Virus record (IMG/VR): IMGVR_UViG_3300042465_005589 | Coordinates: 1 to 64,000 of that record | Reading direction: 5' to 3' (one strand) | DNA length: 64,000 bases | Shown here: positions 1-64,000 of the stretch, one piece after another | Numbering within the stretch: the first letter of the stretch is position 1 | How the letters are laid out: every line of letters begins with the position of its first letter | Program-made: the position numbers and the translations under genes | Notes under the pieces: model-generated | What the model saw: the letters and a program-made list of their open reading frames with translations, nothing else | Told to the model about the DNA's origin: nothing | Databases searched by the model: none

Positions 1-2466
1 CGCTAGTTCCTGAAGTACCGCTTGTACCTGAAGTACCATCTGTACCGCTAGTTCCTGAAGTACCGCTTGTACCTGAAGTACCATCTGTACCGCTAGTTCC
101 TGAAGTACCGCTTGTTCCCGAAGTTCCCGAAGTTCCCGAAGTACCATCTGTACCGCTAGTTCCTGAAGTACCGCTTGTCCCTGAAGTTCCTGAAGTACCA
201 TCTGTACCGCTAGTTCCCGAAGTACCATCTGTACCGCTAGTTCCTGATGAACCACTTGTACCTGAGGTACCTGTAGTACCACTTGTTCCACTTGCTCCGT
301 TAACACCTGAAGAACCGCTAGTTCCTGATGTTCCACTTGTACCTCCGGTACCATTCGTTCCCGAAGTTCCTGATGTACCGCTAGTTCCTGAAGTTCCTGA
401 AGTTCCTGATGTACCGCTTGTTCCCGAAGTTCCACTTGTACCTCCGGTACCATTCGTTCCTGAAGTACCGCTTGTTCCTGATGTACCTGAAGTACCATCT
501 GTACCGCTAGTTCCCGAAGTACCATCTGTACCGCTAGTTCCTGAAGTACCATCTGTACCGCTAGTTCCCGAAGTACCATCTGTACCGCTAGTTCCTGAAG
601 TACCGCTTGTTCCCGAAGTTCCTGAAGTTCCACTTGTACCTCCGGTACCATTCGTTCCTGAAGTACCGCTAGTTCCTGAAGTACCGCTAGTTCCTGTTGT
701 TCCCGAAGTTCCCGAAGTTCCCGAAGTACCATCTGTACCGCTTGTTCCCGAAGTTCCTGAAGTTCCACTTGTACCTCCGGTACCATTCGTTCCTGAAGTA
801 CCGCTTGTTCCTGATGTACCTGAAGTACCATCTGTACCGCTAGTTCCCGAAGTACCATCTGTACCGCTAGTTCCTGAAGTACCATCTGTACCGCTAGTTC
901 CCGAAGTACCATCTGTACCGCTAGTTCCTGAAGTACCGCTTGTTCCCGAAGTTCCTGAAGTTCCACTTGTACCTCCGGTACCATTCGTTCCTGAAGTACC
1001 GCTAGTTCCTGAAGTACCGCTAGTTCCTGTTGTTCCCGAAGTTCCCGAAGTTCCCGAAGTACCATCTGTACCGCTAGTTCCTGAAGTACCATCTGTACCG
1101 CTAGTTCCTGAAGTACCGCTTGTACCTGAAGTACCATCTGTACCGCTTGTACCTGAAGTACCATCTGTACCGCTAGTTCCTGAAGTACCGCTTGTTCCTG
1201 ATGTACCATCTGTACCGCTAGTTCCCGAAGTACCATCTGTACCGCTAGTTCCTGAAGTACCGCTTGTCCCTGAAGTACCGCTTGTCCCTGAAGTTCCTGA
1301 AGTACCATCTGTACCGCTAGTTCCCGAAGTACCATCTGTACCGCTAGTTCCTGAAGTACCGCTTGTACCTGAAGTACCATCTGTACCGCTTGTTCCTGAT
1401 GTTCCATCTGTTCCACTAGTACCTGAAGTACCATCTGTACCCGAAGTTCCATCTGAACCTGAAGTTCCACTAGTACCTGAAGTTCCGTCTGTCCCGCTCG
1501 TTCCTGAAGTACCTGAAGTACCTGAAGTACCATCCGTACCACTTGTTCCTGAAGTACCATCTGTACCCGAAGTTCCATCTGAACCTGAAGTTCCACTAGT
1601 CCCTGAAGTTCCGTCAGTACCGCTAGTTCCCGAAGTACCATCTGTACCACTTGTACCTGAAGTTCCGTCTGTTCCGCTAGTTCCCGAAGTTCCGTCTGTT
1701 CCGCTAGTACCTGAAGTACCATCTGTTCCGCTAGTACCTGAAGTACCATCTGTTCCGCTAGTACCTGAAGTACCATCTGTTCCGCTAGTACCCGAAGTAC
1801 CATCCGTACCACTTGTTCCACTTGTACCGTCTGAACCTGATGTACCACTAGTACCTGAAGTTCCATTATTACCTGAAGTACCCGAAGTACCTGAAGTACC
1901 ATCTGTACCACTAGTTCCTGAAGTTCCATCTGTTCCGCTAGTTCCTGAAGTTCCATCTGAACCTGAAGTTCCTGAAGACCCGTTATTACCTGATGTACCG
2001 CTAGTACCCGAAGACCCGTTATTACCTGATGTTCCACTAGTACCTGAAGTTCCATTATTACCTGAAGTACCCGAAGTACCTGAAGTACCATCTGTACCAC
2101 TAGTTCCTGAAGTTCCATCTGTTCCGCTAGTTCCTGAAGTTCCATCTGAACCTGAAGTTCCTGAAGACCCGTTATTACCTGATGTACCGCTAGTACCCGA
2201 AGACCCGTTATTACCTGATGTTCCACTCGTTCCCGAAGTTCCATCTGTCCCACTAGTACCGGAAGTTCCATCAGAACCTGAAGTCCCTGAAGACCCATTA
2301 TTACCTGATGTTCCACTTGTTCCCGAAGAACCATTATTACCTGAAGTTCCGCTTGTACCTGAAGTTCCACTTGTACCCGAAGTTCCTGTTGTTCCATTTG
2401 AACCACTAGTTCCATCCACACCACTAGTACCTGATGTTCCGTCAATACCACTTGTACCTGAAGTAC
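1..2466 (-). repeat. 9-bp-unit coding tandem repeat (Gly-Thr-Ser) with higher-order block duplications
   Basis: units such as cctgaagta/ccgctagtt/ccatctgta; near-exact blocks at ~428 and ~761 (period 333) and at ~1851 and ~2040 (period 189). Confidence 0.95.
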
Positions 2467-2800
2467 CGGCTTGAGCAATTAAACCCCAATTAAAATTAGT
2501 ATCCGGAGCACCTCCACCAGCAGGAATTATTGTTGTTGCAAGATATGAACTACCATTATAATAAACAACATCCCCATCATCATAATTAATTGAAGGAGAC
2601 CAAGTACCTTTCCAAATGAAACTTTTTCCACTTGTACCTGATGTACCCGAAGTACCGGAACTAAATTGTGCGGTTAAGGCTGAATAATATATGTAATTTG
2701 TTTGTCCGGTAGGTACCAGGTCATAGTTTACTATAACTAAAAGAGATTCCGGAAATGCCGAAAACGCTTGAGGTAACTGTGAAATAGGTATATTTGCCAT
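1..2800 (-). CDS. collagen-like (Gly-X-Y) fibre protein, partial (runs off the left edge); missing from ORF track
   Basis: ATG at 2800: MANIPISQLPQAFSAFPESLLVIVNYDLVPTGQTNYIYYSALTAQ..., a short module (WKGTWSPSINYDDGDVVYYNGSSY), then continuous GTS/GTD/GNN/GSS triplets; no in-frame stop seen. Confidence 0.85.
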   Translation of the reverse strand, partial: MANIPISQLPQAFSAFPESLLVIVNYDLVPTGQTNYIYYSALTAQFSSGTSGTSGTSGKSFIWKGTWSPSINYDDGDVVYYNGSSYLATTIIPAGGGAPDTNFNWGLIAQAGTSGTSGIDGTSGTSGVDGTSGSNGTTGTSGTSGTSGTSGTSGNNGSSGTSGTSGNNGSSGTSGSDGTSGTSGTDGTSGTSGTSGNNGSSGTSGTSGNNGSSGTSGSDGTSGTSGTDGTSGTSGTDGTSGTSGTSGNNGTSGTSGTSGNNGSSGTSGTSGNNGSSGTSGSDGTSGTSGTDGTSGTSGTDGTSGTSGTSGNNGTSGTSGTSGSDGTSGTSGTDGTSGTSGTDGTSGTSGTDGTSGTSGTDGTSGTSGTDGTSGTSGTDGTSGTSGTDGTSGTSGTDGTSGTSGTSGSDGTSGTDGTSGTSGTDGTSGTSGTSGTSGTDGTSGTSGTSGSDGTSGTDGTSGTSGTDGTSGTSGTDGTSGTSGTSGTSGTDGTSGTSGTDGTSGTSGTSGTSGTSGTSGTSGTDGTSGTSGTDGTSGTSGTSGTSGTDGTSGTSGTDGTSGTSGTSGTSGTDGTSGTSGTDGTSGTSGTSGTTGTSGTSGTSGTSGTNGTGGTSGTSGTSGTSGTSGTSGTDGTSGTSGTDGTSGTSGTDGTSGTSGTDGTSGTSGTSGTSGTNGTGGTSGTSGTSGTSGTDGTSGTSGTSGTTGTSGTSGTSGTSGTNGTGGTSGTSGTSGTSGTSGTSGTDGTSGTSGTDGTSGTSGTDGTSGTSGTDGTSGTSGTSGTSGTNGTGGTSGTSGTSGTSGTSGTSGTSGTSGTSGTNGTGGTSGTSGTSGSSGVNGASGTSGTTGTSGTSGSSGTSGTDGTSGTSGTDGTSGTSGTSGTSGTSGTDGTSGTSGTSGTSGTSGTSGTDGTSGTSGTSGTSGTDGTSGTSGTSGTS

Positions 2801-2862
2801 CTATATGTCTAAAGTTATTTATCCTATAAATACTTGTGAAATCAGTATTTACTCAACAAACT

Positions 2863-2899
2863 AAAAAAATAAATCCCCCCATTTAATTTGGGGGATTTA
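2863..2899 (-). terminator. intrinsic terminator
   Basis: taaatccccc/gggggattta stem with A7 tract on + (U tract on -), just past the stop of 2907..3542. Confidence 0.75.
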
Positions 2900-2906
2900 A
2901 TATTTG

Positions 2907-3542
2907 TTAATTATTATTTTTTTGAAAATAGTTTTCAATTCTACGGCTTAATCTTATTCTTGGGTCATTTTCATTTCTACCTAAAACATTGTATGGTACT
3001 AAAAAACCAAAACTTAAAAAAACTCTTCGAGAGTTAAACTCCTCTGTCCAATGTTTAAATAAAGACGCTTCAAAACAATATAAATCTTTTTGTTCTATAG
3101 TTGGGGATGATTTATCTATGAAAATTTTATAATCTTCAGATAAAACACTTATATTACATTTGTAATTAATGTATCCTTCAACAGATGCGTCGTAATGTGG
3201 TTGTATTCTACCACCTTTATTCATATCAACCGCTTGAAGAAATACATTGTCAAGAGGTATATTATTTTCCTTTGAAATTCTTTCAAAGATGTCCATTATA
3301 ATTTGTGGGACTTCTTGTTTTGAAACTTTAGAAACTGATTGAAAATTTGTAATGTAGTTTGTAAGTTCAGTATTTGAAATGTCTATAATACAAGATTTAC
3401 CCTTTAGTGCTTTTGAAATTTCACTTAAGTGATAATTGGGGTCACCATCTTCCGGATTTAACGAATCAACCCAACTAACGATTTGTAAAACCTCATCGTC
3501 ATTAATAAACCCTTTTACTATTTTATAATCTTCACTCCCCAT
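2907..3542 (-). CDS. 2OG-Fe(II) dioxygenase-like protein
   Basis: HxD (PHYD), distal H (FKHW) and R (SRRVFLS) pattern of the DSBH fold. Confidence 0.7.
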   Translation of the reverse strand: MGSEDYKIVKGFINDDEVLQIVSWVDSLNPEDGDPNYHLSEISKALKGKSCIIDISNTELTNYITNFQSVSKVSKQEVPQIIMDIFERISKENNIPLDNVFLQAVDMNKGGRIQPHYDASVEGYINYKCNISVLSEDYKIFIDKSSPTIEQKDLYCFEASLFKHWTEEFNSRRVFLSFGFLVPYNVLGRNENDPRIRLSRRIENYFQKNNN

Positions 3543-3766
3543 TTATTAAGGAATTCTTTTGGACCGATTCCTAACTCCATTATAGATAAGTTTTTTTTAT
3601 TGTAAATCAGCATCATTTTTTCTTCAGAACCGGCCATTGTACAAAACCAATGAGTTGCAGGTTCTTCTCCTGTTGGGGAACAAGGTATTTTCATAACATT
3701 TTTATTTACCCAAGATTCTCTAACTTGTTCTACCTTATCGTTTTCTGTTAAAATATTTATTCTCAT
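3518..3766 (-). CDS. hypothetical protein
   Basis: 82-aa ORF tightly packed in the minus-strand operon. Confidence 0.6.
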   Translation of the reverse strand: MRINILTENDKVEQVRESWVNKNVMKIPCSPTGEEPATHWFCTMAGSEEKMMLIYNKKNLSIMELGIGPKEFLNKWGVKIIK

Positions 3767-3767
3767 A

Positions 3768-4010
3768 TTATTTATTTTTTAATAAATTAAGGGATTCTTT
3801 CTTTTCTTCTCTTGACTTCGGTTTACTCTTAAACATATTAAAAACTTCCGTAATTTCTTCAGAAGTATATGTATTAAGTAATGTAGTTTTAGTGTCCTCA
3901 CACTCTCTGTGTGTCATTTCATAAGCATCTTTTGAGTTATCAACCCAAACATCATTTTCTAAAGATTGTAGAAACTTATTATCACTTTTTCTTTTAATAT
4001 ATTTTATCAT
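3768..4010 (-). CDS. hypothetical protein
   Basis: 80-aa ORF, 1-nt spacing to next gene, A-rich leader. Confidence 0.6.
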   Translation of the reverse strand: MIKYIKRKSDNKFLQSLENDVWVDNSKDAYEMTHRECEDTKTTLLNTYTSEEITEVFNMFKSKPKSREEKKESLNLLKNK

Positions 4011-4034
4011 TTTTTTTCAGTTTTAATTTTTTTA

Positions 4035-4997
4035 TTAGTCATTGAAAACATAAAATGTTAATGTGCTATTAGCACAGAACTGAGTTTCAAGATTTGTTGA
4101 CATAGTTAAAATTATGTTCCCACCATCGTCAGAAAACGTACCAAGAAAACTTGTATTAGTATCTGTATTCAATACGGTAACAACTTCAGATATGTCATTA
4201 ACAATAGTACCACCACTTGTGTAAAAAGATTGAATAAACATATCTCCACAATAAAACTCAACACTTACATTTGTGAAAGGAAATGATGTTGTAGTTCCAC
4301 TTATTACTGTTGGTGTGGTATCTAAATCTTGTAGAATTTGAATTTCAATCGAGTAGTAGTATAAACTATTGTCAACTGGTTCAGGAACACTTAAATCAAC
4401 AACAAAAAGAATAATACTATCGTCTTTCTCATTAAAATTATTAGGAAATATAAAAGTTTCTATTGGGTTAGGTCCAAAAATGGGTGTTTGATTCCCACCT
4501 AGAAGGAATGTTGAATTTCTATTAAAAGTATTATACAGTGGGCCTGTAGTTGAATTAAACCCTACATAAACTCCTGTAAAATCCTTAATCCACTCAATAT
4601 CGAATCCCAAGTTATTTTCTAATACTGTTACCACTAAAGTAGCACTAGATACTAAAGTAGAACCGTTATTCCAATTTGTTGGGGTTTCCCCTGTTGCAAT
4701 GAATATACATCCCGTTGTGTCTATAACTCCACTTGTTACATTAGCAATATTACTAAAACTATCACCACTAACATAATTGACTATCGTGTAAGTTTCACCT
4801 ATAATAAAACCACCATTAAGACCACCAAAATCATTTAAGGTTGTGCCGGTCTGAGAACCTATATCAGTTAATAACGCTTTGTAAGTCGCCAAATTTCCTG
4901 TTGTTACACCTGTAACACTTAAATTCCCATTTATGGTTACATTACCATTTATCGTTTGCCCCGATAAATTATCTACAATATATTTTGTTCTTGCCAT
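4035..4997 (-). CDS. putative virion fibre/structural protein
   Basis: T/G/N-rich, fibre-like TINGNVTINGNLSVTG repeat. Confidence 0.55.
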   Translation of the reverse strand: MARTKYIVDNLSGQTINGNVTINGNLSVTGVTTGNLATYKALLTDIGSQTGTTLNDFGGLNGGFIIGETYTIVNYVSGDSFSNIANVTSGVIDTTGCIFIATGETPTNWNNGSTLVSSATLVVTVLENNLGFDIEWIKDFTGVYVGFNSTTGPLYNTFNRNSTFLLGGNQTPIFGPNPIETFIFPNNFNEKDDSIILFVVDLSVPEPVDNSLYYYSIEIQILQDLDTTPTVISGTTTSFPFTNVSVEFYCGDMFIQSFYTSGGTIVNDISEVVTVLNTDTNTSFLGTFSDDGGNIILTMSTNLETQFCANSTLTFYVFND

Positions 4998-4999
4998 TA

Positions 5000-7600
5000 T
5001 TATTCGTTTATATTTATTATGTTTAATACATCACTTCCATCGTAGTAAGATAACCTATTTGATAATGCAGAATTTTTGAAGATATTACAAGTATATAACT
5101 CATAAACTGAAGGGTTTTGACTAATACTTGTAACCGTAATGATTACATCATCAGAATAAACGGATTCAACAATTATGGTTATGTCTTCCGTACTACCAAA
5201 CACATCTCCAGATATTGTTAATAGCTCTCCAACTAAATAACCTGTGCCTCCCTGATTTAACACTACACTACTAACTACTCCGCTAGTAACTGTAACATCA
5301 AAAGATGCGTTTTCACCACTACCCGTACCTTGTGCAAATATATTAGGATATGAACCTGTAACCCCTGTTATTCCAATCCCATTCCCTGAAAATGTAGTAA
5401 TAACACCTGTGTCACCACCAATAGATGTACCTAATATTGTTATTGTATCACCAATAACATATAATTCACCCGCGTTGTTTATAGTAACCCCCGTTACAGT
5501 CCCACCTGAAACCACAATAGTAAATGTTGCGTTAACACCTAAACCGTTAGTTGTACCTGCAATGGCCGTGTATGTATTATTAGTTGTCCCTGTTCCTAAA
5601 TCATTATAAGTAATGCCACTTATGTTCCCATAATTTGTTGTAAAATCAACATTATTTACATAGGTATCAACAATATTCCATTGAAAATAATCACCAATAA
5701 TATTGTTATAGAAGTTATCAGGAATTGTATTGTTGTAAAAGTATTCACCAATAGTATTATTATTAAAATAATTTCCAATTCTATTTCCCTGATTATATGA
5801 ACCTCCAAAACCAAATCCATCTTGAATATCATTACTTCTAAAATCTGTTCCCAGTGTATTGTACGAAAATGAACCATAACAAGTATTAAATTCAAAATAA
5901 TCTCCGATATTGTTATGTATTGTGACTCCACTAAAAGTATTAGGCACACACCCAAATCCTATATTATTATATCCAAACTCCTCAAATATATCATTACCCT
6001 TAAAATCTGTTTTAATTTGGTTACTCCAAAAATTACCTTGAATGTCGTTACCCTTAAAATTATTCATAATTTGGTTGTTTTCAAAAGTAAGTAAGTTGTC
6101 AACTCCACCAATTGTGTTTAGATTGAAACCATTTAATATTGAATTTTTTCTAAAGTCAAAATATATGGTATTAGCATTAAAATCATCACCTATACTATTT
6201 GAGTAGAAAGAGTTTGGTATGATATTGTCATAAAAATTATCACCTATAAAATTGTCATTAAAGGACTGATTAATAATTAGGTTTTGAGAAAAGTCACCGA
6301 CAATAGTATTGTTTTGGAATCCACTATCTATGAGGTTATTATTAAAGCTGTCCCCAATATTATTATTTTGAAAATCGCTATTATTAAACGTTAAGAAATT
6401 ATTTGTGAAATATGAACCTATTCGGTTAAAATCAAAATCTTGTCCATCGGCATCTCCTAACATATTATGTTGAAAATAGTTACCAATCTGATTTGAGTCC
6501 ATATCACAATCAATAATGTTGTATTGAAAATATGAACCTATAATATTTCCGTCAAAATTATTTGTTATTATATTATATTGACAATACGGTCCGACTATAT
6601 TTGAGTTCATAACATCATTGAAGGTATTACCTACCACATTTCCACCGAATGTGTTATTTTCATATGGCCCACTTAAAAATACGTTATTTGATAATATGAA
6701 AATATTATAATCAATATTATTCCCCAAGTATGTGTTATAATTATTCCCATCATTAAATGTATAATACTCCGCAAATTCATCATTAGTTGTTCCTGTGATA
6801 TTACATTGGAATGGATTCATATAGTTAGGTAATCTTATCCCCGCAGAATAATAGACATTACTCACATTTGCTAATGTTCTACCTGTGACATACATTTCAA
6901 CATTACTAACTATCGACGAAATTTCATAATATTGGAAACTAGCTGTCCCATTAATACCAGATGAGTAAACTCCAAAAATATCACCAACAGTAAAATCAGT
7001 TGTGAATGATGTTCCTGATTGTGCTGTAGTAACTTGTCCGGTTGTACCATCCAAATTAATTTTACCATTATAGAATTGTTCTGAAAAATAACCAACATAT
7101 CTTATAAATTGAACCGCTCTGAAATCATAGTCGGCTCTGTTATTAAATTGGTCAATTCTTTCAGTAATTCTACCTTTAGCCGGTCCACCTGTTACTTCTG
7201 TTATATTCCAAGTTATATCGTAAGATATTTTGTCTTGTGGGTGTAATGTTGAGTATACCGTAGGGGAGAATCCTGTTGTTGATATCGCTAACAATAATAT
7301 AGGTTCTGTTGACCCTGTCTTATAATTACCGGTAGCTATTGGGGTACCATTAACATCATAGTTTGGTTGGTCGTAACACGTTTGGAAGTCAGTCATTAAA
7401 TAATAACTTCCTGCGGTTAGTGTTTCACCTGTGGCGAATGAATATAACTCATCGTAAGTTCCTTCGTTATAGTTTGAATTAGTGAATGCCGAATATGCTA
7501 TATGGTATGTATCCCCGCTCAATTCTACGGGAAATAATGTATCGTTTGTTAGAAATTGTAAAAGAGATAATTCTCCGATTGTTTTACCTGTTAATGCCAT
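5000..7600 (-). CDS. putative tail fibre/spike with parallel beta-helix repeats
   Basis: many ~11-aa NxIGxxFxxN repeats; C-terminal beta-rich repeats (GELYVIGDTITI, GTGYLVGELLTI). Confidence 0.7.
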   Translation of the reverse strand: MALTGKTIGELSLLQFLTNDTLFPVELSGDTYHIAYSAFTNSNYNEGTYDELYSFATGETLTAGSYYLMTDFQTCYDQPNYDVNGTPIATGNYKTGSTEPILLLAISTTGFSPTVYSTLHPQDKISYDITWNITEVTGGPAKGRITERIDQFNNRADYDFRAVQFIRYVGYFSEQFYNGKINLDGTTGQVTTAQSGTSFTTDFTVGDIFGVYSSGINGTASFQYYEISSIVSNVEMYVTGRTLANVSNVYYSAGIRLPNYMNPFQCNITGTTNDEFAEYYTFNDGNNYNTYLGNNIDYNIFILSNNVFLSGPYENNTFGGNVVGNTFNDVMNSNIVGPYCQYNIITNNFDGNIIGSYFQYNIIDCDMDSNQIGNYFQHNMLGDADGQDFDFNRIGSYFTNNFLTFNNSDFQNNNIGDSFNNNLIDSGFQNNTIVGDFSQNLIINQSFNDNFIGDNFYDNIIPNSFYSNSIGDDFNANTIYFDFRKNSILNGFNLNTIGGVDNLLTFENNQIMNNFKGNDIQGNFWSNQIKTDFKGNDIFEEFGYNNIGFGCVPNTFSGVTIHNNIGDYFEFNTCYGSFSYNTLGTDFRSNDIQDGFGFGGSYNQGNRIGNYFNNNTIGEYFYNNTIPDNFYNNIIGDYFQWNIVDTYVNNVDFTTNYGNISGITYNDLGTGTTNNTYTAIAGTTNGLGVNATFTIVVSGGTVTGVTINNAGELYVIGDTITILGTSIGGDTGVITTFSGNGIGITGVTGSYPNIFAQGTGSGENASFDVTVTSGVVSSVVLNQGGTGYLVGELLTISGDVFGSTEDITIIVESVYSDDVIITVTSISQNPSVYELYTCNIFKNSALSNRLSYYDGSDVLNIININE

Positions 7601-7638
7601 AATTTGTTTTTTATTTTATAAATATTTTTAATTTTATT

Positions 7639-8133
7639 TTAATACATTAAATAAAAATTATCACCAACAATAATATATTCATCATTTTCAGTTATAATTG
7701 GATTAATTAAAATGTCAATTGGTGTTGAAGGTGTAGGAGTTGGTGTAGGAGTGCTTGTCAATGTTGGTGTTGGGGTACTTGTAAATGTAGGTGTCGGTGT
7801 GAGTGTTGGAAATGGAACACATTTTGTTTCAGTTGGTGTTGGAGTAGGCGTAGATGTTGGGGTTGGTGTTGGAGTTCTTGTTTGAGTTGGGGTTGGTGTT
7901 GGAGTAGGTCTAACAACATTTAATATATTTGGACATTCAATACCGTTTACAATAACAACAATTGTGTAAACACCATAAACATCTATAGGTGGAGTTAATA
8001 AATAAGGTCTAAACAAAAATGGTAATGTTTGTTGCCCCAAATTAATTACTACATTATCAACATCAGGGGTAAAGATTATATTAGCAATCTCCCCGTCGTA
8101 ATTTATACTATTAATTGTTATTGATTGTGACAT
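7639..8133 (-). CDS. Thr-Pro repeat (mucin-like) structural protein
   Basis: two (TP)n tracts; C-terminal [12 protein letters not shown] motif. Confidence 0.6.
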
Positions 8134-8150
8134 ATTAAATTACTTATTGA

Positions 8151-10376
8151 TTATATTATTGTTGTTGTAACAGGAATTGTCGTTGTTGTTGTGGTTGAAA
8201 TATTCCCTATTGTGTATGTGAAATCATCCGGAGGACAAATTTCAGTACTACAATCAGGACAATCAGGGTTAAACATTCTAAACGTATTTTTCAATATATT
8301 AAAATTGTGTTTAACTTCCGGAGCCGATAATGGTGTTACATACATTCTAAATTGAGAAATACCCCCTTCAAATGTTCCTGCGAAATTTTGTTCAATAACA
8401 ATATTTGTATTCATTCCATTAAATGTAGTTCCCGTTAAATCATTAACAGGAAAACATTCAGGGTCTTGTTGATATGGTCCATAAGGTAATGTACAAGATG
8501 AAAATGTTAAATTTTCTCTCAATCCTTGAGTCCCTCCACCCCATGATATATTAAATGGAACACCAACTTGTTTTTCTTTATCCGTACTTAAAGCTCTTGG
8601 AATAATTTCTTCAAAATCTTCAATCGTGTAAAATATTTTACCATTGATATAAATTTTTAATCTTCCTCTTCTATATTTTTTTTCATCTAACCATCTTTCG
8701 TTTAAATTAACTAATTCAATTTTTGATGGTTCAATACCGTCAGGTTGTGTATAAGGTACTGTAATTAATGATATTGAATTATGTGCCAATGACTCCAAAT
8801 ATTTCTCTTGAGTTATAATCCCCAAACCACCACGATACCATAAATCGCAATCATCTAACCAAGTGTATCTTTCCCATACAGCATCTAATTGAAACCAGTG
8901 TTCTTCTTCTAACCAAGCCGGGTTATCAACTAAACAAGTTGGGTAAATTCCACCAGGAGAACAATATTCTGTTACCGTATACCCTGTAGTATATGTAATT
9001 CCACTAGTTGAACAACTTCCACTAGTTTCACACCCTCCTGTAAATCTTAAAACTTTAACACCTATCTGAGGATTTTTAGGGTCTCCACATAATTTAAACG
9101 ATAATGCGTTTGACATCGCATCATATAATGGATTTGTCTCACACGTATACTCTATTGACGTAAACCCTGTTGGTTTACAGGTTAAACAATTTCCAAAATC
9201 ATAACATGTTGAACAACTATAACAAGTGTTAGTACACACAGGCGTTACAGAGTCACAATTTGTTGGTGTTGATGTTGGACTCGGAGTAGGTGTAGGTGTA
9301 GGTTCTATAATTGAACCACAAGTATGAGTTTGACATTCCCAACCACAAGTTTCACATGGACCTAAATTACAATCACAACCACAGGTTATTTTTTGTTGAG
9401 GGTTACCGTTACACTCATCACAACCATAATTAACGTGTGGGTCATGAATATTATCTAAAGACCTTGGCGGATATACGTAGATACATCGACTATTAGTTAT
9501 TGTTCTATTACAACACGCACAAGTTTGAATACAATTATATAAATCTGAAGTTACACGAGTATATCCTGTAAAACAATTAGGGTGACCATCGGCATGATGA
9601 TAAAATTTATTTTCAGCTCTTGCCCCTAAATAAAAAAATATGTTTTTATTCTGAGGATAAATCTCGTTTAATGTTGTTTCATCTGATGATGGTGCGTATT
9701 CGTTGTATAATCTTGGTTTTAATAACATTTCAACAGACCATCCTCTGTTCATTCTTTCGGGAAATATTTCATAGTCATACCCAAATAACTTATAGAAACC
9801 TTGATAAAAACCTCCATATAATTCATGGTATCTACCTTCATAAGGACTATACTTACTTACAACTTCATATAAAACAGTTTTATTAAATCCTGAAAATCTA
9901 ACATTAGGTGATTGAGTATTACCTGTAACTTGGAATAATTTTAATCTTCTATCAAAATGTAATCTATCAAATTTTAAATAATCTGAAAATATTCCTTCTG
10001 TAAAAGTTATAGTTTCTCCGGTCATTTTGGTCACTAAACCATTATCAATTCCTGTTAACCCTATATCACAAGATGTGTGAGAATTAAAACAAGTTATATC
10101 CAATTCTTTAGGGTTATAATAATTTTGAGAAACAAAAATATTGTTTTGATTATAACTTTTATAATTTAATGTTAAATCTTGAACACAAGAAGGGTTATCA
10201 ATGTCAAAATAAAATGGTAATCTATTACCATAGGTCTGAGCAATCAAATATGGGGAGAACACAACCTCTTGATTGTAGTCTCTTTCATCGGATGTTATAG
10301 ACATATCATAGGATTCTAAAGCAAAATTTAGACCCCAATTTGGATAGACGTATTGATTTATATTTTGTTGTGCCAT
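8151..10376 (-). CDS. Cys-rich putative virion protein (possible interrupted LamG/concanavalin-like fold)
   Basis: WSVEMLLKP...LKIYING...FEGGISQFRMY...LSAPEV LamG-like strands flanking a Cys-rich, PTPTP-containing insert. Confidence 0.55.
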   Translation of the reverse strand: MAQQNINQYVYPNWGLNFALESYDMSITSDERDYNQEVVFSPYLIAQTYGNRLPFYFDIDNPSCVQDLTLNYKSYNQNNIFVSQNYYNPKELDITCFNSHTSCDIGLTGIDNGLVTKMTGETITFTEGIFSDYLKFDRLHFDRRLKLFQVTGNTQSPNVRFSGFNKTVLYEVVSKYSPYEGRYHELYGGFYQGFYKLFGYDYEIFPERMNRGWSVEMLLKPRLYNEYAPSSDETTLNEIYPQNKNIFFYLGARAENKFYHHADGHPNCFTGYTRVTSDLYNCIQTCACCNRTITNSRCIYVYPPRSLDNIHDPHVNYGCDECNGNPQQKITCGCDCNLGPCETCGWECQTHTCGSIIEPTPTPTPSPTSTPTNCDSVTPVCTNTCYSCSTCYDFGNCLTCKPTGFTSIEYTCETNPLYDAMSNALSFKLCGDPKNPQIGVKVLRFTGGCETSGSCSTSGITYTTGYTVTEYCSPGGIYPTCLVDNPAWLEEEHWFQLDAVWERYTWLDDCDLWYRGGLGIITQEKYLESLAHNSISLITVPYTQPDGIEPSKIELVNLNERWLDEKKYRRGRLKIYINGKIFYTIEDFEEIIPRALSTDKEKQVGVPFNISWGGGTQGLRENLTFSSCTLPYGPYQQDPECFPVNDLTGTTFNGMNTNIVIEQNFAGTFEGGISQFRMYVTPLSAPEVKHNFNILKNTFRMFNPDCPDCSTEICPPDDFTYTIGNISTTTTTTIPVTTTII

Positions 10377-10386
10377 CTTTTTTATG

Positions 10387-10413
10387 ATAAATACATTAAA
10401 ACGAAGTATTTAT
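10387..10413. promoter_or_regulatory. back-to-back putative late promoter motifs (TATTTAT in gene sense)
   Basis: ATAAATA 10387-10393 serves the minus gene starting at 10376; TATTTAT 10407-10413 serves the plus gene starting at 10427. Confidence 0.6.
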
Positions 10414-10426
10414 ATGAAAAAGTTAT

Positions 10427-11284
10427 ATGATAAATTTTAATACAGAGTACTATAGTAATAATTATTACTTCTTTTTAAAAGAAAGAGAGGACAAAATATC
10501 CTTATATTATTCTATTGCGGATACTTTAACTGAATCTAGAAAGAATGATGAGAGAATTGATTTCGATAAAAAAGATTCTAAAAAAATTAAAAATATTGTT
10601 GGGAATGTTTTAAAATCTAAAACAAAAGTTTCTAAAAACGCGTTAACTAAAAAGTTAAAAAGTATTAAACCTAAAAAAGAAATTGATGAATTAGTTGATT
10701 CTGATGGCTCAATGTTAAGTTCAAAAATACCATTTCTTAATCAAACATTAACACCTCATAAAACTACCGACCAAACAGTTGCAATGGCAAGAATTACAAA
10801 TGACCCTGTTACTAGAGGTTATAGAGTTTATTATGGTGAGAGTAAAGAAAAGTCTGATGAAGTTATTAATGAGGTAGATTATTCGGAAGCGTTTGGATAT
10901 GAGGAAACAAAAGATATGGATTTTGATGATACCGTTAAAACTCTTGAAGAGATGGGTGTGGAAAACGCTATTGAACGAGCAAAACAATTTGGAAAGTTAC
11001 CAAAAGAAGAAATTGAAAATGGTGAACTAAGACAGAGATTATCAGAAAAGGATAGTATTGAGGAACAACAAAAACAAAAAATGATTAAAATGGTTGAGGA
11101 TATGTTAACCAAAAAATCTAAATCATCTGATGTTGTTAACAAGTCTTCAGGAAATTCTGACGTTATTAAAAATAAAGGTGTAAGTAAAATATTATTAAAA
11201 AATATTGAGTCAATTAAAAAAATTGCAGATAAAGAAGGAATTAGTATTAATATGTTAATCAAAGCTTTGAAATCTAATGAATAA
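10427..11284 (+). CDS. hypothetical protein, probable internal head protein
   Basis: charged, several LTE/IDE/INE/LSE sites, preceded by late motif. Confidence 0.6.
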   Translation: MINFNTEYYSNNYYFFLKEREDKISLYYSIADTLTESRKNDERIDFDKKDSKKIKNIVGNVLKSKTKVSKNALTKKLKSIKPKKEIDELVDSDGSMLSSKIPFLNQTLTPHKTTDQTVAMARITNDPVTRGYRVYYGESKEKSDEVINEVDYSEAFGYEETKDMDFDDTVKTLEEMGVENAIERAKQFGKLPKEEIENGELRQRLSEKDSIEEQQKQKMIKMVEDMLTKKSKSSDVVNKSSGNSDVIKNKGVSKILLKNIESIKKIADKEGISINMLIKALKSNE

Positions 11285-11747
11285 AGATTTATACGGAAAT
11301 ACCGTTCAACTACCTGAAGATGTTGTAGAATATTTACAACAATGTTTTGATTCCGCAAATACGGATGACACAACCATTGAAGGTCACAAAAGAAATCAAG
11401 AATTAAGAGATAGTCGTGAAGTTACTTACCAACAATTAAAACGAATGAAAAATTGGTTTGATAATTTTAATGGACTTGAGAACGATTTACCATTTATCTT
11501 AAACGGTGGTCATTATGTTAAGAATTGGGTTAACGATACTTTAGGGGGGATGAGAGACAATGTTTATCTTGGTAAGAAAGCAAAAGCAGAAGTATTACCA
11601 AATCAATTCATACAAACACACACGAAAGATAATTTAAATAATATGAATAGGTCAAGTAAAAACCATAATTCAACTGTTGGAGATATTAATAAAAATATCA
11701 CAGAAAATTTAAAAAGAATAAACGAATTAATAAAAAAAATAATTTAA
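11277..11747 (+). CDS. hypothetical protein
   Basis: overlaps upstream gene; C-terminal ITENLKRINELIKK amphipathic motif. Confidence 0.65.
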   Translation: MNKDLYGNTVQLPEDVVEYLQQCFDSANTDDTTIEGHKRNQELRDSREVTYQQLKRMKNWFDNFNGLENDLPFILNGGHYVKNWVNDTLGGMRDNVYLGKKAKAEVLPNQFIQTHTKDNLNNMNRSSKNHNSTVGDINKNITENLKRINELIKKII

Positions 11748-11748
11748 C

Positions 11749-12042
11749 ATGGCAAATTTAGAACCTTTAGATTTCGCACAACCTGAAAACGAATTATCTG
11801 CAATTGCGGATATGCAAAGAAAAATGTTATTTCCTAAAAATGACTTTAAAATTACTAATCAATACTCATCCGTTAATCCTGATGCTTTAGCAGATGGAGA
11901 TACTCAAGGTAAAGGTACAGGAGGGTTTTTAGATGTTTACAATCAAAATGCGGGAGCAATTCAAGACATTATGGAAAGAAAGTCTGAACTAGTTGTTAAC
12001 GAATACAAAGAAGACAAACCATACACGACACCAAGTGCATAA
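11749..12042 (+). CDS. hypothetical protein
   Basis: 97-aa ORF, TAATG coupling to next gene. Confidence 0.65.
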   Translation: MANLEPLDFAQPENELSAIADMQRKMLFPKNDFKITNQYSSVNPDALADGDTQGKGTGGFLDVYNQNAGAIQDIMERKSELVVNEYKEDKPYTTPSA

Positions 12043-12725
12043 TGAAACTTTACAACACATTTAAATCACTTATTTTAGAAATAGCGTCTGTTGACTCTAT
12101 AGTCGACGCTATAAAAAAACGAGATAAGATTATAATTTACTATGATGGTGATGAACCAGGTGGTCGAGGATTACGTTTAATCGAGCCCGTTTGTTTTGGT
12201 TATTCAAAAGCGGATAACCCTGTTGTTAGAGCATGGGACTCACAAGGAGCTTCACACACTGCGTATTTAGGTGAACAACCATTACCAGGATGGAGACTTT
12301 TTAGAGCCGATAAAATATTTTCTTTCAAACCAACAGGAGAAACATTTAACGAGGCAAAACCAAACTATAATCCTAATGGGGATAAAAGTATGAATCGAGT
12401 TATTATTAACGCAGATTTTTCTGAAGTAACCCCACAAACACCGGAAACGCCAGCCCCTGAAACAGAAACTGAAGTTGCGGTCGATGATGTAATTAACGAT
12501 GTAATTATTACTACCGTTAATGATATGATTAATAGTATTATAGAAAAAGATGGTGTTGATTCGTTAGAGGGTGTTGATTTATCAAAAGCCGCTGAATCAT
12601 ATAAAAGAATATATTCAGGCATTGAGGGTAAAATTCGTAGAAACTTATCCAATCAAGAAAAGAATGATTTAAGACCAAAAGTTTCAGAACTAATAAAACA
12701 ATCTCAAAGTTTAATTAAAAAATAA
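12042..12725 (+). CDS. WYL-domain protein without HTH
   Basis: IIIYY...R.IEP...VRAW...WRLFRADKI...TGETF WYL pattern; short leader MKLYNTFKSLILE; acidic C-terminal helical region. Confidence 0.75.
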   Translation: MKLYNTFKSLILEIASVDSIVDAIKKRDKIIIYYDGDEPGGRGLRLIEPVCFGYSKADNPVVRAWDSQGASHTAYLGEQPLPGWRLFRADKIFSFKPTGETFNEAKPNYNPNGDKSMNRVIINADFSEVTPQTPETPAPETETEVAVDDVINDVIITTVNDMINSIIEKDGVDSLEGVDLSKAAESYKRIYSGIEGKIRRNLSNQEKNDLRPKVSELIKQSQSLIKK

Positions 12726-12726
12726 T

Positions 12727-13320
12727 ATGACAAACGAAAATGATTTAATTCAAAAACTTATGATTTCCAAACAGATAATGGAAAAACATAATCAAACACC
12801 AAGAGGTGGTATGCCATCGATGGATTCGTATAACACTCCAGAAGTCGCAACTTATAACGCTCCTCCCGCAACATATAATTTACCTCAAGATATGTTACAA
12901 GAAGCTTCGGTACCTGTACAACAAGTTAATCAACCAATGACTCAAGATAGAGTTATGGCATCAAAATTACCGGATGAAATTAAAAGATTAATGATTGAAC
13001 ATCCAATTTCACAACCTGCTGGTATGGGAGGTCCAACATTATCTAATGATTTAATCGATAAAGCGGCAAGATTAATGAATACTGATGCTCGAGGTAATCA
13101 AGTTAATCAGGTAAAACAAAAAGTTCAAGAACAATCACAACCACAACCTAGTTTTAATAATAAACAATTAAGAGACATGTTAAAAGAAGTTGTTGAGGAA
13201 GTTTTGCAAGAAAATGGTATTTTAGCCGAATCAACACAAAAATCAAATGAAGTGTTTTCTTTTAAAGTTGGAAAACATGTGTTTGAAGGTAAAGTAACCA
13301 AAATAAAAAAAATGTCTTAA
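12727..13320 (+). CDS. hypothetical protein, probable head-associated
   Basis: Q/P-rich; LRDMLKEVVEEVLQE and LAE/S motifs. Confidence 0.65.
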   Translation: MTNENDLIQKLMISKQIMEKHNQTPRGGMPSMDSYNTPEVATYNAPPATYNLPQDMLQEASVPVQQVNQPMTQDRVMASKLPDEIKRLMIEHPISQPAGMGGPTLSNDLIDKAARLMNTDARGNQVNQVKQKVQEQSQPQPSFNNKQLRDMLKEVVEEVLQENGILAESTQKSNEVFSFKVGKHVFEGKVTKIKKMS

Positions 13321-13341
13321 ACTTTATTTACTTTAAAATTT

Positions 13342-13372
13342 AAACCCCCTAAGGAAACTTAAGGGGTTTTTT
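13342..13372 (+). terminator. intrinsic terminator
   Basis: aaacccc...ggggttt stem followed by T tract. Confidence 0.8.
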
Positions 13373-13433
13373 ATTTCTTAATTCTTGATATTATGATACT
13401 ATTTAATTATATTTTCTGTGATAATATTAAACT

Positions 13434-14654
13434 ATGAAAGAAAAAATAAATGTTTTAGTTCTCGCGTCAGATAAAACAGGCGTAGGGAAATTCAGGTCTT
13501 TAGACCCACATATTAAGTTACAAAATCTATATCCTGACGATTTCCACGTTGATATTGATTATGAACCAAGAATAAATGATATAAAGTATTGGGATAAATA
13601 CCAAATAATCCATGTGCATCGAAATATTGGTAGTCACTATGACCAAACACCATCAATTGTTAAATATTTAAAATCAATTGGTAAAGTGGTTGTTATTGAT
13701 ATTGATGATTATTGGTTACCAACTATTGACCATCCAATACATAGTATTATTGTTCAAAATAAAATTCACGAGAAAATTGTCGCAAACTTAAAAGAAGCTG
13801 ATTGGGTTACAACCACAACTGACATATTCGCCAATGAAATTCGTAAAATCAATAAAAATGTTTTGGTATTACCAAACGCTATTGACCCTAATGAACAACA
13901 ATTTAATCAACCAACACCACCGTCAGATAAAATCAGAATTGGTTGGTTAGGAGGGTCTTCACATTTACACGATTTAAATTTATTAGGTGATTTCGTTCAA
14001 AAGAATCAAGACATTAATGATAAATTACAATATGTAATTTGTGGGTTCGACACAAGAGGTTCTGTAACTGAAATTAATCCACAAACAGGTGAACAAAAGA
14101 AAAGAGATATTCTTCCACACGAAACTGTATGGGTTAATTATGAGGGTATCTTTACAAATAATTACAAAACATTAGATGAAAATTACATTAAATTCTTAAA
14201 GGAATTTAAAGAGAATGAATATATTTCAGATAAAGAATTACCATACGTTAGAGTTTGGACAAAACCGGTTAATTCTTACGCTATGAATTATTCAAAATTT
14301 GATATATCTTTGGCACCGATTAAAAATCACATCTTTAATAGAATGAAATCTCAATTAAAAGTAATTGAGGCAGGATTCTATAAGAAAGCATTAATTGCGT
14401 CTGAAATTGGACCATATACTATAGATTTAAAACATTGTTTAAAAAATGGGGTATTCACCGACGAAGGAAATGCGATTTTAATCCCTGAAAGTAGGAACCA
14501 TAGTGATTGGTCTAAATCAATTAAAAAATTAGTTCAGAATCCTGAAATGATAACTGAGTTAGGAGAGAGATTATATAATACCGTAAAAGACAAATATGAC
14601 CTTAATAAAGTAACGGTTACAAGAGCGGAGTTTTACAAAAGTTTAATCAAATAA
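13434..14654 (+). CDS. glycosyltransferase, GT-B fold (GT4-like)
   Basis: DIDDYW, IGWLGGSSH, DISLAP...FN..KS.LKVIEAG motifs. Confidence 0.8.
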   Translation: MKEKINVLVLASDKTGVGKFRSLDPHIKLQNLYPDDFHVDIDYEPRINDIKYWDKYQIIHVHRNIGSHYDQTPSIVKYLKSIGKVVVIDIDDYWLPTIDHPIHSIIVQNKIHEKIVANLKEADWVTTTTDIFANEIRKINKNVLVLPNAIDPNEQQFNQPTPPSDKIRIGWLGGSSHLHDLNLLGDFVQKNQDINDKLQYVICGFDTRGSVTEINPQTGEQKKRDILPHETVWVNYEGIFTNNYKTLDENYIKFLKEFKENEYISDKELPYVRVWTKPVNSYAMNYSKFDISLAPIKNHIFNRMKSQLKVIEAGFYKKALIASEIGPYTIDLKHCLKNGVFTDEGNAILIPESRNHSDWSKSIKKLVQNPEMITELGERLYNTVKDKYDLNKVTVTRAEFYKSLIK

Positions 14655-14664
14655 AAAACAAAAA

Positions 14665-15375
14665 ATGATAAAAATACCTTTAACTAAAATATTATTTTTA
14701 GATATAGAAACTGTTGGAATTGAAAAAGATTATGACACTTGTTTAGAAAAGAGACCTGAACTCGCTAAACAATTTGACAAATATTACGATTGGTTTTTAA
14801 AACGATTTCCTGAAGATAAGGAAATTGAAGTTAACCAAAAAAATACAGTGTTTGCAACAAGAACAGCTTTAGTTCCTGAATTTGCAAAAATTGTTTGTAT
14901 GAGTGTTGCGTTTGTAATGGATAATGGAGATATAAAAAAAACAACCTTTTCCGGAGACAACGAAAAAGAGGTATTAAAAGAATGTCAAAAATTATTAGAC
15001 CGTTGTGGTAAATTAGATTTTTTTCTATGTGGACATAATTTAAAAAACTTTGACATTCCAATGACAGCTAAAAGAATGATTATTAATGGATTATTACCCC
15101 CATCAATTCTACCTTCTTACGATACAAAGCCGTGGGAAATCAAAGCTATTGATACTAGAGAAATTTGGCAATATGGTGCTTATACAGCGATTGGGTCATT
15201 AGACTTGATGTGTACTTCAATGGAAGTTCCATCACCAAAAGAGGGTGAAGTTACCGGAGATAAAGTACACGACGCATATTGGAACAAAGATATGTTAGAA
15301 GAAATATCTGCATATTGTGAACGTGACGTATTAGTCTTAATTGACATAATAAAAAAATTAAAAGAATTAGAATAA
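14665..15375 (+). CDS. DEDD 3'-5' exonuclease (PolB-exonuclease-like)
   Basis: FLDIET, GHNLKNFDIP, YCERDV. Confidence 0.85.
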   Translation: MIKIPLTKILFLDIETVGIEKDYDTCLEKRPELAKQFDKYYDWFLKRFPEDKEIEVNQKNTVFATRTALVPEFAKIVCMSVAFVMDNGDIKKTTFSGDNEKEVLKECQKLLDRCGKLDFFLCGHNLKNFDIPMTAKRMIINGLLPPSILPSYDTKPWEIKAIDTREIWQYGAYTAIGSLDLMCTSMEVPSPKEGEVTGDKVHDAYWNKDMLEEISAYCERDVLVLIDIIKKLKELE

Positions 15376-16055
15376 TGTTTAACGAAGATTTAGATTTTTT
15401 AAAAAACAAAGCGGAAGAATTAAAAAAATTAGCGAATATTGATTTAGATGATTTAAGTTATGATGATATAATGAGTGAATTTGGTTTGGATTTAAAACAA
15501 CTTGAAGAAGATATGTTAAATTCAAAAACAAGATTACCATTAGGATTTGTAAAAATTCATCCCGACGCAATAACCCCGAAATATAATTATGATAGTGATT
15601 CAGGTTTTGACCTACATTCTGTTGAAGATGTTACCATAGAAGCTTTCGGTCGAGCGTTAGTTCCTAGCGGACTATCCTTTGATATTAAAGATGGATATGA
15701 GATTCAAGTTAGGACTAAAAGTGGTTTAGCCATTAATCAGGGTCTTATGGTTTTAAACTCACCTGGAACTGTGGATTGTTTTTCAGAAGATATGAAAATA
15801 CTAACAATTAAGGGTGAAAAAACGATAAATGAATTAAATCTTAATGATGTTATCTTTTCATTTAATGAAAAGACATTAGAAATTGAAAAAGATATTATTA
15901 CCAACATTTTTAACACGGAAGAACAGGAAATAATTGTTTTTGAAACTGACAATGGAATATTAGAGGTTACACCTAATAGTGAAGTTTATACTAAAAGAGG
16001 GTTATTGTTGGCTAAAGATGTGAAAGAAAATGATGAGATTATTGTTTTTTATTAA
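15375..16055 (+). CDS. dut: dUTPase N-terminal part fused to N-half of a split intein
   Basis: dUTPase motifs SGFDL and RTKSG, half of motif 3 (GTVD), then intein block A CFSEDMKILT; ends at TAA. Confidence 0.9.
   Translation: MFNEDLDFLKNKAEELKKLANIDLDDLSYDDIMSEFGLDLKQLEEDMLNSKTRLPLGFVKIHPDAITPKYNYDSDSGFDLHSVEDVTIEAFGRALVPSGLSFDIKDGYEIQVRTKSGLAINQGLMVLNSPGTVDCFSEDMKILTIKGEKTINELNLNDVIFSFNEKTLEIEKDIITNIFNTEEQEIIVFETDNGILEVTPNSEVYTKRGLLLAKDVKENDEIIVFY
15777..16052 (+). mobile_element. split intein N-fragment (92 aa)
   Basis: Cys1 (codon 135); Hint-like blocks; block B reads EVTPNSEVY; ends AKDVKENDEIIVFY. Confidence 0.85.
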
Positions 16056-16064
16056 CCTGTGTAA

Positions 16065-16071
16065 TATTTAT
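16065..16071 (+). promoter_or_regulatory. putative late promoter motif for the endonuclease and the IntC-dUTPase gene
   Basis: TATTTAT 20 nt upstream of ATG 16092. Confidence 0.5.
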
Positions 16072-16091
16072 CAATAAAGATAAAGGGTATA

Positions 16092-16976
16092 ATGGTAAAA
16101 TGTTTAATTTGTGGGGTAGAAAAAAAATGTTCAATTGTTGAACATTTAAAATTTGTACATCAATTAAAATCTGATGAGTATAAAAAAATGTTCTTTGGTT
16201 CAAAAGTTAAATCAGATGACGAACTATTAAAAATGTCGGATAGAGCCAAAAAAAATTGGAGTAGTCCTGAGTATAAAGAATCTCAAATTAAAATTAGAAA
16301 AATTACACATCAAGACCCAATTTTTAAAGAAAAGATGTCTGAAACTTTAAAGAAAAAACATAAAGAAAATCCGGAGTTATTCACAGGATTTACTCAATGG
16401 TCTAAAACTGAGAAATATAAAGAATGGGTTATATCAAAAGAACGAACAGATAAAATATCTAAAACTAGTAAAAAAAGATGGGAGAATGACGAATATCGAG
16501 AAAAAACCATCAATTCTATTAAGAAATCATTAAATGATGGAAGGTGTGATAAATCGTTAGAGTTTAGAGAAAAAATGTCAATAATTATTTCAAAATTATA
16601 TGCAAATGGTACAATATCTAACGAATCAAATAAATATAAAACAGGTAAATATAATTCAAAAACAAATGAGGTATTTTTATATTCCTCATCATATGAATTG
16701 GAATCTATGGTATTATTTGATGATTCCAACAATATAAAAAGTTGGACTAATAAACATGGAATTAGAATTAAATATTTTTATAATAATTTAAATAGAAATT
16801 ATGTTCCCGATTTTTTAGTTGAGTTTATAAATGGAGTTACTTATATTATTGAAATGAAAGGATGGAACACTGAAGAGGTTGATATTAAAGAATATTACAC
16901 AAAAAAAACATACCCTAACTATAAAATATTCTATAGTGTTAACGAATTAAAACAATTTATAAATGAAAACAACTAA
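16092..16976 (+). CDS. free-standing putative homing endonuclease (C2H2 finger, NUMOD-like basic repeats, TnsA-like PD-(D/E)XK domain)
   Basis: CLIC...H...H; repeated KMS/KIS..K..W....Y helices; YSSSYE...YVPDFLV...IIEMKG. Confidence 0.75.
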   Translation: MVKCLICGVEKKCSIVEHLKFVHQLKSDEYKKMFFGSKVKSDDELLKMSDRAKKNWSSPEYKESQIKIRKITHQDPIFKEKMSETLKKKHKENPELFTGFTQWSKTEKYKEWVISKERTDKISKTSKKRWENDEYREKTINSIKKSLNDGRCDKSLEFREKMSIIISKLYANGTISNESNKYKTGKYNSKTNEVFLYSSSYELESMVLFDDSNNIKSWTNKHGIRIKYFYNNLNRNYVPDFLVEFINGVTYIIEMKGWNTEEVDIKEYYTKKTYPNYKIFYSVNELKQFINENN

Positions 16977-17070
16977 AATACTTAAAATTTCAAAAACAAG
17001 AAAACAAACTTATGATATTACCGTTGAAAATAATCATAATTTTTTCTGTAACAATCATTTAATTCATAAT
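16963..17070 (+). mobile_element. split intein C-fragment (36 aa)
   Basis: TYDITVENNHNFF (block F), LIHN (block G), followed by Cys+1. Confidence 0.9.
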
Positions 17071-17268
17071 TGTGGTTATACCGGAGAAGTTAAAGGAATT
17101 ATATTTAACACCAATAATCATCCTGTAACAATAACTAAAGGAATGAAATTTGGTCAAGCGGTGTTGTGTCCCGTTGTAAATGGGGGTTGGGTTCATTTGG
17201 ACCAAAGAGACAAAGTTACAGATAAAGAAAGAGGTGATAATGGGTTTGGCTCAACAGGATTAATATGA
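16963..17268 (+). CDS. dut: C-half of split intein fused to dUTPase C-terminal part
   Basis: after HN: CGYTGE (rest of motif 3), KFGQ (motif 4), RGDNGFGSTG (motif 5). Confidence 0.9.
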   Translation: MKTTKILKISKTRKQTYDITVENNHNFFCNNHLIHNCGYTGEVKGIIFNTNNHPVTITKGMKFGQAVLCPVVNGGWVHLDQRDKVTDKERGDNGFGSTGLI

Positions 17269-18773
17269 TAACAGTAATATACTCAACACATAAAGATGAA
17301 CAATATAATAACAAATTTAAACAACATTTGTTACAAACCGTTGGTTTAAAAGACGTTCAAATTTTAGAATACAAAAACAATAATGAATTTAGTTTGGCTG
17401 AGATTTACAATAAAGGTATTTCTCAATCAATTTTTGATATTGTAATTTGTTGTCATAACGATATCAAATTAGAAAATGGTTGGGGAAAAAAATTATTAAA
17501 AGATTTTTCAAATAACCCTGATTATGGGATTATTGGAAAAGCCGGTTCTTGTTATTTTCCTGAATCAGGGGTGTACTGGGAACGTATGCAACAAACAATG
17601 GTGGGACAAGTTTATCACCATCCCGATGGTCAAAATAAATGGTTAAGTAAATATTCTTTAAAATTACCATATTTAATTCCAGTAGTAACTATTGATGGGT
17701 TATTTATATCATTTGATAAAACAAAAATTAATCATCAATTTGATGAAACAATTGGAAGATTCCATTTTTACGACCATTTATTCTGTATTCCTAATTATAT
17801 AGATGGTATTAAAATTGGTGTAACATCTTCTTTTGAAATTACACATCAGTCCGTTGGGAGACCGAATCAAGAATTTTGGGAAAGTAAAGATAAATTTATT
17901 GAAAAGTGGGGAAGTAATTTGCCATTAGATTTAAAACCTGAAAAAATTTACATTCCTGAAATAAAAGAAAAACCAATTAAGAATATTGGTAGAGTTGCGG
18001 TTATAATCCCAACCAAAGGAAATGTTGAAATGTTAAAAGAATGTGTTGATTCATTTTACAATTATTGTAATTCTGAGTTATTTGATATTTTTATTGCGGA
18101 CACCGGTTCTACGGATGATGAAAAAGAAATATTAAAAAACAATATAAAAAATTATAACAACATAAAACTAATTGAGTACGATTACTATAATTTTTCAAAA
18201 ATTAATAATGATGTTGTAAAAAATCACGTAACAAATAAACACGAATTTTTATTATTCTGTAATAATGATATTAAATTATTAAATAATGTTATTTATGGAA
18301 TGTTAAATATTTTTAAAACAACACCCAAAGTTGGTACCGTTGGGTGTCGACTTCATTTTGAAGATAATACTATTCAACACAACGGTGTTATTTTAGCTAT
18401 AAATTCAAATAATATTTTTAATATTGGTCATGAAAATTTTAGTTGTTACTATAATTATATAATAAATAAAACAGAGGTTATTGGAAATACTGCAGCACTG
18501 ATGATGATTAAAACAAATATATTTAAAGATAATGGTATGTTTAATGAGAATTATCTTGAGTGTTTTGAAGATGTAGAATTAAATTTTAAATGTGTAATAA
18601 GTGGATATAAAAATTATATGTGTGGTGATTTAGTTGGTTATCATTATGAAAGTAAAACTAGAAATAACGATAACAATAAATTAACAAAACAAAACGAAGA
18701 TTACTTAAAAAGATTATTACCATTTTTAAATAAAAATTATCTTAAACTATTAAAACTAATTAAAAAAAATTAA
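17265..18773 (+). CDS. two-domain GT2-family glycosyltransferase
   Basis: CHNDI and CNNDI motifs, VIIPTK, ADTGSTD, FEDVEL. Confidence 0.85.
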   Translation: MITVIYSTHKDEQYNNKFKQHLLQTVGLKDVQILEYKNNNEFSLAEIYNKGISQSIFDIVICCHNDIKLENGWGKKLLKDFSNNPDYGIIGKAGSCYFPESGVYWERMQQTMVGQVYHHPDGQNKWLSKYSLKLPYLIPVVTIDGLFISFDKTKINHQFDETIGRFHFYDHLFCIPNYIDGIKIGVTSSFEITHQSVGRPNQEFWESKDKFIEKWGSNLPLDLKPEKIYIPEIKEKPIKNIGRVAVIIPTKGNVEMLKECVDSFYNYCNSELFDIFIADTGSTDDEKEILKNNIKNYNNIKLIEYDYYNFSKINNDVVKNHVTNKHEFLLFCNNDIKLLNNVIYGMLNIFKTTPKVGTVGCRLHFEDNTIQHNGVILAINSNNIFNIGHENFSCYYNYIINKTEVIGNTAALMMIKTNIFKDNGMFNENYLECFEDVELNFKCVISGYKNYMCGDLVGYHYESKTRNNDNNKLTKQNEDYLKRLLPFLNKNYLKLLKLIKKN

Positions 18774-19333
18774 TGATAACGTTTTTAGCAACAGCATATA
18801 AAGAGACAACAGATTCTTATCAATTTATAAGTTCTTTAATATTACAACAAAACCCAAATTGGGAGTGTATAATTCATTGTGATGAAAAAAATGAATATCT
18901 TGAAAAGTGTGTTAATTTTTTTAATTCGGATAAAATAAAAGTGATATATAATGAAACACCAACGTCTTATTGGGGACATTTTAACCGAAAAAATACATTA
19001 GAATTAGTGAGTACTGAGTTTGTAATTCAAACGTCTATTCAGGACTATTATACACCTAACACCGTAAGTGAATTATTGTCAAATTTGACTGATTGTGATA
19101 TGGTTATGTATAATTGTATCCATAACCATTTTAATTATAATGTGTTAGACTCTACACCTATTAGATGTAGAATTGATTGGGGTTCATTTGTCATAAGAAC
19201 AGACATAGCCAAAAAAGTGGGGATTAATCATCCTGAATCACCATTTTGCGATGGTATTTTTGTTGAAGAATGTTTAAAACATCCAAATATAAGAACGAAA
19301 AAAATAAATAAAATATTAACTGTACATAATTAA
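18773..19333 (+). CDS. GT2-like glycosyltransferase (short)
   Basis: LILQQNPNWECIIHCD N-terminal GT-A pattern. Confidence 0.6.
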   Translation: MITFLATAYKETTDSYQFISSLILQQNPNWECIIHCDEKNEYLEKCVNFFNSDKIKVIYNETPTSYWGHFNRKNTLELVSTEFVIQTSIQDYYTPNTVSELLSNLTDCDMVMYNCIHNHFNYNVLDSTPIRCRIDWGSFVIRTDIAKKVGINHPESPFCDGIFVEECLKHPNIRTKKINKILTVHN

Positions 19334-20323
19334 ATGAAGATATCGATTATTGGAACAGGGTGGGTTGGATGTCATTTGTCTAATGTGTTAAAAAACGAAC
19401 ACGATGTCACGCTATATGAAAAAAATGACAAAATATTTAATGGCACTTCTTACTATAATCAAAATAGATTACATTATGGTTATCATTATGCGAGAAACTA
19501 CGAAACCAGAAATTTGTGTAAAACAACTTTTTATAGGTTTATAAACGACTATGGGTTTTGCGTGACCGATATTGATAAAAACTTTTATTGCGTACCTAAA
19601 AAATTATCTTTAATTGATTTAAACACATATTTAAAAATTTTTGATGAGTATCCGTCTGAATTAACTTCCCATAATTTTAGTAATACTGAAGGATGTATTT
19701 TAACAAATGAAAAACATATTAATTTTAAAAAAGTTAAAAATTATTTTCAAAAAGAATTAGATGGGTTAATAAAATATGAAACAATAGATAATGTAAAATT
19801 AGAACAACTATCTAAAAACTCGGATTTAGTTATTGATGCGACAAATAATTTTATGGGATTAATAAATACTGATTTTTTTTATGAGTTAACCATAACATTA
19901 ATTTATGATAAAATTAAATCAACTAATTTCGATTCTGTGACATTTGTTGATGGTGAACTATTTTCTATCTACCCTTATAAAGATAATAAGTTTACATTAA
20001 CCGATGTTAAATTAACACCATTAAAAAAGTTTTCATCAGTTAATGAAATCGATGAATATAAAAAATTAATAAATGATGAATTTATTTTAAATAAAATTAA
20101 AGAATTTGAAAATCGAGTTATGACATTTATGCCGGAATTCAACGAATACTTTAAATATGACTCTTATTTTTTATCAATAAAAAGTAAAGTAAATGATGAG
20201 TCGGATAGTCGATATCCAGTAATAAAACAAACAAACAATATAATTTCATGTTTTACCGGAAAAATACAAGGAATTTATATTATTGAGGATTATATTTTAA
20301 ACATAATTAATAATGACAAATGA
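19334..20323 (+). CDS. FAD-dependent oxidoreductase
   Basis: IIGTGWVG Rossmann motif, GTSYYNQNRLHYGYHY. Confidence 0.8.
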   Translation: MKISIIGTGWVGCHLSNVLKNEHDVTLYEKNDKIFNGTSYYNQNRLHYGYHYARNYETRNLCKTTFYRFINDYGFCVTDIDKNFYCVPKKLSLIDLNTYLKIFDEYPSELTSHNFSNTEGCILTNEKHINFKKVKNYFQKELDGLIKYETIDNVKLEQLSKNSDLVIDATNNFMGLINTDFFYELTITLIYDKIKSTNFDSVTFVDGELFSIYPYKDNKFTLTDVKLTPLKKFSSVNEIDEYKKLINDEFILNKIKEFENRVMTFMPEFNEYFKYDSYFLSIKSKVNDESDSRYPVIKQTNNIISCFTGKIQGIYIIEDYILNIINNDK

Positions 20324-21359
20324 AGAATTATCGTTTCTATTTAACAAATACTTGAATAGAAATTTTACAAACCATGAACTAATTGTTCATGGTAAAAAAA
20401 CAGTAAGTTTTTTAGAAAATGAAATATTAAATTGTAACGAATATTTAAAATTACCCACAAGAAATACTAACATAAATGATTTGAAAGTTGCCATTTTATT
20501 AAGTGGTCATATCAGAAAAAACTCAATATTAAAAGGGATAAATCAATTTTGTAATAATGAAAATTTTCATGTTTTTATACATACATGGGATAATATAGGA
20601 TTGAAAGGTAGTGAAACCTTATTAAACGATTTATCCGCCGAAACTTCCGTGATTTCTGAAATAAACAAATTCACTAATATGAAAAACCATGAAATAGATA
20701 ATAATAAATATTGGATTGAATCTCAAGAAATTAAAGATAACTATTTTAATTTTTCATCTCCAGAAATTTTTATTAAATCTCAATTATATTCTATTAATAA
20801 ATCATATAAATTAATGGAACAATATTCAAAAGAAAATAATATTGAATATGATGTGGTTTTAAAAATAAGATTTGATTGTGATATGACAGAATTTAATTTA
20901 ACAGATAAAATAATCTCAGACATAAAAACTCATGATATTATTTTTACCCCTAATATTGATAATCAACATACTCACATGGACTATGGTACATCTTGTTGGG
21001 CATGTGACAGTTTATATTATAAACATAATAGAAAAATGGTTCATATTTTTGACCACACAAATGTTATATGTGATTTATTTGCGTATGGGAGTAAAGATTC
21101 AATGAAACAATATTGTGATTTATATAATAATTATGATGAACTAAACAAATCTTTTTTTGATAAAAATCTAAAGCAATTTAAAAGAGTCCCTAAAAATATT
21201 GTTCATGAAGGTGGTAATTATAACTTAAAAGGTCATGAAGGTCACGTAGATTCATTATATTATTACTATTGCTCATATCCGGAAAGATTACTACAATTTC
21301 AATTAAAAGATTATATGTTAGTTCAATCAAAAGAAATTAAATTAAACTTAGTTCGATGA
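20313..21359 (+). CDS. putative glycan-modifying protein
   Basis: VAILLSGHIR...VFIHTW...YDVVLKIRFD...DLFAYG...YPE pattern seen in polysaccharide loci. Confidence 0.5.
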   Translation: MTNEELSFLFNKYLNRNFTNHELIVHGKKTVSFLENEILNCNEYLKLPTRNTNINDLKVAILLSGHIRKNSILKGINQFCNNENFHVFIHTWDNIGLKGSETLLNDLSAETSVISEINKFTNMKNHEIDNNKYWIESQEIKDNYFNFSSPEIFIKSQLYSINKSYKLMEQYSKENNIEYDVVLKIRFDCDMTEFNLTDKIISDIKTHDIIFTPNIDNQHTHMDYGTSCWACDSLYYKHNRKMVHIFDHTNVICDLFAYGSKDSMKQYCDLYNNYDELNKSFFDKNLKQFKRVPKNIVHEGGNYNLKGHEGHVDSLYYYYCSYPERLLQFQLKDYMLVQSKEIKLNLVR

Positions 21360-22117
21360 AAATATTAATAGGAAACACCGGTTTAGTAGGGCAAACTTTA
21401 AAAGAAAGTATAAATTTTGAATTTGAATATAATTCAAAATCAATTCATAATTATTTACCACCTGATGGATGTGACTTGTATTTATCTTGTTTACCTTCAA
21501 CAAAATGGTTAATTAATAAAGATACGAAGTCAGATATTGAAACTGTGGTAGACATTATTAAATTAATAGGCGATGTTAAATATAAAAATGTATATGTAAT
21601 ATCTACGATTGATGTATATGGGAATTCACCTGTAGGTGTTGACGAAGATTTTGAACCAATATTCAAAGATTTTTCTTATGGGTCGAATAGATATCTTTTT
21701 GAAAAAATGGTTGTAAAACACTTAAACTATGAGAATGTAAAGATTTTTAGATTACCAGCTTTATTTAGTAAAAATATTAAAAAAAACATATTATACGATT
21801 TATTGAATAATAATAACATTCATATGATTAATAAAAATTCATCATTCCAATGGTATAATTTAAATGATTTGGTGAGTGATATAAATTTGTATGGTAAAAA
21901 TTACTCTAACGAAATAGTTTTTAATTTATTTACGGAACCATTGGAAAGTGAAGAAATCATTAATTTATTCCCGTCTCATAAAGAAAAAGTTATACATTCC
22001 GAAATTAAAATACAGTACGATTATACGACCAAATATTCGTCAACCGGATACATAAAACCTAAAGAGGTAATATTAAATGAAATTAAAAAATTGGTAAACG
22101 AAATTGCTCTTAAATAA
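21356..22117 (+). CDS. NAD(P)-dependent epimerase/dehydratase-like protein
   Basis: LIGNTGLVG, ISTIDVY, YGSNR, RLPALF. Confidence 0.75.
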   Translation: MKILIGNTGLVGQTLKESINFEFEYNSKSIHNYLPPDGCDLYLSCLPSTKWLINKDTKSDIETVVDIIKLIGDVKYKNVYVISTIDVYGNSPVGVDEDFEPIFKDFSYGSNRYLFEKMVVKHLNYENVKIFRLPALFSKNIKKNILYDLLNNNNIHMINKNSSFQWYNLNDLVSDINLYGKNYSNEIVFNLFTEPLESEEIINLFPSHKEKVIHSEIKIQYDYTTKYSSTGYIKPKEVILNEIKKLVNEIALK

Positions 22118-22119
22118 TA

Positions 22120-23220
22120 TTATAAAGTCATTCTATTTGAATGATTAGATTTTATTTTTTCCATTGAGATTTCAATTGGTAAACACTTGTCACTAAAATA
22201 ATTTATTTGGTTAAACAATGTTTCATGGTTTTTAATCTTGTTAACATAATTATTTGTATCTAATAGTTCTTCAGTTAATATTTCATCAACAATTTTTGAG
22301 TATTCTATATTGGAAATACCTTCCTTATTTGGTAAAACTAAACAACTTTCTTTTAAATCAATATCTTTAGTGAATATTTTTTGGTATAATAACAATTCTT
22401 CTTCGGATAGTATTGGTACTATATTATAAGCAAAACACTGATAAAAAGATATTCTAGTTGGGGTATCCCCTCTTAACACAAACAAATATTTTGTTTTCAT
22501 TAATTCCTCTTCTATATTTAACATACTACCAATATAAACTTCTGTTTTTAATTGTAGTATAAAACTTCTAATTCTATTAAGTAATGGTCTAGACTCTGAA
22601 TGTAAAGAACCAATAAATGTTAGGTCATATTTTTTTTCACAACTTATAATTTTTTTTATAGAAGGAAGTGAAAATAAACTATTACTATTCAACACATATG
22701 GAATCGTAATTATTCTGTCGTATGTACCCATTTTAAAAGTTGTGGTAGTATTAAAAAAAGATACCTCATCCTCATAGCTTAAAATAAAAATATCCTTGTC
22801 GATTGATTCAAAAGAAGTTTCAAATAAAACATAACTATATAAAATAAAATGCGGAATTTTTAAATTTGATTCTACGTTATTTTTAATAAAATTATCCCAA
22901 TAAAATTTAATAAAATTTTCTTTATACCCAACACCAAACGTAGGTGGTTGAACTTTTGGGATTAAATCAGAATACTTGTCATAACTTTTTAAATGAATAA
23001 AAAGTTTGTTATGATTACTAGGGGTTATAGACCCATAAATCAATCTAATAAAGTCTATCGGTATGAAAGCAATATCAGATTCATTGATATCATCAACCAC
23101 TTCATATTTTAATTTTAGTTTATCCAAAAATATATTGTATAAATCCATTTCAGGTGGTAAGGACTCAAAAAATGACATAATTTTTTCTAATTCTTTGATA
23201 TTATAAATAAAAATCTTCAT
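22120..23220 (-). CDS. exostosin (GT47)-like glycosyltransferase
   Basis: start MKIFIYN (23220); ADIAFIP-like, IPY, TFIGS, LFVLRGDTPTRISFYQ...VPI. Confidence 0.7.
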   Translation of the reverse strand: MKIFIYNIKELEKIMSFFESLPPEMDLYNIFLDKLKLKYEVVDDINESDIAFIPIDFIRLIYGSITPSNHNKLFIHLKSYDKYSDLIPKVQPPTFGVGYKENFIKFYWDNFIKNNVESNLKIPHFILYSYVLFETSFESIDKDIFILSYEDEVSFFNTTTTFKMGTYDRIITIPYVLNSNSLFSLPSIKKIISCEKKYDLTFIGSLHSESRPLLNRIRSFILQLKTEVYIGSMLNIEEELMKTKYLFVLRGDTPTRISFYQCFAYNIVPILSEEELLLYQKIFTKDIDLKESCLVLPNKEGISNIEYSKIVDEILTEELLDTNNYVNKIKNHETLFNQINYFSDKCLPIEISMEKIKSNHSNRMTL

Positions 23221-23241
23221 ACTTATTAAATATAAGTCTAT

Positions 23242-24252
23242 ATGTCTAATAATAAATGTTTTCACATATTAAATATTAATCCCGAATTTAATTCAGACTT
23301 ATTACCAATACACATAAATGATAATGAAATAATTAATAATCATTTTATTAAATTTGACGATTATAAATTTTTACGGTCACAATATTCTTTAGAGATAGTG
23401 TTACATAATATGTTTAGAGAACACAAAAATTTAATAAATAATTATGAAAATTCTGACATCGTATTCATCCCTATTTATTTATTTTGCACCGCATGGTCAA
23501 AGAAATATTTTTATGATGTTAATCAAATAATTAATAAAATAAATTTAATCTTACCGTTAATTAATAACTGTGTTAATGATGGTAAAAAAGTTATTATTAC
23601 TTATTCAGATGTTATGTGGGAGGATAATAGATGTTTTTTAAATTACTTTAATTTCCATGAAAACATTTATGTTATTTGTTATGAAGATGTGATAAGTACA
23701 AACAATCAAATCCCGGTACCATATTGTACTCATATTAAAAAAAACCCAAAAGATTATATTATACCTCAAAACATTAACAAAAAACACTTAATAAGTTATG
23801 CAGGTAGATATAGAAAAGAAATTGATTACTTTAATAATATTCAGGTATTAAATACAAATACAGTAATCGATGATAAATGGATTAGCATTAATAATGTGGA
23901 CACATACAATGAAATTGATGAGCTTTATTTAAATAGTCATTTTTCGTTACAACCACATGGGGATAAACAATCGAGAAAAGGGTTCTATCATAGTTTATTA
24001 CTTGGATGTATACCCGTAATATTTGATGACAATTATGGTATATATGAAAAAGTGTTAAATGGCATTGTTAATATTGAAGATATTTCTGTAATATTAAACA
24101 AACATGAAAACAATTTTGAAGACGTATTGAATAAAGAATTAATAAACATTAATTCAAAGATTGAAAATATTAATAAAATAAAACATTTATTATTGTACGA
24201 TGAGAATGATTTATCAATTGTTGATTTTATTTTAAATAAAATTAAATTTTAA
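23242..24252 (+). CDS. exostosin (GT47)-like glycosyltransferase
   Basis: SDIVFIP, VPY, SHFSLQPHGDKQSRKGFYHSLLLGCIPV. Confidence 0.8.
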   Translation: MSNNKCFHILNINPEFNSDLLPIHINDNEIINNHFIKFDDYKFLRSQYSLEIVLHNMFREHKNLINNYENSDIVFIPIYLFCTAWSKKYFYDVNQIINKINLILPLINNCVNDGKKVIITYSDVMWEDNRCFLNYFNFHENIYVICYEDVISTNNQIPVPYCTHIKKNPKDYIIPQNINKKHLISYAGRYRKEIDYFNNIQVLNTNTVIDDKWISINNVDTYNEIDELYLNSHFSLQPHGDKQSRKGFYHSLLLGCIPVIFDDNYGIYEKVLNGIVNIEDISVILNKHENNFEDVLNKELININSKIENINKIKHLLLYDENDLSIVDFILNKIKF

Positions 24253-24274
24253 AATATACAAATATATTAAAAAT

Positions 24275-25033
24275 ATGAAATTATCATTAAGTAACTTAGC
24301 GTGGGATATCTCCGATAACGACCAAATCTTAACTATATTAAAGACTAAAAATATTCATAATATTGAAGGTGTTCTAACTAAAATTAATGAATGGGATAAA
24401 TTATCTAACGATGTTTTAATAGAGTATAAAAAAAAGTTAGACTCTTACAATATTAAAATGGAGTCAATTCAGTCAATATTTTATGATGTTAAATGTGATG
24501 GAATTAAAGATACGAAAATAGTTTATAAACATATTGACAGACTAATTGAAATATGTAAAATATTAGGGGTTAAGGTTATGGTTTTTGGGTCTCCTACCAT
24601 TAGAAATGGAATCGTTGATGATTCGTTATCTAAAATATTTAAAAGGATTGATAATTCACTTAACAATACAGGTATTGCTCTAACTATTGAACCTAACTCT
24701 AAAGTTTATGGGGGGAATTATTTTTATAATATAGAAGAAATTGTTGATTTTATTAAAAATAATAAATTTATTAATATTAAAACAATGATTGATACCCATA
24801 ACTTAAAATTAGAAGGTTACGACCCAATTATTGAATTAAGTAAGTATTATGACTATATTAATCATATACATATTTCGGAAATAAAATTGACACCAATTAT
24901 AAATCCTGATATACATATAAATTTCTCAAATGAACTTAAAAAATTAGGATATAATCAAATAATCACATATGAGGTTTTAAAATGTGATAATATTGAATCT
25001 GAAATAAAAAAATTTGTTGAGATTTACAACTAA
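24275..25033 (+). CDS. sugar phosphate isomerase/epimerase (xylose isomerase-like TIM barrel)
   Basis: MKLSLSNLAW, VFGSP, IEPN, DTHN, HIHISE, YE. Confidence 0.8.
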   Translation: MKLSLSNLAWDISDNDQILTILKTKNIHNIEGVLTKINEWDKLSNDVLIEYKKKLDSYNIKMESIQSIFYDVKCDGIKDTKIVYKHIDRLIEICKILGVKVMVFGSPTIRNGIVDDSLSKIFKRIDNSLNNTGIALTIEPNSKVYGGNYFYNIEEIVDFIKNNKFINIKTMIDTHNLKLEGYDPIIELSKYYDYINHIHISEIKLTPIINPDIHINFSNELKKLGYNQIITYEVLKCDNIESEIKKFVEIYN

Positions 25034-25050
25034 ACAATTAAAAAAATAAA

Positions 25051-25794
25051 ATGGCTGAACAGCGAAAAAAGAAACCAACAACAACTCCGAACTCGGAAGT
25101 GACCGGTAAACCGGTAAGTAAAAAAGATTTAATTGCTCAAATTATTAAAAGAAAAACTAAAGAAAAGTTTTTAACTTTAAATCAAAAAAAATATTACGAT
25201 ACTTTAATTGACAGTGAAATCACAGTTTGTTCGGGACCAGCGGGTGTCGGTAAAAGTTATATAACAATGAAAGCTGCGATTGACTTACTTTCAGACCCAA
25301 AAACCCCTTACGAAAAAATAATAATTGTTAGACCAGCTGTTGAGGCTGAAGAAAAATTGGGTTCACTACCAGGTAATGTTGAAGAAAAGTTAGACCCATA
25401 TATCTTCCCATCTTATTACCTATTAAATAAAATTATTGGTAAAGAATGTCGAGAAAAACTTAAAGAGATTGAAGTTATTGAAGTGTTTGCGTTAGCGTTT
25501 ATGAGAGGTATGAATATTGACAATTCAATATTAATATTTGAAGAGGGTCAAAATGCGTCCCCGAGTCAAATGAAACTTCTTTTAACAAGAATAGGTTATA
25601 ATAGTAAATTTTTTATATCAGGAGATGTTGAACAGTCTGATAAATATAAAAATAAAACATTAAGTGGGTTATGGGACGCAATTGAAAAATTTAGAGATGA
25701 CGACTATGTTTCCACATTTGAGTTTAAAGATAAAAATGATATCGTTAGAAATCCATTAATAAGTAAAATATTAGAAAAATACGAAGATAAATAG
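25051..25794 (+). CDS. phoH: PhoH-family ATPase
   Basis: GPAGVGKS, RPAVE, LG.LPG, FMRG, EEGQN, LLTRIG, GD..QSD, DIVRNPL. Confidence 0.93.
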   Translation: MAEQRKKKPTTTPNSEVTGKPVSKKDLIAQIIKRKTKEKFLTLNQKKYYDTLIDSEITVCSGPAGVGKSYITMKAAIDLLSDPKTPYEKIIIVRPAVEAEEKLGSLPGNVEEKLDPYIFPSYYLLNKIIGKECREKLKEIEVIEVFALAFMRGMNIDNSILIFEEGQNASPSQMKLLLTRIGYNSKFFISGDVEQSDKYKNKTLSGLWDAIEKFRDDDYVSTFEFKDKNDIVRNPLISKILEKYEDK

Positions 25795-25821
25795 AATTAA
25801 AAACATTAATTTAATAGAGAA

Positions 25822-25860
25822 GATAAGTGACTATATTTTAGTTTACTTATCTTTTTTTTT
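25822..25860 (+). terminator. possible intrinsic terminator
   Basis: gataagt...acttatc stem followed by T9. Confidence 0.55.
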
Positions 25861-25877
25861 ATATAACTTTTATTGAT

Positions 25878-26480
25878 ATGAGAATCGGTATAGAAATTAA
25901 TGGAGTATTACGAAATACTTTGGGGAAAATTGAACAAACTTATCAAAAATTTTTAATTGATAAAACAGATGGTATAGAGAATGAAGACTCTTTTGAATAT
26001 AAGATGACTTATCCGATAAACAGTTTAACGTTAAATGAACATTTCTCATTTCCGGATGAAGATGAATTATTTTCATTTTTATATGAAGAATTTGCTATGG
26101 AAATTTTTGGTCACGCACAGTCTTCAGAATATAACACTTTTACTGATTTAAACGAGGTTTACGTCTCTTTAAGAGATAATAATGATTTACTGATAGTTTC
26201 TGATGAAATAGGTAAATCAAAACCTGCATCACTATTCTTTTTATCCAAATTTGGTTGCCAATTAGAAAAAGTAAAATTTTATAGTAATTCAACAATTAAT
26301 TCAATGTGGGATGAAATTGATATTTTACTTACATCAAATCCCATCTTATTATTGGAATATCCCTCAGATAAAATATTAATAAAATACGACACTGAGTATA
26401 ATGAGAATATTAACACAATCCATTCTATAAAATCAATAAAAGAATTGGAGGATAAATTAAAACAAATTTTAGAATGTTAA
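25878..26480 (+). CDS. HAD-like (5'-nucleotidase-like) protein with degenerate motif I
   Basis: MRIGIEINGVLRN in place of IGIDxDGVL. Confidence 0.5.
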   Translation: MRIGIEINGVLRNTLGKIEQTYQKFLIDKTDGIENEDSFEYKMTYPINSLTLNEHFSFPDEDELFSFLYEEFAMEIFGHAQSSEYNTFTDLNEVYVSLRDNNDLLIVSDEIGKSKPASLFFLSKFGCQLEKVKFYSNSTINSMWDEIDILLTSNPILLLEYPSDKILIKYDTEYNENINTIHSIKSIKELEDKLKQILEC

Positions 26481-26752
26481 AAGTATTAGGAGAAAACTAT
26501 TATGTAGATTTGGATAAAATAGATGACTATGTCCAAATAAAACCAAAAAAAAATATCACATCAGGTGATACTGAAGGTACCGCCATTAGTATAATTAAAT
26601 ATGAAACTATCAAGTTAATGTTAGAAATAATTATGGATGAGCCTGAAGAGATTGACGAACAATTAGGGGCTAAAGGAACTAACAATTTATCTATACCCTT
26701 TAAATTAGCGTTTAATACTCTATTATATAAAAAATTACTAAATAAAATATAA
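26474..26752 (+). CDS. hypothetical protein
   Basis: 92-aa coupled ORF. Confidence 0.65.
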   Translation: MLKVLGENYYVDLDKIDDYVQIKPKKNITSGDTEGTAISIIKYETIKLMLEIIMDEPEEIDEQLGAKGTNNLSIPFKLAFNTLLYKKLLNKI

Positions 26753-26757
26753 TTAAT

Positions 26758-27822
26758 ATGACACAAGAACAAATTACAAAGCTAGAACAGTCAATTCAAA
26801 ACATGAAAGATAAAAAATCGAGAATTTATCTTTTAGTACAAGACACTAAAGGTAATGCAAAAGCCTCTGTTGCTTACATATACGATTTAGGTATGACATT
26901 ACTAAAAATTGGATATAATCCAATTATCTTACACGAAACACCGGATTATACTGGTGTTGGAGAATGGTTAGGTGAAGAATACATGACATCATTACCTCAT
27001 AAAACTATTGAGGGTCAAAATTTGGAAATTGCTCCTGAAGATTTAATTGTTATTCCTGAATTATATGGGTTTGTTATGAGTCAAATTGCAAAGTTACCTT
27101 GTGGTAAAATTGTATTATCTCAAGCTCACGACCATATTTTGGAAACTCTACAACCAGGTCAGACATGGTCGCAATTAGGGTTTTATAAATGTATAACAAC
27201 ATCTGAAACTCAAAAAGAATATATTGAAAATCTTATGAGAGGCATTTCAATTGATGTGTTAAAACCATTTATTTCAGATAAATTTAAACCTAATCCATTA
27301 CCAGCAAAACCAATTATAGCGATTCACGCTAGAGAACAAAGAGAAGCTGTTAATATGATTAAAAGTTTTTACATTAAATTTCCACAATACAGATGGATAA
27401 CTTTTAGAGATATGAGAGGATTAACTATTGACGAATTCGCAACAGCGATGAAAGATTGTTTCTTATCTGTTTGGATTGATGAGACAAGCTCTTACGGTAC
27501 ATTCCCATTAGAATCGATGAAATGTAAAATACCGGTAGTTGGTTTAGCACCAAATTTGGTACCTGAATGGATGAATGAAGATAACGGTATTTGGGTAAAC
27601 AATAAAACTCAAATGGTTGATTATGTTGCCGACTTTTTACAAAATTGGTTAGAAGATAGTATTAATGAAAATTTAGAACAAGAAATAATTAAAACATCTG
27701 AAAATTTAAGTACTAAAGAAGATTTTGAAAAAATAGCGACAAATTTATTTGAAGGATATCTAACAAAAAGATTAGAATCATTTGAAGAACAATTAAATAA
27801 ACTACAAACAATAGAAGAATAA
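26758..27822 (+). CDS. GT-B-like glycosyltransferase
   Basis: IVIPE, SSYGTFPLESMKCKIPVVG donor-binding motif. Confidence 0.6.
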   Translation: MTQEQITKLEQSIQNMKDKKSRIYLLVQDTKGNAKASVAYIYDLGMTLLKIGYNPIILHETPDYTGVGEWLGEEYMTSLPHKTIEGQNLEIAPEDLIVIPELYGFVMSQIAKLPCGKIVLSQAHDHILETLQPGQTWSQLGFYKCITTSETQKEYIENLMRGISIDVLKPFISDKFKPNPLPAKPIIAIHAREQREAVNMIKSFYIKFPQYRWITFRDMRGLTIDEFATAMKDCFLSVWIDETSSYGTFPLESMKCKIPVVGLAPNLVPEWMNEDNGIWVNNKTQMVDYVADFLQNWLEDSINENLEQEIIKTSENLSTKEDFEKIATNLFEGYLTKRLESFEEQLNKLQTIEE

Positions 27823-27823
27823 T

Positions 27824-28630
27824 ATGGAAAATTACTTTGACGTATCAGTTATATTACCGATTAAATCGGCAACCGTACCATTTTTTGAGGATTACTTTAA
27901 AAAATGTATCGAATCATTAAATAATCAAAAATTAAGAATTAATGAATTAGTCATTGTTCATACAAATGAAACACCATTAGTAGAACTTATTAAAGATTAT
28001 GATTTTGGTGATTTAAATGTTGTTAAATTAGAATGGGATAAAGACCCTAATTATGCCGCACAAGTTAATCATGGTGTTAGAAATTCTAAATCTGAATGGA
28101 TTTCATTATTTGAATTTGACGATGAGTACTCAAATATATGGTTTAAAAATGTTAACGTTTATGCAAACGCATATCCTAATATCGACGCATTTTTACCAAT
28201 AGTTGTTGATACAGACCAAAAAGGTAAATTTGCTGGATTTACTAATGAAGCTACTTTCGCGGCAAACTTTACACCTGAAATGGGTATTTTAACACATGAT
28301 ACTTTATTAGATTATCAAAATTTCCAATCATCAGGAATGGTAATTAAAAAATCAAAATTTGTTGATTATGGATTATTTAAACCATCGTTTAAATTAACGT
28401 TTGGATATGAATTATTCTTACGATTAACACATAATTCCATTAACATAATGTCTATACCGAGAATTGGTTATAAACATACAAATTTAAGAGATGGTTCAAT
28501 CTTTTGGAATTACAAAAATGGTAGAGATATTTTAACTCCGGAAGAAGTTAAATTTTGGATTGAATCCGCAAAAAAAGAATATTTTTTCATTAATGACAGA
28601 GCAATAAAATTTGAATCTCAAGAATCTTAA
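27824..28630 (+). CDS. GT2-like glycosyltransferase
   Basis: VSVILPI, CIESLNNQ, N.GV, WISLFEFDD. Confidence 0.7.
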   Translation: MENYFDVSVILPIKSATVPFFEDYFKKCIESLNNQKLRINELVIVHTNETPLVELIKDYDFGDLNVVKLEWDKDPNYAAQVNHGVRNSKSEWISLFEFDDEYSNIWFKNVNVYANAYPNIDAFLPIVVDTDQKGKFAGFTNEATFAANFTPEMGILTHDTLLDYQNFQSSGMVIKKSKFVDYGLFKPSFKLTFGYELFLRLTHNSINIMSIPRIGYKHTNLRDGSIFWNYKNGRDILTPEEVKFWIESAKKEYFFINDRAIKFESQES

Positions 28631-29379
28631 TGAATGAAAATATTAATTTAACAGGAGATACAAATGTTGAGTTAAAAAAGAAAGGTAGAAAACCAACACA
28701 AGCAAATTATTTTGATGTTAGAGAAGAATTAGCTGTAGTCAGATTTTTAGAATCATCCTCGTATGAAGAAAAAAATAAGATTTACAACGAATTTTTAAAA
28801 AAACCTTTAGACAAGATGATATCTTCAATTATTAGAAGATACAAATTATATAGAAAAGACATGGATTTCACTGATATACATGTAGACACTCACTCGTTTT
28901 TAATGACTAAAATAGATAAGTTTAAACCTTCTCGTGAAAAGAAGGCTTATTCTTATTTTGGTACAATATGTAAAAACTATTTAATGGGTCAAATCATTAA
29001 AGACCAAAAAGAAACCAATAGAAAAATATCGTATGAAGATATTTCATCAAATTTAGAAAATAATGAAAACTTCGCGTATTATATTGAGAATGATAGTTTA
29101 GATTCTGAAAAAGTTATTAAACACTTTTTAATTGAATTAGAGAGATTTATCAAGGAAGAAAATTTATCGGAAAATGAGATTAAACTAGGTCACGCTCTTT
29201 ATGATATTTTTGAAAATTACGATTCAATATTTATTGGAAATGATAATAACAAATTTAATAAAAATATTATTTTATTGTCTTTAAGAGAGATGACTAATCT
29301 TTCAACAAAAGAAATTAGAGGGTCAATGAGAAAATACAAAAATATGTATTACACATTGATTCAAAATATGGTTAATTAA
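28630..29379 (+). CDS. putative late-transcription sigma factor (T4 gp55-like)
   Basis: NYF...; KFKPSREKKAYSYFGTICKNYL resembles sigma region 2 of gp55 (FDP...AYFTQI). Confidence 0.6.
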   Translation: MNENINLTGDTNVELKKKGRKPTQANYFDVREELAVVRFLESSSYEEKNKIYNEFLKKPLDKMISSIIRRYKLYRKDMDFTDIHVDTHSFLMTKIDKFKPSREKKAYSYFGTICKNYLMGQIIKDQKETNRKISYEDISSNLENNENFAYYIENDSLDSEKVIKHFLIELERFIKEENLSENEIKLGHALYDIFENYDSIFIGNDNNKFNKNIILLSLREMTNLSTKEIRGSMRKYKNMYYTLIQNMVN

Positions 29380-29406
29380 AAAACAATAAATTAAATATTT
29401 ATCATT

Positions 29407-29784
29407 ATGGCAAGACCGACAAAAAAAGAAATTAATCTAAGTAAAGAATCAATGTTATCATTGATGCAAGAAATCTATAATGAACTTGTAGAACAAAGAA
29501 GCACTGCGATTAGAATTCAAAATAAAATGTTAACAATGATGAAAAACCCTGAGGACATGACTTTAATCGGTCCCGTTATTGAAAAACAACAAAAAATAAT
29601 TAACGATTGTGTTGAAAAAAAATTAACCCTTTCAAAACTACAAGCAGGAATGTGGGAAAAATCAAATACAGGTACGAGTGAAAGTTTTTCAATTTCAGAT
29701 TTAGGTGTTGATGATGAGATGTTAAAAACTTTAATTGAAAAAGACGCATCCAAAACTGAAGGTTCCTATAAAATGAAAAAATAA
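29407..29784 (+). CDS. hypothetical protein
   Basis: helical ORF, TATTTAT at 29396-29402. Confidence 0.65.
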   Translation: MARPTKKEINLSKESMLSLMQEIYNELVEQRSTAIRIQNKMLTMMKNPEDMTLIGPVIEKQQKIINDCVEKKLTLSKLQAGMWEKSNTGTSESFSISDLGVDDEMLKTLIEKDASKTEGSYKMKK

Positions 29785-29790
29785 TTTGTT

Positions 29791-31704
29791 ATGGCGTCAT
29801 TAGATTTAGGATTTGATTATAAAAAAATACAAGACAAAATTACCGCAACTAGAAATTATAACGAGTTAAAATCTCAATATGATGATACTAGAAAACAAGC
29901 CGGAGATGCGTTTGAACAAAAAAAATCTGCAGTTACCGGTCAACTTGGAAAAATTAAAGAACAAACTAAACGTTATCAAAAAGAAATTAAAAATCAATTT
30001 GAACAACTTTTAGATATTAATAATACAACCGGTGGTAAAGGAAGTAATTCAACTAAATACATTAAAAAATTATTAATTACCGCAATTAAGAATGTTGAAC
30101 CAAGACTTTCTGAAATTGTTATGGAAGAATCACTAAACGCTGTTGGTTGTGACCAACAACAAGCTTATAATGGGGGTGCAACATATTATATAAAAGTGAA
30201 ATCTATCGACCTTTTAAATATACTAACTTTAGACCCTAAAACTGAAGGTAAACCTCTATACGAAAAATCTCCAATATTAGTTCAGGATTATCCTTTTTCA
30301 ATGAATAAGGAATTATATCAATTAATACAAACGGGTCAACCATACTCAACAGATAATGGACAAAATTACATTGGTCAATCTGGACAAGATTTATTTAATA
30401 TTCAATATGTTGATACAAATCTTCAAGGTGAAACAGGCCCTTGGTTTAAAGTTGATTTATCAAATAGAGTTAATGGTGTTAATAAAGTTGGGACTTTTTT
30501 AGTGGACTACTATAAAACAATTAAAGTTTCGGAACCAACTAACATTATGGCTTCAATAATGGAATCATTAAGTGGTGTTGTTTCTATGAGTGCAAGTGCT
30601 GGTGTTGGACAAGTCGAAGACCAAAGTAAATTCGACCTTTTAGTTCAAAGAATTCTTGGGTTATGTTTTGACAATAGAAGTGAAATTGATGTTAGTGGTA
30701 TTGCTAAAGTACCTGAACTTGATGGTGTTGATGAAACTTTTTTTGAATTTACTGAGATTGATTTAAGAAAAATAGAACAAAGAATAACTAACATTAAAAA
30801 TAAAGTGATTGAGTTAGAAGATTGTGATGGAATATTATTACCCGTAGATTATCCGGCGGTAATTAACCAAATAAATAATTTAAATTTAATCGAGAATAAT
30901 AGTGATTTTATTAATGCTGCCGATAATTTAACTCAAGTCTTAGCAGATAATCCTCAATGGGGTGCCGGTATTCAAACCAACGCACAAGCGGCTTTAAATT
31001 TAAATTTTATAAAATTAATCGCTCAAGGTATTGCAAGTGCTTTTTTAACACCTAAAATATTGTTACCAATATATGTAATGTTAAAAGCCATCGGTCAAGA
31101 AACTACGGACTCAATAAAAGGATTAGTTGATTTTACTAAACAATTCAAAAAATTCGCAATAAATTTTATTTCCAAAATAGGGGCAATATTTGTTCAAGAA
31201 TTATTTGAATTAATAAAAAAAGATATTTTAGCATTGATTCAAAGAGTTATTACAGATATTGTTAAAGAAAAAATTGATAAAAGAATATCAATGATTTTAA
31301 AACTCATTCAATTATTATTAATTGTTGCGTCTTTTATTAGTGATTGGCGAAAATGTAAAAGTGTTGTAGATGAATTATTAGCTTTATTAGATTTGATAAC
31401 TAGTAGTCTCGGTTTTGGTAGTCAAATACCTTTACCATTATTATTCGCTTCACAACTATTAGATGGTTACTCAGAATCAAGAGCCTTTGTTGGAGCTATT
31501 GAAGAACTACAAAAAATTGGTATCCCAACAGGTCCTTTACCGGATGGTAGCCCTAATTTAGATATTTTAGGTAAATTTGGTCAAATGAAAGCAATGGCAA
31601 AAGAAGATTCGGATAATAATAAATTACAAATTGCTATTGGACCATTAACAATGACACCCGCAGGTTTAACAGTACCAGCAAGTGCTTTCGGTAAAAAAAT
31701 ATAA
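29791..31704 (+). CDS. hypothetical protein, probable structural
   Basis: 637-aa ORF in late operon next to baseplate spike gene. Confidence 0.6.
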   Translation: MASLDLGFDYKKIQDKITATRNYNELKSQYDDTRKQAGDAFEQKKSAVTGQLGKIKEQTKRYQKEIKNQFEQLLDINNTTGGKGSNSTKYIKKLLITAIKNVEPRLSEIVMEESLNAVGCDQQQAYNGGATYYIKVKSIDLLNILTLDPKTEGKPLYEKSPILVQDYPFSMNKELYQLIQTGQPYSTDNGQNYIGQSGQDLFNIQYVDTNLQGETGPWFKVDLSNRVNGVNKVGTFLVDYYKTIKVSEPTNIMASIMESLSGVVSMSASAGVGQVEDQSKFDLLVQRILGLCFDNRSEIDVSGIAKVPELDGVDETFFEFTEIDLRKIEQRITNIKNKVIELEDCDGILLPVDYPAVINQINNLNLIENNSDFINAADNLTQVLADNPQWGAGIQTNAQAALNLNFIKLIAQGIASAFLTPKILLPIYVMLKAIGQETTDSIKGLVDFTKQFKKFAINFISKIGAIFVQELFELIKKDILALIQRVITDIVKEKIDKRISMILKLIQLLLIVASFISDWRKCKSVVDELLALLDLITSSLGFGSQIPLPLLFASQLLDGYSESRAFVGAIEELQKIGIPTGPLPDGSPNLDILGKFGQMKAMAKEDSDNNKLQIAIGPLTMTPAGLTVPASAFGKKI

Positions 31705-31706
31705 TA

Positions 31707-31928
31707 ATGAATATCCAAGAAAAATCTGAAAAAGCTAAAAATATTATTAAAGAATATAAAAATTCATCAAATAAAGATTTATCATTTGTTATGGATTTTA
31801 TTCAGGAAGATTTTGTTTTAACTAAAGAATCGTTAATTAAATTAACGCACCATTTAGATAAATTAGAATTAACTTATAATACAATATTAAAAGAATATAA
31901 CTCAAGAACAAAGAAAAATGGTAACTAA
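31707..31928 (+). CDS. hypothetical coiled-coil protein
   Basis: 73 aa, overlaps next gene. Confidence 0.6.
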
Positions 31929-33489
31929 TCAAATAATTTTTCCAGGAATAGTACTTAACAATGAAGACCCTATGATGTTAGGAAGACTTCGTGTTATACC
32001 TGAAACAAAAAATTATCAAGATATTATAGCAGCAATTCCAAATTGGAATGAGGAAACGGACCCCTGGACTTCAAAAGACCCTTTAATTTGTTTATCGTTA
32101 TTACCGTTTTATGTAAGTCAAGTACCTCTTAAAGATGAGTATGTTCATATAATATACTCAAATAAAGATTTCCCATTCACAAATCAATTTTATATTCAAG
32201 GACCATTTTCATCACCAATGATTAGTCCTTTTGAAAATTTTCAAGGAGCAAAAAAATTCTTAGCATCAGGTGACAGAATTGCTCAGGGAATTTCAATTAA
32301 AAATCAAGTAGGTGCCTATAGAAATCAAGAGAGTAAAGGAGTGTTTCCTGAACCCGGTGATAATGCGTTATTAGGAAGAGGAACTGCCGATGTGATTGTT
32401 AAGGAAAATGAAGTATTAATTAGAGCGGGTAAAACTAAAAGATTGGTGAAAGACCAATTACCATTAGGAAATGTTAATAGAGCCTTCATTCAATTATCTA
32501 ATTTTTCCCAACAAAAGACAACTAAAGACCCTGAGGGGATTACTCGATTAATTGAACAAGTTAAAGTTGTGAAAAAAATGATTATTTGGAATATTGATAA
32601 TTTAGAGAACTTATCAATACCGGGAGCATTTAACGGTTCTGTAGGGTTATATAATGTAGTTCCAAGTGTAGCAGTAAACTCAAAAAACTTTAAATCTGAT
32701 ACAATAACAACTTTATCTGTTGGGACAAATTATGGCTCTCCATTAGAAGAAATTAAATTTACTGCGAAATCATTTGATGATGCGTCCGCTATTATAAATA
32801 ATTTCATACAGGGAGTGTTTAGCGGATTTATAAACATATCAGGTTATACTGTAAACAATCCTCAAAATTTTGCACCTAACGTAACATTCCCATTAGTTAT
32901 CACACCATCAAAATTAACTTATACCACCGGAAATAAATTTTCACCAAATGACCTTATAACTGAAGTCGCGGAATATGTTAATTATGTAAGATTTTATGAT
33001 AAAATAACATTAAACCCTGCTAGTAAAAAATTTAAAGGATGGTTTTTAGTTTGGGAAAACAAATCGGGTAAACCAATTCTTGGTCCTCAAGCCGATTTAA
33101 AAGAAGAAGTAGTGATACCTACCGAATTTATTCCGGCAGATATTAGTTATAGTATTATGGGTTCTCAAAGAATGTATTTCTTATCTCAAGATTCTGCAGG
33201 TCCAAAAGGAAAAATTAGTTTAAGTCAAACTTTATATGGGATTCCTCAGGATAAATTTATTGGAGATGAGAATAGTATTCTTAATAAAACATACCCTGTT
33301 GTGAGGGGTGATGAATTAATGGGATTACTTAGAAAAATTTTCTCATTTGTTACAGGACACGTTCATCCGGTTGCAACAATGGCTCCTGTTCCGGTTGCCG
33401 CGGGTAATGGGCAAACAACCTCAGAAATCAACGCAATCCTCGCAGATGCAGAAAATACAATATTAAATCAAAATATTAGAATTAATTGA
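31918..33489 (+). CDS. baseplate central spike / gp5-gpV-like protein
   Basis: N-terminal OB-fold [17 protein letters not shown]; C-terminal HVHP (HxH spike tip). Confidence 0.65.
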
Positions 33490-33511
33490 TATTTATATAT
33501 AAAACATTTAT

Positions 33512-34990
33512 ATGTCAATTATTAATTCATATTTCAGTAAGAACAATACACTTATTTCAAATAGTTTTACCAACACAGGTAGAAATCCTGTTATGGAACT
33601 ATTCTATGGTAATGTGGCAACAACTCAATACCCAAACAATTATAGCCGTTTCATTTTTGATATAGACTTAACATTATTAAAAGAGAAAATTTTTGATGGT
33701 ACTATAACCACTGGATGTACAGATACTATTACACATACATTAAGAATGACAAACACTTCAACATTTGATGTGGAATTGTTAAATACTCTAACATCTCAAA
33801 TGAGGATGAGAGCAACGTCATTTGATTTAATTTTATTTAGAATCCCTTATTTAAATAATGACCCATCAACACCCCAACTTTGGGATGAAGGTGTTGGTTA
33901 TGATTTTGCGGATTTAGTTTACAAATATAGTGAATCAGATAGAAGCTTTTCTGATAGACCATCAAATTGGTTTCAAACAACAACCATTGGTGTTTGGCAA
34001 CAACCCGGAATTTATAATAACAAAAATTTAGGACCGGTTCCTTTTAGCGGAATCACTATAGTTGACACTCAACATTTTGAATTTGGTAATGAAAACATTG
34101 CTTTTGATATGACAAATGAAATTAATGGTATGTTAAATGGGACAATACCAAATGTGTCAGGATGGGGAATAGCGTATAAACCTCAAGTTGAAAATCTTAC
34201 AGGTCTTACAAATAACTATGAAGTGCAATTTTTCACTCAACACACTCAAACATTCTATGAACCATATCTTGAAACAAATTATAATGACTTAATTGAAGAT
34301 GATAGAAATCAATTTACGTTAGGTAGAGTTAATAAATTGTATTTATACTTATTTGATAATGGTAACCCAATCAATTTAGATTACCCACCTAAAGTGGATA
34401 TATTAGATATGATGGGGGATGTTATTCCGGGACTATCAGGGTTAACAACATGTCAAAGAACTCGAGGAGTTTATGAAGTTGTTATACCACCTCTTATGGG
34501 ATATAAAACACCGTGTATGTTTTCTGATAGATGGTACAATATTAGTTACAATAACTTCCCATTACCTCAAGTGTTAAATGATTTCACATTACAACCATTA
34601 AAAAATGCTATTCAAATGGGTGTGGTGTCTGCAAATCCTTTATTATATGGATTTGATTTTTACGGTTTAAAACAAAATGAAGAAATTGTGAATACCGATA
34701 CACGTAAAGTTGGTGTCATAATTAAACAAGCATATACCACCCAAAATTTATTATTAAATGTTGATGCTTCATATAGAATATATGTTAAAGAAGGGACGAC
34801 AGAAGTACAAGTTCAAGGATGGACAAAAATTAATAGAACCCCTAACGAATACTATTTTATATTTGACACTAGAGACAAAATACCTAACGAATATTTTATT
34901 GACATACAAGTAATTAGTAGTGGTGAAATAAACACATATAAACGACAAATTAAATTTCAAGTAGTAAATACAAAGTATTTGAAATTGTAA
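33512..34990 (+). CDS. putative virion structural protein
   Basis: beta-rich 492-aa ORF with late motif at 33490-33496. Confidence 0.55.
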   Translation: MSIINSYFSKNNTLISNSFTNTGRNPVMELFYGNVATTQYPNNYSRFIFDIDLTLLKEKIFDGTITTGCTDTITHTLRMTNTSTFDVELLNTLTSQMRMRATSFDLILFRIPYLNNDPSTPQLWDEGVGYDFADLVYKYSESDRSFSDRPSNWFQTTTIGVWQQPGIYNNKNLGPVPFSGITIVDTQHFEFGNENIAFDMTNEINGMLNGTIPNVSGWGIAYKPQVENLTGLTNNYEVQFFTQHTQTFYEPYLETNYNDLIEDDRNQFTLGRVNKLYLYLFDNGNPINLDYPPKVDILDMMGDVIPGLSGLTTCQRTRGVYEVVIPPLMGYKTPCMFSDRWYNISYNNFPLPQVLNDFTLQPLKNAIQMGVVSANPLLYGFDFYGLKQNEEIVNTDTRKVGVIIKQAYTTQNLLLNVDASYRIYVKEGTTEVQVQGWTKINRTPNEYYFIFDTRDKIPNEYFIDIQVISSGEINTYKRQIKFQVVNTKYLKL

Positions 34991-35010
34991 TATATTTATA
35001 AATAAAAAAT

Positions 35011-35391
35011 ATGGAAGAATTAAATATTATAGTAACGGCAACAACTTGTGGTGAAGAATCAATACAAGTTATTATTTTACCAATAAATGGAACTGACTTT
35101 AGTAAAGTTTATCAGTTACCAACAGGATATTGTGTAACATTAACTTCGGGTGAAACAACAACACAATTCGCTAATTCAATGTTAAGTTATGGACCATTTG
35201 ATACTTGTGACGAATGTATTGTACCATTTAGTGCAAACACAGGTGGTAATAATGGTTTAATTTGTGAAGATGACTGTAATGGTGGTAATTTATTAATTAA
35301 CCCACCACGTCCTGTTTATACAAATGGACAAAATAAAGCAATTGTACAATTAAATGCGGTCACAATTGGCGGAAATGGATTAAACTCATAA
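35011..35391 (+). CDS. Cys-containing hypothetical protein
   Basis: late motif 34993-34999; CDEC, CEDDC. Confidence 0.6.
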   Translation: MEELNIIVTATTCGEESIQVIILPINGTDFSKVYQLPTGYCVTLTSGETTTQFANSMLSYGPFDTCDECIVPFSANTGGNNGLICEDDCNGGNLLINPPRPVYTNGQNKAIVQLNAVTIGGNGLNS

Positions 35392-35395
35392 TCAT

Positions 35396-35893
35396 ATGAA
35401 AAAAGTAATTAAACTATCTGAATCAAAACTTACTGAATTAGTTAAACGAATCATGTCTGAACAAGATAATGAAAGATATATGTTTTTCAGTAATTTAGAA
35501 CAAATTCATAGACAAACAGGTTTGTTATTGGAATTAAATAAAAATACCGTTGAAGGTGTTTTAGATGGGGGTCATGATTGGGCTCAAGACCATTTATCAA
35601 CCGCAAAAGAAAATATTGACCAAGTTTTTGATTTCATGATGAATGAAACTAAAAATGAAGACAATATGAATGTTTTAGAACAGGACTACTCGACTGACGT
35701 TGAAAGACCCACAAGTGATAGAGAACGTCAAGCAAAATCTTTATTTGGTGACAAATATGGTGCATATATACCTAATGATGTTATTAGGTACATAAGAAAA
35801 AATCCTGCACAATTCTTTAAACGACTCTACCAAATGTATGGGGACAAAGCTTATGAATATTTAGATAAATCAAAAAATAAAGGGGAAAATTAA
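35396..35893 (+). CDS. hypothetical protein with putative capsid-targeting leader
   Basis: N-terminus MKKVIKLSESKLTELVKRIMSEQ, near-copy of the leader of 54400..55419. Confidence 0.7.
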   Translation: MKKVIKLSESKLTELVKRIMSEQDNERYMFFSNLEQIHRQTGLLLELNKNTVEGVLDGGHDWAQDHLSTAKENIDQVFDFMMNETKNEDNMNVLEQDYSTDVERPTSDRERQAKSLFGDKYGAYIPNDVIRYIRKNPAQFFKRLYQMYGDKAYEYLDKSKNKGEN

Positions 35894-35910
35894 ATTTCTC
35901 CTTTTTTTTT
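35880..35910 (+). terminator. intrinsic terminator
   Basis: aaggggaaa...tttctcctt stem plus T tract. Confidence 0.65.
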
Positions 35911-35943
35911 ATAAAAATATTTTTTATTCTCAAAAAATATAAT

Positions 35944-35951
35944 TACATTTG
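35944..35951 (+). promoter_or_regulatory. Bacteroidota sigma-A -7 element
   Basis: TACATTTG (TAnnTTTG) upstream of 35976. Confidence 0.6.
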
Positions 35952-35975
35952 TACTATAAATAAATCAAGTACATA

Positions 35976-36419
35976 ATGAAAAAAATATTTAAATTTTTTA
36001 AAAGATTGGTGATAAGACGTATTGTTAAATCAAGAAGTCAATTTGATTATCAAGACTCGGGACTATTAGGCGATGTACATATCTGCAAATCAATATGTCG
36101 TAAGTTAATAACTAGTGAGGGGTCTAAATTTTTAATTGCCCCCCTTTCATCACAAAGATATATTAAACATTCCGAATTAGGAATATTTATTATTCTTGAT
36201 GATAAAAAAATTAGTGTAATCAATCACGAGTACTACTACAGTAATATTTTAATGTCTAACAGAGATTGGGAAAAATTAACTAAAATGTACGATACTAAAG
36301 TAGAACGTATTAGACAAGAACTTAAAAATGAAATGAAGTCTCAAATCAAATATTCTTTAAAAAGTATTTTAGATAGAGTGGATAGTTCCAAAAAAATAAA
36401 AACCCCTACTGTAGAGTAA
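35976..36419 (+). CDS. hypothetical protein (host-type promoter)
   Basis: 147-aa basic ORF. Confidence 0.65.
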   Translation: MKKIFKFFKRLVIRRIVKSRSQFDYQDSGLLGDVHICKSICRKLITSEGSKFLIAPLSSQRYIKHSELGIFIILDDKKISVINHEYYYSNILMSNRDWEKLTKMYDTKVERIRQELKNEMKSQIKYSLKSILDRVDSSKKIKTPTVE

Positions 36420-36431
36420 GGGTTTCTTTAT

Positions 36432-37421
36432 TTAAAACATATCTTCTAATTTATCTAAATGTTTTCTAACAATATCCAAATCACTTATATCAGTATAGGT
36501 CATTCCTTGTTTTTTTAACATTTTAACATGGTTATGTAATTGTGTCATCATTTGTCTAATCATTCCGGACATTGTTGGGTAATTTTCAATCATCTTATCT
36601 AAAAAATAAACTTGTTCAGGTAAGTTTAGAACATTACCAATTTTTTTAACCCATTCTTTTCCATATTTATCAGCATCCATTTCCATATCCCAATAAATTT
36701 TGTAAAACTCCTCAAAGTCTTCAATATCTCCCATGTAAGAATCTTTCAAATTAAATTCCGACATTTGTTGTTCATGTTTCAATTCGTGAAATAAAACATA
36801 TACAAATGATGCAAAATTTGAGAATGACTCAGGTGAACATATAATAATCGCCTTACTTGTTCGAACTCCTTGAAATCCTGTGTTACAGGCATTCAATACT
36901 TTTATTGTATACCCCCTATCTTGAACATAATCTTTTATTTTACTAACGATTAAATCAAACGCTTTATATTTGTCTTCAGGAATGTCTTTTCTAAATTTAT
37001 CAATAACCCTTTCATAATTTGAGGTAGTTTTTAGACCGTTTGGGATGATATCTTCTAAAATCGTATCTTTGGTTATCTCAAACCATTCCGTTACAATAGG
37101 GACTATCTTTTTCTTCCCACCGGGTGTTTGATTTAACACACCGCCTTCTTCATCATTGTCTTCAGGATGTTTTTTCACATATTTAGAAATTTTTCTAGAC
37201 TCTTTTTCTATTTTTGCAATTTTATTCTTTGGTGTACTCATTTTACCATCATAACTATCAAACGCTAATTCTGCACTATCATACTTTGATGTTGGAACAA
37301 TAAAGGGTTGTAATTGCTCTTTATTGAAAAGCCTAACACCAGGACTCATCGGAACTCTAAATGAACCCGAACCACCAGTACCTGTAGCTTCTTTAATTTG
37401 TTTTTTGTTATTTTTATCCAT
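36432..37421 (-). CDS. putative zinc metallopeptidase-like (HExxH) protein
   Basis: YVLFHELKHEQQ...EMDAD; start moved to MDKNN (37421) because the late motif occupies 37428-37434. Confidence 0.6.
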   Translation of the reverse strand: MDKNNKKQIKEATGTGGSGSFRVPMSPGVRLFNKEQLQPFIVPTSKYDSAELAFDSYDGKMSTPKNKIAKIEKESRKISKYVKKHPEDNDEEGGVLNQTPGGKKKIVPIVTEWFEITKDTILEDIIPNGLKTTSNYERVIDKFRKDIPEDKYKAFDLIVSKIKDYVQDRGYTIKVLNACNTGFQGVRTSKAIIICSPESFSNFASFVYVLFHELKHEQQMSEFNLKDSYMGDIEDFEEFYKIYWDMEMDADKYGKEWVKKIGNVLNLPEQVYFLDKMIENYPTMSGMIRQMMTQLHNHVKMLKKQGMTYTDISDLDIVRKHLDKLEDMF

Positions 37422-37449
37422 ATACTTATAAATATACAAAATTTTAATT

Positions 37450-37683
37450 ATGGAACAACAACAACAAGAACTATTCGGAAAATTATTTAATACTATCCCA
37501 TTATATAATGAAGACCATTTAGACGTACTACTATCAACAATGGATAAAGAACAATCAATCTATATTCTAACTCAAGCCGTTAGTTTTGCATTTCACTCAG
37601 GCGTGTTTTCATTGGGGGAATCAGAAATTATTTCAAAATCAATAAGAACATTAAATAAAATTGAAAAAAATGTTGTGGGATAA
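37450..37683 (+). CDS. hypothetical protein
   Basis: 77-aa ORF. Confidence 0.6.
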   Translation: MEQQQQELFGKLFNTIPLYNEDHLDVLLSTMDKEQSIYILTQAVSFAFHSGVFSLGESEIISKSIRTLNKIEKNVVG

Positions 37684-37695
37684 ATAATTTATATT

Positions 37696-37703
37696 TACAT
37701 TTG
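37696..37703 (+). promoter_or_regulatory. Bacteroidota sigma-A -7 element
   Basis: TACATTTG upstream of 37724. Confidence 0.6.
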
Positions 37704-37723
37704 TAAAATAAAATACAAACACT

Positions 37724-37996
37724 ATGAAAAAAATATTCTTATCACTTTTACTTATTGTAAGTCTATCCTCATTCTCTCAAGATAACCCAAAACCAAAAAA
37801 CATTGATAAAGGTATCAATGTTTTGTTAGATTCGTTATCCAATGTTTATCGTGTTAAAGTAGGTGCGGTCATTGTTAATGATTACCCAAACTTAAGAACA
37901 ACAACAATCGTTTATGTTAAAAATGGTGAATTAGTTAAAAAAATTATTAAAACTGAAAAAAATCCACCAAAACGAGATATATTAAGTAAAAATTAA
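37724..37996 (+). CDS. small secreted protein (Sec/SPase I)
   Basis: MKKIFLSLLLIVSLSSFS|Q signal peptide with Gln+1. Confidence 0.75.
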   Translation: MKKIFLSLLLIVSLSSFSQDNPKPKNIDKGINVLLDSLSNVYRVKVGAVIVNDYPNLRTTTIVYVKNGELVKKIIKTEKNPPKRDILSKN

Positions 37997-39150
37997 ATTG
38001 TTTTATTACACAGTGCGGTAACACTATATCCGGTTTTAATTGTATCAGTACCAATTGGTGAATAAACTCTAACAATTGATTCTCCTGATGAACTATTGAA
38101 ATTTATTTTAATAGGTGCCTCTCCTATTGTATAAATAACAAATTCTTTAACACCTTTATTACAAAGTTTTTGAAGGTCTTTTAAAGCATATTCTACTTCA
38201 ATTCCACCTCTTTTAAATGTTTTTGATTTGGATGGGTCAACTAAAAGTTGTTCCAATAACTCTTGATAATTATTTGCTGTTATTTTTACAAGTTTATCAC
38301 CACTAACTGACACATTATTTCTTGAATTTATAAGAGTTAATTGATAAACATATAATGGGACCCATTTAAAATCAACATATTTATGTGGTCTAGTCGTCAC
38401 ATAACCAGTGTCTTGAATCACCTCTTCCCCCTTATTAAGAACAACTAATCTATCGGGAATGGTTCCGGTATCAAAAGTTACAACACCATTACCATATAAT
38501 TTTTCATTAGTTAATACATAATTAAGACTTGCATCTCCTTGACCCGCCTCAATTTTTACACCAACCCAATTACAAATATCTTTGGAATCTTTATCTTTAA
38601 CTTCCCCCGTTCCTTTAATATCGAAATTAACAAACTGTTCTTGTTTGTATAATTTAATTTTTTCAGGGTTTTTATTATCACCTTTAGTCTTATCATACGG
38701 AGTTTTACCTAATGTAACTTGATTAACATCTGTTGGAACTTGGATAGTTAAAACACCATTCTTGATTAAATCAGGAAATATCTCCTGAAAATATTTTTTA
38801 ACCGAATTTGCTCTTGCCAATGCCAAACTTCCCTTTGTCTCATATCCTTTAGGATTCGTCACATTTGATTCTCCAGATGTTATATTAACTATAAATGTCT
38901 TACCACCATTGTCTTTAATAAATTTTTCAATCTGAGGTTTTAATGCGATAATATCGTTTTTAACGGTTGGGGAATCAATCTGACCAAACCCAAATTTATC
39001 TCCAATACTTTGTATTGGGAATTCTGTGTTAATCAACGATTGTTTTGTAGAAACTTGTTCCAGGTTTAAATATTGTCGTTTTGTCGCGCCTTCGTGAAGA
39101 TTCATTATTCTATTTCTTTCCTCACTAGATATCTCAAATAAATTATTCAT
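37993..39150 (-). CDS. late protein with degenerate OmpA-C-like domain
   Basis: start MNNLFEISSEERNRIMNLHE; FGFGQ...IVNITSGESNVTN...SLALARANSVKKYF; late motif 39165-39171. Confidence 0.6.
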   Translation of the reverse strand: MNNLFEISSEERNRIMNLHEGATKRQYLNLEQVSTKQSLINTEFPIQSIGDKFGFGQIDSPTVKNDIIALKPQIEKFIKDNGGKTFIVNITSGESNVTNPKGYETKGSLALARANSVKKYFQEIFPDLIKNGVLTIQVPTDVNQVTLGKTPYDKTKGDNKNPEKIKLYKQEQFVNFDIKGTGEVKDKDSKDICNWVGVKIEAGQGDASLNYVLTNEKLYGNGVVTFDTGTIPDRLVVLNKGEEVIQDTGYVTTRPHKYVDFKWVPLYVYQLTLINSRNNVSVSGDKLVKITANNYQELLEQLLVDPSKSKTFKRGGIEVEYALKDLQKLCNKGVKEFVIYTIGEAPIKINFNSSSGESIVRVYSPIGTDTIKTGYSVTALCNKTI

Positions 39151-39205
39151 ATTTTTCTTTTTATATAAATACATTATTATTTATTTAAACTTAATATTTG
39201 TGCAT

Positions 39206-39233
39206 AAAAAAAAGGGACATATAGTCCCTTTTT
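39206..39233 (-). terminator. intrinsic terminator after major capsid gene
   Basis: aaaaaaaagggac-atata-gtccctttttt. Confidence 0.85.
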
Positions 39234-39255
39234 ATTAAATATTTTAAGATTTTGA

Positions 39256-41112
39256 TTATCTCAATTCTCTTAAATCGAATGTTCTAACACCATCTACAGT
39301 AATTCTTCCGTAAAATCTGTTGTTCACCATTTTTTTCGCGTAACGAGTCATTATACCTTTAATCGGTGTAAAGTTGAATGGGTTGTACATTGTTGGTGTT
39401 AATTGTAATGGTACATACGGTGCGTAGATGTATCCTGTGTCTAACAATGATGTTCCTTTGTGTCCAATTAACACTTGGTTAGCTGGGAAGTAAGGGTCAC
39501 GGTAAACTTGGTAACGTCCTGCTAATGTTCCAACTCTTTCAATACCCATGTTATATTGGTCTTGTTCAGGAGAAGCATTAGATACGTGGAAGTACTCTAA
39601 ATCATCAAAGATAGCAGAAACCTCAGAAGATACAACAATCCAGTTTGCTCCACCTCTTAAAGTAGATTTGTGGATTTGTGCAGACAATTGGTTAATTGCT
39701 GTAATTAATGTTTGGTTCCAATCTTTTTGAGTGTAAGAAGTTACTTGAGAAATTCTTCTCCAACCATTGTAATCCCATCTCAAGTTCCATGCAGCACCTT
39801 TACGTAAATCTCTTAAGATTTCACGGTCAATTTCTGCCGCAACTTGCTCAGATAATAAAGCTGTTAATTCAGCTTCAGCATCGATGTTGTGGAAAGCTGC
39901 AACGTCTTGAGCTAACTCAGGAGACCATTGTGCTCTTAATTTTCTTTCTGTAACTGATACAGTAACTGAATCTAAATCGAAAGAAACCTCACCGATTTTA
40001 TCTTCAAATTCTAATTCTTCATAACGTCTGAAAACAGCTTTAAATGAAGTTGTTGCTAATGCTTCAGAAATAGTTGTACCTGTGTAACCATCTAACGATG
40101 AAGAATCACAATCAGCACATACTGGACAAGATAAATCAACTTCTAACCAAATACAACCATCAACGTCACATACATTTTTGAATGAACCACCGTTACCAGT
40201 AGATGCAAATGTTGTTTGAGTTGTGTTACCATATTTCACAATACCTCTACCATAGATTTGAGTTACAACTCTAAATAATAAAGCTCCTGTAGATACAGCA
40301 CATGGTGAACTAGCGTCAACTGTTAAACCAGCTCCTGTATAGATAATTAAATCAGATAAGAATGATTCAGTATCCATTTCGTTACCATCAGGTCCGATTA
40401 ATTTTCCTGCACCTGTGTCAGCAAAACCACACATTTTAATGATAACTTTTCTTGTGTTACCTGAAGCAATTACTGCTGCTCCATCAGTTGTTCCTGAAAT
40501 AACTGCATCAACTAAAACTCCACCTGTCCATTTTTGGATAGTTGTTGTTGCTGTGATAGCTGACCAACGACCTTTAGAATAATCAAATAATCCTGGTGGG
40601 TCTAAACTTGGTTCGTTACCTTCATAGAATAAATCATAAAGATTTTTTTCATATACTGGGTTGTTTGAGCCTGAACCTGCTGTGTAACCTTCACTTGGAG
40701 AACCTGGATAATTTCCTGGAGACCCGATTGGTGCGTAGTGCTCACCTGAATACTGACCGTCAATACCGTCTTTGTATCCTTGAATTTTTGGTACAAAATA
40801 GAATAATTTACCGATTGGTAAGTTCATTGCTTGTACAGAAACGATATCATTCGCTAATAATTTAGAGAATACTCTTCTTACGATAGGAAATACAACAGTT
40901 TCAAATGAACCTGAAGACCCGTCAGAAGTTGCTTCGTTTATTAAGAAAGACGCTTGGTTCTCATATAATTGAGCTACGTTTTCTCTTAAGTGACCTTTAA
41001 GACCTTCAAGAAATCCTAATTTGTCCCATTTGTTGATTGTGTCTTCTTTAATAACTTTAAGGTGTTTTAACCCGATGTTACCAACTAGACCTGATTCTAA
41101 TAATGCTCCCAT
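39256..41112 (-). CDS. major capsid protein (T4 gp23-like)
   Basis: VSVQAMNLPIGKLFY, RKLRAQWSPELAQD..AFHNIDAEAEL, EIDREI, YAPYVPL, FTPIKGIMTRY. Confidence 0.96.
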   Translation of the reverse strand: MGALLESGLVGNIGLKHLKVIKEDTINKWDKLGFLEGLKGHLRENVAQLYENQASFLINEATSDGSSGSFETVVFPIVRRVFSKLLANDIVSVQAMNLPIGKLFYFVPKIQGYKDGIDGQYSGEHYAPIGSPGNYPGSPSEGYTAGSGSNNPVYEKNLYDLFYEGNEPSLDPPGLFDYSKGRWSAITATTTIQKWTGGVLVDAVISGTTDGAAVIASGNTRKVIIKMCGFADTGAGKLIGPDGNEMDTESFLSDLIIYTGAGLTVDASSPCAVSTGALLFRVVTQIYGRGIVKYGNTTQTTFASTGNGGSFKNVCDVDGCIWLEVDLSCPVCADCDSSSLDGYTGTTISEALATTSFKAVFRRYEELEFEDKIGEVSFDLDSVTVSVTERKLRAQWSPELAQDVAAFHNIDAEAELTALLSEQVAAEIDREILRDLRKGAAWNLRWDYNGWRRISQVTSYTQKDWNQTLITAINQLSAQIHKSTLRGGANWIVVSSEVSAIFDDLEYFHVSNASPEQDQYNMGIERVGTLAGRYQVYRDPYFPANQVLIGHKGTSLLDTGYIYAPYVPLQLTPTMYNPFNFTPIKGIMTRYAKKMVNNRFYGRITVDGVRTFDLRELR

Positions 41113-41144
41113 TTTTTTTGGTTTTTATTAATTTTTATTTATTT

Positions 41145-42695
41145 TTATTTTAATTTTGACATTAAGTCTTTCATTCTTAAGAACTGTGGATTCTCATATG
41201 TTTTAGATTCAATTAGATTAATTGCTGAACCTGTTGAAGGTGCTTTAGCAATTGTTCTTTCTAATGACTCATTCATAGGTTGAGAAGAAGTCCCTGTAAG
41301 TTCATCCTTAATGACTTTGTATAAGTTTTTAGATTCTTTAATGTTTTCAACACCGTCAAATCTTCTTAAGATATTTATTTTTTCTTGTTTTGATGTTGAA
41401 TGTTCTGTAAACAAACGAGTAGCGTAAGCTAAGTTTGAATTAAACACTGCAACCTCATTCAATTTATTTCTAAATACGTTAAGAGCTTTTCTGTATTCTT
41501 CATTTTTTTCTCTAAGAACTGTTAACTCAGTTGTATTAGTATTCTCTTTAATTGCGGTATTAAAAGATGAGTGTGCTCTTGGTTTTGGCAAACCACCTTT
41601 TCTGAAATTACTTCCATTACCTAATGTGCGAGAAGCCTCTTTTGTTTCAGCTTTTTTAGTTGTGTTAGCAACTTGCTCTTTTGTTTCTGTTTTTTTAACA
41701 GTTTTCATTTTACCTTCAAGATTTTCACCATCTTTGTAATCAAATTTTGCTTTTCCTGTACCCATAGTTACATTAGCAGATTTTTTTACAGTTTTGAAAC
41801 CACCATTTTGATTAGGTTTAGTATCATATTTAAATTTACTAGGATTCCCTAATCCGGTTCCTTTAGGTTTTACAGTCATTTTAGATTCTACTACTGTATC
41901 ATCATCCATGTCCATATCATCTTGTTCATCTAACTCTGTGTCGTCTTCGTCATCAAAAGAAATTTCATAAACGATTTCTTCATCGTCCATATCTTCTTCT
42001 TCGTCAAATTCTGATTCAAAATCTTTGAAGTGTCCATCAACATCTCCAATTTTATGACCATTACGTCTTTTAAAATCGTGTTTGTTTCCTCCAAACGCTT
42101 CACCCATTTCTGAATCTTCGTCGTCATTATCAAATACTCTAGATATGATATCTTCGATACCTTCAGAATCATCGTCTTCATCTTCGTCTTCAAATTCGAA
42201 TTCGTCTTCGTCTTCGTCTTCGTCGTTAAATTGTTCAAACATTTCTTCATCTTCGCTCTCACCAACAATCATGTATTCTTTATTGTTCTCGTTGTCTTTT
42301 AAACTGATGTTACCAGAATCATCTTTAGTAACTACAATATTATCCTCAGGTCCCATTAATTGAAATACACGTAAGATTTCTTCATCGTCATCTACGTCAG
42401 TAAGGTCTATGGTTTCTTCGTCATCATCCATATCTACATTATCAGTATCCATGTCGTCTTCCATATCTACATCAACATCCATGTCATCCATGTCTGTATC
42501 CATATCCATGTCATCCATGTCAACTTCAGTGTCAATCTCTTCTTCTTCTTGTTCTGTAAGAGATTCTTTTACTAGTTCTTTGATTTCTTGCGACATTGTC
42601 GAAGCAAGTATTCCTTTTGCATTTTCAGCTACCGCTTCTTCCAAATTTTTCATTTGGATGATAGCTTCTTCAACTAAAGATTTTTCTTTTGCCAT
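41145..42695 (-). CDS. prohead core/scaffolding protein
   Basis: extremely acidic, many LxE sites, directly upstream of the capsid gene; C-terminal FLRMKDLM. Confidence 0.8.
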   Translation of the reverse strand: MAKEKSLVEEAIIQMKNLEEAVAENAKGILASTMSQEIKELVKESLTEQEEEEIDTEVDMDDMDMDTDMDDMDVDVDMEDDMDTDNVDMDDDEETIDLTDVDDDEEILRVFQLMGPEDNIVVTKDDSGNISLKDNENNKEYMIVGESEDEEMFEQFNDEDEDEDEFEFEDEDEDDDSEGIEDIISRVFDNDDEDSEMGEAFGGNKHDFKRRNGHKIGDVDGHFKDFESEFDEEEDMDDEEIVYEISFDDEDDTELDEQDDMDMDDDTVVESKMTVKPKGTGLGNPSKFKYDTKPNQNGGFKTVKKSANVTMGTGKAKFDYKDGENLEGKMKTVKKTETKEQVANTTKKAETKEASRTLGNGSNFRKGGLPKPRAHSSFNTAIKENTNTTELTVLREKNEEYRKALNVFRNKLNEVAVFNSNLAYATRLFTEHSTSKQEKINILRRFDGVENIKESKNLYKVIKDELTGTSSQPMNESLERTIAKAPSTGSAINLIESKTYENPQFLRMKDLMSKLK

Positions 42696-42812
42696 TTGTG
42701 TTTAAGTTATTTTAATATATAAATATCTCCCATTATTAAAAAATCATTATTTTTAATAATTTGGTGTTGAGTTTTTTTATAACTATAAATATTACCAAAA
42801 AAATAAAAGCAT

Positions 42813-42841
42813 AAAAAAAGGAGACATTTCTGTCTCCTTTA
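42813..42841 (-). terminator. intrinsic terminator
   Basis: aaaaaaaggagaca-tttc-tgtctccttt. Confidence 0.8.
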
Positions 42842-42862
42842 TTAATTATTGAATATAAATTC

Positions 42863-43072
42863 TTATTCTATCACTTCATCAATTTTGCTTTCAACAATTG
42901 CTGTGATTCTCCATTCCATTGTATAATGCTCAAAAACTTTCGTAACTTTCGCTTCTACATCAGTTGGGTTATAACCACTAACTAATTTTTCTTCTCTTAA
43001 TTTTTTAATCTTTCCTGATGCCTCATCAACTGAGTCTAAGGTAATTTTTGCAATGAAATACTTCTCGTCCAT
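42863..43072 (-). CDS. small protein resembling Bacteroidota DUF4494
   Basis: YFIAKI...GKIKK..E..LV....TDVEAKV...I..I.ESKI pattern (recalled, not searched). Confidence 0.45.
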   Translation of the reverse strand: MDEKYFIAKITLDSVDEASGKIKKLREEKLVSGYNPTDVEAKVTKVFEHYTMEWRITAIVESKIDEVIE

Positions 43073-43089
43073 AATTTTTTTTATTTAGT

Positions 43090-43815
43090 TTAATGACCTA
43101 AATAATCGTTTAATTTTTTCATTAAGTCAAGTGATTTATTACCTGAATTACCAACATGTCTTTCAACACTCATTCTTTTCTCTTCATCTAAGTTTTCATC
43201 ATACAAACTTTTATCCTCTTTATTTAAAAATAGGTATGCTCCCGGTGTTGAAGGTGAAGACACTAAGTCAAAACAAATTAATTCAAAATCATCTTGTACT
43301 TCGTTTTGGTCACCAATTTTTTTAAGTGACCCAACACCCCTTGATGATATACCTAAAGTAACTCCTTGTCTTAAGTAATTTGCAGCTAAATCTCCTTTAG
43401 TTGAACAGATACCTCTTTCATGGTAACCCGGTGATGTCAATAATTTAATCTTTCCCATTAAGACGTTACCTTCCCACCATACTTCAGTGATTGCATGAGA
43501 AACTCTATCTAAATCAATTAGTGATGATTCCGGGTGATTTAACTCTGATAGAGCAGTACCCTTTTTAATCATTTTTTTATAATTCTCAGATTCTCTTTTT
43601 AATATACGTTCAGGGTATAATCTACCATTTCTATTTGGGGTGTCATATTTTTGTAATACGGCATAAAATTCAAATGGTTTTGAGTGGTCCAACATCTCGC
43701 TAGATTCTCTAATTAAAGTTTCGTTACGATTATCCTTTGGGTTAATATAACCCGCATCGTATTCAACTAATATACCTTTTCCTGATTCATTCGGTTGTAA
43801 TATTTTTAAACTCAT
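43090..43815 (-). CDS. prohead protease (T4 gp21-like)
   Basis: NRNGRLYP, ELNHP, VSH, GISSRGVGS, FDLVSSPSTPGA. Confidence 0.93.
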   Translation of the reverse strand: MSLKILQPNESGKGILVEYDAGYINPKDNRNETLIRESSEMLDHSKPFEFYAVLQKYDTPNRNGRLYPERILKRESENYKKMIKKGTALSELNHPESSLIDLDRVSHAITEVWWEGNVLMGKIKLLTSPGYHERGICSTKGDLAANYLRQGVTLGISSRGVGSLKKIGDQNEVQDDFELICFDLVSSPSTPGAYLFLNKEDKSLYDENLDEEKRMSVERHVGNSGNKSLDLMKKLNDYLGH

Positions 43816-43838
43816 TTTAAATGTTTTAATAATAAATA

Positions 43839-44309
43839 TTAAACATTTTCGGTTTGTGACGGATATTCAACGGATTTGATTTTTTTAGTTAGATAAAAGT
43901 TAAAATAATTATTTTTATAAAAGTTATCATTAAAGATTTGATTTGTTATTTTAATTAATGAATCTTTAATTTGTTTTGATTTAAAATCGAAGTTTTCCTC
44001 AATAATAAAAAAGTTAATTTCAATATTCATAAATGATTTTTTCCCCAAATTTAAACCGCTTGACCTTAAATCTAAATCAACGATAAATTTTGTATCAAAA
44101 ATTTTATTATTTAAAGAGTCATAAACTGAGTGTTTTACTCCCCTACTTAGGTTTAAAACTGTTCGATTCCAATTATCACAATCATAGAATGGTTCGACCC
44201 ATGTTTGTATATTTAAGTAAAGTGATTTTAAGTTGACAGAATCAACTGTTCCATAAACAACTTTTGCAGTTTTAAAACCGTTTAGTTGAGAGGTTTTCCC
44301 CTTTTTCAT
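43839..44309 (-). CDS. hypothetical protein
   Basis: 156-aa ORF. Confidence 0.65.
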   Translation of the reverse strand: MKKGKTSQLNGFKTAKVVYGTVDSVNLKSLYLNIQTWVEPFYDCDNWNRTVLNLSRGVKHSVYDSLNNKIFDTKFIVDLDLRSSGLNLGKKSFMNIEINFFIIEENFDFKSKQIKDSLIKITNQIFNDNFYKNNYFNFYLTKKIKSVEYPSQTENV

Positions 44310-44401
44310 TAATTTTCATATTTTTCCTTTTATTTTTAAAAAAGATAGGTAAAAATAGGTGTTAGGTCAAATTTTTTGTTAATTTGGAATATATGTATAA
44401 T

Positions 44402-44596
44402 ATGTTAATAATTAAATTAGATAAAAATACATCAATAGAGAAAGCGTTAAAACTCTATAAAAGTAAAGTTATTAAGACACGTCAAAGCTCTGAACTTAAT
44501 AAAAGAAAAGAATTTATTAAACCTTCCGTAAAAAAAAGAAACGTGTTAGCAAAAGCTAAACACGTTCAATTAAAATATTATTCGGATAATAATTAA
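44402..44596 (+). CDS. rpsU: 30S ribosomal protein bS21 (phage-encoded)
   Basis: MLIIK...IEKALKLYKSKV.KT....EL..RKEF.KPSVKKR; 64 aa from ATG 44402. Confidence 0.9.
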   Translation: MLIIKLDKNTSIEKALKLYKSKVIKTRQSSELNKRKEFIKPSVKKRNVLAKAKHVQLKYYSDNN

Positions 44597-45312
44597 AGAT
44601 TTTCTTTTAAACTTTTAAGTTTAAAATAAGTCAACTTGTCGTATTTCTCAGATATCACTTTTGTAAGTGTTTCATCAATCCTACCTTTCACTGAATTATC
44701 TTCAGATGACTCTTTCATTGCATTTAATTTATCAACCACACTTTCTTTAAGAGTGTTAAATTTAATTGATAATTCTTTATCATCTTCAGACAACAATTTA
44801 ACAATTTCTTTTTTATCAGACTCACTTAAACCATCAATATAATTTTTAATGGTTTTGTTTGCAACACTAACCATAGTTGATAATGGAAGTTCAATACCTT
44901 TAGTTTGTATAACCGGTATTTTTTTTAAATTTTCTAAAATTAAATTTTTACTTTTAAGTCTTGATTCAATAGTTAAAACATCTGTTGAAAATAGGTTGTC
45001 AATGTTTTCATATGAATTATTTGATTTCGTATTTTTAACCCATGTATTTAATTTTTTTAAATCTGCCGGTAAAATTTTATTAACAGCATTTTCATATAGA
45101 GTAATACATTCATGGATGTATTCTCTTGAATATGAATCATTCAAACCTTTTCTAGTGTTTAATTCATCATACATGTAGAAAATTTTACTAACATTTTTAT
45201 TTTCTAATACAAGTTTTTTAAATGTTTTTAATTCGTCTTTAAATGTATCGTTTTTATACGATTCAAGTAATACGTTTTCTATCTTCGATTTTAATATTCC
45301 AAACTTTGTCAT
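44593..45312 (-). CDS. hypothetical head-module protein
   Basis: start MTKFG (45312), late motif 45326-45332, many LxE sites. Confidence 0.7.
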   Translation of the reverse strand: MTKFGILKSKIENVLLESYKNDTFKDELKTFKKLVLENKNVSKIFYMYDELNTRKGLNDSYSREYIHECITLYENAVNKILPADLKKLNTWVKNTKSNNSYENIDNLFSTDVLTIESRLKSKNLILENLKKIPVIQTKGIELPLSTMVSVANKTIKNYIDGLSESDKKEIVKLLSEDDKELSIKFNTLKESVVDKLNAMKESSEDNSVKGRIDETLTKVISEKYDKLTYFKLKSLKENL

Positions 45313-45332
45313 TTTCTTTTTAATTATAAATA

Positions 45333-47189
45333 TCAATCATTTAAGATTTTATCCAATTCTTTCTCGATATCACCTAAAGAATTTCTTGCTCGAGATAAAT
45401 CAATATACGAATCATCTTCAGTTAAACTACGGCTTTCCAATAAAATGTTCATATTCTCCCGTGTTTTTGATTCAGGTGTTAATTCTGCTTCACCACCAGC
45501 TTCAGGCGCTCCACCCGGTTCAGGTGCTCCACCCGGTTCAGGTGCTCCACCTAATTCAGACTCAAGACCACCTAAGGCACCTCCTCCACCAGCAGGTGGT
45601 GGTGCAGGAACAGCTCCACCAACAGCGGTTGTTCCGGATTTACTTGCGTATAATTTATCAATAGTATCAAATACTCCTGTATGAGTGATAATTGTTGCGG
45701 TATTAGTTAACTCAGCACCAACGGCTTTTTCAATACGTTGTTGTTGTAAATCTAATTTAATTTCTTCATCAGAGAATCCTAACACATGTTTTTTAGCCCA
45801 TGTTACCGATACCGGAGCAATACCTTCGATAGCAGCCACTGCGTCTTTATACAATAAAATTTTCTCTTTCCAAATATCGATTTTTAATAAATCGGCTTGT
45901 GAAGATGGGTTAGTTAATGCCAATGTAAAGTTTGATAATTCATCCTCAAACCCTAATAAAAATAAATGAATAATTGCGATTTTGTTTAATTCTGCAATCA
46001 TCGATTTTTGTATTCTATTAATTGTTCTTGCGAAACGAATATCCATTAATGATAGATTTTTACCATCACCAGTAACTTCTTCAAAACCTAAGAATGCTTT
46101 AGGTACACGAAGAGCGGTTAACAATTTCTTTTGGATGTATTCAATATCCGCAATCTCAGCTAAGTTTTGTGCTCCCGGTAATGTATCAATTGGGTTTGGT
46201 GCCGCAGGGTCACGAACAGGAATAAAGTAATCTTGGTCAACAGCCATTTGATTGAATCTCATATCAACATTACCTGTTTGAGAATCCACAACTTGACTTC
46301 TTTTAAATTTATTAGCAACACGTTGTACATACGGTTCAACATCTTTATCATCCATGTTACCAACATAAACTTTAAAAACACGTCTTTCAGGTGCTCTTGA
46401 TGTTCTATAAATTAACATCGCATCTTCAGACAATAATAATTGTTTCCATATACGTCTTGCTTTCTCTAACATAGAAGTACCATAAGGAAGTTTTCTATCA
46501 TCACCTAGTAATCTAAAGTGAGCTATCTCCCATGAATTAAACTCCATGTCTTTAACTTTCCATTTGAAACGTAAACCCCTATTTTCAAGTGGTTCATCAA
46601 CATTTGCCGCCTTCGCAGCCATACCACGTTCCAAACGTTCAATTTCAATGTTTGGTAATTGCATACATCCAACAATACCTTTTTCAGCATCCAATTTTAG
46701 ATACACAAAATTATCCCCATATTTACAAGTGTTTCTTGTCCACATAGGTAAGTTAGTATTTAAATCTAAAACATTGTTAAATAAATCCGTTAAGATACTT
46801 TTTATTCTTTTTGATTCAGAATAAATTTGTAACATATAACCATTTTGGTCAACAGTTGTTGATTCCTCACCATAGATATCTAATGCCGCAGAAATTTCAG
46901 GAGTGTACTCCATAGATTCATAATCATAAAATGACGCTAAACGAGTTGGTTCATAATATACCGCTTGGGTATATAAGTTACTCTCAATTTTAGTCCATTG
47001 GTTGGCTAAGTAATAAGTTTGTTGTGCCTGTAATTTTTCTCTCTCGTATTCGGCTTTAGATGTGGTTTTTAATAATTCCTTCTTATCTAACTTATATACG
47101 GGATAATCTTGGTTCAATAACGAGTTCGGTCCAAATGCTTTGGATAATCTTTGCCAAACTGTTAAATCATTATTTTGATTGTTTTCCAT
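45333..47189 (-). CDS. portal protein (T4 gp20-like)
   Basis: YESM...PEISAALDI, EDAMLIYRTSRAPERRVF, DYFIP.R, IDTLPG, ALRVPK. Confidence 0.94.
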   Translation of the reverse strand: MENNQNNDLTVWQRLSKAFGPNSLLNQDYPVYKLDKKELLKTTSKAEYEREKLQAQQTYYLANQWTKIESNLYTQAVYYEPTRLASFYDYESMEYTPEISAALDIYGEESTTVDQNGYMLQIYSESKRIKSILTDLFNNVLDLNTNLPMWTRNTCKYGDNFVYLKLDAEKGIVGCMQLPNIEIERLERGMAAKAANVDEPLENRGLRFKWKVKDMEFNSWEIAHFRLLGDDRKLPYGTSMLEKARRIWKQLLLSEDAMLIYRTSRAPERRVFKVYVGNMDDKDVEPYVQRVANKFKRSQVVDSQTGNVDMRFNQMAVDQDYFIPVRDPAAPNPIDTLPGAQNLAEIADIEYIQKKLLTALRVPKAFLGFEEVTGDGKNLSLMDIRFARTINRIQKSMIAELNKIAIIHLFLLGFEDELSNFTLALTNPSSQADLLKIDIWKEKILLYKDAVAAIEGIAPVSVTWAKKHVLGFSDEEIKLDLQQQRIEKAVGAELTNTATIITHTGVFDTIDKLYASKSGTTAVGGAVPAPPPAGGGGALGGLESELGGAPEPGGAPEPGGAPEAGGEAELTPESKTRENMNILLESRSLTEDDSYIDLSRARNSLGDIEKELDKILND

Positions 47190-47246
47190 ATGAAAAATTT
47201 AAATATTTTTTTATTTTAATAAATAGTTGAGATTAATCAATTATTA

Positions 47247-47930
47247 TCATGGGATGGTTGGTGTGGGGGTTGGCATAGGATAATTTGCTGGTGGTGTTGG
47301 TATAGGGAATGGGTGACATTCAACAATTAAATTGTCATCATTTTCCGCAGTAATTCTAATATAATCCTCAGTTGCCAAGTAACAAATTTCAACAATTGGT
47401 GACGGAGTCATAGTAGGTGTTGGTGTAGGCGTTGGAGTACTTGTTGGTGGTGGTGTCGGTGTTGGTGTCGGTGTTGGTTCAGGAGTAGGTGTTGGAGGAA
47501 GAGCTCCACTAAACACATCAATTGTTTTAGGTTTTTTGAATTCCGGTGCAAATACTTTAACACTTAAAATGTCTTGACCCGGTACAACCATTCTAGAACC
47601 TGCAAAAATATTTCCAGATTTTTTTCTATTTTCAAAACTACCACCTTTTGTGGTACTTTTGTTCAATGCGGTATAGATAATAGATTCTGACGCAAAATTA
47701 AGTCCGCCACCACTAGGTTTAAAAATTGACTCAACTCTATAACTTAAAATGTTTTGTCCCGGAACAACCATTGTCGAACCAGCGATAGCATTACCTGATT
47801 TTTTCCTATTCTCAAATCCACCTGATTTACCAACACCAGTATTAAGTAAACCATTCGAGTACAAATCTGCATTTGCGTCAAAGGTTATACTATTATTTAA
47901 TGATGAGGTCTTTCTATCGGTGGTACCCAT
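47247..47930 (-). CDS. Thr-Pro-rich putative head decoration protein with internal duplication
   Basis: two GGxFENRKKSGNxxAGSxMVVPGQxILS repeats; (TP)n; YLATEDYIRITAENDDNLIVE. Confidence 0.6.
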   Translation of the reverse strand: MGTTDRKTSSLNNSITFDANADLYSNGLLNTGVGKSGGFENRKKSGNAIAGSTMVVPGQNILSYRVESIFKPSGGGLNFASESIIYTALNKSTTKGGSFENRKKSGNIFAGSRMVVPGQDILSVKVFAPEFKKPKTIDVFSGALPPTPTPEPTPTPTPTPPPTSTPTPTPTPTMTPSPIVEICYLATEDYIRITAENDDNLIVECHPFPIPTPPANYPMPTPTPTIP

Positions 47931-47950
47931 TTATGTTTATTTGATAAATA

Positions 47951-49720
47951 TTATCTATTCCCAAATAACCAGCCGTATTTTAGATAATCGTCTTTACTTA
48001 TATTACCATTACTGAATTGACCAACTCTTTCATTGGTGTTAGGAATTACAGGGTTAAACGATATGGCTTCTCTAACATTATCATTATTACTAATCGACCA
48101 AGAATCAATCATCGCTTTGGTATGTTCAGTCACTTTTGTTAATTTACTGAATGAAGATTCTGCAACATATGTCGCCATAGCAATCGACATAATTAAATCG
48201 TCGTGATGACCCTTTTGATGGTCAGGTCGACCATTCATATAGATAAATGTATTCATTTCGTTATATAGTCTTGAACTATATATCCTGAACCCGTGTCTCA
48301 TAACTTCTTCATAAGACGCTATAATTTGTACCCTCTTATTGTTAAAGTTAATACCAGGTATTTTTTCAGCAGCTTTTGGGTCGTACTTCCATTTGTTCGC
48401 GGAATCAACACCATCAATGTATAAATCTTTGAAATTCATTTCCTGTAACTTTCTCGCTGTCGATACTCCCATTCCACCTGTAATATCAATAACGACAAAA
48501 CAAGAATATAATGTTGCCCATTTGTGACAAATTTCCGCCATCGTATCGGGGGGTAATTTTCCAACATATTCAGCAACTTGTTCCATAGTGTCAAAATCAA
48601 CAATTTGAAAAGAACTAAAATCTTCTGAATCTCCACGAGAAACGTCAACACCCATGATATATTTATGTCCAACAATAGGGTCTTTCCAAATCCAAAGAGC
48701 GTTACCCATTCTTTTACTTATTGGTTCTAAAATCATGTTTTCACGAATCTTATTCATCATAATAGAATCAAATACGTTATCACCCGAACCTAAAAAGTTA
48801 CATTCTAACTCCTGAGATACTTTACGTTTATCGTATTTTAATTTTTTAACCATCGCCTCAAACCAAGAAGAACAAGGTTTAAAACCGGCATCCATAATAA
48901 TTCTTAATTCTTTGTAATTTCTATCCTCATATGGTATTTTAGCCCAATCAATAATGTCGTCCGGTTTGTAATCTTCTTTATTTAATAAATAATGAATAAC
49001 ATCCTCAGTTTTAACTAAATATAAATCTTTAGTATAACGTGGGTCACGATACCAAAACATTTCTGTAATTTTGAAATCATTCATATTACGTAATGCTTGG
49101 TCATATATCTCATAATAAATCGCGTCATAACCATTAGGTGTGGAGACAACAATTACTTTACCACCCGTAGATAGAGAAGCCATACAGGCAGCCCAAAAGT
49201 CACTATCAGCCTCAATAAAGGCTGCCTCATCAAATATAAGTATGGTTGGTGTAAATCCACGTAAGGCATCCTTAGATGTCGCAACGGCTTTAACCTCACA
49301 CCCATTTGTTAATTTATAATGTTTTTGAGAATTTTTTGTTTTGTCAAAGTCAACACCTGTCCAAGAAGGCCATTGACCAACAAACGCTTTTATTTTATTA
49401 GCCATCTCTAATGAGGTGTCTAATTTATTGGCGATAATTAGAATTTTTTCAGGGGTTTCTTTTCTTGCGAATACAAGTTTTCGTGACATCCAAGCCGCAG
49501 TAACTGTTGATACTCCGGCTTGTCTATACTTCAATGCAATGTTTTCATTGTATTCTTCGTAATCTTGGAGTAAGGATAATTGGTCAGGAAAAAGTTCCAA
49601 TGGAACATATTTTTTAACTGTATTATCGTATGTTTCTAAATACGTTTTGAGTGCGTACTCAACATCTCTACTACATTTTACGTATTCTATTAATACTTGT
49701 TCTTTAGTTAAATTTGACAT
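47951..49720 (-). CDS. terminase large subunit
   Basis: KYRQAGVST, LIFDEAAF, STPNG, GVDVSRG, HDDL. Confidence 0.93.
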   Translation of the reverse strand: MSNLTKEQVLIEYVKCSRDVEYALKTYLETYDNTVKKYVPLELFPDQLSLLQDYEEYNENIALKYRQAGVSTVTAAWMSRKLVFARKETPEKILIIANKLDTSLEMANKIKAFVGQWPSWTGVDFDKTKNSQKHYKLTNGCEVKAVATSKDALRGFTPTILIFDEAAFIEADSDFWAACMASLSTGGKVIVVSTPNGYDAIYYEIYDQALRNMNDFKITEMFWYRDPRYTKDLYLVKTEDVIHYLLNKEDYKPDDIIDWAKIPYEDRNYKELRIIMDAGFKPCSSWFEAMVKKLKYDKRKVSQELECNFLGSGDNVFDSIMMNKIRENMILEPISKRMGNALWIWKDPIVGHKYIMGVDVSRGDSEDFSSFQIVDFDTMEQVAEYVGKLPPDTMAEICHKWATLYSCFVVIDITGGMGVSTARKLQEMNFKDLYIDGVDSANKWKYDPKAAEKIPGINFNNKRVQIIASYEEVMRHGFRIYSSRLYNEMNTFIYMNGRPDHQKGHHDDLIMSIAMATYVAESSFSKLTKVTEHTKAMIDSWSISNNDNVREAISFNPVIPNTNERVGQFSNGNISKDDYLKYGWLFGNR

Positions 49721-49735
49721 AAGTCAACTTGGTTA

Positions 49736-51103
49736 TTAGAATCCAAGAGATGATAAGTCAATATCGTCTAAATCATCAAAATCATCATTATAGTCATCAT
49801 CATCACTATCTTCATCAGACATTTTTGATTCGTACTCATGTTTTTTAAGGATTTCTACAATCTCATTAACCATTCTATCAATCATCTTTTTAGCTTCCGG
49901 TTTATCTGCCATAATAGCTTTCGCTAATGTTATAAAATCTTTTGCTTCTAATTGAGACAATTTCATAAATAAATATTGTTGAAGATGTCTTTGGTCCTCT
50001 TCATATAATTTGTCAGGCCAAACATTTCTAAATTTTTCCCAAAATATTGGTCCTAACCTTGAATCCCATATTTCAGCTGGTAATGTATCTTCAGCACCAA
50101 CAACCATACTTCTTTGAACAGGGTCGTTCGGTAAGCCTTGGTCACCATATAATGAGTAAATACCTTTTACAATTTCGTGAACTAATAATGGAAAGGTAAA
50201 AGCTTTTGCTTTAATTGTTGGTGGGTCAGTTTCAGGGTCTGCTTCAGATTGTCCCATTTGACCACTACCACCACCTGCCATTCCTTCCATATCAGGATAT
50301 AACCAATATAAGTGTTCCATTAATGATTGTGTTACACCATATAAATTTAGTAGCTCAGGATTCAATCTATTTATTTCATCACTAACTAATGTATACATAT
50401 GACCACCTTTAAATGCCGCTCCTTGAACTAATGAATTAATCATTCTTCTTTTCGCTTTTTCTAAATTAAATTTTTCCATAGAATCCATAAAGTCTTCTAT
50501 TTCTTCTTGGTGTTCTTCACTTTCTTTAAATGCTTCTTCTACGTCTTCTTCATCCGGTTCTTCAGCTTTATTTTGCATTCCCTCAGAGGCTCCCATAGAA
50601 CCACTAACTAATTCAACATCAAATTGTAATTGTCCTTCAGGAATACCTAATTCTTTTTTAACTAAATTAACCGCTAAATTTTCAAGATATTCTTTATGTT
50701 GACCTTCAACTTGTTTAATTTGTTGTAAACTACGCATAACAGAACTCATTAAACCCATCATAGGGTTATTTCCTTGAATTGGTGTAGTATCACCTAAAAA
50801 CCTTCTTACTTTATCAACGGAGTCTTTAAATCGTTGAGAAGAAATTAATTCAACAAAGTCGTTATCACCATCTTGTGGTAATGCAGGGTGTTCGGCGTAT
50901 GGGGTTTTTCTTTGAGTAATTTGTCTTTCAATACCCGGTTCCATTCTTTCAGGTCCTTCATAACCAACAGGAGCCTCATTTAAAAGACGATTAATTTTTG
51001 TTAATCTAGTTTGTTGACTATTAGTCAATCCTTCATTAATCAATTTCCTATCTAAATCACTTTTGATTTTTAATATTTTTTCCATTTCTAAATTTACGCT
51101 CAT
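49736..51103 (-). CDS. hypothetical protein, probable internal head protein
   Basis: leader with LINE/LLNE sites; acidic tail. Confidence 0.65.
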   Translation of the reverse strand: MSVNLEMEKILKIKSDLDRKLINEGLTNSQQTRLTKINRLLNEAPVGYEGPERMEPGIERQITQRKTPYAEHPALPQDGDNDFVELISSQRFKDSVDKVRRFLGDTTPIQGNNPMMGLMSSVMRSLQQIKQVEGQHKEYLENLAVNLVKKELGIPEGQLQFDVELVSGSMGASEGMQNKAEEPDEEDVEEAFKESEEHQEEIEDFMDSMEKFNLEKAKRRMINSLVQGAAFKGGHMYTLVSDEINRLNPELLNLYGVTQSLMEHLYWLYPDMEGMAGGGSGQMGQSEADPETDPPTIKAKAFTFPLLVHEIVKGIYSLYGDQGLPNDPVQRSMVVGAEDTLPAEIWDSRLGPIFWEKFRNVWPDKLYEEDQRHLQQYLFMKLSQLEAKDFITLAKAIMADKPEAKKMIDRMVNEIVEILKKHEYESKMSDEDSDDDDYNDDFDDLDDIDLSSLGF

Positions 51104-51105
51104 AA

Positions 51106-52098
51106 TTATTTTGTTTTTAACCCTAATTGATTAAATTTTAAAAAACTTGGTAATTCTTTTTTTATTGCCTTAGGAGCACCTTGTTTACTAGGGTCCGGAG
51201 CAAAAGGATGTTTTGGTTTAACACCAGGGCTAACTTTTGGTTTTGCTGGTGCTGTTTTAGTGTCCTCATCCATTTCATGTTTTTTTGCTTTAGGAGCTCC
51301 TTTTTTATTAGGGTCCGGTTGAAATGGGTGTTTTGGTTTAACACCAGGACTAACTTTTGGTTTTGCGGGAGCAGTTTTAGTATCTCCTTCAATTAATTTT
51401 AAAAAATCTTGTTTAGACATTTTAGGTGTTATATGTTTTTCAACTAATCTCATGATGTGTTTTTCTATTTTGTTTTCACCAATAGTAACACTTGGAGATA
51501 TTTTTGTCAAATTTTTTTTAAATCCTCCGGAGACAGCTGCCTCTAATTTCTTATCATAATCTTTAAAGTTAAAATCTTCTTTTGTTTCTTTTTTCTTTTC
51601 AGGTAATTTGTTAAATTTAGTGTTTTGGGCAAATTCATCAGCCATTCTACACCATTTATCTCTAACTTTTTTAGATTGAGATTTATCGTTACATCTTGCA
51701 AAAAAATATTTTTGTTGACTTTTAGATTCAAATTTTTCTTGAAGTTGACTGTCAGAATCATCATCCATACCATCAGGTCCTTGAACCTGTACAGGAGATT
51801 GACTTACCTCACCTTTATCAATATCATTATTATCTACATTACTATCTTCAGTAAATTCTACTTTACCATCAGGTAACATTTTAGCCATCGTCTTTCCTTG
51901 AGTAGATACACCTTTTTTAATTTCATCCGGTGTCGCAATAACTTTAGTTGATGTAACTGTTTGAACTTCTTTAGGTTCTTTCTTACTTTCCAATAAACGA
52001 GTAAACAATGAATTAACTTGTTTTTCTGATAAATATTGTAGTGTTGAGGCTTTAAATCCTTCTTTAATAAGTTTTAATTTTTTTTGATTAGTGTTCAT
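51106..52098 (-). CDS. hypothetical K/P-rich protein with 40-aa internal repeat
   Basis: start MNTNQKK; DTKTAPAKPKVSPGVKPKHPF.PDP...GAPKA twice (120-bp period). Confidence 0.65.
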   Translation of the reverse strand: MNTNQKKLKLIKEGFKASTLQYLSEKQVNSLFTRLLESKKEPKEVQTVTSTKVIATPDEIKKGVSTQGKTMAKMLPDGKVEFTEDSNVDNNDIDKGEVSQSPVQVQGPDGMDDDSDSQLQEKFESKSQQKYFFARCNDKSQSKKVRDKWCRMADEFAQNTKFNKLPEKKKETKEDFNFKDYDKKLEAAVSGGFKKNLTKISPSVTIGENKIEKHIMRLVEKHITPKMSKQDFLKLIEGDTKTAPAKPKVSPGVKPKHPFQPDPNKKGAPKAKKHEMDEDTKTAPAKPKVSPGVKPKHPFAPDPSKQGAPKAIKKELPSFLKFNQLGLKTK

Positions 52099-52498
52099 AT
52101 ACAACTTTTTTTTCAAATTCTAAAACGATATCTCGTTCATATAATTTATTTTTTACTGATTCTTCTGTTTCTCCAAACGAGAAAACTAGTCTAGTTTGTC
52201 TATCAAAATCAACATCATCACTTTCATTTTCATACCCTAAGGCTATTATACCATCCATAGAATCAATCATTGAAAAATAATCAGAGTTTTGAATTACTGA
52301 CATGGTTACCATATCATTCTTCAAAACTCCTACTTTTTTTATGTGTTCTAAATCAGGTGGGAGAGGATATCTATTGGACGGTTTTGAGTCCCAGTTTTCC
52401 CCCCAAATGTTTTCCGAACTATCTGAGAAAATAAATTCATATATGTTATCTCCTTTATAGTTTGGACCTAATTCATTAACATATATTAAATAACTCAT
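52088..52498 (-). CDS. hypothetical protein
   Basis: 136-aa coupled ORF. Confidence 0.65.
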   Translation of the reverse strand: MSYLIYVNELGPNYKGDNIYEFIFSDSSENIWGENWDSKPSNRYPLPPDLEHIKKVGVLKNDMVTMSVIQNSDYFSMIDSMDGIIALGYENESDDVDFDRQTRLVFSFGETEESVKNKLYERDIVLEFEKKVVYEH

Positions 52499-53808
52499 AG
52501 TACTTCACCTTTAGTGTTTACTCTAAGTTGTTTATTATTCATTTCAAATACCAAATTATTTTTATTTGTTTTACCAACTAATTTTGCGTTTGGATATTTT
52601 ATTACTAATTTAGTAGAAGCGACTTCTTGAGAAATACTTTCAGAAATTTGTTTGATTTTAGAAATTTTATTTTTTCTTTCTTCTTTAATCAAATTAGTTT
52701 TTTGTGTTTTATTTTCTAATAATTGTTTTTCTTTTTGGTCAATTTTAAAATAACCTCTTAATACTTCATCAACTTTTGATTCTGTAAACATACCTTCAAA
52801 CATATCTTCTAAATGATTTGCGTGGTCGTCTTTCATTGTGTGAGGATTTAATCTTCTATGTCTTGGGTGAGAAGGTAATTCATCTTCTTCAAAATCAAGT
52901 TCAAAGTCATTATCCATAAACCCTTCAGCCATTTCAGGTTCTACATCCATATCTGCTTGGATATCTTCAACTTCAGTATCATCGGTAAAATCTTCACCAT
53001 CCATATCATCTTCTTGACCAAATTCATTAGCTTCATCTTCTTCAAATTTATTCATGATTTCCTCTTTATCTTCTTCATCTAAAGATTCTAAATCTAACGC
53101 TGATAAGATTGAGTTTATAACGTATTTAACATCTTTAGATGTCATTGGTTCGTCTTCTTGAGCATCTTCAAAGGCTCTTAATTTTTGAGCCAATTTACCT
53201 GTTAGTTTTTGGATTACTTTTAAAGTAACAATTTCATCATCTTCAGGTTCCATTTCATCGTCACCTAAATCAATTTCTTCTTCGTCATCAATATCAAATT
53301 CATCTTCAGGTGCCGGAGCTGGAGCAGGTGCCGGAGCAGGTGCCGGAGCTGGAGCAGGTGCCGGAGCAGGAGCAGGTGCCGGAGCCGGTGCAGATTGTTC
53401 ATCAGTTTCCCCACCTTTCATTTTTAAGATATATTTTGTTGCGTCGTTTTCGTAAAATAAATTAACATTGGTTTCTTGACCTTCGTTAACATTAACTTCT
53501 TTTGCGATTAAATTAAGTCTTTTAAAAGCTTGAGAATAAGAAGAATAATATTTTCTATTTTTCATTGGCTCTAAATAATCTACTTCACCAGCAGATTCTG
53601 TTAAACTTCTTTTAATAACATAACCATTTTTTTCTTTGATAATTTGATAATTTCTACCATCAGCTAATGTTTTAGTATAATCAACTGAAGTACTCTCATT
53701 TATCGGTGTAGGTTTGTTTTCATTATATTTTGCGATTTCCATGATACGTTGAATCTTCTCCATACCTTGTAATTTTTCGCTACCAATCGGTCTTAAATTA
53801 TTTCCCAT
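52495..53808 (-). CDS. acidic protein with (Ala-Pro)n linker, probable core/internal head protein
   Basis: IQRIMEIAKYNE leader, (AP)n tract of about 14 units, D/E tracts, late motif 53839-53845. Confidence 0.65.
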   Translation of the reverse strand: MGNNLRPIGSEKLQGMEKIQRIMEIAKYNENKPTPINESTSVDYTKTLADGRNYQIIKEKNGYVIKRSLTESAGEVDYLEPMKNRKYYSSYSQAFKRLNLIAKEVNVNEGQETNVNLFYENDATKYILKMKGGETDEQSAPAPAPAPAPAPAPAPAPAPAPAPAPAPEDEFDIDDEEEIDLGDDEMEPEDDEIVTLKVIQKLTGKLAQKLRAFEDAQEDEPMTSKDVKYVINSILSALDLESLDEEDKEEIMNKFEEDEANEFGQEDDMDGEDFTDDTEVEDIQADMDVEPEMAEGFMDNDFELDFEEDELPSHPRHRRLNPHTMKDDHANHLEDMFEGMFTESKVDEVLRGYFKIDQKEKQLLENKTQKTNLIKEERKNKISKIKQISESISQEVASTKLVIKYPNAKLVGKTNKNNLVFEMNNKQLRVNTKGEVL

Positions 53809-53949
53809 TTGTTAATTTTTTATAAAATTATTTTATTTATAAATATATTCAGAATTAAGAATGTTAAGATTCTGGTATATTTTTATGGTTTAGTAAAAAC
53901 TTTTTTAAATTATTTATCTATAAATAGTTGGGAATTAAAAAAAAAATGT

Positions 53950-53957
53950 TATTTTTG
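53950..53957 (+). promoter_or_regulatory. Bacteroidota sigma-A -7 element
   Basis: TATTTTTG upstream of 53984. Confidence 0.5.
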
Positions 53958-53983
53958 TATCAAACATTAAAACATTTACTGAT

Positions 53984-54367
53984 ATGAAAAAACTAATCAC
54001 CATCATCCTTTTTATTTTTATCTCAAATTTATCCTTCTCCCAAATAAAAAGGGCGGGTAGTTTTTATGAATTAACTGATTTATGGAAAAAAGATTCTGTA
54101 TCGGTTAAACAATTAATTACCAAGTTTGATTTAAATATTACCAAATTAGATACGGTACAATTCTTTAAACAATTTAACTTAAATAAAGATTTACACACTA
54201 ATTACTCATACGAATGTTATGTGTATAAATTAGATAAGAAGACTAACACTATTTCAATGAAAGAATATTTTCGTCAAAGTCTAAAACCAAAATTAAACAA
54301 ATATGTTATGATTTTCTGTTTTGATAATGATAATGGTGAAAAAATAATTAACATCAAAATATTTTAA
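53984..54367 (+). CDS. small secreted protein (Sec/SPase I)
   Basis: MKKLITIILFIFISNLSFS|Q signal peptide with Gln+1. Confidence 0.75.
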   Translation: MKKLITIILFIFISNLSFSQIKRAGSFYELTDLWKKDSVSVKQLITKFDLNITKLDTVQFFKQFNLNKDLHTNYSYECYVYKLDKKTNTISMKEYFRQSLKPKLNKYVMIFCFDNDNGEKIINIKIF

Positions 54368-54401
54368 AAAAAAAGGGGTCTCGTTAAAGACCCTTTTTTT
54401 T
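54366..54401. terminator. bidirectional intrinsic terminator
   Basis: A tract-ggggtct...agaccc-T tract between convergent genes. Confidence 0.8.
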
Positions 54402-55419
54402 ATTTCATTATTGTTGGAAGTTTAATTATTAATCTTCGATTAGGTGCGGTTTCATTTTGATTTGTTACCTCCGGGAATTTTTTACCGGGTGCGAATTGGT
54501 CTGTTTCACCAATACCTTTAGGAATAAAATTTAACTTAATTCCTGGTAAACTAGATTTAAGAGTTGTTGCAATTTTCTGAGCTCTTTTTTTAGATAAATC
54601 CATATCATAATCTTTTCTTTTTTGACCTGATGCAACTTTACCTTCAGGGTTTCCATCTATAGATGATGAACAAATTACCTCAACATCTCCTTGAACATTA
54701 GAATAATTTGATTTAATAGATTGTACAAAATCATTAAATTCTTTTTGAGCCTCATTTGTTAGTTCAACACTATCAAAATTAAAAGGGCTTGTTATGTTTA
54801 ATTCAAATGGTTTGTCTACCGGTACTTCTTCCGGTTTATTTGAATTAAATGATGTATTGTATTGACCAGGATAGAAATTTATAAGATATGCTTTTCCTCG
54901 ACTTCTATAATATGTTTTAGCTGAGATTATACCATCTTTTGATTCTTGATATCTAGAGTTATTTTTAAAATAATCCCCCGGAAATTCTTGAATACTCGCA
55001 CCATAAACTATTGGAACACCAATAGGTGATTTTTTAGAAGGGGCATCTTGAGGTACTACAGCTATAAACGCAAAATCAAGATTTTTAGTTTGAATAGGTG
55101 CCGCATTAGAATTTACAATTCCTTGCCAATTTTCTGTGGTAAGTTCAATATTAGTTCTAAAATTTTCATCTACAACTTCTTGAGTTTTAACATTATATTT
55201 AAAATCGTATAAATTACCATTTAATGGTTGAGTCGGTTTAACTTCCCCATCTTCATCTACAGATACTTCATATAATTCCCCATCGATTATTTTAATATTA
55301 ATTCCAGTCGCTCCAATACTATAATAAGAGTTATCATCAGAACTATTTTGTTCACTCATAACTCTTTTAACAATTTTATAAAATTCAGACTCAGTTAGTC
55401 TAATAATTTTTTTTCCCAT
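54400..55419 (-). CDS. OmpA-C-like domain protein with putative capsid-targeting leader
   Basis: leader MGKKIIRLTESEFYKIVKRVMSEQ; FNFDSVEL...DLSKKRAQ...KGIGET...NRRLII. Confidence 0.8.
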   Translation of the reverse strand: MGKKIIRLTESEFYKIVKRVMSEQNSSDDNSYYSIGATGINIKIIDGELYEVSVDEDGEVKPTQPLNGNLYDFKYNVKTQEVVDENFRTNIELTTENWQGIVNSNAAPIQTKNLDFAFIAVVPQDAPSKKSPIGVPIVYGASIQEFPGDYFKNNSRYQESKDGIISAKTYYRSRGKAYLINFYPGQYNTSFNSNKPEEVPVDKPFELNITSPFNFDSVELTNEAQKEFNDFVQSIKSNYSNVQGDVEVICSSSIDGNPEGKVASGQKRKDYDMDLSKKRAQKIATTLKSSLPGIKLNFIPKGIGETDQFAPGKKFPEVTNQNETAPNRRLIIKLPTIMK

Positions 55420-55424
55420 AATTT

Positions 55425-56174
55425 TTATTTTTTAAATAAACACCTTTCTTTTAAAGAAAGGGTTTTGTCGGTGTAGTTTGTTTGAAAGTCAAACAATTTT
55501 TGTATATAACCATTTCTTCTTAATGTTTTAAATACCAAATTTTCGTTTGAATACTCACCCCCATCTTCAAGACCTCTAGTTCTATATTTTTTAAGTTTAT
55601 CTTTAAATTTATTAATAATATTATTTGAACTTTCTAATGAAGATTCATCTTCCGCATCGGTAATAACATCGTCAATCATTTTCATCCATTCTTGGGACTT
55701 ATTTTTGATTAATGTTGTATCAATTTCAACATCTTCTTTTTTTGGTTTGGTTATCCATTCATTCAATAACACTGAGTACTCACCACTACTAGTGTGAGGT
55801 TCAGTTGTGTTTTGAACATATAATTCAACATCATAACCAAAAATTGTAATATTATGTTTATCGTTAAATAATGTTTTTTTTAATCGAAACAATTCCTCAT
55901 ATAAAGGTAATTCTTTTTCAGAAAATTGTTTAAAGTCTACAAGAATATGTAAATCAACATCGGAATACTGTGACCAATTATAATTAGATAAAGACCCGGT
56001 CATAACAACATCGTCAACAATCATATCAACACCAATGAAATCAATAAATTCGTAAGCTATTTGCAACAAACGTTCCCTAACCTTTGGGGACATCTCATCG
56101 GATGATTTCCAAATTTTAGGGTTTAACTCATCTTGTAGATGAAAGCTAGACAATATACTTTTTAAGTTACTCAT
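55425..56174 (-). CDS. Pol-beta superfamily nucleotidyltransferase
   Basis: TGSLSNYNW...SDVDLH, DVELY; late motif 56180-56186. Confidence 0.8.
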   Translation of the reverse strand: MSNLKSILSSFHLQDELNPKIWKSSDEMSPKVRERLLQIAYEFIDFIGVDMIVDDVVMTGSLSNYNWSQYSDVDLHILVDFKQFSEKELPLYEELFRLKKTLFNDKHNITIFGYDVELYVQNTTEPHTSSGEYSVLLNEWITKPKKEDVEIDTTLIKNKSQEWMKMIDDVITDAEDESSLESSNNIINKFKDKLKKYRTRGLEDGGEYSNENLVFKTLRRNGYIQKLFDFQTNYTDKTLSLKERCLFKK

Positions 56175-56204
56175 TATCAATAAATACTTAAAAATGTATA
56201 ATTG

Positions 56205-56447
56205 TTAAACTTTTTTGTATTTGAATTTTTTAGATATATCTGTAGTAAAGTATTTCCCTTGAGAATCAGCTAATCTAAATTTGGTATAAACATTATGAGG
56301 TACATCTTCATATTCATATTTCGTCCCATTTTTAAATTCCGCAATCATTTTTTTAGTTGATGTATCGTACTCAGTTCTTACGATGTTTGTTGACTCAATC
56401 TCATTAATGATTTTAGTCCCGTTTATTATTTCTCTTTTTACTGCCAT
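56205..56447 (-). CDS. KTSC-domain protein
   Basis: ESTNI....YD......EFKNG..YEY..VP..VY..F..A.SQGKYF. Confidence 0.85.
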   Translation of the reverse strand: MAVKREIINGTKIINEIESTNIVRTEYDTSTKKMIAEFKNGTKYEYEDVPHNVYTKFRLADSQGKYFTTDISKKFKYKKV

Positions 56448-56745
56448 TTCCTAAAGGTGTTTTTAAGTCGATTATTTTTAGTTTATCCATAAGATAATCA
56501 TTAAACTCATTAAGGTCAACATCACCGAAAAAACTTCTTATTTCAGAAAATATTCTATCTTTCGACCTTGAAAATTTTTGGAAATTACCCATAATATCGG
56601 TTGGGTAATATGGGGGACTTTTTAAATCATCATCGCTCCACCCCTCTCGTTGGAATGCCTTACGTAAATTGTAGTAAGTATCAATTAGTTCATTATCAAC
56701 ACCTAATGTATCAATATACTTCATCCAATGTTTTTTATGTGTCAT
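56413..56745 (-). CDS. hypothetical protein
   Basis: 110 aa; late motif 56750-56756. Confidence 0.6.
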   Translation of the reverse strand: MTHKKHWMKYIDTLGVDNELIDTYYNLRKAFQREGWSDDDLKSPPYYPTDIMGNFQKFSRSKDRIFSEIRSFFGDVDLNEFNDYLMDKLKIIDLKTPLGNGSKKRNNKRD

Positions 56746-56770
56746 GTTTATAAATATAATTCAAATTTGT

Positions 56771-56801
56771 TTTGTACACTCAATATTTTACATTACTTTT
56801 G
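56771..56801 (+). promoter_or_regulatory. Bacteroidota sigma-A promoter (-33/-7) for the Clp gene
   Basis: TTTG 56771-56774, 19-nt spacer, TACTTTTG 56794-56801. Confidence 0.7.
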
Positions 56802-56856
56802 TGGAATCATTTGAGAAAATGAATTTAATACTTATACTTAATTAAAACAATAAATT

Positions 56857-58905
56857 ATGACAGAACCTATGGATGGTGGAAGTAACGGTGGAAATAATAA
56901 ATCAGTTAAGACTGATTCATCAACACCTGTATTAGACAATTTTAGTAGAGACCTTATTAAATTAGCCGAACAAGGAAAACTTGACCCGGTAATTGGTAGA
57001 GAAAGGGAAATCACTAGAATTGCTCAGATTCTTTCACGTAGAAAGAAAAATAACCCAATCATTATTGGTGAACCTGGTTGTGGTAAAACAGCAATCGTTG
57101 AAGGTCTTGCCATTATGATTTATAATGGGGAATGTCCAAGAAACTTAATGGACAAACGTATCGTATCATTAGATATGACATCAATTGTTGCCGGAACCAA
57201 ATATCGTGGACAATTTGAGGAAAGAATGAAAGTTATCATTGAAGAACTTCAAAACGAACCTAACATTATCGTATTCATTGACGAAATCCACACAATAGTT
57301 GGTGCAGGAAATTCATCAGGTTCAATGGATGCGTCTAACATCTTTAAACCAGCACTTGCTCGTGGTGAGATTCAATGTGTTGGAGCAACAACCTTAGACG
57401 AATATCGAAAAAACTTTGAGAAAGACGGAGCGTTAGAAAGACGTTTTCAAAAAGTTGTTGTGGATTCAGCAACCAAAGAAGAAACTTTGGAAATCCTTAA
57501 AAACGTAAAAGACAAATACGAGAACTTCCATAAGGTAACTTATACGGATGAAGTATTGTCTGTATGTGTTGATTTGGCTGACCGTTATATCACTGACAGA
57601 GAATTCCCGGATAAAGGTTTTGATATCATTGATGAAGTGGGAGCAAGAAGTCAAGTTGATATTAAGATGCCGGATTCAATTGAGAAATTGAAACAACAAG
57701 CGTCTGATATCAAACAAGAAAAGATTGATGTTGTAAAACAACAACGATATGAAGAAGCTGCGAACTTACGTGATAAAGAAAAACGTATCTTAACCAAACT
57801 TGAGACTGAAAAGAAAAAGTTTGAAGAAGAACTTCTTACTCACAAAAAAGAAATCACATTAGATTTAGTTTATGAGGTTGTGTCTAACATGACCAAAATT
57901 CCGGTAACCAAATTAAATGCTGATGAGACCAAACTATTATCTGAGATGGAGGCAAACCTATCTGATAAAGTTATTGGACAATCTGAAGCCGTTTCAAAGA
58001 TTGCTAAGTCAATCCGTAGAAACAGAATTGGTATTAAGGACCCGAACAAACCAATCGGTTCATTTATCTTCTTAGGTTCAACAGGTGTTGGTAAAACATA
58101 CTTGGCGAAACAACTAGCAAAACAAATGTTTGGTAGTGAAGATAATATGATTCGTGTGGATATGTCTGAATACCAAGAAAAACACACCATCTCAAGATTA
58201 ATTGGAGCACCTCCGGGATACGTTGGATACGATGAAGGGGGACAATTAACCGAACAAGTGAAAAACAAACCTTATTCTGTAATTCTATTTGATGAGATTG
58301 AGAAAGCTAACAAAGATATCTTCTCAACACTTCTTCAAGTATTAGACGACGGTCACCTTACCGATGGTATGGGGAGAAAGATTAACTTCAAAAATTGTGT
58401 CATCATTATGACCTCTAATGTTGGAGCTAAAAAATTACAAGATTTTGGTTCAGGAGTTGGTTTTAAAACCGGAACAAGCACTTATGCTGATGAAGAATAC
58501 AAACGTGATGTTCTTAAAAAAGAACTTAAGAAATTCTTCACACCGGAATTCTTAAACAGAATTGATGAGGTTGTTATCTTTAACACCCTAATTAAAGATG
58601 ATGTTAAGAAAATTGTGAAATTGGAATTAGACAAACTATCTAAAAGATTAGTTGGTTTGAAATACGATATTACATTTGATGATACCATTTTAGACCTAAT
58701 CTCTGAAGTTGGATTTGATGAGACCTACGGGGCTAGACCAATCAAAAGAGCAATCCAAGATAAAATTGAGGATTTTGTGTCCGAAGAAATTATCAAAGGA
58801 AATATGGTGGAGGGTGTTCCATACACCCTTATATCCGTAGAGAAAGAAGTGGTAGTTAAACCGGAAGTTGTTAAAAAGACAAGAAAGAAAAAAGAGGACA
58901 TATAG
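56857..58905 (+). CDS. clpC: ClpC-like AAA+ unfoldase lacking the N-terminal domain
   Basis: two AAA modules ([13 protein letters not shown]; [15 protein letters not shown]), UVR-like middle domain ([11 protein letters not shown]), ClpP-docking loop GVGF. Confidence 0.88.
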
Positions 58906-58918
58906 TCCTCTTTTTTTT
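58888..58918. terminator. bidirectional intrinsic terminator
   Basis: aaaaaagaggac-atata-gtcctctttttttt. Confidence 0.85.
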
Positions 58919-58919
58919 A

Positions 58920-59741
58920 TTAAAATGATTTAAAATACTTACTGTCAACTTTAAACGGGTACTTTTTATATCCCAACCCCTCAATCATCTTTTTACCTGT
59001 CTCTATTCCACTATAAACATCTTCAACAACAACATACTCATTTGGGGTGTGATAGTTGTAATAACCTATCGCAAAATTGATACAGGAGAAATCAAAGATA
59101 TTCTTTAATGCGTAAACATCAGTATATGGATGTGATTGATAATCATGTCTCCCATTAAATCCTTCATTCAATGCAACATCACAAATATTAAAGAATTCAC
59201 CACCTCTTTCAAACAGTTGTGTCCCCATACAATATTCGCTTACCATAACATTTCCCGGAGCGTCAAACTGAATACCGTATCCAACATTTAAAAAGAAATT
59301 TGGGTCGGCTTTTTTGGACCCATGACATCCGGTTTCTTCTGATACAAAGAAAGCGGCTTTTAAATTTGGTAATTCTTTCAATAGTTCCAAACAAGCAAAA
59401 ACTCCACATTTATCGTCTCCCCCAATACCAGTTGGGTGTCCGAAATGATTATAAGCCTTTAACGATGGTTTAGGTATTTTTTGTTCATTTGGTAATATTT
59501 CCTCACGAATAATAATATTGTCTAAAGAGTGAACAGTATCTGTATGTGCAATAACACAAGGAAAGTAATCAATAAATTCGTCCGTTTGTTTAACAGCGTA
59601 AATATTTTTATGTTCGTCCACATTGAAGGGAATCCCATTTTGTTCTAACCAATTGATTAGAAATTCTACCATAAGGTCTTCTTGATAAGTTTTTGTCGGG
59701 ACCGACAAGACTTGTTTTAATAATTCATAATCTTTTTCCAT
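58920..59741 (-). CDS. M20/M28-clan zinc peptidase-like protein
   Basis: AHTDTV, GGDDKCG, EETGCHGS, YTD, YHTPNE. Confidence 0.8.
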   Translation of the reverse strand: MEKDYELLKQVLSVPTKTYQEDLMVEFLINWLEQNGIPFNVDEHKNIYAVKQTDEFIDYFPCVIAHTDTVHSLDNIIIREEILPNEQKIPKPSLKAYNHFGHPTGIGGDDKCGVFACLELLKELPNLKAAFFVSEETGCHGSKKADPNFFLNVGYGIQFDAPGNVMVSEYCMGTQLFERGGEFFNICDVALNEGFNGRHDYQSHPYTDVYALKNIFDFSCINFAIGYYNYHTPNEYVVVEDVYSGIETGKKMIEGLGYKKYPFKVDSKYFKSF

Positions 59742-59745
59742 AACG

Positions 59746-59753
59746 CAAATATA
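59746..59753 (-). promoter_or_regulatory. Bacteroidota sigma-A -7 element
   Basis: TATATTTG on minus strand, 4 nt before ATG 59741. Confidence 0.6.
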
Positions 59754-59783
59754 GGGAAAATAATTAAAAATTTAAAGATAACA

Positions 59784-61148
59784 TTAATTTATTCTAATAA
59801 ATCCTTCAAATAATTCAGGAGAAACTAAAAAATTATTAAATTCTTCTTCAGTGTAACTTCTATCTTCCATACCACCATCTTTTTTAAAAACTTGAACAAT
59901 TATTTTATTTGTTGCCGGGTCAATTTTTCTAATAAAAAACTCTCTACCTGATTTAGTTTTATATCTATTATTCATTTTATAATTTTGAGCAATTCGGTTA
60001 TATAATTCTGAATATCCATGAATATCGGCAAACTCATCAGAATCCTCTATTTTTTCAAATATTTTATCTAATTGTTTTTCAACGACATTATTATAATATA
60101 CCTCATCAAAGTCTTCACAATATATCTCCCATCTATTTTCGTCCCATCCACCAATATTACTATCTCTGTGTCCAATATCTTTAAGTAAATCATATAAACT
60201 TAATGTTTTATCCCCAACACTATTATATATTGATAATAATATACCTACTGTGGTATAATATTCTCTAAAACAATTTTGTCTAATTAATCCATAATTTGAA
60301 AAATAATCACAAACATCTCCTTCTATCCATTTTTCAGCCCCTTTATTTTTACAAGCATTTTCTTCATTAACCCAATCACTAAGTATATAATCGATTTCGT
60401 TCGGAAACATACTTTCAACCGTTTTTGATGCCGCCGATTTTACTTCATCATTTTCCAAATTAGCCACACCTGGACTAATAAGTTTTAGTATTTGTTTAAA
60501 TTTAATAAGATTTTCGTCGGAAAAAGAATGTATTAAATAACCTTCATCCCATTCATTCGATGCGTGGTCGTAATCAACAAAATCAAACATCCCATAATCA
60601 GAATAGACTGATTCCGCAAACGAAATATCGTATTCATCAAGTTCAAATAATTTTAAGTAATCTTCCATTTCATCAAAAGAAAGTTTAACCATACTTTTAT
60701 TTGGATTTTTTTCGTTATATATAAATTTCCAAATAAGACTATCAGCCCTTTCCATTTGATTAGTAGTCACTTTTTCACCGTTTTTAACCGCTAACAATAA
60801 TTTGTACACATCTGATTGTCCAACAATATTATCAATAACTGATTTAACCTCATCCGGTAAATCTGACTCAAATTCATGACGATTCATTTCTCTATGTCTA
60901 CGAACTTCACTACCATAATATTCTATTTTATTATCTTGTGTTTTATGAATAACTGATGTTTGGATTGGCTCCTTATCTTTATCTATAATAAAGTAAGTGT
61001 CCCCCTCTCTATACTTATTCCACTCAGATTTATAGTTTTCCGGAGCGTAATATACAAAGGAATCGTAATCCAATGGGTCTACGACCATCCAATCTTCATT
61101 ATCTAATAGTATGTTTTTTGTTCCGTTAAAGTCCTTCGTATCAGGCAT
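59784..61148 (-). CDS. hypothetical acidic protein
   Basis: 454 aa; late motif 61166-61172. Confidence 0.65.
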   Translation of the reverse strand: MPDTKDFNGTKNILLDNEDWMVVDPLDYDSFVYYAPENYKSEWNKYREGDTYFIIDKDKEPIQTSVIHKTQDNKIEYYGSEVRRHREMNRHEFESDLPDEVKSVIDNIVGQSDVYKLLLAVKNGEKVTTNQMERADSLIWKFIYNEKNPNKSMVKLSFDEMEDYLKLFELDEYDISFAESVYSDYGMFDFVDYDHASNEWDEGYLIHSFSDENLIKFKQILKLISPGVANLENDEVKSAASKTVESMFPNEIDYILSDWVNEENACKNKGAEKWIEGDVCDYFSNYGLIRQNCFREYYTTVGILLSIYNSVGDKTLSLYDLLKDIGHRDSNIGGWDENRWEIYCEDFDEVYYNNVVEKQLDKIFEKIEDSDEFADIHGYSELYNRIAQNYKMNNRYKTKSGREFFIRKIDPATNKIIVQVFKKDGGMEDRSYTEEEFNNFLVSPELFEGFIRIN

Positions 61149-61180
61149 TGATATTTATTTTAATAATAAATATAATTTTA

Positions 61181-61211
61181 TTTGGATTTATCCAAAAATG
61201 TATTATCTTTG
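61181..61211 (+). promoter_or_regulatory. Bacteroidota sigma-A promoter for tmRNA
   Basis: TTTG 61181-61184, 19-nt spacer, TATCTTTG 61204-61211. Confidence 0.7.
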
Positions 61212-61225
61212 TGGTATCAAAATAT

Positions 61226-61619
61226 GGGAGTGACACGGAATTGACTATTCGTAATAGTTATTCGGGGCACGTAGTGAGATGTTCTCTATCACTTAAATCT
61301 ATGGGTACAACAATTTAGACGGAAACGTTTTAAACAAAATGGCTCTAGTAGGTCTTGTACGTCAAGATGAGCTTGTGAACGTAGCGTAAGCAAACACACA
61401 TTGGGGTCGGTGGACATATAACCCAGCAACAGGAGTCCTTAAAAAGGTGTGGTACCTATCCGAAAAGGTACAAGTGGAGGATTAGTTCTCAGTAAACCGA
61501 ACCACTCTAAAAATAAGGGAATTGTGAAATTTTGGATTGTTAGCTTAAACAATATCCTAAACGTGTAGTCCTTAATAGGTAATACAAGTAACACCGGAGT
61601 TCGAGTCTCCGCACTTCCA
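61226..61619 (+). ncRNA. ssrA: tmRNA
   Basis: 5' GGGAGTG pairs with 3' CACTTCC (G3-U alanine determinant), discriminator A; GGAATTGAC D-loop analogue; T-arm CGGAG-TTCGAGT-CTCCG; tag ORF 61321-61389; smpB nearby; CCA not encoded. Confidence 0.93.
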
Positions 61620-61626
61620 CAAAAAG

Positions 61627-61654
61627 AAAAACCCATCATACGATGGGTTTTTTT
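61627..61654. terminator. bidirectional intrinsic terminator
   Basis: aaaacccatc-atac-gatgggttttttt. Confidence 0.85.
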
Positions 61655-61678
61655 GTTATCAGTTCAAATGTTTATTTT

Positions 61679-62038
61679 TTAATCTTGTAATAAATCCTTT
61701 GTTACCGGATTTAATTTAGTTACTAATTTATCTAATCTTGAATCAATAGTTCTATATACCTCATCAAGACCTTTGTTTGTATCCTCAGCTCTAGCATTTA
61801 TATATCTATTGGTCTCAGCATACAATTCGTCGGTTCGTTTAATCTCACCATCTATACGACGATGTAGGTCATCACCTGTTCTATTTATTTCTGTGAAGAT
61901 GTGTCCTTGTACTTGTTCCAATTGGGAACATTTATTTTTTAATCTTTTAATCTGAATGTACATCATAACCACAACTCCAACTCCCAGTACCCCGAGAACC
62001 AAAACTATACCCATAATGAACGATGTTAAATCTACCAT
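61679..62038 (-). CDS. single-TM coiled-coil membrane protein
   Basis: N-terminal hydrophobic helix FIMGIVLVLGVLGVGVVVMMYI followed by heptads. Confidence 0.7.
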   Translation of the reverse strand: MVDLTSFIMGIVLVLGVLGVGVVVMMYIQIKRLKNKCSQLEQVQGHIFTEINRTGDDLHRRIDGEIKRTDELYAETNRYINARAEDTNKGLDEVYRTIDSRLDKLVTKLNPVTKDLLQD

Positions 62039-62078
62039 AATTTCTTTTTTTTTATTTGTTTATTATTGAACTGATAAT

Positions 62079-62459
62079 TTATTGTTTAACTCCTCCCCAC
62101 AAATAACCATCACCATATGAAGTACATATTTCTTCACCGGGTTGGATTGTTTGTAAAGAGTAAAATTGAAATGCTCGTTTAGTTGGGTGATTTCTCCACA
62201 TTGCGTTATTAGTATCTGAATGATTATATATACATCCATACCCTAATGGTATCACATATTCAGTCCAATTTGGTCCTTGAGGATAACAAAATCTATAATC
62301 ATCAAGTAATCTTGATTGTTCCCATTTTTTTGTTGGTAAAGTCACTAAATGACATTCTTCAATCAACTCATCTTTTTCAATGACATCAATTGCAAATACC
62401 CCCATTCCTTTTCCTGGAGAGGGTTTAATCTCTATTTTGGTCGGTATTAATAAATTCAT
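62079..62459 (-). CDS. SET-domain protein (putative lysine methyltransferase)
   Basis: GKGMGVFA, YNHS, I.PGEEICTSYG. Confidence 0.88.
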   Translation of the reverse strand: MNLLIPTKIEIKPSPGKGMGVFAIDVIEKDELIEECHLVTLPTKKWEQSRLLDDYRFCYPQGPNWTEYVIPLGYGCIYNHSDTNNAMWRNHPTKRAFQFYSLQTIQPGEEICTSYGDGYLWGGVKQ

Positions 62460-62473
62460 AAGTAAATTATAAT

Positions 62474-62502
62474 AAAAAAAGAGACTATTTCAAGTCTCTT
62501 TT
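62474..62502 (-). terminator. intrinsic terminator after smpB
   Basis: aaaaaaagagact...agtctctttt. Confidence 0.7.
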
Positions 62503-62922
62503 CATATCTCTTTCAATGTCCCGAGATTTAATACTGTCTCGTTTATCGTATGTCTTCTTTCCTTTGGCAAGAGCAATCTCCATCTTAACTAACCCGGTAT
62601 CATTTATGAATACACGATAAGGAACGATGGTGGTTCCGTTGATTAGTTCGTTCTCCAATTTATTAAGTTCTTTTCGTTTAAGTAATAGTTTTCTATCCTT
62701 TACGGTCTCGTGAAAGGACCCGAACCCATAATCAGAGATATTCATTCCCTTTATAAACAACTCACCATTGTTGAAGTAACAAAACCCCTCAGATATGGAG
62801 ACCTTTCCCTGACGGATGGACTTTACCTCTGAACCAACTAGTTTGATTCCCACGATTAGTGTCTGTAGGAATGAATACTCAAACTTGGCTTTCTTATTGA
62901 CTATGTTAATTGATTTTTTCAT
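62485..62922 (-). CDS. smpB: SsrA-binding protein SmpB
   Basis: NKKAKFEY, GIKLVGSEVKSIR, RKLLL, ALAKGKKTYDKR. Confidence 0.96.
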   Translation of the reverse strand: MKKSINIVNKKAKFEYSFLQTLIVGIKLVGSEVKSIRQGKVSISEGFCYFNNGELFIKGMNISDYGFGSFHETVKDRKLLLKRKELNKLENELINGTTIVPYRVFINDTGLVKMEIALAKGKKTYDKRDSIKSRDIERDMKRDLK

Positions 62923-62926
62923 ACGA

Positions 62927-62934
62927 CAAAGATA
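62927..62934 (-). promoter_or_regulatory. Bacteroidota sigma-A -7 element
   Basis: TATCTTTG on minus strand, 4 nt before smpB ATG. Confidence 0.6.
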
Positions 62935-62999
62935 ATGATTTTTTTTCTAATAATTATGACTTTTTATACTTTTTGAGATATTTATAATAAAGAGATATT

Positions 63000-63152
63000 A
63001 TGAACCCAAGAAAAAAAGAAGAAGATAAAAAAGTAAAATTTGGAATCTGTGTTGACCCGGTAATATACCAAAAAATGGAAGATGAGATGATTAACAAATC
63101 TCGCCTGATTGAAACACTATTGAAAGAACATTATGGAAAAAAAAGTTTGTAG
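63000..63152 (+). CDS. small ribbon-helix-helix-like protein (50 aa, missing from ORF track)
   Basis: MNPRKKEEDKKVKFGICVDPVIYQKMEDEMINKSRLIETLLKEHYGKKSL; late motif 62979-62985; overlaps HNH start. Confidence 0.6.
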   Translation: MNPRKKEEDKKVKFGICVDPVIYQKMEDEMINKSRLIETLLKEHYGKKSL

Positions 63153-63753
63153 TAAGTGTAAAGAAGAAAAAGAGGTTTGCGAGTTTGGGAAACGAAAAGA
63201 TTCCAAAGATGGTCTGCGAAGTGAATGTAAAAGTTGTGCTAAAGAATGGAGATTAAAGAATCGAGAACATTTATTAAAATATAATAAAAATTGGAAAAAT
63301 TCTAATTCAGAACACGTTTATCATTATCATAAAAAATATAAAGAAGAAAATGATGAAGAATTAAAGAAATATCAAAAAGAATGGTATCTACAAAATAAAA
63401 ATATTCTTAATGAAAAAATAAAACTAAAAAAATTAACAAACCCAATATTTTTAGTTTCGTGTTCAGTTAGAAAAAGAATGTCCGAGTATATTAAAAAAAA
63501 TAATATATTGAAAAAAAATAAAACTTTTAAAGTTGTTGGATTGAACCCTATTGAATTATCTCATTACTTGGAAACTCAATTTACAGAAGGAATGTCTTGG
63601 AATAACTATGGAAAGTATGGGTGGCATATTGACCATATAATTCCGTTATCTTCAGCAAAAAATGAAAATGAACTTTATAAGTTATGTCATTATACTAATC
63701 TCCAACCACTATGGGCAGAAGACAATCTAAAAAAATCAAATAAACTATTATAA
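63133..63753 (+). CDS. HNH endonuclease (putative homing endonuclease)
   Basis: CSKC...CKSC zinc finger, K/E-rich spacer, WHIDHIIP...HYTNLQPLWAEDNLKK. Confidence 0.88.
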   Translation: MEKKVCSKCKEEKEVCEFGKRKDSKDGLRSECKSCAKEWRLKNREHLLKYNKNWKNSNSEHVYHYHKKYKEENDEELKKYQKEWYLQNKNILNEKIKLKKLTNPIFLVSCSVRKRMSEYIKKNNILKKNKTFKVVGLNPIELSHYLETQFTEGMSWNNYGKYGWHIDHIIPLSSAKNENELYKLCHYTNLQPLWAEDNLKKSNKLL

Positions 63754-63756
63754 ACA

Positions 63757-63791
63757 AAAAAAGGTGTCACAAATTAATGTAACACCTTTTT
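63757..63791. terminator. bidirectional intrinsic terminator
   Basis: aaaaaaggtgt...acaccttttt. Confidence 0.8.
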
Positions 63792-63794
63792 GGC

Positions 63795-64000
63795 TTAATA
63801 CGATGAGAATACTCGTCTTATTGAGAATCTTCGGAAGGATTATTGTTTCCCTTCTTTTCCACCATCTTTTGAATGGTAATCCTCATTGCCGATTGGTTAG
63901 ACCAATCACTCCTTAAGATATCATTTACTCTCTCATTATTCAACTCTCTTTAACCTTGCGAGCTAACTCCGGATTCGACTCCGTAGAGGTTTTTGGCGAG
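63795..64000 (-). ncRNA. 3' part of a large structured RNA, possibly GOLLD-like (continues beyond window)
   Basis: GC-richer non-coding stretch with serial hairpins (63834-63854, 63861-63877, 63891-63907), CUCGCAAGG GNRA loop, two UUCUCA motifs, ends at a terminator; family assignment from memory only. Confidence 0.5.

What the first reader, a model, noticed from the sequence alone, without database searches (positions are those of the whole stretch)
56771..62934. Co-regulated ribosome-rescue and proteolysis block: ClpC, peptidase, tmRNA, SET, SmpB
Seen: within about 6 kb lie clpC, an M20/M28 peptidase, ssrA, a SET protein and smpB. Four of them (clpC, peptidase, ssrA, smpB) have TAnnTTTG host-type promoter elements, suggesting simultaneous early expression. 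Known: large phages can carry tmRNA and SmpB. Inference: a full tag-unfold-degrade pathway that could counter host defences that cleave mRNA/tRNA and stall ribosomes.
Basis: partly seen in the sequence, partly recalled or inferred. Interest (0 to 1): 0.7.

Follow-up and report, generated by a model that had tools for sequence, protein, structure and literature searches.

The report
Phage ribosome-rescue and Clp protease block
A 318-kb freshwater phage that probably infects Bacteroidota carries its own ribosome-rescue RNA and protein (tmRNA, SmpB) beside its own Clp unfoldase and a small peptidase, all behind host-type promoters; the parts are real and conserved, but that they work as one pathway is still inference.

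Summary
All five named genes are at the stated coordinates, and the four TAnnTTTG elements are real promoters. Two have the full Bacteroidota -33/-7 form. Two sit exactly 4 nt before the ATG, which predicts leaderless mRNAs. Their positions are kept in relatives.

The order NTase-orf80-orf110-ClpC-peptidase-orf454-tmRNA-orf119-SmpB-GOLLD is kept in 36 of 41 related contigs that can be judged. In one sublineage SmpB and GOLLD lie about 195 kb from ClpC-tmRNA. SET is an accessory insertion, present in only 9 contigs.

Corrections and additions:
- The ClpC lacks the N-terminal domain but keeps both ATPase rings, the M-domain and a VGF ClpP-docking loop.
- The protease partner is not the peptidase. 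It is a true ClpP at 134 kb.
- The tmRNA encodes an unusual 21-22-residue tag ending in V/T-Ala. Bacteroidota bacteria encode GERNYALAA.
- tmRNA and clpC appear in lake RNA libraries; peptidase and smpB barely do.
- An Rnl1-like RNA ligase, a kinase, a phosphoesterase and 23 tRNA genes lie next door.

Coupling of the tag to ClpC, early timing and counter-defence are untested. I rate this a new variant of a known kind, of moderate interest.

The parts
55425..56180 (-). NTase251: Pol-beta-type nucleotidyltransferase-like protein on the conserved left flank of the block. Function unknown.
   Evidence: Pfam NTP_transf_2, E=0.0025, below the cut-off; PHROG 36119, E=5.6e-46. G-S and D-x-D residues are invariant in 13 homologues. 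Syntenic in relatives. The AlphaFold2 model was unusable, pLDDT 54.
56205..56745 (-). orf80 (56205-56447) and orf110 (56413-56745): small conserved ORFs divergent from clpC.
   Evidence: Syntenic in relatives, including G003. No family match for orf110; orf80 was not scanned.
56771..56801 (+). clpC promoter: -33 TTTG, 19-nt spacer, -7 TACTTTTG, followed by a conserved 55-nt leader.
   Evidence: Full-consensus hit. The motif and leader are kept in 14 of 20 distinct upstream sequences. Sequence read.
56857..58905 (+). ClpC-like double-ring AAA+ unfoldase without an N-terminal domain.
   Evidence: Aligns to S. aureus ClpC residues 150-800, E=1e-223. Walker A/B of both rings, the KYRG and GYVG pore loops, the M-domain and a G-V-G-F ClpP-docking loop are present. 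AAA_2, AAA_lid_9 and ClpB_D2-small match in Pfam. Cellular relatives carry about 165 extra N-terminal residues. No Clp_N domain anywhere in the genome.
58888..58916 (.). Hairpin terminator at the convergent clpC/peptidase junction.
   Evidence: 12-bp stem followed by a T run.
58920..59741 (-). Small MH-clan (M20/M42-like) metallopeptidase: catalytic domain only.
   Evidence: PHROG 4191 'peptidase', E=9e-36. Pfam M20 22.8 bits, just under the 24.6 cut-off. H66, D109/D110, E135-E136, D160 and H231 are invariant in 15 homologues. The Asp, Glu-Glu and C-terminal His motifs lie in segments that align to PepT-family structures.
59746..59753 (-). Peptidase promoter -7 element TATATTTG, 4 nt before the ATG. 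Predicts a leaderless mRNA.
   Evidence: 18 of 19 distinct upstream sequences keep the motif exactly 4 nt before the ATG; L043 has it farther upstream. Eight genes in the genome have exactly this spacing.
59784..61148 (-). orf454: fast-evolving acidic protein of unknown fold, always between the peptidase and tmRNA.
   Evidence: No Pfam, PHROG or NCBIfam match. Only 21-79% identity among relatives. AlphaFold2 pLDDT 88.9, but no convincing structural match. Upstream motif is TATTTAT, never TAnnTTTG.
61181..61211 (+). tmRNA promoter: -33 TTTG, 19-nt spacer, -7 TATCTTTG, ending 14 nt before the mature 5' end.
61226..61622 (+). tmRNA (ssrA). The tag reading frame is 61321-61389 (resume codon GGA, stop TAA) and encodes 22 residues. 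The gene ends in ACAA, so CCA is not encoded.
   Evidence: Rfam RF00023, 65.7 bits. G3:U is invariant, and 17 of 41 base pairs show compensatory changes. The tag frame is open in all 28 variants, pN/pS 0.44. ARAGORN calls the same frame in three relatives. Depth 100-800 in lake RNA libraries.
61627..61652 (.). Hairpin terminator between tmRNA and orf119. The hairpin has U/T runs on both strands.
61679..62038 (-). orf119: N-terminal transmembrane helix plus coiled coil. Conserved partner of the block, function unknown.
   Evidence: Translation. Only weak family hits. 17 distinct homologues in synteny.
62079..62459 (-). SET-domain methyltransferase: an accessory insertion, not part of the core.
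   Evidence: Pfam SET 49.5 bits. NHS and Tyr motifs visible. Present in only 9 related contigs, which carry 4 distinct SET sequences.
62476..62503 (.). Hairpin terminator overlapping the smpB stop codon.
62485..62922 (-). SmpB, including the C-terminal tail.
   Evidence: Pfam 163.7 bits; NCBIfam equivalogs 158.8 and 156.7 bits, above their cut-offs. Aligns to solved SmpB through the G-K-K-x-Y-D-K-R motif and the tail.
62927..62934 (-). smpB promoter -7 element TATCTTTG, 4 nt before the ATG. No -33 TTTG in this genome.
   Evidence: 22 of 27 distinct upstream sequences keep it, 15 of them with a -33 TTTG.
63133..63753 (+). HNH homing endonuclease: a variable insertion between smpB and GOLLD.
   Evidence: PHROG 1035. 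Present in only about 10 of the related contigs.
63800..64000 (-). 3' part of a GOLLD RNA, which continues to about 64677 beyond the window. Its terminator is at 63758-63791.
   Evidence: Rfam RF02032: 163.6 bits cut by the window end; 306.3 bits full length at genome 63800-64207. Promoter at 64711-64681. Terminator. Depth 1000-8000 in four lake RNA libraries. Adjacent to smpB in relatives.

Best explanation
The window is the start of a complete 318-kb jumbo-phage genome from fresh water. Its promoter type, the Gly resume codon of its tmRNA and its nearest ClpC homologues all point to a Bacteroidota host.

The block is the left edge of a region of about 33 kb (57-89 kb) devoted to keeping translation running. 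It holds a phage tmRNA and SmpB, which form a complete trans-translation pair. Beside them lie a ClpC-type unfoldase without an N-domain and a small dinuclear-metal peptidase. Next come a GOLLD RNA, an Rnl1-like RNA ligase, a PNK-like kinase, a phosphoesterase and 23 tRNA genes.

Proposed mechanism:
1. Host RNA polymerase with the host sigma factor reads the TTTG/TAnnTTTG promoters of clpC, the peptidase, ssrA, smpB and GOLLD. The smpB and peptidase mRNAs are leaderless.
2. SmpB and alanyl-tmRNA enter ribosomes stalled on broken or stop-less mRNAs. They release the ribosome and add a 21-22-residue tag specific to this phage clade, ending in V/T-Ala.
3. The tagged fragments are unfolded by the adaptor-independent phage ClpC, which docks through its VGF loop on the phage ClpP (134 kb) or on host ClpP. 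The resulting peptides are trimmed by the peptidase.

Shown: the identity and integrity of the parts, promoter class, synteny, selection on the tag and on the RNA structure, and presence of tmRNA and clpC in lake RNA libraries.
Inferred: early timing, recognition of the tag by ClpC, and the purpose of the system (ribosome and amino-acid economy, or resistance to RNA-cleaving defences).
For: Parts are intact:
- tmRNA scores 65.7 bits, G3:U is invariant and 17 of 41 pairs show compensatory changes.
- The tag frame is open in all 28 variants, with pN/pS 0.44. Gly1, Lys6, Gly-Leu 11-12, Arg14 and the terminal Ala are invariant, and several of them use different codons in different variants.
- SmpB keeps its tail.
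- ClpC keeps its Walker motifs, pore loops, M-domain and GVGF loop.
- ClpP scores 218 bits against a ClpP equivalog and only 58 bits against the head-maturation protease model. The Ser and His motifs and an Asp at the expected position are present.
- ClpP and ClpC are both present in all four complete relatives.
- The peptidase metal ligands are invariant.

Promoters. In run X5, where GOLLD RNA coverage extends furthest upstream, it ends where such a promoter predicts the start.

Synteny:
- 36 of 41 related contigs that can be judged keep the order.
- NTase-ClpC-peptidase-orf454-tmRNA is kept even in G003, where smpB has moved.
- clpP and smpB are 6 nt apart in a different phage lineage.

Context:
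- An Rnl1-like ligase, a PNK-like kinase and a phosphoesterase lie near smpB in most relatives with enough flanking sequence. The ligase and the kinase also lie near smpB in the distant L060.
- 23 tRNA genes.

Expression: tmRNA depth is 100-800 and clpC 5-240, while the 2 kb between them is silent.

Host:
- The nearest ClpC homologues are in Bacteroidota, at 58% identity.
- Those bacteria's tags also start with Gly.
- E. coli-type promoters are not enriched.
Against: - No experiment or computation links the tag to ClpC. In model bacteria, ssrA-tagged proteins are degraded mainly by ClpXP (textbook knowledge).
- clpP is 72 kb from clpC.
- smpB is unlinked from the block in 5 of 41 contigs.
- The four genes are separate transcription units, and their RNA depths in four lake RNA libraries are very unequal: peptidase and smpB are near zero.
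- orf454 sits in the middle of the block, belongs to another motif class and has no known function.
- Timing was not measured.
- The RNA libraries are contig-based. The silent stretch argues against DNA carry-over but does not exclude it.
Confidence: 0.55

Rival explanations
1. The genes are co-located but not coupled. The region collects cell-derived genes that are read by host polymerase. tmRNA and SmpB simply raise ribosome-rescue capacity, and host ClpXP or other host proteases degrade the tagged products. ClpC, ClpP and the peptidase do something unrelated, such as breaking down host proteins for amino acids or remodelling the proteome.
For: - clpP is 72 kb away.
- smpB can move away without the rest.
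- The genes are separate transcription units on both strands.
- The tag ends in a hydrophobic residue plus Ala, like ordinary degrons. From memory, ssrA tag variants ending in LVA are good ClpXP substrates in E. coli.
- The N-domain-less ClpC has no known means of reading a specific tag.
Against: - The strict adjacency ClpC-peptidase-orf454-tmRNA is kept across relatives whose ClpC identity falls to about 70% (G003) and whose orf454 identity falls to 21%.
- clpP and smpB form an operon-like pair in another lineage.
- The tag is more than twice the length of the host-phylum tag, and its non-C-terminal core is conserved. That suggests a reader other than the terminal-residue pocket.
Confidence: 0.3
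2. Counter-defence is the main role. The block works together with the neighbouring RNA ligase, kinase, phosphoesterase and tRNA genes. It rescues translation when host abortive-infection nucleases (anticodon nucleases, RelE-like or other mRNA interferases) cut tRNA or mRNA.
For: - An Rnl1-like ligase (PHROG 562, E=1e-62), a PNK-like kinase and a phosphoesterase lie 7-11 kb from smpB. They are conserved there in most relatives with enough flanking sequence, and the ligase and the kinase also lie near smpB in the distant L060.
- 23 tRNA genes.
- From memory, T4 Pnkp plus Rnl1 repairs tRNA cut by PrrC.
Against: - The evidence is purely contextual.
- No defence system or target is identified.
- The same genes would help any phage that degrades host mRNA itself.
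- This reading does not exclude the best explanation.
Confidence: 0.3
3. The tag is not a degron. The phage tmRNA releases ribosomes but marks the products with a stable peptide that has a function of its own. Alternatively, the RNA acts mainly as a competitor of host tmRNA-SmpB.
For: - The tag is long, has a conserved internal Gly-Leu-x-Arg core and does not end in Ala-Ala.
- ARAGORN misses 25 of the 28 variants, so the RNA is atypical.
- One mycobacteriophage carries only the tRNA-like domain, which is thought to inhibit trans-translation (PMC4131195).
Against: - The full tmRNA architecture, a complete SmpB with its tail and a hydrophobic C-terminus are all kept.
- The module sits next to an unfoldase and a peptidase.
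Confidence: 0.1

Closest known systems
tmRNA and SmpB genes of huge phages (Al-Shayeb et al. 2020, PMC7162821) and tmRNAs of Bxz1-like mycobacteriophages and Bacillus phage G (PMC4131195)
   Same: Large phages carry ssrA, sometimes with smpB, among tRNA and other translation genes.
   Different: - The pair sits in a fixed arrangement with a ClpC-type unfoldase and a peptidase.
- The tag is 21-22 residues and specific to this clade.
- The promoters are of the Bacteroidota type.
- The tmRNA is missed by ARAGORN, the tool used in the huge-phage survey.
Bacterial ssrA tagging with ClpXP/ClpAP degradation (E. coli, B. subtilis)
   Same: The logic is the same: tag, then unfold, then degrade. The tRNA-like domain has G3:U, SmpB has its tail, and the tag ends in a hydrophobic residue plus Ala.
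   Different: - The unfoldase next to ssrA is ClpC-like, not ClpX, and lacks its N-domain.
- No SspB-like adaptor was recognised.
- Bacteroidota bacteria encode the 9-residue tag GERNYALAA. The phage tag is unrelated to it beyond the first Gly and the last Ala.
ClpC of Firmicutes (S. aureus, B. subtilis; structures 6em8 and 3j3s)
   Same: The phage protein aligns over residues 150-800 at E=1e-223. It has the D1 and D2 rings, the M-domain coiled coil and the VGF loop for ClpP.
   Different: It has no N-terminal Clp_N repeat domain. From textbook knowledge, that domain binds MecA, McsB and phospho-arginine. No Clp_N or ClpS is found anywhere in the phage genome.
T4 Pnkp-Rnl1 tRNA repair against the PrrC anticodon nuclease
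   Same: A phage Rnl1-family ligase with a kinase and a phosphoesterase lies in the same region as the tRNA genes.
   Different: Here they are neighbours of tmRNA-SmpB and GOLLD. Function was not tested, and the kinase and phosphatase are separate small proteins.
GOLLD RNA of phages and prophages near tRNA islands (Weinberg 2009; cryo-EM preprint 10.1101/2024.12.08.627333)
   Same: GOLLD lies next to tRNA genes and an HNH endonuclease, as described before (PMC6582537).
   Different: Here it is directly upstream of smpB and stays with smpB when smpB moves. This link to a ribosome-rescue factor was not mentioned in the papers I read.

Membership tests
tmRNA (Rfam RF00023) | Score above the family gathering threshold, with the full model matched | tested here: met
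   65.7 bits against 47, model positions 1-374. The middle of the RNA (pseudoknots 2-4) aligns poorly.
tmRNA (Rfam RF00023) | tRNA-like domain: 7-bp acceptor stem with G3:U (alanine identity) and a T-arm | tested here: met
   G3:U in 26 of 26 sequences. Acceptor pairs 4, 5 and 7 and all five T-arm pairs show compensatory double changes.
tmRNA (Rfam RF00023) | Tag reading frame after pseudoknot 1, ending in a stop codon and a hydrophobic C-terminus | tested here: met
   Frame 61321-61389. It is open for 21-22 codons in all 28 variants, while the +1 frame closes after 3-9 codons. pN/pS is 0.44. The tag ends in V/T-Ala.
tmRNA (Rfam RF00023) | Aminoacylation by AlaRS and ribosome entry with SmpB and EF-Tu | not testable with these tools
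   The 3' CCA is not encoded here (ACAA) and varies among relatives, so CCA must be added after transcription.
SmpB (PF01668 / TIGR00086) | Full-length match above the curated cut-offs | tested here: met
   Pfam 163.7 bits against 27. NCBIfam equivalogs 158.8 against 130 and 156.7 against 119.1.
SmpB (PF01668 / TIGR00086) | C-terminal tail needed for function in the ribosomal mRNA channel | tested here: met
   Aligns to solved SmpB up to residue 156 of 161, including the G-K-K-x-Y-D-K-R motif and a basic tail.
ClpC (class I Hsp100 that docks on ClpP) | Two AAA+ modules with Walker A/B motifs and pore loops | tested here: met
   alignment; Pfam AAA, AAA_lid_9, AAA_2 and ClpB_D2-small.
ClpC (class I Hsp100 that docks on ClpP) | Short M-domain coiled coil between D1 and D2 | tested here: met
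   Aligns without a gap to S. aureus ClpC 410-460.
ClpC (class I Hsp100 that docks on ClpP) | ClpP-docking loop (I/L/V)-G-(F/L) in D2 | tested here: met
   G-V-G-F near residue 533, aligned to the A-G-F loop of S. aureus ClpC.
ClpC (class I Hsp100 that docks on ClpP) | N-terminal Clp_N repeat domain (site for adaptors and phospho-arginine) | tested here: not met
   The protein starts at the equivalent of residue 150. Upstream lie a promoter and a divergent gene. Eight cellular relatives carry about 165 extra residues. No Clp_N in the genome. It should therefore be filed as ClpC-like, not as canonical ClpC.
ClpP (PF00574) | True ClpP rather than a ClpP-like prohead protease, with the Ser-His-Asp triad | tested here: met
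   Gene at genome 133846-134580. Pfam 176.9 bits. NCBIfam ClpP model 218 bits against 58 bits for the head-maturation model. The Ser (A-S-M-G) and His motifs and an Asp at the expected position are present in the alignment to H. pylori ClpP; which residues form the triad is from memory.
MH-clan metallopeptidase (M20/M28/M42) | Ligands for two metal ions: His, bridging Asp, Glu-Glu, Asp/Glu, His | tested here: met
   H66, D109/D110, E135-E136, D160 and H231 are invariant in 15 sequences. The Asp, Glu-Glu and C-terminal His motifs lie in segments that align to PepT-family structures.
MH-clan metallopeptidase (M20/M28/M42) | Score above the Pfam gathering threshold, and the lid/dimerisation domain of M20 | tested here: not met
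   M20 scores 22.8 bits against 24.6. The protein is 273 aa against 370-420 aa for PepT, and no inserted domain aligns. It is a minimal catalytic domain, and the subfamily is undecided.
Bacteroidota primary-sigma promoter (-33 TTTG / -7 TAnnTTTG) | Both elements, with a spacer of about 19-21 nt, upstream of the gene | tested here: met
   Met for clpC and tmRNA, each with a 19-nt spacer. For smpB and the peptidase only the -7 element is present in this genome; 15 of 27 smpB upstream sequences in relatives also have the -33 element.
Bacteroidota primary-sigma promoter (-33 TTTG / -7 TAnnTTTG) | Transcription starts a few nucleotides downstream of the -7 element | tested here: inconclusive
   Only indirect evidence, and only for the neighbouring GOLLD promoter. 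In one run (X5) coverage of about 2200 extends to the bin 64544-64677 and drops to about 7 beyond it; the -7 element ends at 64681. In the other three runs coverage stops one bin earlier. There is no 5'-end mapping for the four genes of the finding.
SET-domain methyltransferase (PF00856) | Domain match above the cut-off | tested here: met
   49.5 bits against 22.4. N-H-S and a C-terminal Tyr are visible. The substrate is unknown, and the gene is accessory.

The most novel reading that the evidence does not exclude
The phage runs a private degradation channel. Its long, clade-specific tmRNA tag would be a degron read by the phage's own N-domain-less ClpC (perhaps through orf454 or another unrecognised adaptor) together with the phage ClpP. 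Products of stalled ribosomes would then be turned into amino acids independently of host ClpXP. The always-adjacent GOLLD RNA, which forms a cage and was reported to pull down ribosomes, would take part in the same ribosome-rescue process.
Probability: 0.15. Interest if true: 0.8.

Novelty: new variant of a known kind. Interest (0 to 1): 0.55.

Why it matters
Why large phages carry their own tmRNA and SmpB is unknown. This clade offers a concrete case that can be tested.
- The rescue pair is fixed next to an unfoldase and a peptidase.
- Its tag is unlike the tag of the host phylum.
- RNA-repair genes and tRNA genes lie alongside.
- The RNA products are abundant in lakes.

Three practical consequences follow.
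- Surveys that rely on ARAGORN will under-count phage tmRNAs: it missed 25 of the 28 variants here.
- The region gives a clean set of Bacteroidota-type promoters, including a recurrent leaderless arrangement.
- GOLLD, an RNA of unknown function, gains a conserved neighbour (smpB) that suggests where to look for its role.

Tried and rejected
- **Phage database:** megablast of the block against 50,697 phage records found no match.
- **ARAGORN:** it found no tmRNA in the window.
- **Bare motif count:** TAnnTTTG is not enriched in the window, so the bare count was dropped as evidence. I used the full consensus, position and conservation instead.
- **E. coli-type promoters:** the sigma-70 scan gave 38 sites against 36.8 expected, not enriched.
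- **orf454:** no sequence family.
  - The Atlas feature search gave only weak leads, all at or below 0.83. One was a MecA cluster at rank 45 with score 0.78. Pfam and the fold searches did not support it.
  - The model is good (pLDDT 88.9), but nothing convincing came from PDB Foldseek, AlphaFold DB clusters, VIA-align wide (best Z 5.1) or the Atlas (best TM 0.29).
- **Complex prediction:** orf454 with the 22-residue tag gave no answer, score 0.00. This is evidence neither for nor against binding, and the peptide is shorter than anything in the tool's calibration.
- **NTase251:** the AlphaFold2 model had pLDDT 54, so no fold search was done. The profile search of solved structures gave only weak hits to the DrrA nucleotidyltransferase domain, E=0.006.
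- **Idea that the peptidase is the proteolytic partner of ClpC:** rejected. ClpC-type unfoldases dock on ClpP, and a true ClpP exists elsewhere in the genome.
- **Idea that that ClpP is a prohead protease:** rejected on scores, 218 against 58 bits.
- **SET as part of the pathway:** rejected, because it is absent from most relatives.
- **Skipped-segment joints in tmRNA contigs:** not interpreted. They probably come from relatives with divergent middle regions.

Full report
**What the window is**

The window is bases 1-64000 of a 318,164-bp IMG/VR virus record that CheckV rates 100% complete. The genome has 31% G+C and 23 tRNA genes between 65 and 88 kb. It encodes a sigma-70-family protein, and no RNA polymerase beta subunit was found. 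Megablast against 50,697 phage records finds nothing. IMG/VR, however, holds dozens of relatives, several of them genomes of about 280-320 kb. RNA libraries that contain its sequences are almost all freshwater or lake samples.

**The observation**

- ClpC-like ATPase: 56857-58905 (+).
- MH-clan peptidase: 58920-59741 (-).
- tmRNA: 61226-61622 (+), 65.7 bits.
- SET protein: 62079-62459 (-).
- SmpB: 62485-62922 (-).

Two conserved ORFs went unmentioned. orf454 (59784-61148, -) lies between the peptidase and tmRNA. orf119 (61679-62038, -) lies between tmRNA and SET and has one transmembrane helix followed by a coiled coil. ARAGORN does not detect the tmRNA.

**Promoters**

The four TAnnTTTG sites exist, but the bare 8-mer is no more frequent than chance: 105 observed against 112 expected. 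Three other results show the sites are real.

First, the complete Bacteroidota form, TTTG then 18-21 nt then TAnnTTTG, occurs 54 times in the genome against 17.8 +/- 4.3 in Markov simulations. Thirty-one of these lie in the 9% of the genome that is intergenic, usually 4-30 nt before a start codon. The clpC site (56771-56801) and the tmRNA site (61181-61211) are among them, each with a 19-nt spacer.

Second, the sites are kept in relatives.
- 19 of 19 distinct peptidase upstream sequences keep the motif, and 18 of them keep it exactly 4 nt before the ATG.
- 22 of 27 smpB upstream sequences keep it with the same 4-nt spacing, 15 of them with a -33 TTTG as well.
- 14 of 20 clpC upstream sequences keep TACTTTTG plus a conserved 55-nt leader.

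Exactly eight genes in this genome have the 4-nt spacing. From what is known of Bacteroidota promoters, that spacing predicts leaderless or nearly leaderless mRNAs. This is my inference.

Third, a promoter of the same kind at 64711-64681 precedes the GOLLD RNA. In run X5, where RNA coverage extends furthest upstream, depth stays near 2200 up to the bin ending at 64677 and drops to about 7 beyond it. In the other three runs the high coverage stops one bin earlier.

By contrast, orf454, orf119 and the NTase never carry the motif. orf454, orf110 and the NTase carry TATTTAT instead. That motif is present upstream of 107 of 406 genes, against 43 in the reverse-orientation control, and mostly lies within 25 nt of the start codon.

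The phage sigma gene (209549-210349) lies in an operon behind a full host-type promoter. A cascade, host sigma first and phage sigma later, is therefore plausible. It remains an inference.

Hairpin terminators follow clpC and the peptidase (shared), tmRNA, smpB and GOLLD: 10 sites against 3.8 expected. The four elements are therefore separate transcription units of one promoter class, not one operon.

**Conservation**

Using SmpB as a probe, 36 of the 41 close contigs with enough flanking sequence keep this order: GOLLD, SmpB, orf119, tmRNA, orf454, peptidase, ClpC, orf110, orf80, NTase.

SET is present in only 9 contigs, which carry 4 distinct SET sequences. The HNH endonuclease between smpB and GOLLD is present in only about 10 of the related contigs. 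Both are insertions.

In five contigs, including the complete genome G003, smpB with GOLLD lies about 195 kb from ClpC-tmRNA. NTase-orf80-orf110-ClpC-peptidase-orf454-tmRNA stays intact there. There are thus two stable units that are usually adjacent.

In a different phage lineage (L056 and L057, SmpB 54-55% identical), a ClpP gene ends 6 nt before smpB. This is independent evidence that phages link SmpB with Clp proteolysis.

**The tmRNA**

An alignment of 26 sequences gives an invariant G3:U pair. Compensatory changes occur in the acceptor stem, the T-arm, helix 2 and others, in 17 of 41 pairs.

The covariance-model alignment places the resume codon at GGA (61321). The frame runs for 22 codons to TAA. 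ARAGORN calls the same frame in the three relatives it does detect.

Across 28 variants the frame is always open for 21-22 codons. There are 15 coding sequences and 9 peptides, pN/pS is 0.44, and Gly1, Lys6, Gly-Leu 11-12, Arg14 and the terminal Ala are invariant, with different codons used for several of them. The tag always ends in V/T-Ala.

Bacteroidota genomes with the closest ClpC encode GERNYALAA or GERNFALAA. The phage shares the Gly resume codon, but its tag is more than twice as long and otherwise unrelated. The other phage lineage has a 25-residue tag ending in AYAA; I read that frame by hand.

The gene ends in ACAA, and relatives vary at this position. CCA must therefore be added after transcription.

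**The proteins**

SmpB aligns with solved SmpB proteins through the tail.

The ClpC-like protein aligns to S. aureus ClpC residues 150-800 (E=1e-223). Both Walker pairs, both pore loops, the M-domain and a G-V-G-F ClpP-docking loop are present. It has no N-domain. The eight cellular relatives I examined carry about 165 more residues at the N-terminus, and the phage genome has no Clp_N domain and no ClpS. Its nearest cellular relatives are Bacteroidota, at 58% identity.

A true ClpP lies at 133846-134580. It has the Ser and His motifs and an Asp at the expected position. It scores 218 bits on a ClpP equivalog model against 58 bits on the head-maturation model. Each of the four complete relatives has both ClpP and ClpC.

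The peptidase keeps all the residues that bind the two metal ions and the Glu-Glu pair, but it lacks the lid domain of PepT-type enzymes.

orf454 evolves fast, with 21-79% identity among relatives, against 75-98% for ClpC in the syntenic contigs (about 70% in G003). It models confidently but matches no known fold.

**Expression in nature**

In four freshwater RNA libraries, contigs at 90% or higher identity cover these regions:

| Region | Depth |
|---|---|
| tmRNA | 100-800 |
| clpC | 5-240 |
| peptidase and orf454 | near 0 |
| SET and smpB | 0-8 |

GOLLD reaches 1000-8000. The silent 2 kb between two covered regions argues for RNA rather than DNA carry-over. The data are assembled contigs, though, so depths are rough and nothing can be said about timing.

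**Surroundings**

Between 69.9 and 74 kb lie three RNA-repair candidates.
- A T4 Rnl1-type RNA ligase (PHROG 562, E=1e-62).
- A P-loop protein with a weaker match to a polynucleotide-kinase family (its best PHROG is an ATPase family).
- A metallophosphoesterase.

Homing endonucleases are scattered among them. All three occupy the same place in most relatives with enough flanking sequence, and the ligase and the kinase lie within 5 kb of smpB in the distant L060. With the 23 tRNA genes, the block is the edge of a region of about 33 kb concerned with keeping translation going when RNA is damaged.

**Interpretation**

The parts, their integrity, their promoter class and their synteny are shown. 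The remaining steps rest on homology and neighbourhood only:
- that tagged proteins go to the phage ClpC and ClpP;
- that the peptidase finishes the degradation;
- that expression is early;
- that the purpose is counter-defence.

Phage tmRNA and SmpB are already known (PMC7162821, PMC4131195), and so is GOLLD near tRNA islands and HNH genes (PMC6582537, 10.1101/2024.12.08.627333). As far as the papers I searched show, five things are new:
- the fixed pairing with an N-domain-less ClpC and a peptidase;
- the clade-specific long tag;
- the leaderless host-type promoters;
- the constant GOLLD-smpB adjacency;
- the link to RNA-repair genes.

I rate this a new variant of a known kind, of moderate interest.

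Noticed in passing
window 63800-64000 (-), continuing to about 64677 in the genome (L182:1401-2278): A full GOLLD RNA (306 bits) lies directly upstream of smpB, between the tRNA genes and smpB. It stays next to smpB even in genomes where smpB is far from tmRNA (75 nt apart in L029). In four lake RNA libraries its depth is 1000-8000, about ten times that of tmRNA. In run X5, where coverage extends furthest upstream, it ends where the host-type promoter at 64711-64681 predicts the start. This phage clade may be a major source of the 'lake-derived' GOLLD RNAs.
   Followed up: partly
genome 69886-70911, 72444-72827 and 73376-74038 (L189:5886-6911, 8444-8827, 9376-10038), all on the - strand: A T4 Rnl1-type RNA ligase, a P-loop protein with a weaker polynucleotide-kinase-family match and a metallophosphoesterase lie 7-11 kb from smpB. 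They are conserved there in most relatives with enough flanking sequence. The ligase and the kinase also lie within 5 kb of smpB in the distant phage contig L060.
   Followed up: partly
whole genome; within the block, upstream of orf454 (about 61166-61172), orf110 and the NTase: A second, orientation-specific upstream motif, TATTTAT, precedes 107 of 406 genes (43 in the reverse control), mostly within 25 nt of the ATG. It may be the promoter class read with the phage's own sigma-70-like factor (genome 209549-210349), whose operon has a host-type promoter. A weaker sigma-like match lies in the window at 28816-28980.
   Followed up: partly
window 59742-59753 and 62923-62934, plus six other genes in the genome: The arrangement TAnnTTTG-N4-ATG recurs at exactly eight genes. 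It predicts leaderless mRNAs transcribed by host polymerase.
   Followed up: partly
L056:9305-10420 and L057: In another phage lineage clpP and smpB are co-directional neighbours 6 nt apart. The tmRNA of that phage (L097:1501-1881) appears to encode a 25-residue tag ending in AYAA (frame read by hand).
   Followed up: partly
window 61226-61622 and 27 variants in the loci: ARAGORN finds only 3 of the 28 tmRNA variants of this clade, and none in five further phage loci that Rfam detects. Phage surveys that rely on ARAGORN will under-count tmRNAs.
   Followed up: yes
window 1-2000 and the last 200 bases of the genome: Both ends of the record lie in G+C-rich (50%) short tandem repeats of similar type. 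The assembly probably broke inside one repeat-rich gene, so the genome may be circular or circularly permuted.
   Followed up: no
L014:4996-6699, L016:6947-8644, L044:10137-11765: In three relatives orf454 carries a C-terminal extension of about 110 residues that the others lack.
   Followed up: no
L093 (G004:213156-213662, -): One relative has a second, partial copy of the ClpC C-terminal part (80% identity to residues 510-679), interrupted by one TAA. It lies about 2.5 kb from the full gene.
   Followed up: no
window 55425-56180 (-): A conserved Pol-beta-type nucleotidyltransferase-like protein, with invariant G-S and D-x-D, always flanks the block. The phage tmRNA and some relatives do not encode CCA, so a role in RNA 3'-end addition is conceivable, but nothing supports it yet.
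   Followed up: partly
window 63133-63753 (+); genome 66732-67352, 71235-71975, 84182-84649: HNH and GIY-YIG homing-endonuclease genes are scattered through the tRNA/GOLLD/smpB region and differ between relatives. They are a likely cause of the local rearrangements.
   Followed up: no

What the first reader, a model, noticed from the sequence alone, without database searches (positions are those of the whole stretch)
61321..61389. Phage tmRNA encodes a long non-canonical tag ending in -VNVA
Seen: after UUUAGAC (compare E. coli AUAGUC before the resume codon) the frame reads GNVLNKMALVGLVRQDELVNVA-stop, 22 codons. Known: most tags are about 10 residues and end in ALAA/LAA, read by ClpX. Inference: the tag may avoid host ClpXP and so rescue ribosomes without destroying the product, or it may route products to the phage's own Clp ATPase.
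Basis: partly seen in the sequence, partly recalled or inferred. Interest (0 to 1): 0.7.

Follow-up and report, generated by a model that had tools for sequence, protein, structure and literature searches.

The report
Phage tmRNA with long conserved tag
A 318-kb lake phage carries its own ribosome-rescue RNA (tmRNA) and partner protein SmpB, and the RNA encodes a 22-residue end-tag that is twice the usual length, differs from its likely host's tag, is conserved as a peptide across many related phages, and always sits beside a phage Clp unfoldase gene.

Summary
Window 61226-61622 (+) is a full-length tmRNA (Rfam 65.7 bits, cut-off 47). The resume codon is GGA at 61321. The frame reads GNVLNKMALVGLVRQDELVNVA and stops at 61387-61389.

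ARAGORN misses the window copy but calls the same resume site in relatives. Sixty-seven unique relatives from IMG/VR jumbo-phage contigs keep this frame open. Their 30 distinct tag DNAs differ mostly at third codon positions (55/26/121), so the peptide is under selection along its whole length.

The host is probably a Bacteroidota bacterium. Tags in that phylum are 9-10 residues long and end in -AA.

The phage also encodes SmpB, a ClpC-type unfoldase lacking the N-domain, and a ClpP. A block of ClpC, an M20-like peptidase, an unknown 454-aa gene and the tmRNA is conserved across the family. Freshwater metatranscriptomes cover the tmRNA far more deeply than its flanks.

Routing to the phage's own Clp machinery is plausible but untested.

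Phage tmRNA plus SmpB is already published. The conserved long tag and its ClpC linkage appear new.

The parts
61181..61211 (+). Likely promoter of Bacteroidota type: TTTG (61181-61184), a 19-nt spacer, then TAtcTTTG (61204-61211), ending 15 nt before the mature 5' end
   Evidence: Read from the sequence. The TTTG...TAnnTTTG pair is kept upstream of the tmRNA in all relatives, including the most divergent. The sigma-70-like TTGATA/TATAAT at 61148-61176 is not kept in divergent relatives. TAnnTTTG is not enriched in the window as a whole, so the argument rests on positional conservation.
61226..61622 (+). One-piece tmRNA gene (ssrA). The mature RNA probably ends at discriminator A61619 plus an added CCA
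   Evidence: Rfam RF00023 at 65.7 bits, full length. It is the only tmRNA in the 318-kb genome. RNA-library contigs cover about 61235-61633 at depth 40-290, against 0-7 on the flanks.
61226..61232 (+). 5' strand of the acceptor stem (GGGAGUG). It pairs with 61612-61618 (CACUUCC) and holds the G3:U70 alanine identity pair
   Evidence: All 7 pairs form in 65-67 of 67 unique relatives. Pairs 4, 5 and 7 switch between G-C and A-U. G3:U70 is kept in 66 of 67.
61273..61309 (+). Pseudoknot PK1. Stem 1 is 61273-61277 with 61289-61293. Stem 2 is 61280-61286 with 61303-61309
   Evidence: Stem 1 pairs in 64-67 of 67 relatives and hardly varies. The inner three pairs of stem 2 covary (CG, UA, UG). Stem 2 is the stem annotated in the Rfam alignment.
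61316..61320 (+). Resume-codon context UAGAC, with A at -4. It closes the 11-nt spacer (61310-61320) between PK1 and the resume codon
   Evidence: Aligned to the Rfam consensus UAAuU before GCa. A at -4 is invariant in the 27 unique relatives listed. Four host-phylum tmRNAs also have U-A at -5/-4 before a GGC resume codon.
61321..61389 (+). Tag reading frame: GGA resume codon, 22 codons (GNVLNKMALVGLVRQDELVNVA), TAA stop at 61387-61389
   Evidence: ARAGORN calls the homologous tags in relatives. There are 30 distinct tag DNAs. Changes at codon positions 1/2/3 are 55/26/121, and at least 84 of 202 are synonymous against 0.25 expected.
61595..61611 (+). T-arm of the tRNA-like domain (stem CGGAG/CUCCG, loop UUCGAGU)
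   Evidence: Rfam alignment. The five pairs form in 55-64 of 67 relatives, and several switch between pair types.
61627..61652 (.). Hairpin terminator with A- and T-runs on either side, shared by the tmRNA (+) and the 119-aa gene (-)
   Evidence: Terminator scan and sequence.
62485..62922 (-). smpB: SsrA-binding protein, 145 aa, full length with the basic C-terminal tail
   Evidence: Pfam SmpB 163.7 bits. NCBIfam equivalog 158.8 bits against a cut-off of 130. It aligns end to end with solved SmpBs. The closest cellular relatives are all Bacteroidota at 50-59% identity.
56857..58905 (+). ClpC-type double-AAA+ unfoldase without the N-terminal domain (682 aa)
   Evidence: One-piece match to S. 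aureus ClpC residues 150-800 at 747 bits, with GVGF at the loop position. ClpB matches fall in two pieces. Pfam finds AAA, AAA_lid_9, AAA_2 and ClpB_D2-small but no Clp_N. It lies 2.3-6.1 kb from the tmRNA in all five complete genomes and is found wherever the flank allows in more than 70 loci.
58920..59741 (-). M20-like metallopeptidase (273 aa), part of the conserved block
   Evidence: PHROG 4191 'peptidase' at 124.5 bits. Weak Pfam M20/M42 hits. 68-100% identical across the family.
59784..61148 (-). Unknown 454-aa protein transcribed divergently from the tmRNA. It is always next to the tmRNA and evolves fast (26-100% identity)
   Evidence: No Pfam, PHROG or NCBIfam hit. The AF2 model is confident (pLDDT 87.8) but has no real structural match.

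Best explanation
This is a working, phage-encoded one-piece tmRNA. Shown: it has every sequence and structure hallmark of the family. It sits 860 nt from a full-length phage smpB. RNA libraries from lakes hold it at far higher depth than its flanks. Its internal frame is under peptide-level purifying selection in a large family of jumbo phages. Inferred: host AlaRS charges it with alanine through the G3:U70 pair, after the host CCA-adding enzyme completes the 3' end, since the window encodes CAA rather than CCA. Together with phage SmpB it enters stalled ribosomes of a Bacteroidota host. Translation resumes at GGA 61321, so Ala plus GNVLNKMALVGLVRQDELVNVA is added to the nascent chain. Because the whole 21-22-residue peptide is conserved (G1, K6, G11-L12, R14, an acidic pair at 16-17, a V-x-[V/T/A]-A end), the tag is a specific recognition signal and not just a short C-terminal degron. 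The most likely reader is Clp-type proteolysis in which the phage's own N-domain-less ClpC and ClpP take part. The ClpC gene is inherited with the tmRNA, and the neighbouring M20-like peptidase may help recycle the peptides. I put the core (functional tmRNA, this tag, selection on the peptide) at about 0.9. I put the assignment of the phage ClpC-ClpP as a reader at about 0.35-0.45.
For: Identity comes from Rfam at 65.7 bits over the full model, covarying acceptor and T stems with G3:U70 in 66 of 67 relatives, and PK1 followed by an 11-nt spacer. The resume site is supported by the Rfam alignment, ARAGORN calls in relatives, an invariant A at -4 and Gly resume codons in host-phylum tmRNAs. Coding selection: the frame is open in all relatives and the other frames are closed. 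pN/pS is mostly 0.1-0.7. Codon-position changes are 55/26/121 with excess synonymous change, p about 1e-7. 22 distinct but alignable tags occur in the 67 unique tmRNAs (30 distinct tag DNAs). Partner genes are SmpB, dN-ClpC with a GVGF loop, and ClpP with Ser/His/Asp aligned, scoring 218 bits as ClpP against 58 as a head protease. All four relatives that are at least 96% complete carry all four components. The ClpC-M20-orf454-tmRNA block is conserved, while smpB can lie about 190 kb away. Expression is supported by metatranscriptome contigs confined to the tmRNA. Contrast with the host: 28 of 29 sampled tags in the phylum are 9-10 residues and end in -AA, and no similar tmRNA was found in 401 sampled genomes.
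Against: Nothing here shows which protease reads the tag. Gene linkage among related phages is not independent evidence. Host genomes already have a full-length ClpC and ClpB (41 of 41), so the phage ClpC is not a unique reader by type. The ClpP gene lies about 72 kb from the tmRNA. Two family variants end in -VAA, and more distant phage tmRNAs have long tags with canonical -AYAA or -VAA ends. That fits host ClpXP-type recognition of the C-terminus. The RNA-run data are assembler contigs from mixed communities, not strand-specific reads of this phage. The window copy lacks an encoded CCA, and no class II CCA-adding enzyme (PF01743) was found in the phage.
Confidence: 0.5

Rival explanations
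1. The RNA and tag are the same, but host proteases alone read the tag. Host ClpXP would recognise the small hydrophobic C-terminus. Lon, FtsH or a tail-specific protease would recognise the hydrophobic body. The neighbouring phage ClpC would serve other purposes such as disaggregation or takeover of proteostasis, and its linkage to the tmRNA would be inherited gene order.
For: The tag end is always [V/T/A]-A, and two variants end in -VAA. More distant phage tmRNAs with long tags end in -AYAA and -VAA. Altered tails such as -LVA on the E. coli tag remain in use as degradation tags (PMC9382460). Every sampled host-phylum genome has its own ClpC and ClpB.
Against: This does not explain why positions 1-17 are conserved as amino acids when host tags need only 9-10 residues. 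It also does not explain why the tmRNA stays with ClpC even where smpB has moved away.
Confidence: 0.33
2. The tag is not a degradation signal. The phage rescues stalled ribosomes but spares the products, or the appended peptide has another role such as membrane or partner targeting.
For: The tag lacks the canonical -[L/M]AA end of the host phylum. It is long and could form a helix with a hydrophobic face (read from the sequence only).
Against: Purifying selection on the peptide means it is recognised by something. A mere non-degron would be free to drift. The terminal Ala is invariant, and the preceding residues stay small or hydrophobic as in known degrons. The RNA is co-inherited with an unfoldase, a ClpP and a peptidase.
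Confidence: 0.1
3. The RNA acts mainly as a decoy or competitor that shuts down host trans-translation. It would titrate host SmpB, AlaRS or ribosomes, as proposed for the TLD-only RNA of mycobacteriophage DS6A, and tagging would be incidental.
For: Hudson et al. 2014 (PMC4131195) note that a TLD-only phage RNA could inhibit tmRNA by titrating SmpB.
Against: Here the full tmRNA is kept, with PK1, an open tag frame under coding selection and a stop codon. The phage also brings its own full-length SmpB.
Confidence: 0.04
4. The open frame is conserved for RNA-level reasons only (structure or processing) and is not translated, or the gene is decaying.
For: The 5' part of the frame (GGNAACRUUUUARAYAAR) is also well conserved as nucleotides in most relatives. 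ARAGORN does not recognise the window copy. The encoded CCA is mutated to CAA.
Against: Third-position bias and excess synonymous change. A divergent subfamily (L040) rewrites the 5' codons yet keeps frame and length. Identical copies occur in three independent metagenomes. Many relatives lack an encoded CCA altogether. RNA libraries hold the RNA at high depth.
Confidence: 0.03

Closest known systems
Chromosomal tmRNA (ssrA) of Bacteroidota, the likely host phylum
   Same: One-piece architecture, G3:U70 acceptor stem, PK1, and U-A at -5/-4 before a glycine (GGN) resume codon. The tag begins G-N or G-E. The promoter is of the TTTG/TAnnTTTG type.
   Different: Host tags are 9-10 residues and end in -[L/M/Y]AA, for example GENNYALAA and GESNYAMAA. 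The phage tag is 21-22 residues and ends in V-x-[V/T/A]-A. No nucleotide-level relative was found in 401 sampled genomes. The Rfam score is much lower: 46-83 bits against 105-186.
tmRNA and SmpB genes reported in huge phages (Al-Shayeb et al. 2020, PMC7162821)
   Same: A jumbo phage from an environmental metagenome that carries tmRNA, SmpB and many tRNAs.
   Different: In the passages I read, that paper lists the genes and proposes ribosome rescue or sensing of host state, and I saw no analysis of tag peptides or of a ClpC linkage. It found tmRNAs with ARAGORN, which at default settings misses 25 of 27 unique members of this family.
tmRNAs of cultured phages: the mycobacteriophage Bxz1 group and Bacillus phage G (Hudson et al. 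2014, PMC4131195)
   Same: Complete ssrA genes carried by large lytic phages.
   Different: Those phages infect other host phyla. In the passages I read, the paper reports ssrA in them and makes no mention of a phage smpB. I did not examine their tags. The present family pairs the RNA with smpB, dN-ClpC and ClpP.
Mesoplasma/Mycoplasma ssrA tag read by Lon (reviewed in PMC9382460)
   Same: A tag much longer than the E. coli one, with a non-canonical end, whose whole length matters because a protease other than ClpXP reads it. This is a precedent for a tag and its reader changing together.
   Different: There is no sequence similarity. Mycoplasmas lack active ClpXP, whereas here the host phylum has Clp ATPases and the phage adds its own. 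I looked for no Lon gene in the phage, and no phage Lon is implicated.

Membership tests
tmRNA (Rfam RF00023, one-piece type) | Covariance-model score at or above the curated gathering score over the full model | tested here: met
   65.7 bits against 47, model positions 1-374. Relatives score 45.6-83.4 bits, one just under the cut-off.
tmRNA (Rfam RF00023, one-piece type) | tRNA-like domain: a 7-bp acceptor stem joining the 5' and 3' ends, the G3:U70 alanine identity pair, and a T-arm | tested here: met
   All pairs form and three acceptor pairs covary. G3:U70 is kept in 66 of 67 relatives. The T-arm covaries.
tmRNA (Rfam RF00023, one-piece type) | Pseudoknot PK1 just upstream of the tag frame, with a short single-stranded spacer holding A at -4 | tested here: met
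   PK1 lies at 61273-61309, followed by an 11-nt spacer. A at -4 is invariant.
tmRNA (Rfam RF00023, one-piece type) | Internal frame without a start codon that ends in a stop codon and encodes a tag with a hydrophobic end | tested here: met
   22 codons plus TAA. The frame is open in all 67 relatives with a coding substitution pattern.
tmRNA (Rfam RF00023, one-piece type) | 3'-terminal CCA | tested here: inconclusive
   The window encodes A-CAA. Most relatives encode A-CCA and several encode neither. The mature end needs a CCA-adding enzyme, and none of class II was found in the phage. The contig data cannot show the mature end.
tmRNA (Rfam RF00023, one-piece type) | A cognate SmpB partner | tested here: met
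   smpB lies at 62485-62922 (-) and passes the NCBIfam equivalog cut-off. It is present in all five relatives examined.
tmRNA (Rfam RF00023, one-piece type) | Alanylation and trans-translation activity on ribosomes | not testable with these tools
   This needs biochemistry or mass spectrometry. Presence of the RNA in metatranscriptomes shows only that it accumulates.
Canonical ClpX-type ssrA degron (about 10 residues ending in -[L/M/V]AA) | Length of about 8-12 residues | tested here: not met
   21-22 codons in all members of the family.
Canonical ClpX-type ssrA degron (about 10 residues ending in -[L/M/V]AA) | C-terminal Ala-Ala preceded by a hydrophobic residue | tested here: not met
   The window tag ends in N-V-A. 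The family ends in [V/T/A]-A, and only 2 of the 22 distinct tags end in -VAA. Recognition by ClpX itself was not testable.
ClpC subfamily of Hsp100/Clp ATPases (for the neighbouring 682-aa gene) | Two AAA+ modules, a short ClpC-type middle domain, and a ClpP-docking loop | tested here: met
   One-piece alignment to S. aureus ClpC 150-800 at 747 bits, while ClpB aligns in two pieces. GVGF sits at the loop position. Walker A/B motifs and pore-loop motifs are visible in the aligned sequence.
ClpC subfamily of Hsp100/Clp ATPases (for the neighbouring 682-aa gene) | N-terminal Clp_N repeat domain, the adaptor and phospho-arginine docking site | tested here: not met
   The protein starts at the position equivalent to ClpC residue ~150 and has no Clp_N hit. 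Host homologues are 840-880 aa. It is therefore a truncated ClpC-like protein, not a standard ClpC.
ClpP serine peptidase (genome 133846-134580, outside the window) | ClpP fold with the Ser-His-Asp triad, as distinct from ClpP-related prohead proteases | tested here: met
   Pfam 177.6 bits. The triad aligns with H. pylori ClpP. NCBIfam gives ClpP 218 bits against 58 for the head-maturation type. Both are below the equivalog cut-offs.

The most novel reading that the evidence does not exclude
These phages run a private branch of trans-translation. Their tmRNA-SmpB pair marks stalled products with a phage-specific 22-residue tag. That tag is read selectively by the phage's adaptor-independent, N-domain-less ClpC together with the phage ClpP. 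The fast-evolving 454-aa neighbour might help as an adaptor, and the M20-like peptidase might finish the breakdown. The phage would then both free host ribosomes and harvest amino acids without competing with, or depending on, the host's ClpXP pathway.
Probability: 0.25. Interest if true: 0.8.

Novelty: new variant of a known kind. Interest (0 to 1): 0.6.

Why it matters
Why phages carry tmRNA has been an open question since the first phage ssrA genes were seen. Here the question becomes testable. There is a large natural family with a defined, conserved, non-host tag, plus a complete set of candidate partners: SmpB, a truncated ClpC, ClpP and a peptidase.

If the tag is read by the phage's own Clp machine, this would be a virus-encoded orthogonal degradation pathway. 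It would be a second natural example, after the Mycoplasma Lon switch, of a tag and its protease changing together. It would also be a source of orthogonal degrons for synthetic biology.

There is a practical point as well. ARAGORN at default settings misses almost the whole family, and Rfam scores sit near the cut-off. Surveys of translation genes in huge phages have therefore probably under-counted tmRNAs.

Tried and rejected
- **ARAGORN on the window and on an 800-nt excerpt.** It found nothing, down to -ps70.
- **blastn (distant mode) against 50,697 deposited phage genomes.** No match.
- **Rfam scan of 17 loci around more distant SmpB hits from viral contigs (34-63% identity).** No tmRNA of this family within 4 kb of smpB. 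Only L084 and L085 held a tmRNA, and those scored 168 bits, like cellular ones.
- **TAnnTTTG as a genome-wide host marker.** The motif is not enriched in the window (105 found against 112 expected). Only its conserved position upstream of the tmRNA is used as evidence.
- **The sigma-70-like promoter at 61148-61176.** It is not conserved in divergent relatives.
- **The 454-aa neighbour as a known adaptor.**
  - It has no family hits.
  - Atlas feature scores were at most 0.83, which is noise level. A MecA cluster at rank 45 was a lead only.
  - A confident AF2 model found no real match in the PDB or in AlphaFold DB clusters.
- **Similarity of the tag to any phage ORF or to ORF C-termini.** None found.
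- **A class II CCA-adding enzyme in the phage.** None found.
- **ClpC in the records of the other long-tag tmRNAs (L281, L291).** Those records are 2-6% fragments, so the result is uninformative.
- **Canonical initiation at the in-frame AUG (61339).** Rejected, because that codon encodes Leu instead of Met in 9 of 30 tag variants.
- **Complex prediction.** Not run. Tag recognition by an AAA+ unfoldase needs the hexamer pore, which exceeds the size limit. I make no claim that the 454-aa protein binds the tag.

Full report
**What the window is**

The window is the first 64 kb of a 318,164-bp IMG/VR virus record that CheckV rates as complete. It is a tailed phage. The window holds a major head protein, a portal and a large terminase. 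The genome has 23 tRNA genes, none for alanine. G+C is about 30%.

**Checking the observation**

- Rfam's tmRNA model matches 61226-61622 on the + strand over its whole length. The score is 65.7 bits against a cut-off of 47, with E 2e-23.
- It is the only tmRNA in the genome.
- The 5' end GGGAGUG pairs with CACUUCC at 61612-61618. That gives the G3:U70 pair that marks alanine acceptors. A T-arm follows the usual pattern.
- The Rfam alignment puts the consensus UAAuU-GCa on UAGAC-GGA. The resume codon is therefore GGA at 61321.
- ARAGORN does not find the gene, even at relaxed thresholds.

**Relatives**

I searched IMG/VR with the neighbouring SmpB protein and found 79 loci. Thirty-six of them carry a homologous tmRNA next to smpB. 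A scan with a conserved 3' motif added 119 more stretches. Together these give 67 unique full-length tmRNAs.

Across them the structure behaves as expected for a real tmRNA:
- Acceptor pairs 4, 5 and 7 switch between G-C and A-U.
- G3:U70 is kept in 66 of 67.
- The T-arm covaries.
- Stem 1 of pseudoknot PK1 is nearly invariant.
- The inner pairs of PK1 stem 2 covary.

PK1 ends at 61309. An 11-nt spacer with an invariant A at -4 leads to the resume codon.

ARAGORN does recognise some relatives and calls the same resume site. At default settings it reports GNILDKMSAIGLIRAEEVVVA and GNVLDKMETLGLVRESEVTVA. At -ps80 it reports GNILNKMALVGLVRQDELVNVA in five more.

**Is the frame translated?**

- In every relative the frame from GGN is open for 21-22 codons. 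The other two frames are full of stops.
- There are 30 distinct tag DNAs encoding 22 distinct but alignable peptides.
- Along a minimum spanning tree of the tag DNAs, changes fall 55/26/121 on codon positions 1/2/3. At least 84 of 202 are synonymous, against 0.25 expected (p about 1e-7).
- Pairwise pN/pS is mostly 0.1-0.7, with synonymous sites near saturation.
- G1, G11 and the terminal A are invariant. K6, L12, R14 and V19 are nearly so. Positions 16-17 are acidic, and the last four residues read V-x-[V/T/A]-A.
- A divergent subfamily (GETIAKLSAVGLIRSEEVVTA) rewrites the first codons but keeps frame and length.

So the peptide is under selection along its whole length, not only at its end. 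In-frame later resume points cannot be excluded by sequence. They would not change the C-terminal 15-17 residues.

**Host and contrast with the host tag**

- The nearest cellular SmpBs are all from Bacteroidota, at 50-59% identity.
- A TTTG, about 19 nt, TAnnTTTG element lies upstream of the tmRNA in all relatives, including the most divergent. By established knowledge this is the promoter type of that phylum. The motif is not enriched in the window as a whole, so only its conserved position counts.
- Host-phylum tmRNAs also resume at a glycine codon after U-A at -5/-4.
- Their tags are short. Four genomes with the closest SmpBs give GENNYALAA, GESNFALAA and GESNYAMAA. In a sample of 29 further genomes, 28 tags are 9-10 residues and end in -AA.
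- No tmRNA like the phage's was found in 401 sampled genomes of the phylum.

**Partner genes**

- smpB (62485-62922, minus strand) is full length with its basic tail. It passes the NCBIfam equivalog cut-off.
- The 682-aa gene at 56857-58905 aligns in one piece with S. aureus ClpC residues 150-800 at 747 bits. It has GVGF at the ClpP-docking loop position and lacks the N-terminal domain.
- Host-phylum genomes carry a full-length homologue of 840-880 aa at 53-59% identity, plus ClpB.
- A ClpP with the Ser-His-Asp triad lies at genome position 133846-134580. It scores far better as ClpP than as a head-maturation protease.
- All four relatives that are at least 96% complete carry tmRNA, SmpB, the truncated ClpC and ClpP.

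Across more than 70 loci one block is kept whenever the flank is long enough: ClpC, an M20-like peptidase, a 454-aa unknown and the tmRNA. smpB is adjacent only in a subset, and in one genome it lies about 190 kb away. The 454-aa protein has a confident predicted structure but no known relative by sequence or fold.

**Expression**

At least 18 lake-water metagenomes hold the phage locus. In three freshwater metatranscriptomes, assembled contigs lie almost only on about 61235-61633. Their word depth is 40-290, against 0-7 on the flanking genes. This fits a stable, abundant RNA. These are contigs from mixed communities, however, so the ends and the CCA cannot be read.

The window copy encodes CAA where most relatives have CCA, and some relatives encode neither. 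Identical copies occur in three other metagenome contigs. No class II CCA-adding enzyme was found in the phage, so the host enzyme is presumably used.

**Interpretation**

The gene is a working phage tmRNA. Its tag is a specific, conserved recognition signal about twice as long as the host's.

Two variants end in -VAA. Changed tails such as -LVA on the E. coli tag are still used as degradation tags (PMC9382460).

Routing to the phage's own Clp machine fits the conserved gene linkage and the truncated, presumably adaptor-independent ClpC. It remains an inference. Host ClpXP, host ClpC, Lon or FtsH could read the tag instead or as well.

More distant phage tmRNAs also have long tags, with canonical ends: GKKSVWDVINAFGTPVAEVELAYAA and AKNVIAYDFTPEGVEVEVAA. 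Length as such may therefore be a wider trait of these phages.

**Comparison with what is known**

- Phage ssrA genes have been listed for the Bxz1 group of mycobacteriophages and for Bacillus phage G (PMC4131195).
- tmRNA plus SmpB has been reported in huge phages (PMC7162821).
- That survey used ARAGORN, which at default settings misses 25 of 27 unique members of this family.
- In the papers I could search, I found no analysis of phage tag peptides or of a link to ClpC.
- The closest functional precedent is the long Mesoplasma tag read by Lon (PMC9382460).

I therefore class this as a new variant of a known kind, of moderate to high interest.

Noticed in passing
window 63800-64000 (-), continuing to genome position 64207: A full-length GOLLD RNA (RF02032, 306 bits). 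It lies between an HNH endonuclease gene and the phage's array of 23 tRNA genes (65.1-88.0 kb, minus strand). The window holds only its 3' half.
   Followed up: partly
window 2-2800 (-): A collagen-like protein of more than 933 residues, made of G-T-S / G-T-D triplets (27-nt period, about 80 copies). It runs off the start of the record. G+C is 0.42 against 0.30 elsewhere, and three overlapping long ORFs appear for that reason. It is probably a fibre protein.
   Followed up: partly
L007-L045 and L190-L308, tmRNA loci (alignment): The tmRNA looks mosaic among relatives. The tRNA-like domain type, the tag type and the PK2-PK4 region type assort independently. For example, L028 has a different tRNA-like domain but a tag DNA nearly identical to the window's (two changes in the first three codons). 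L018 has the window's tRNA-like domain but another tag. L017 and L010 have a longer 3' pseudoknot region. This suggests recombination within the gene.
   Followed up: no
window 61226-61622 and relatives: ARAGORN at default settings detects only 2 of 27 unique family members. Rfam scores (45.6-83 bits) straddle the gathering score of 47. Surveys that rely on ARAGORN have probably under-counted tmRNAs in huge phages.
   Followed up: yes
window 62079-62459 (-): A SET-domain protein (Pfam 49.5 bits) lies between the tmRNA and smpB. It is present only in the closest relatives.
   Followed up: no
window 58920-59741 (-): An M20-like metallopeptidase (PHROG 4191 'peptidase', 124.5 bits). It is conserved at 68-100% identity between the ClpC gene and the tmRNA across the family. 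It may belong to a proteolysis module.
   Followed up: partly
window 59784-61148 (-): A 454-aa protein transcribed divergently from the tmRNA. It is always adjacent and evolves fast (26-100% identity). The AF2 model is confident (pLDDT 87.8), but Foldseek against the PDB and AlphaFold DB clusters finds no structural match. The fold may be new.
   Followed up: yes
L177 (G010:C1:36616-36996) and L281/L291: More distant phage tmRNAs also encode long tags of 25 and 20 residues, but with canonical ends (-LAYAA and -EVAA).
   Followed up: partly
whole genome G000: None of the phage ORFs of at least 100 aa ends in -VA or -AA. The numbers are too small to be significant.
   Followed up: no
G009:C1:213156-213662 (L184): One relative carries an extra fragment of the ClpC C-terminal part (80% identity, one internal TAA) between its intact ClpC gene and the tmRNA.
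   Followed up: no
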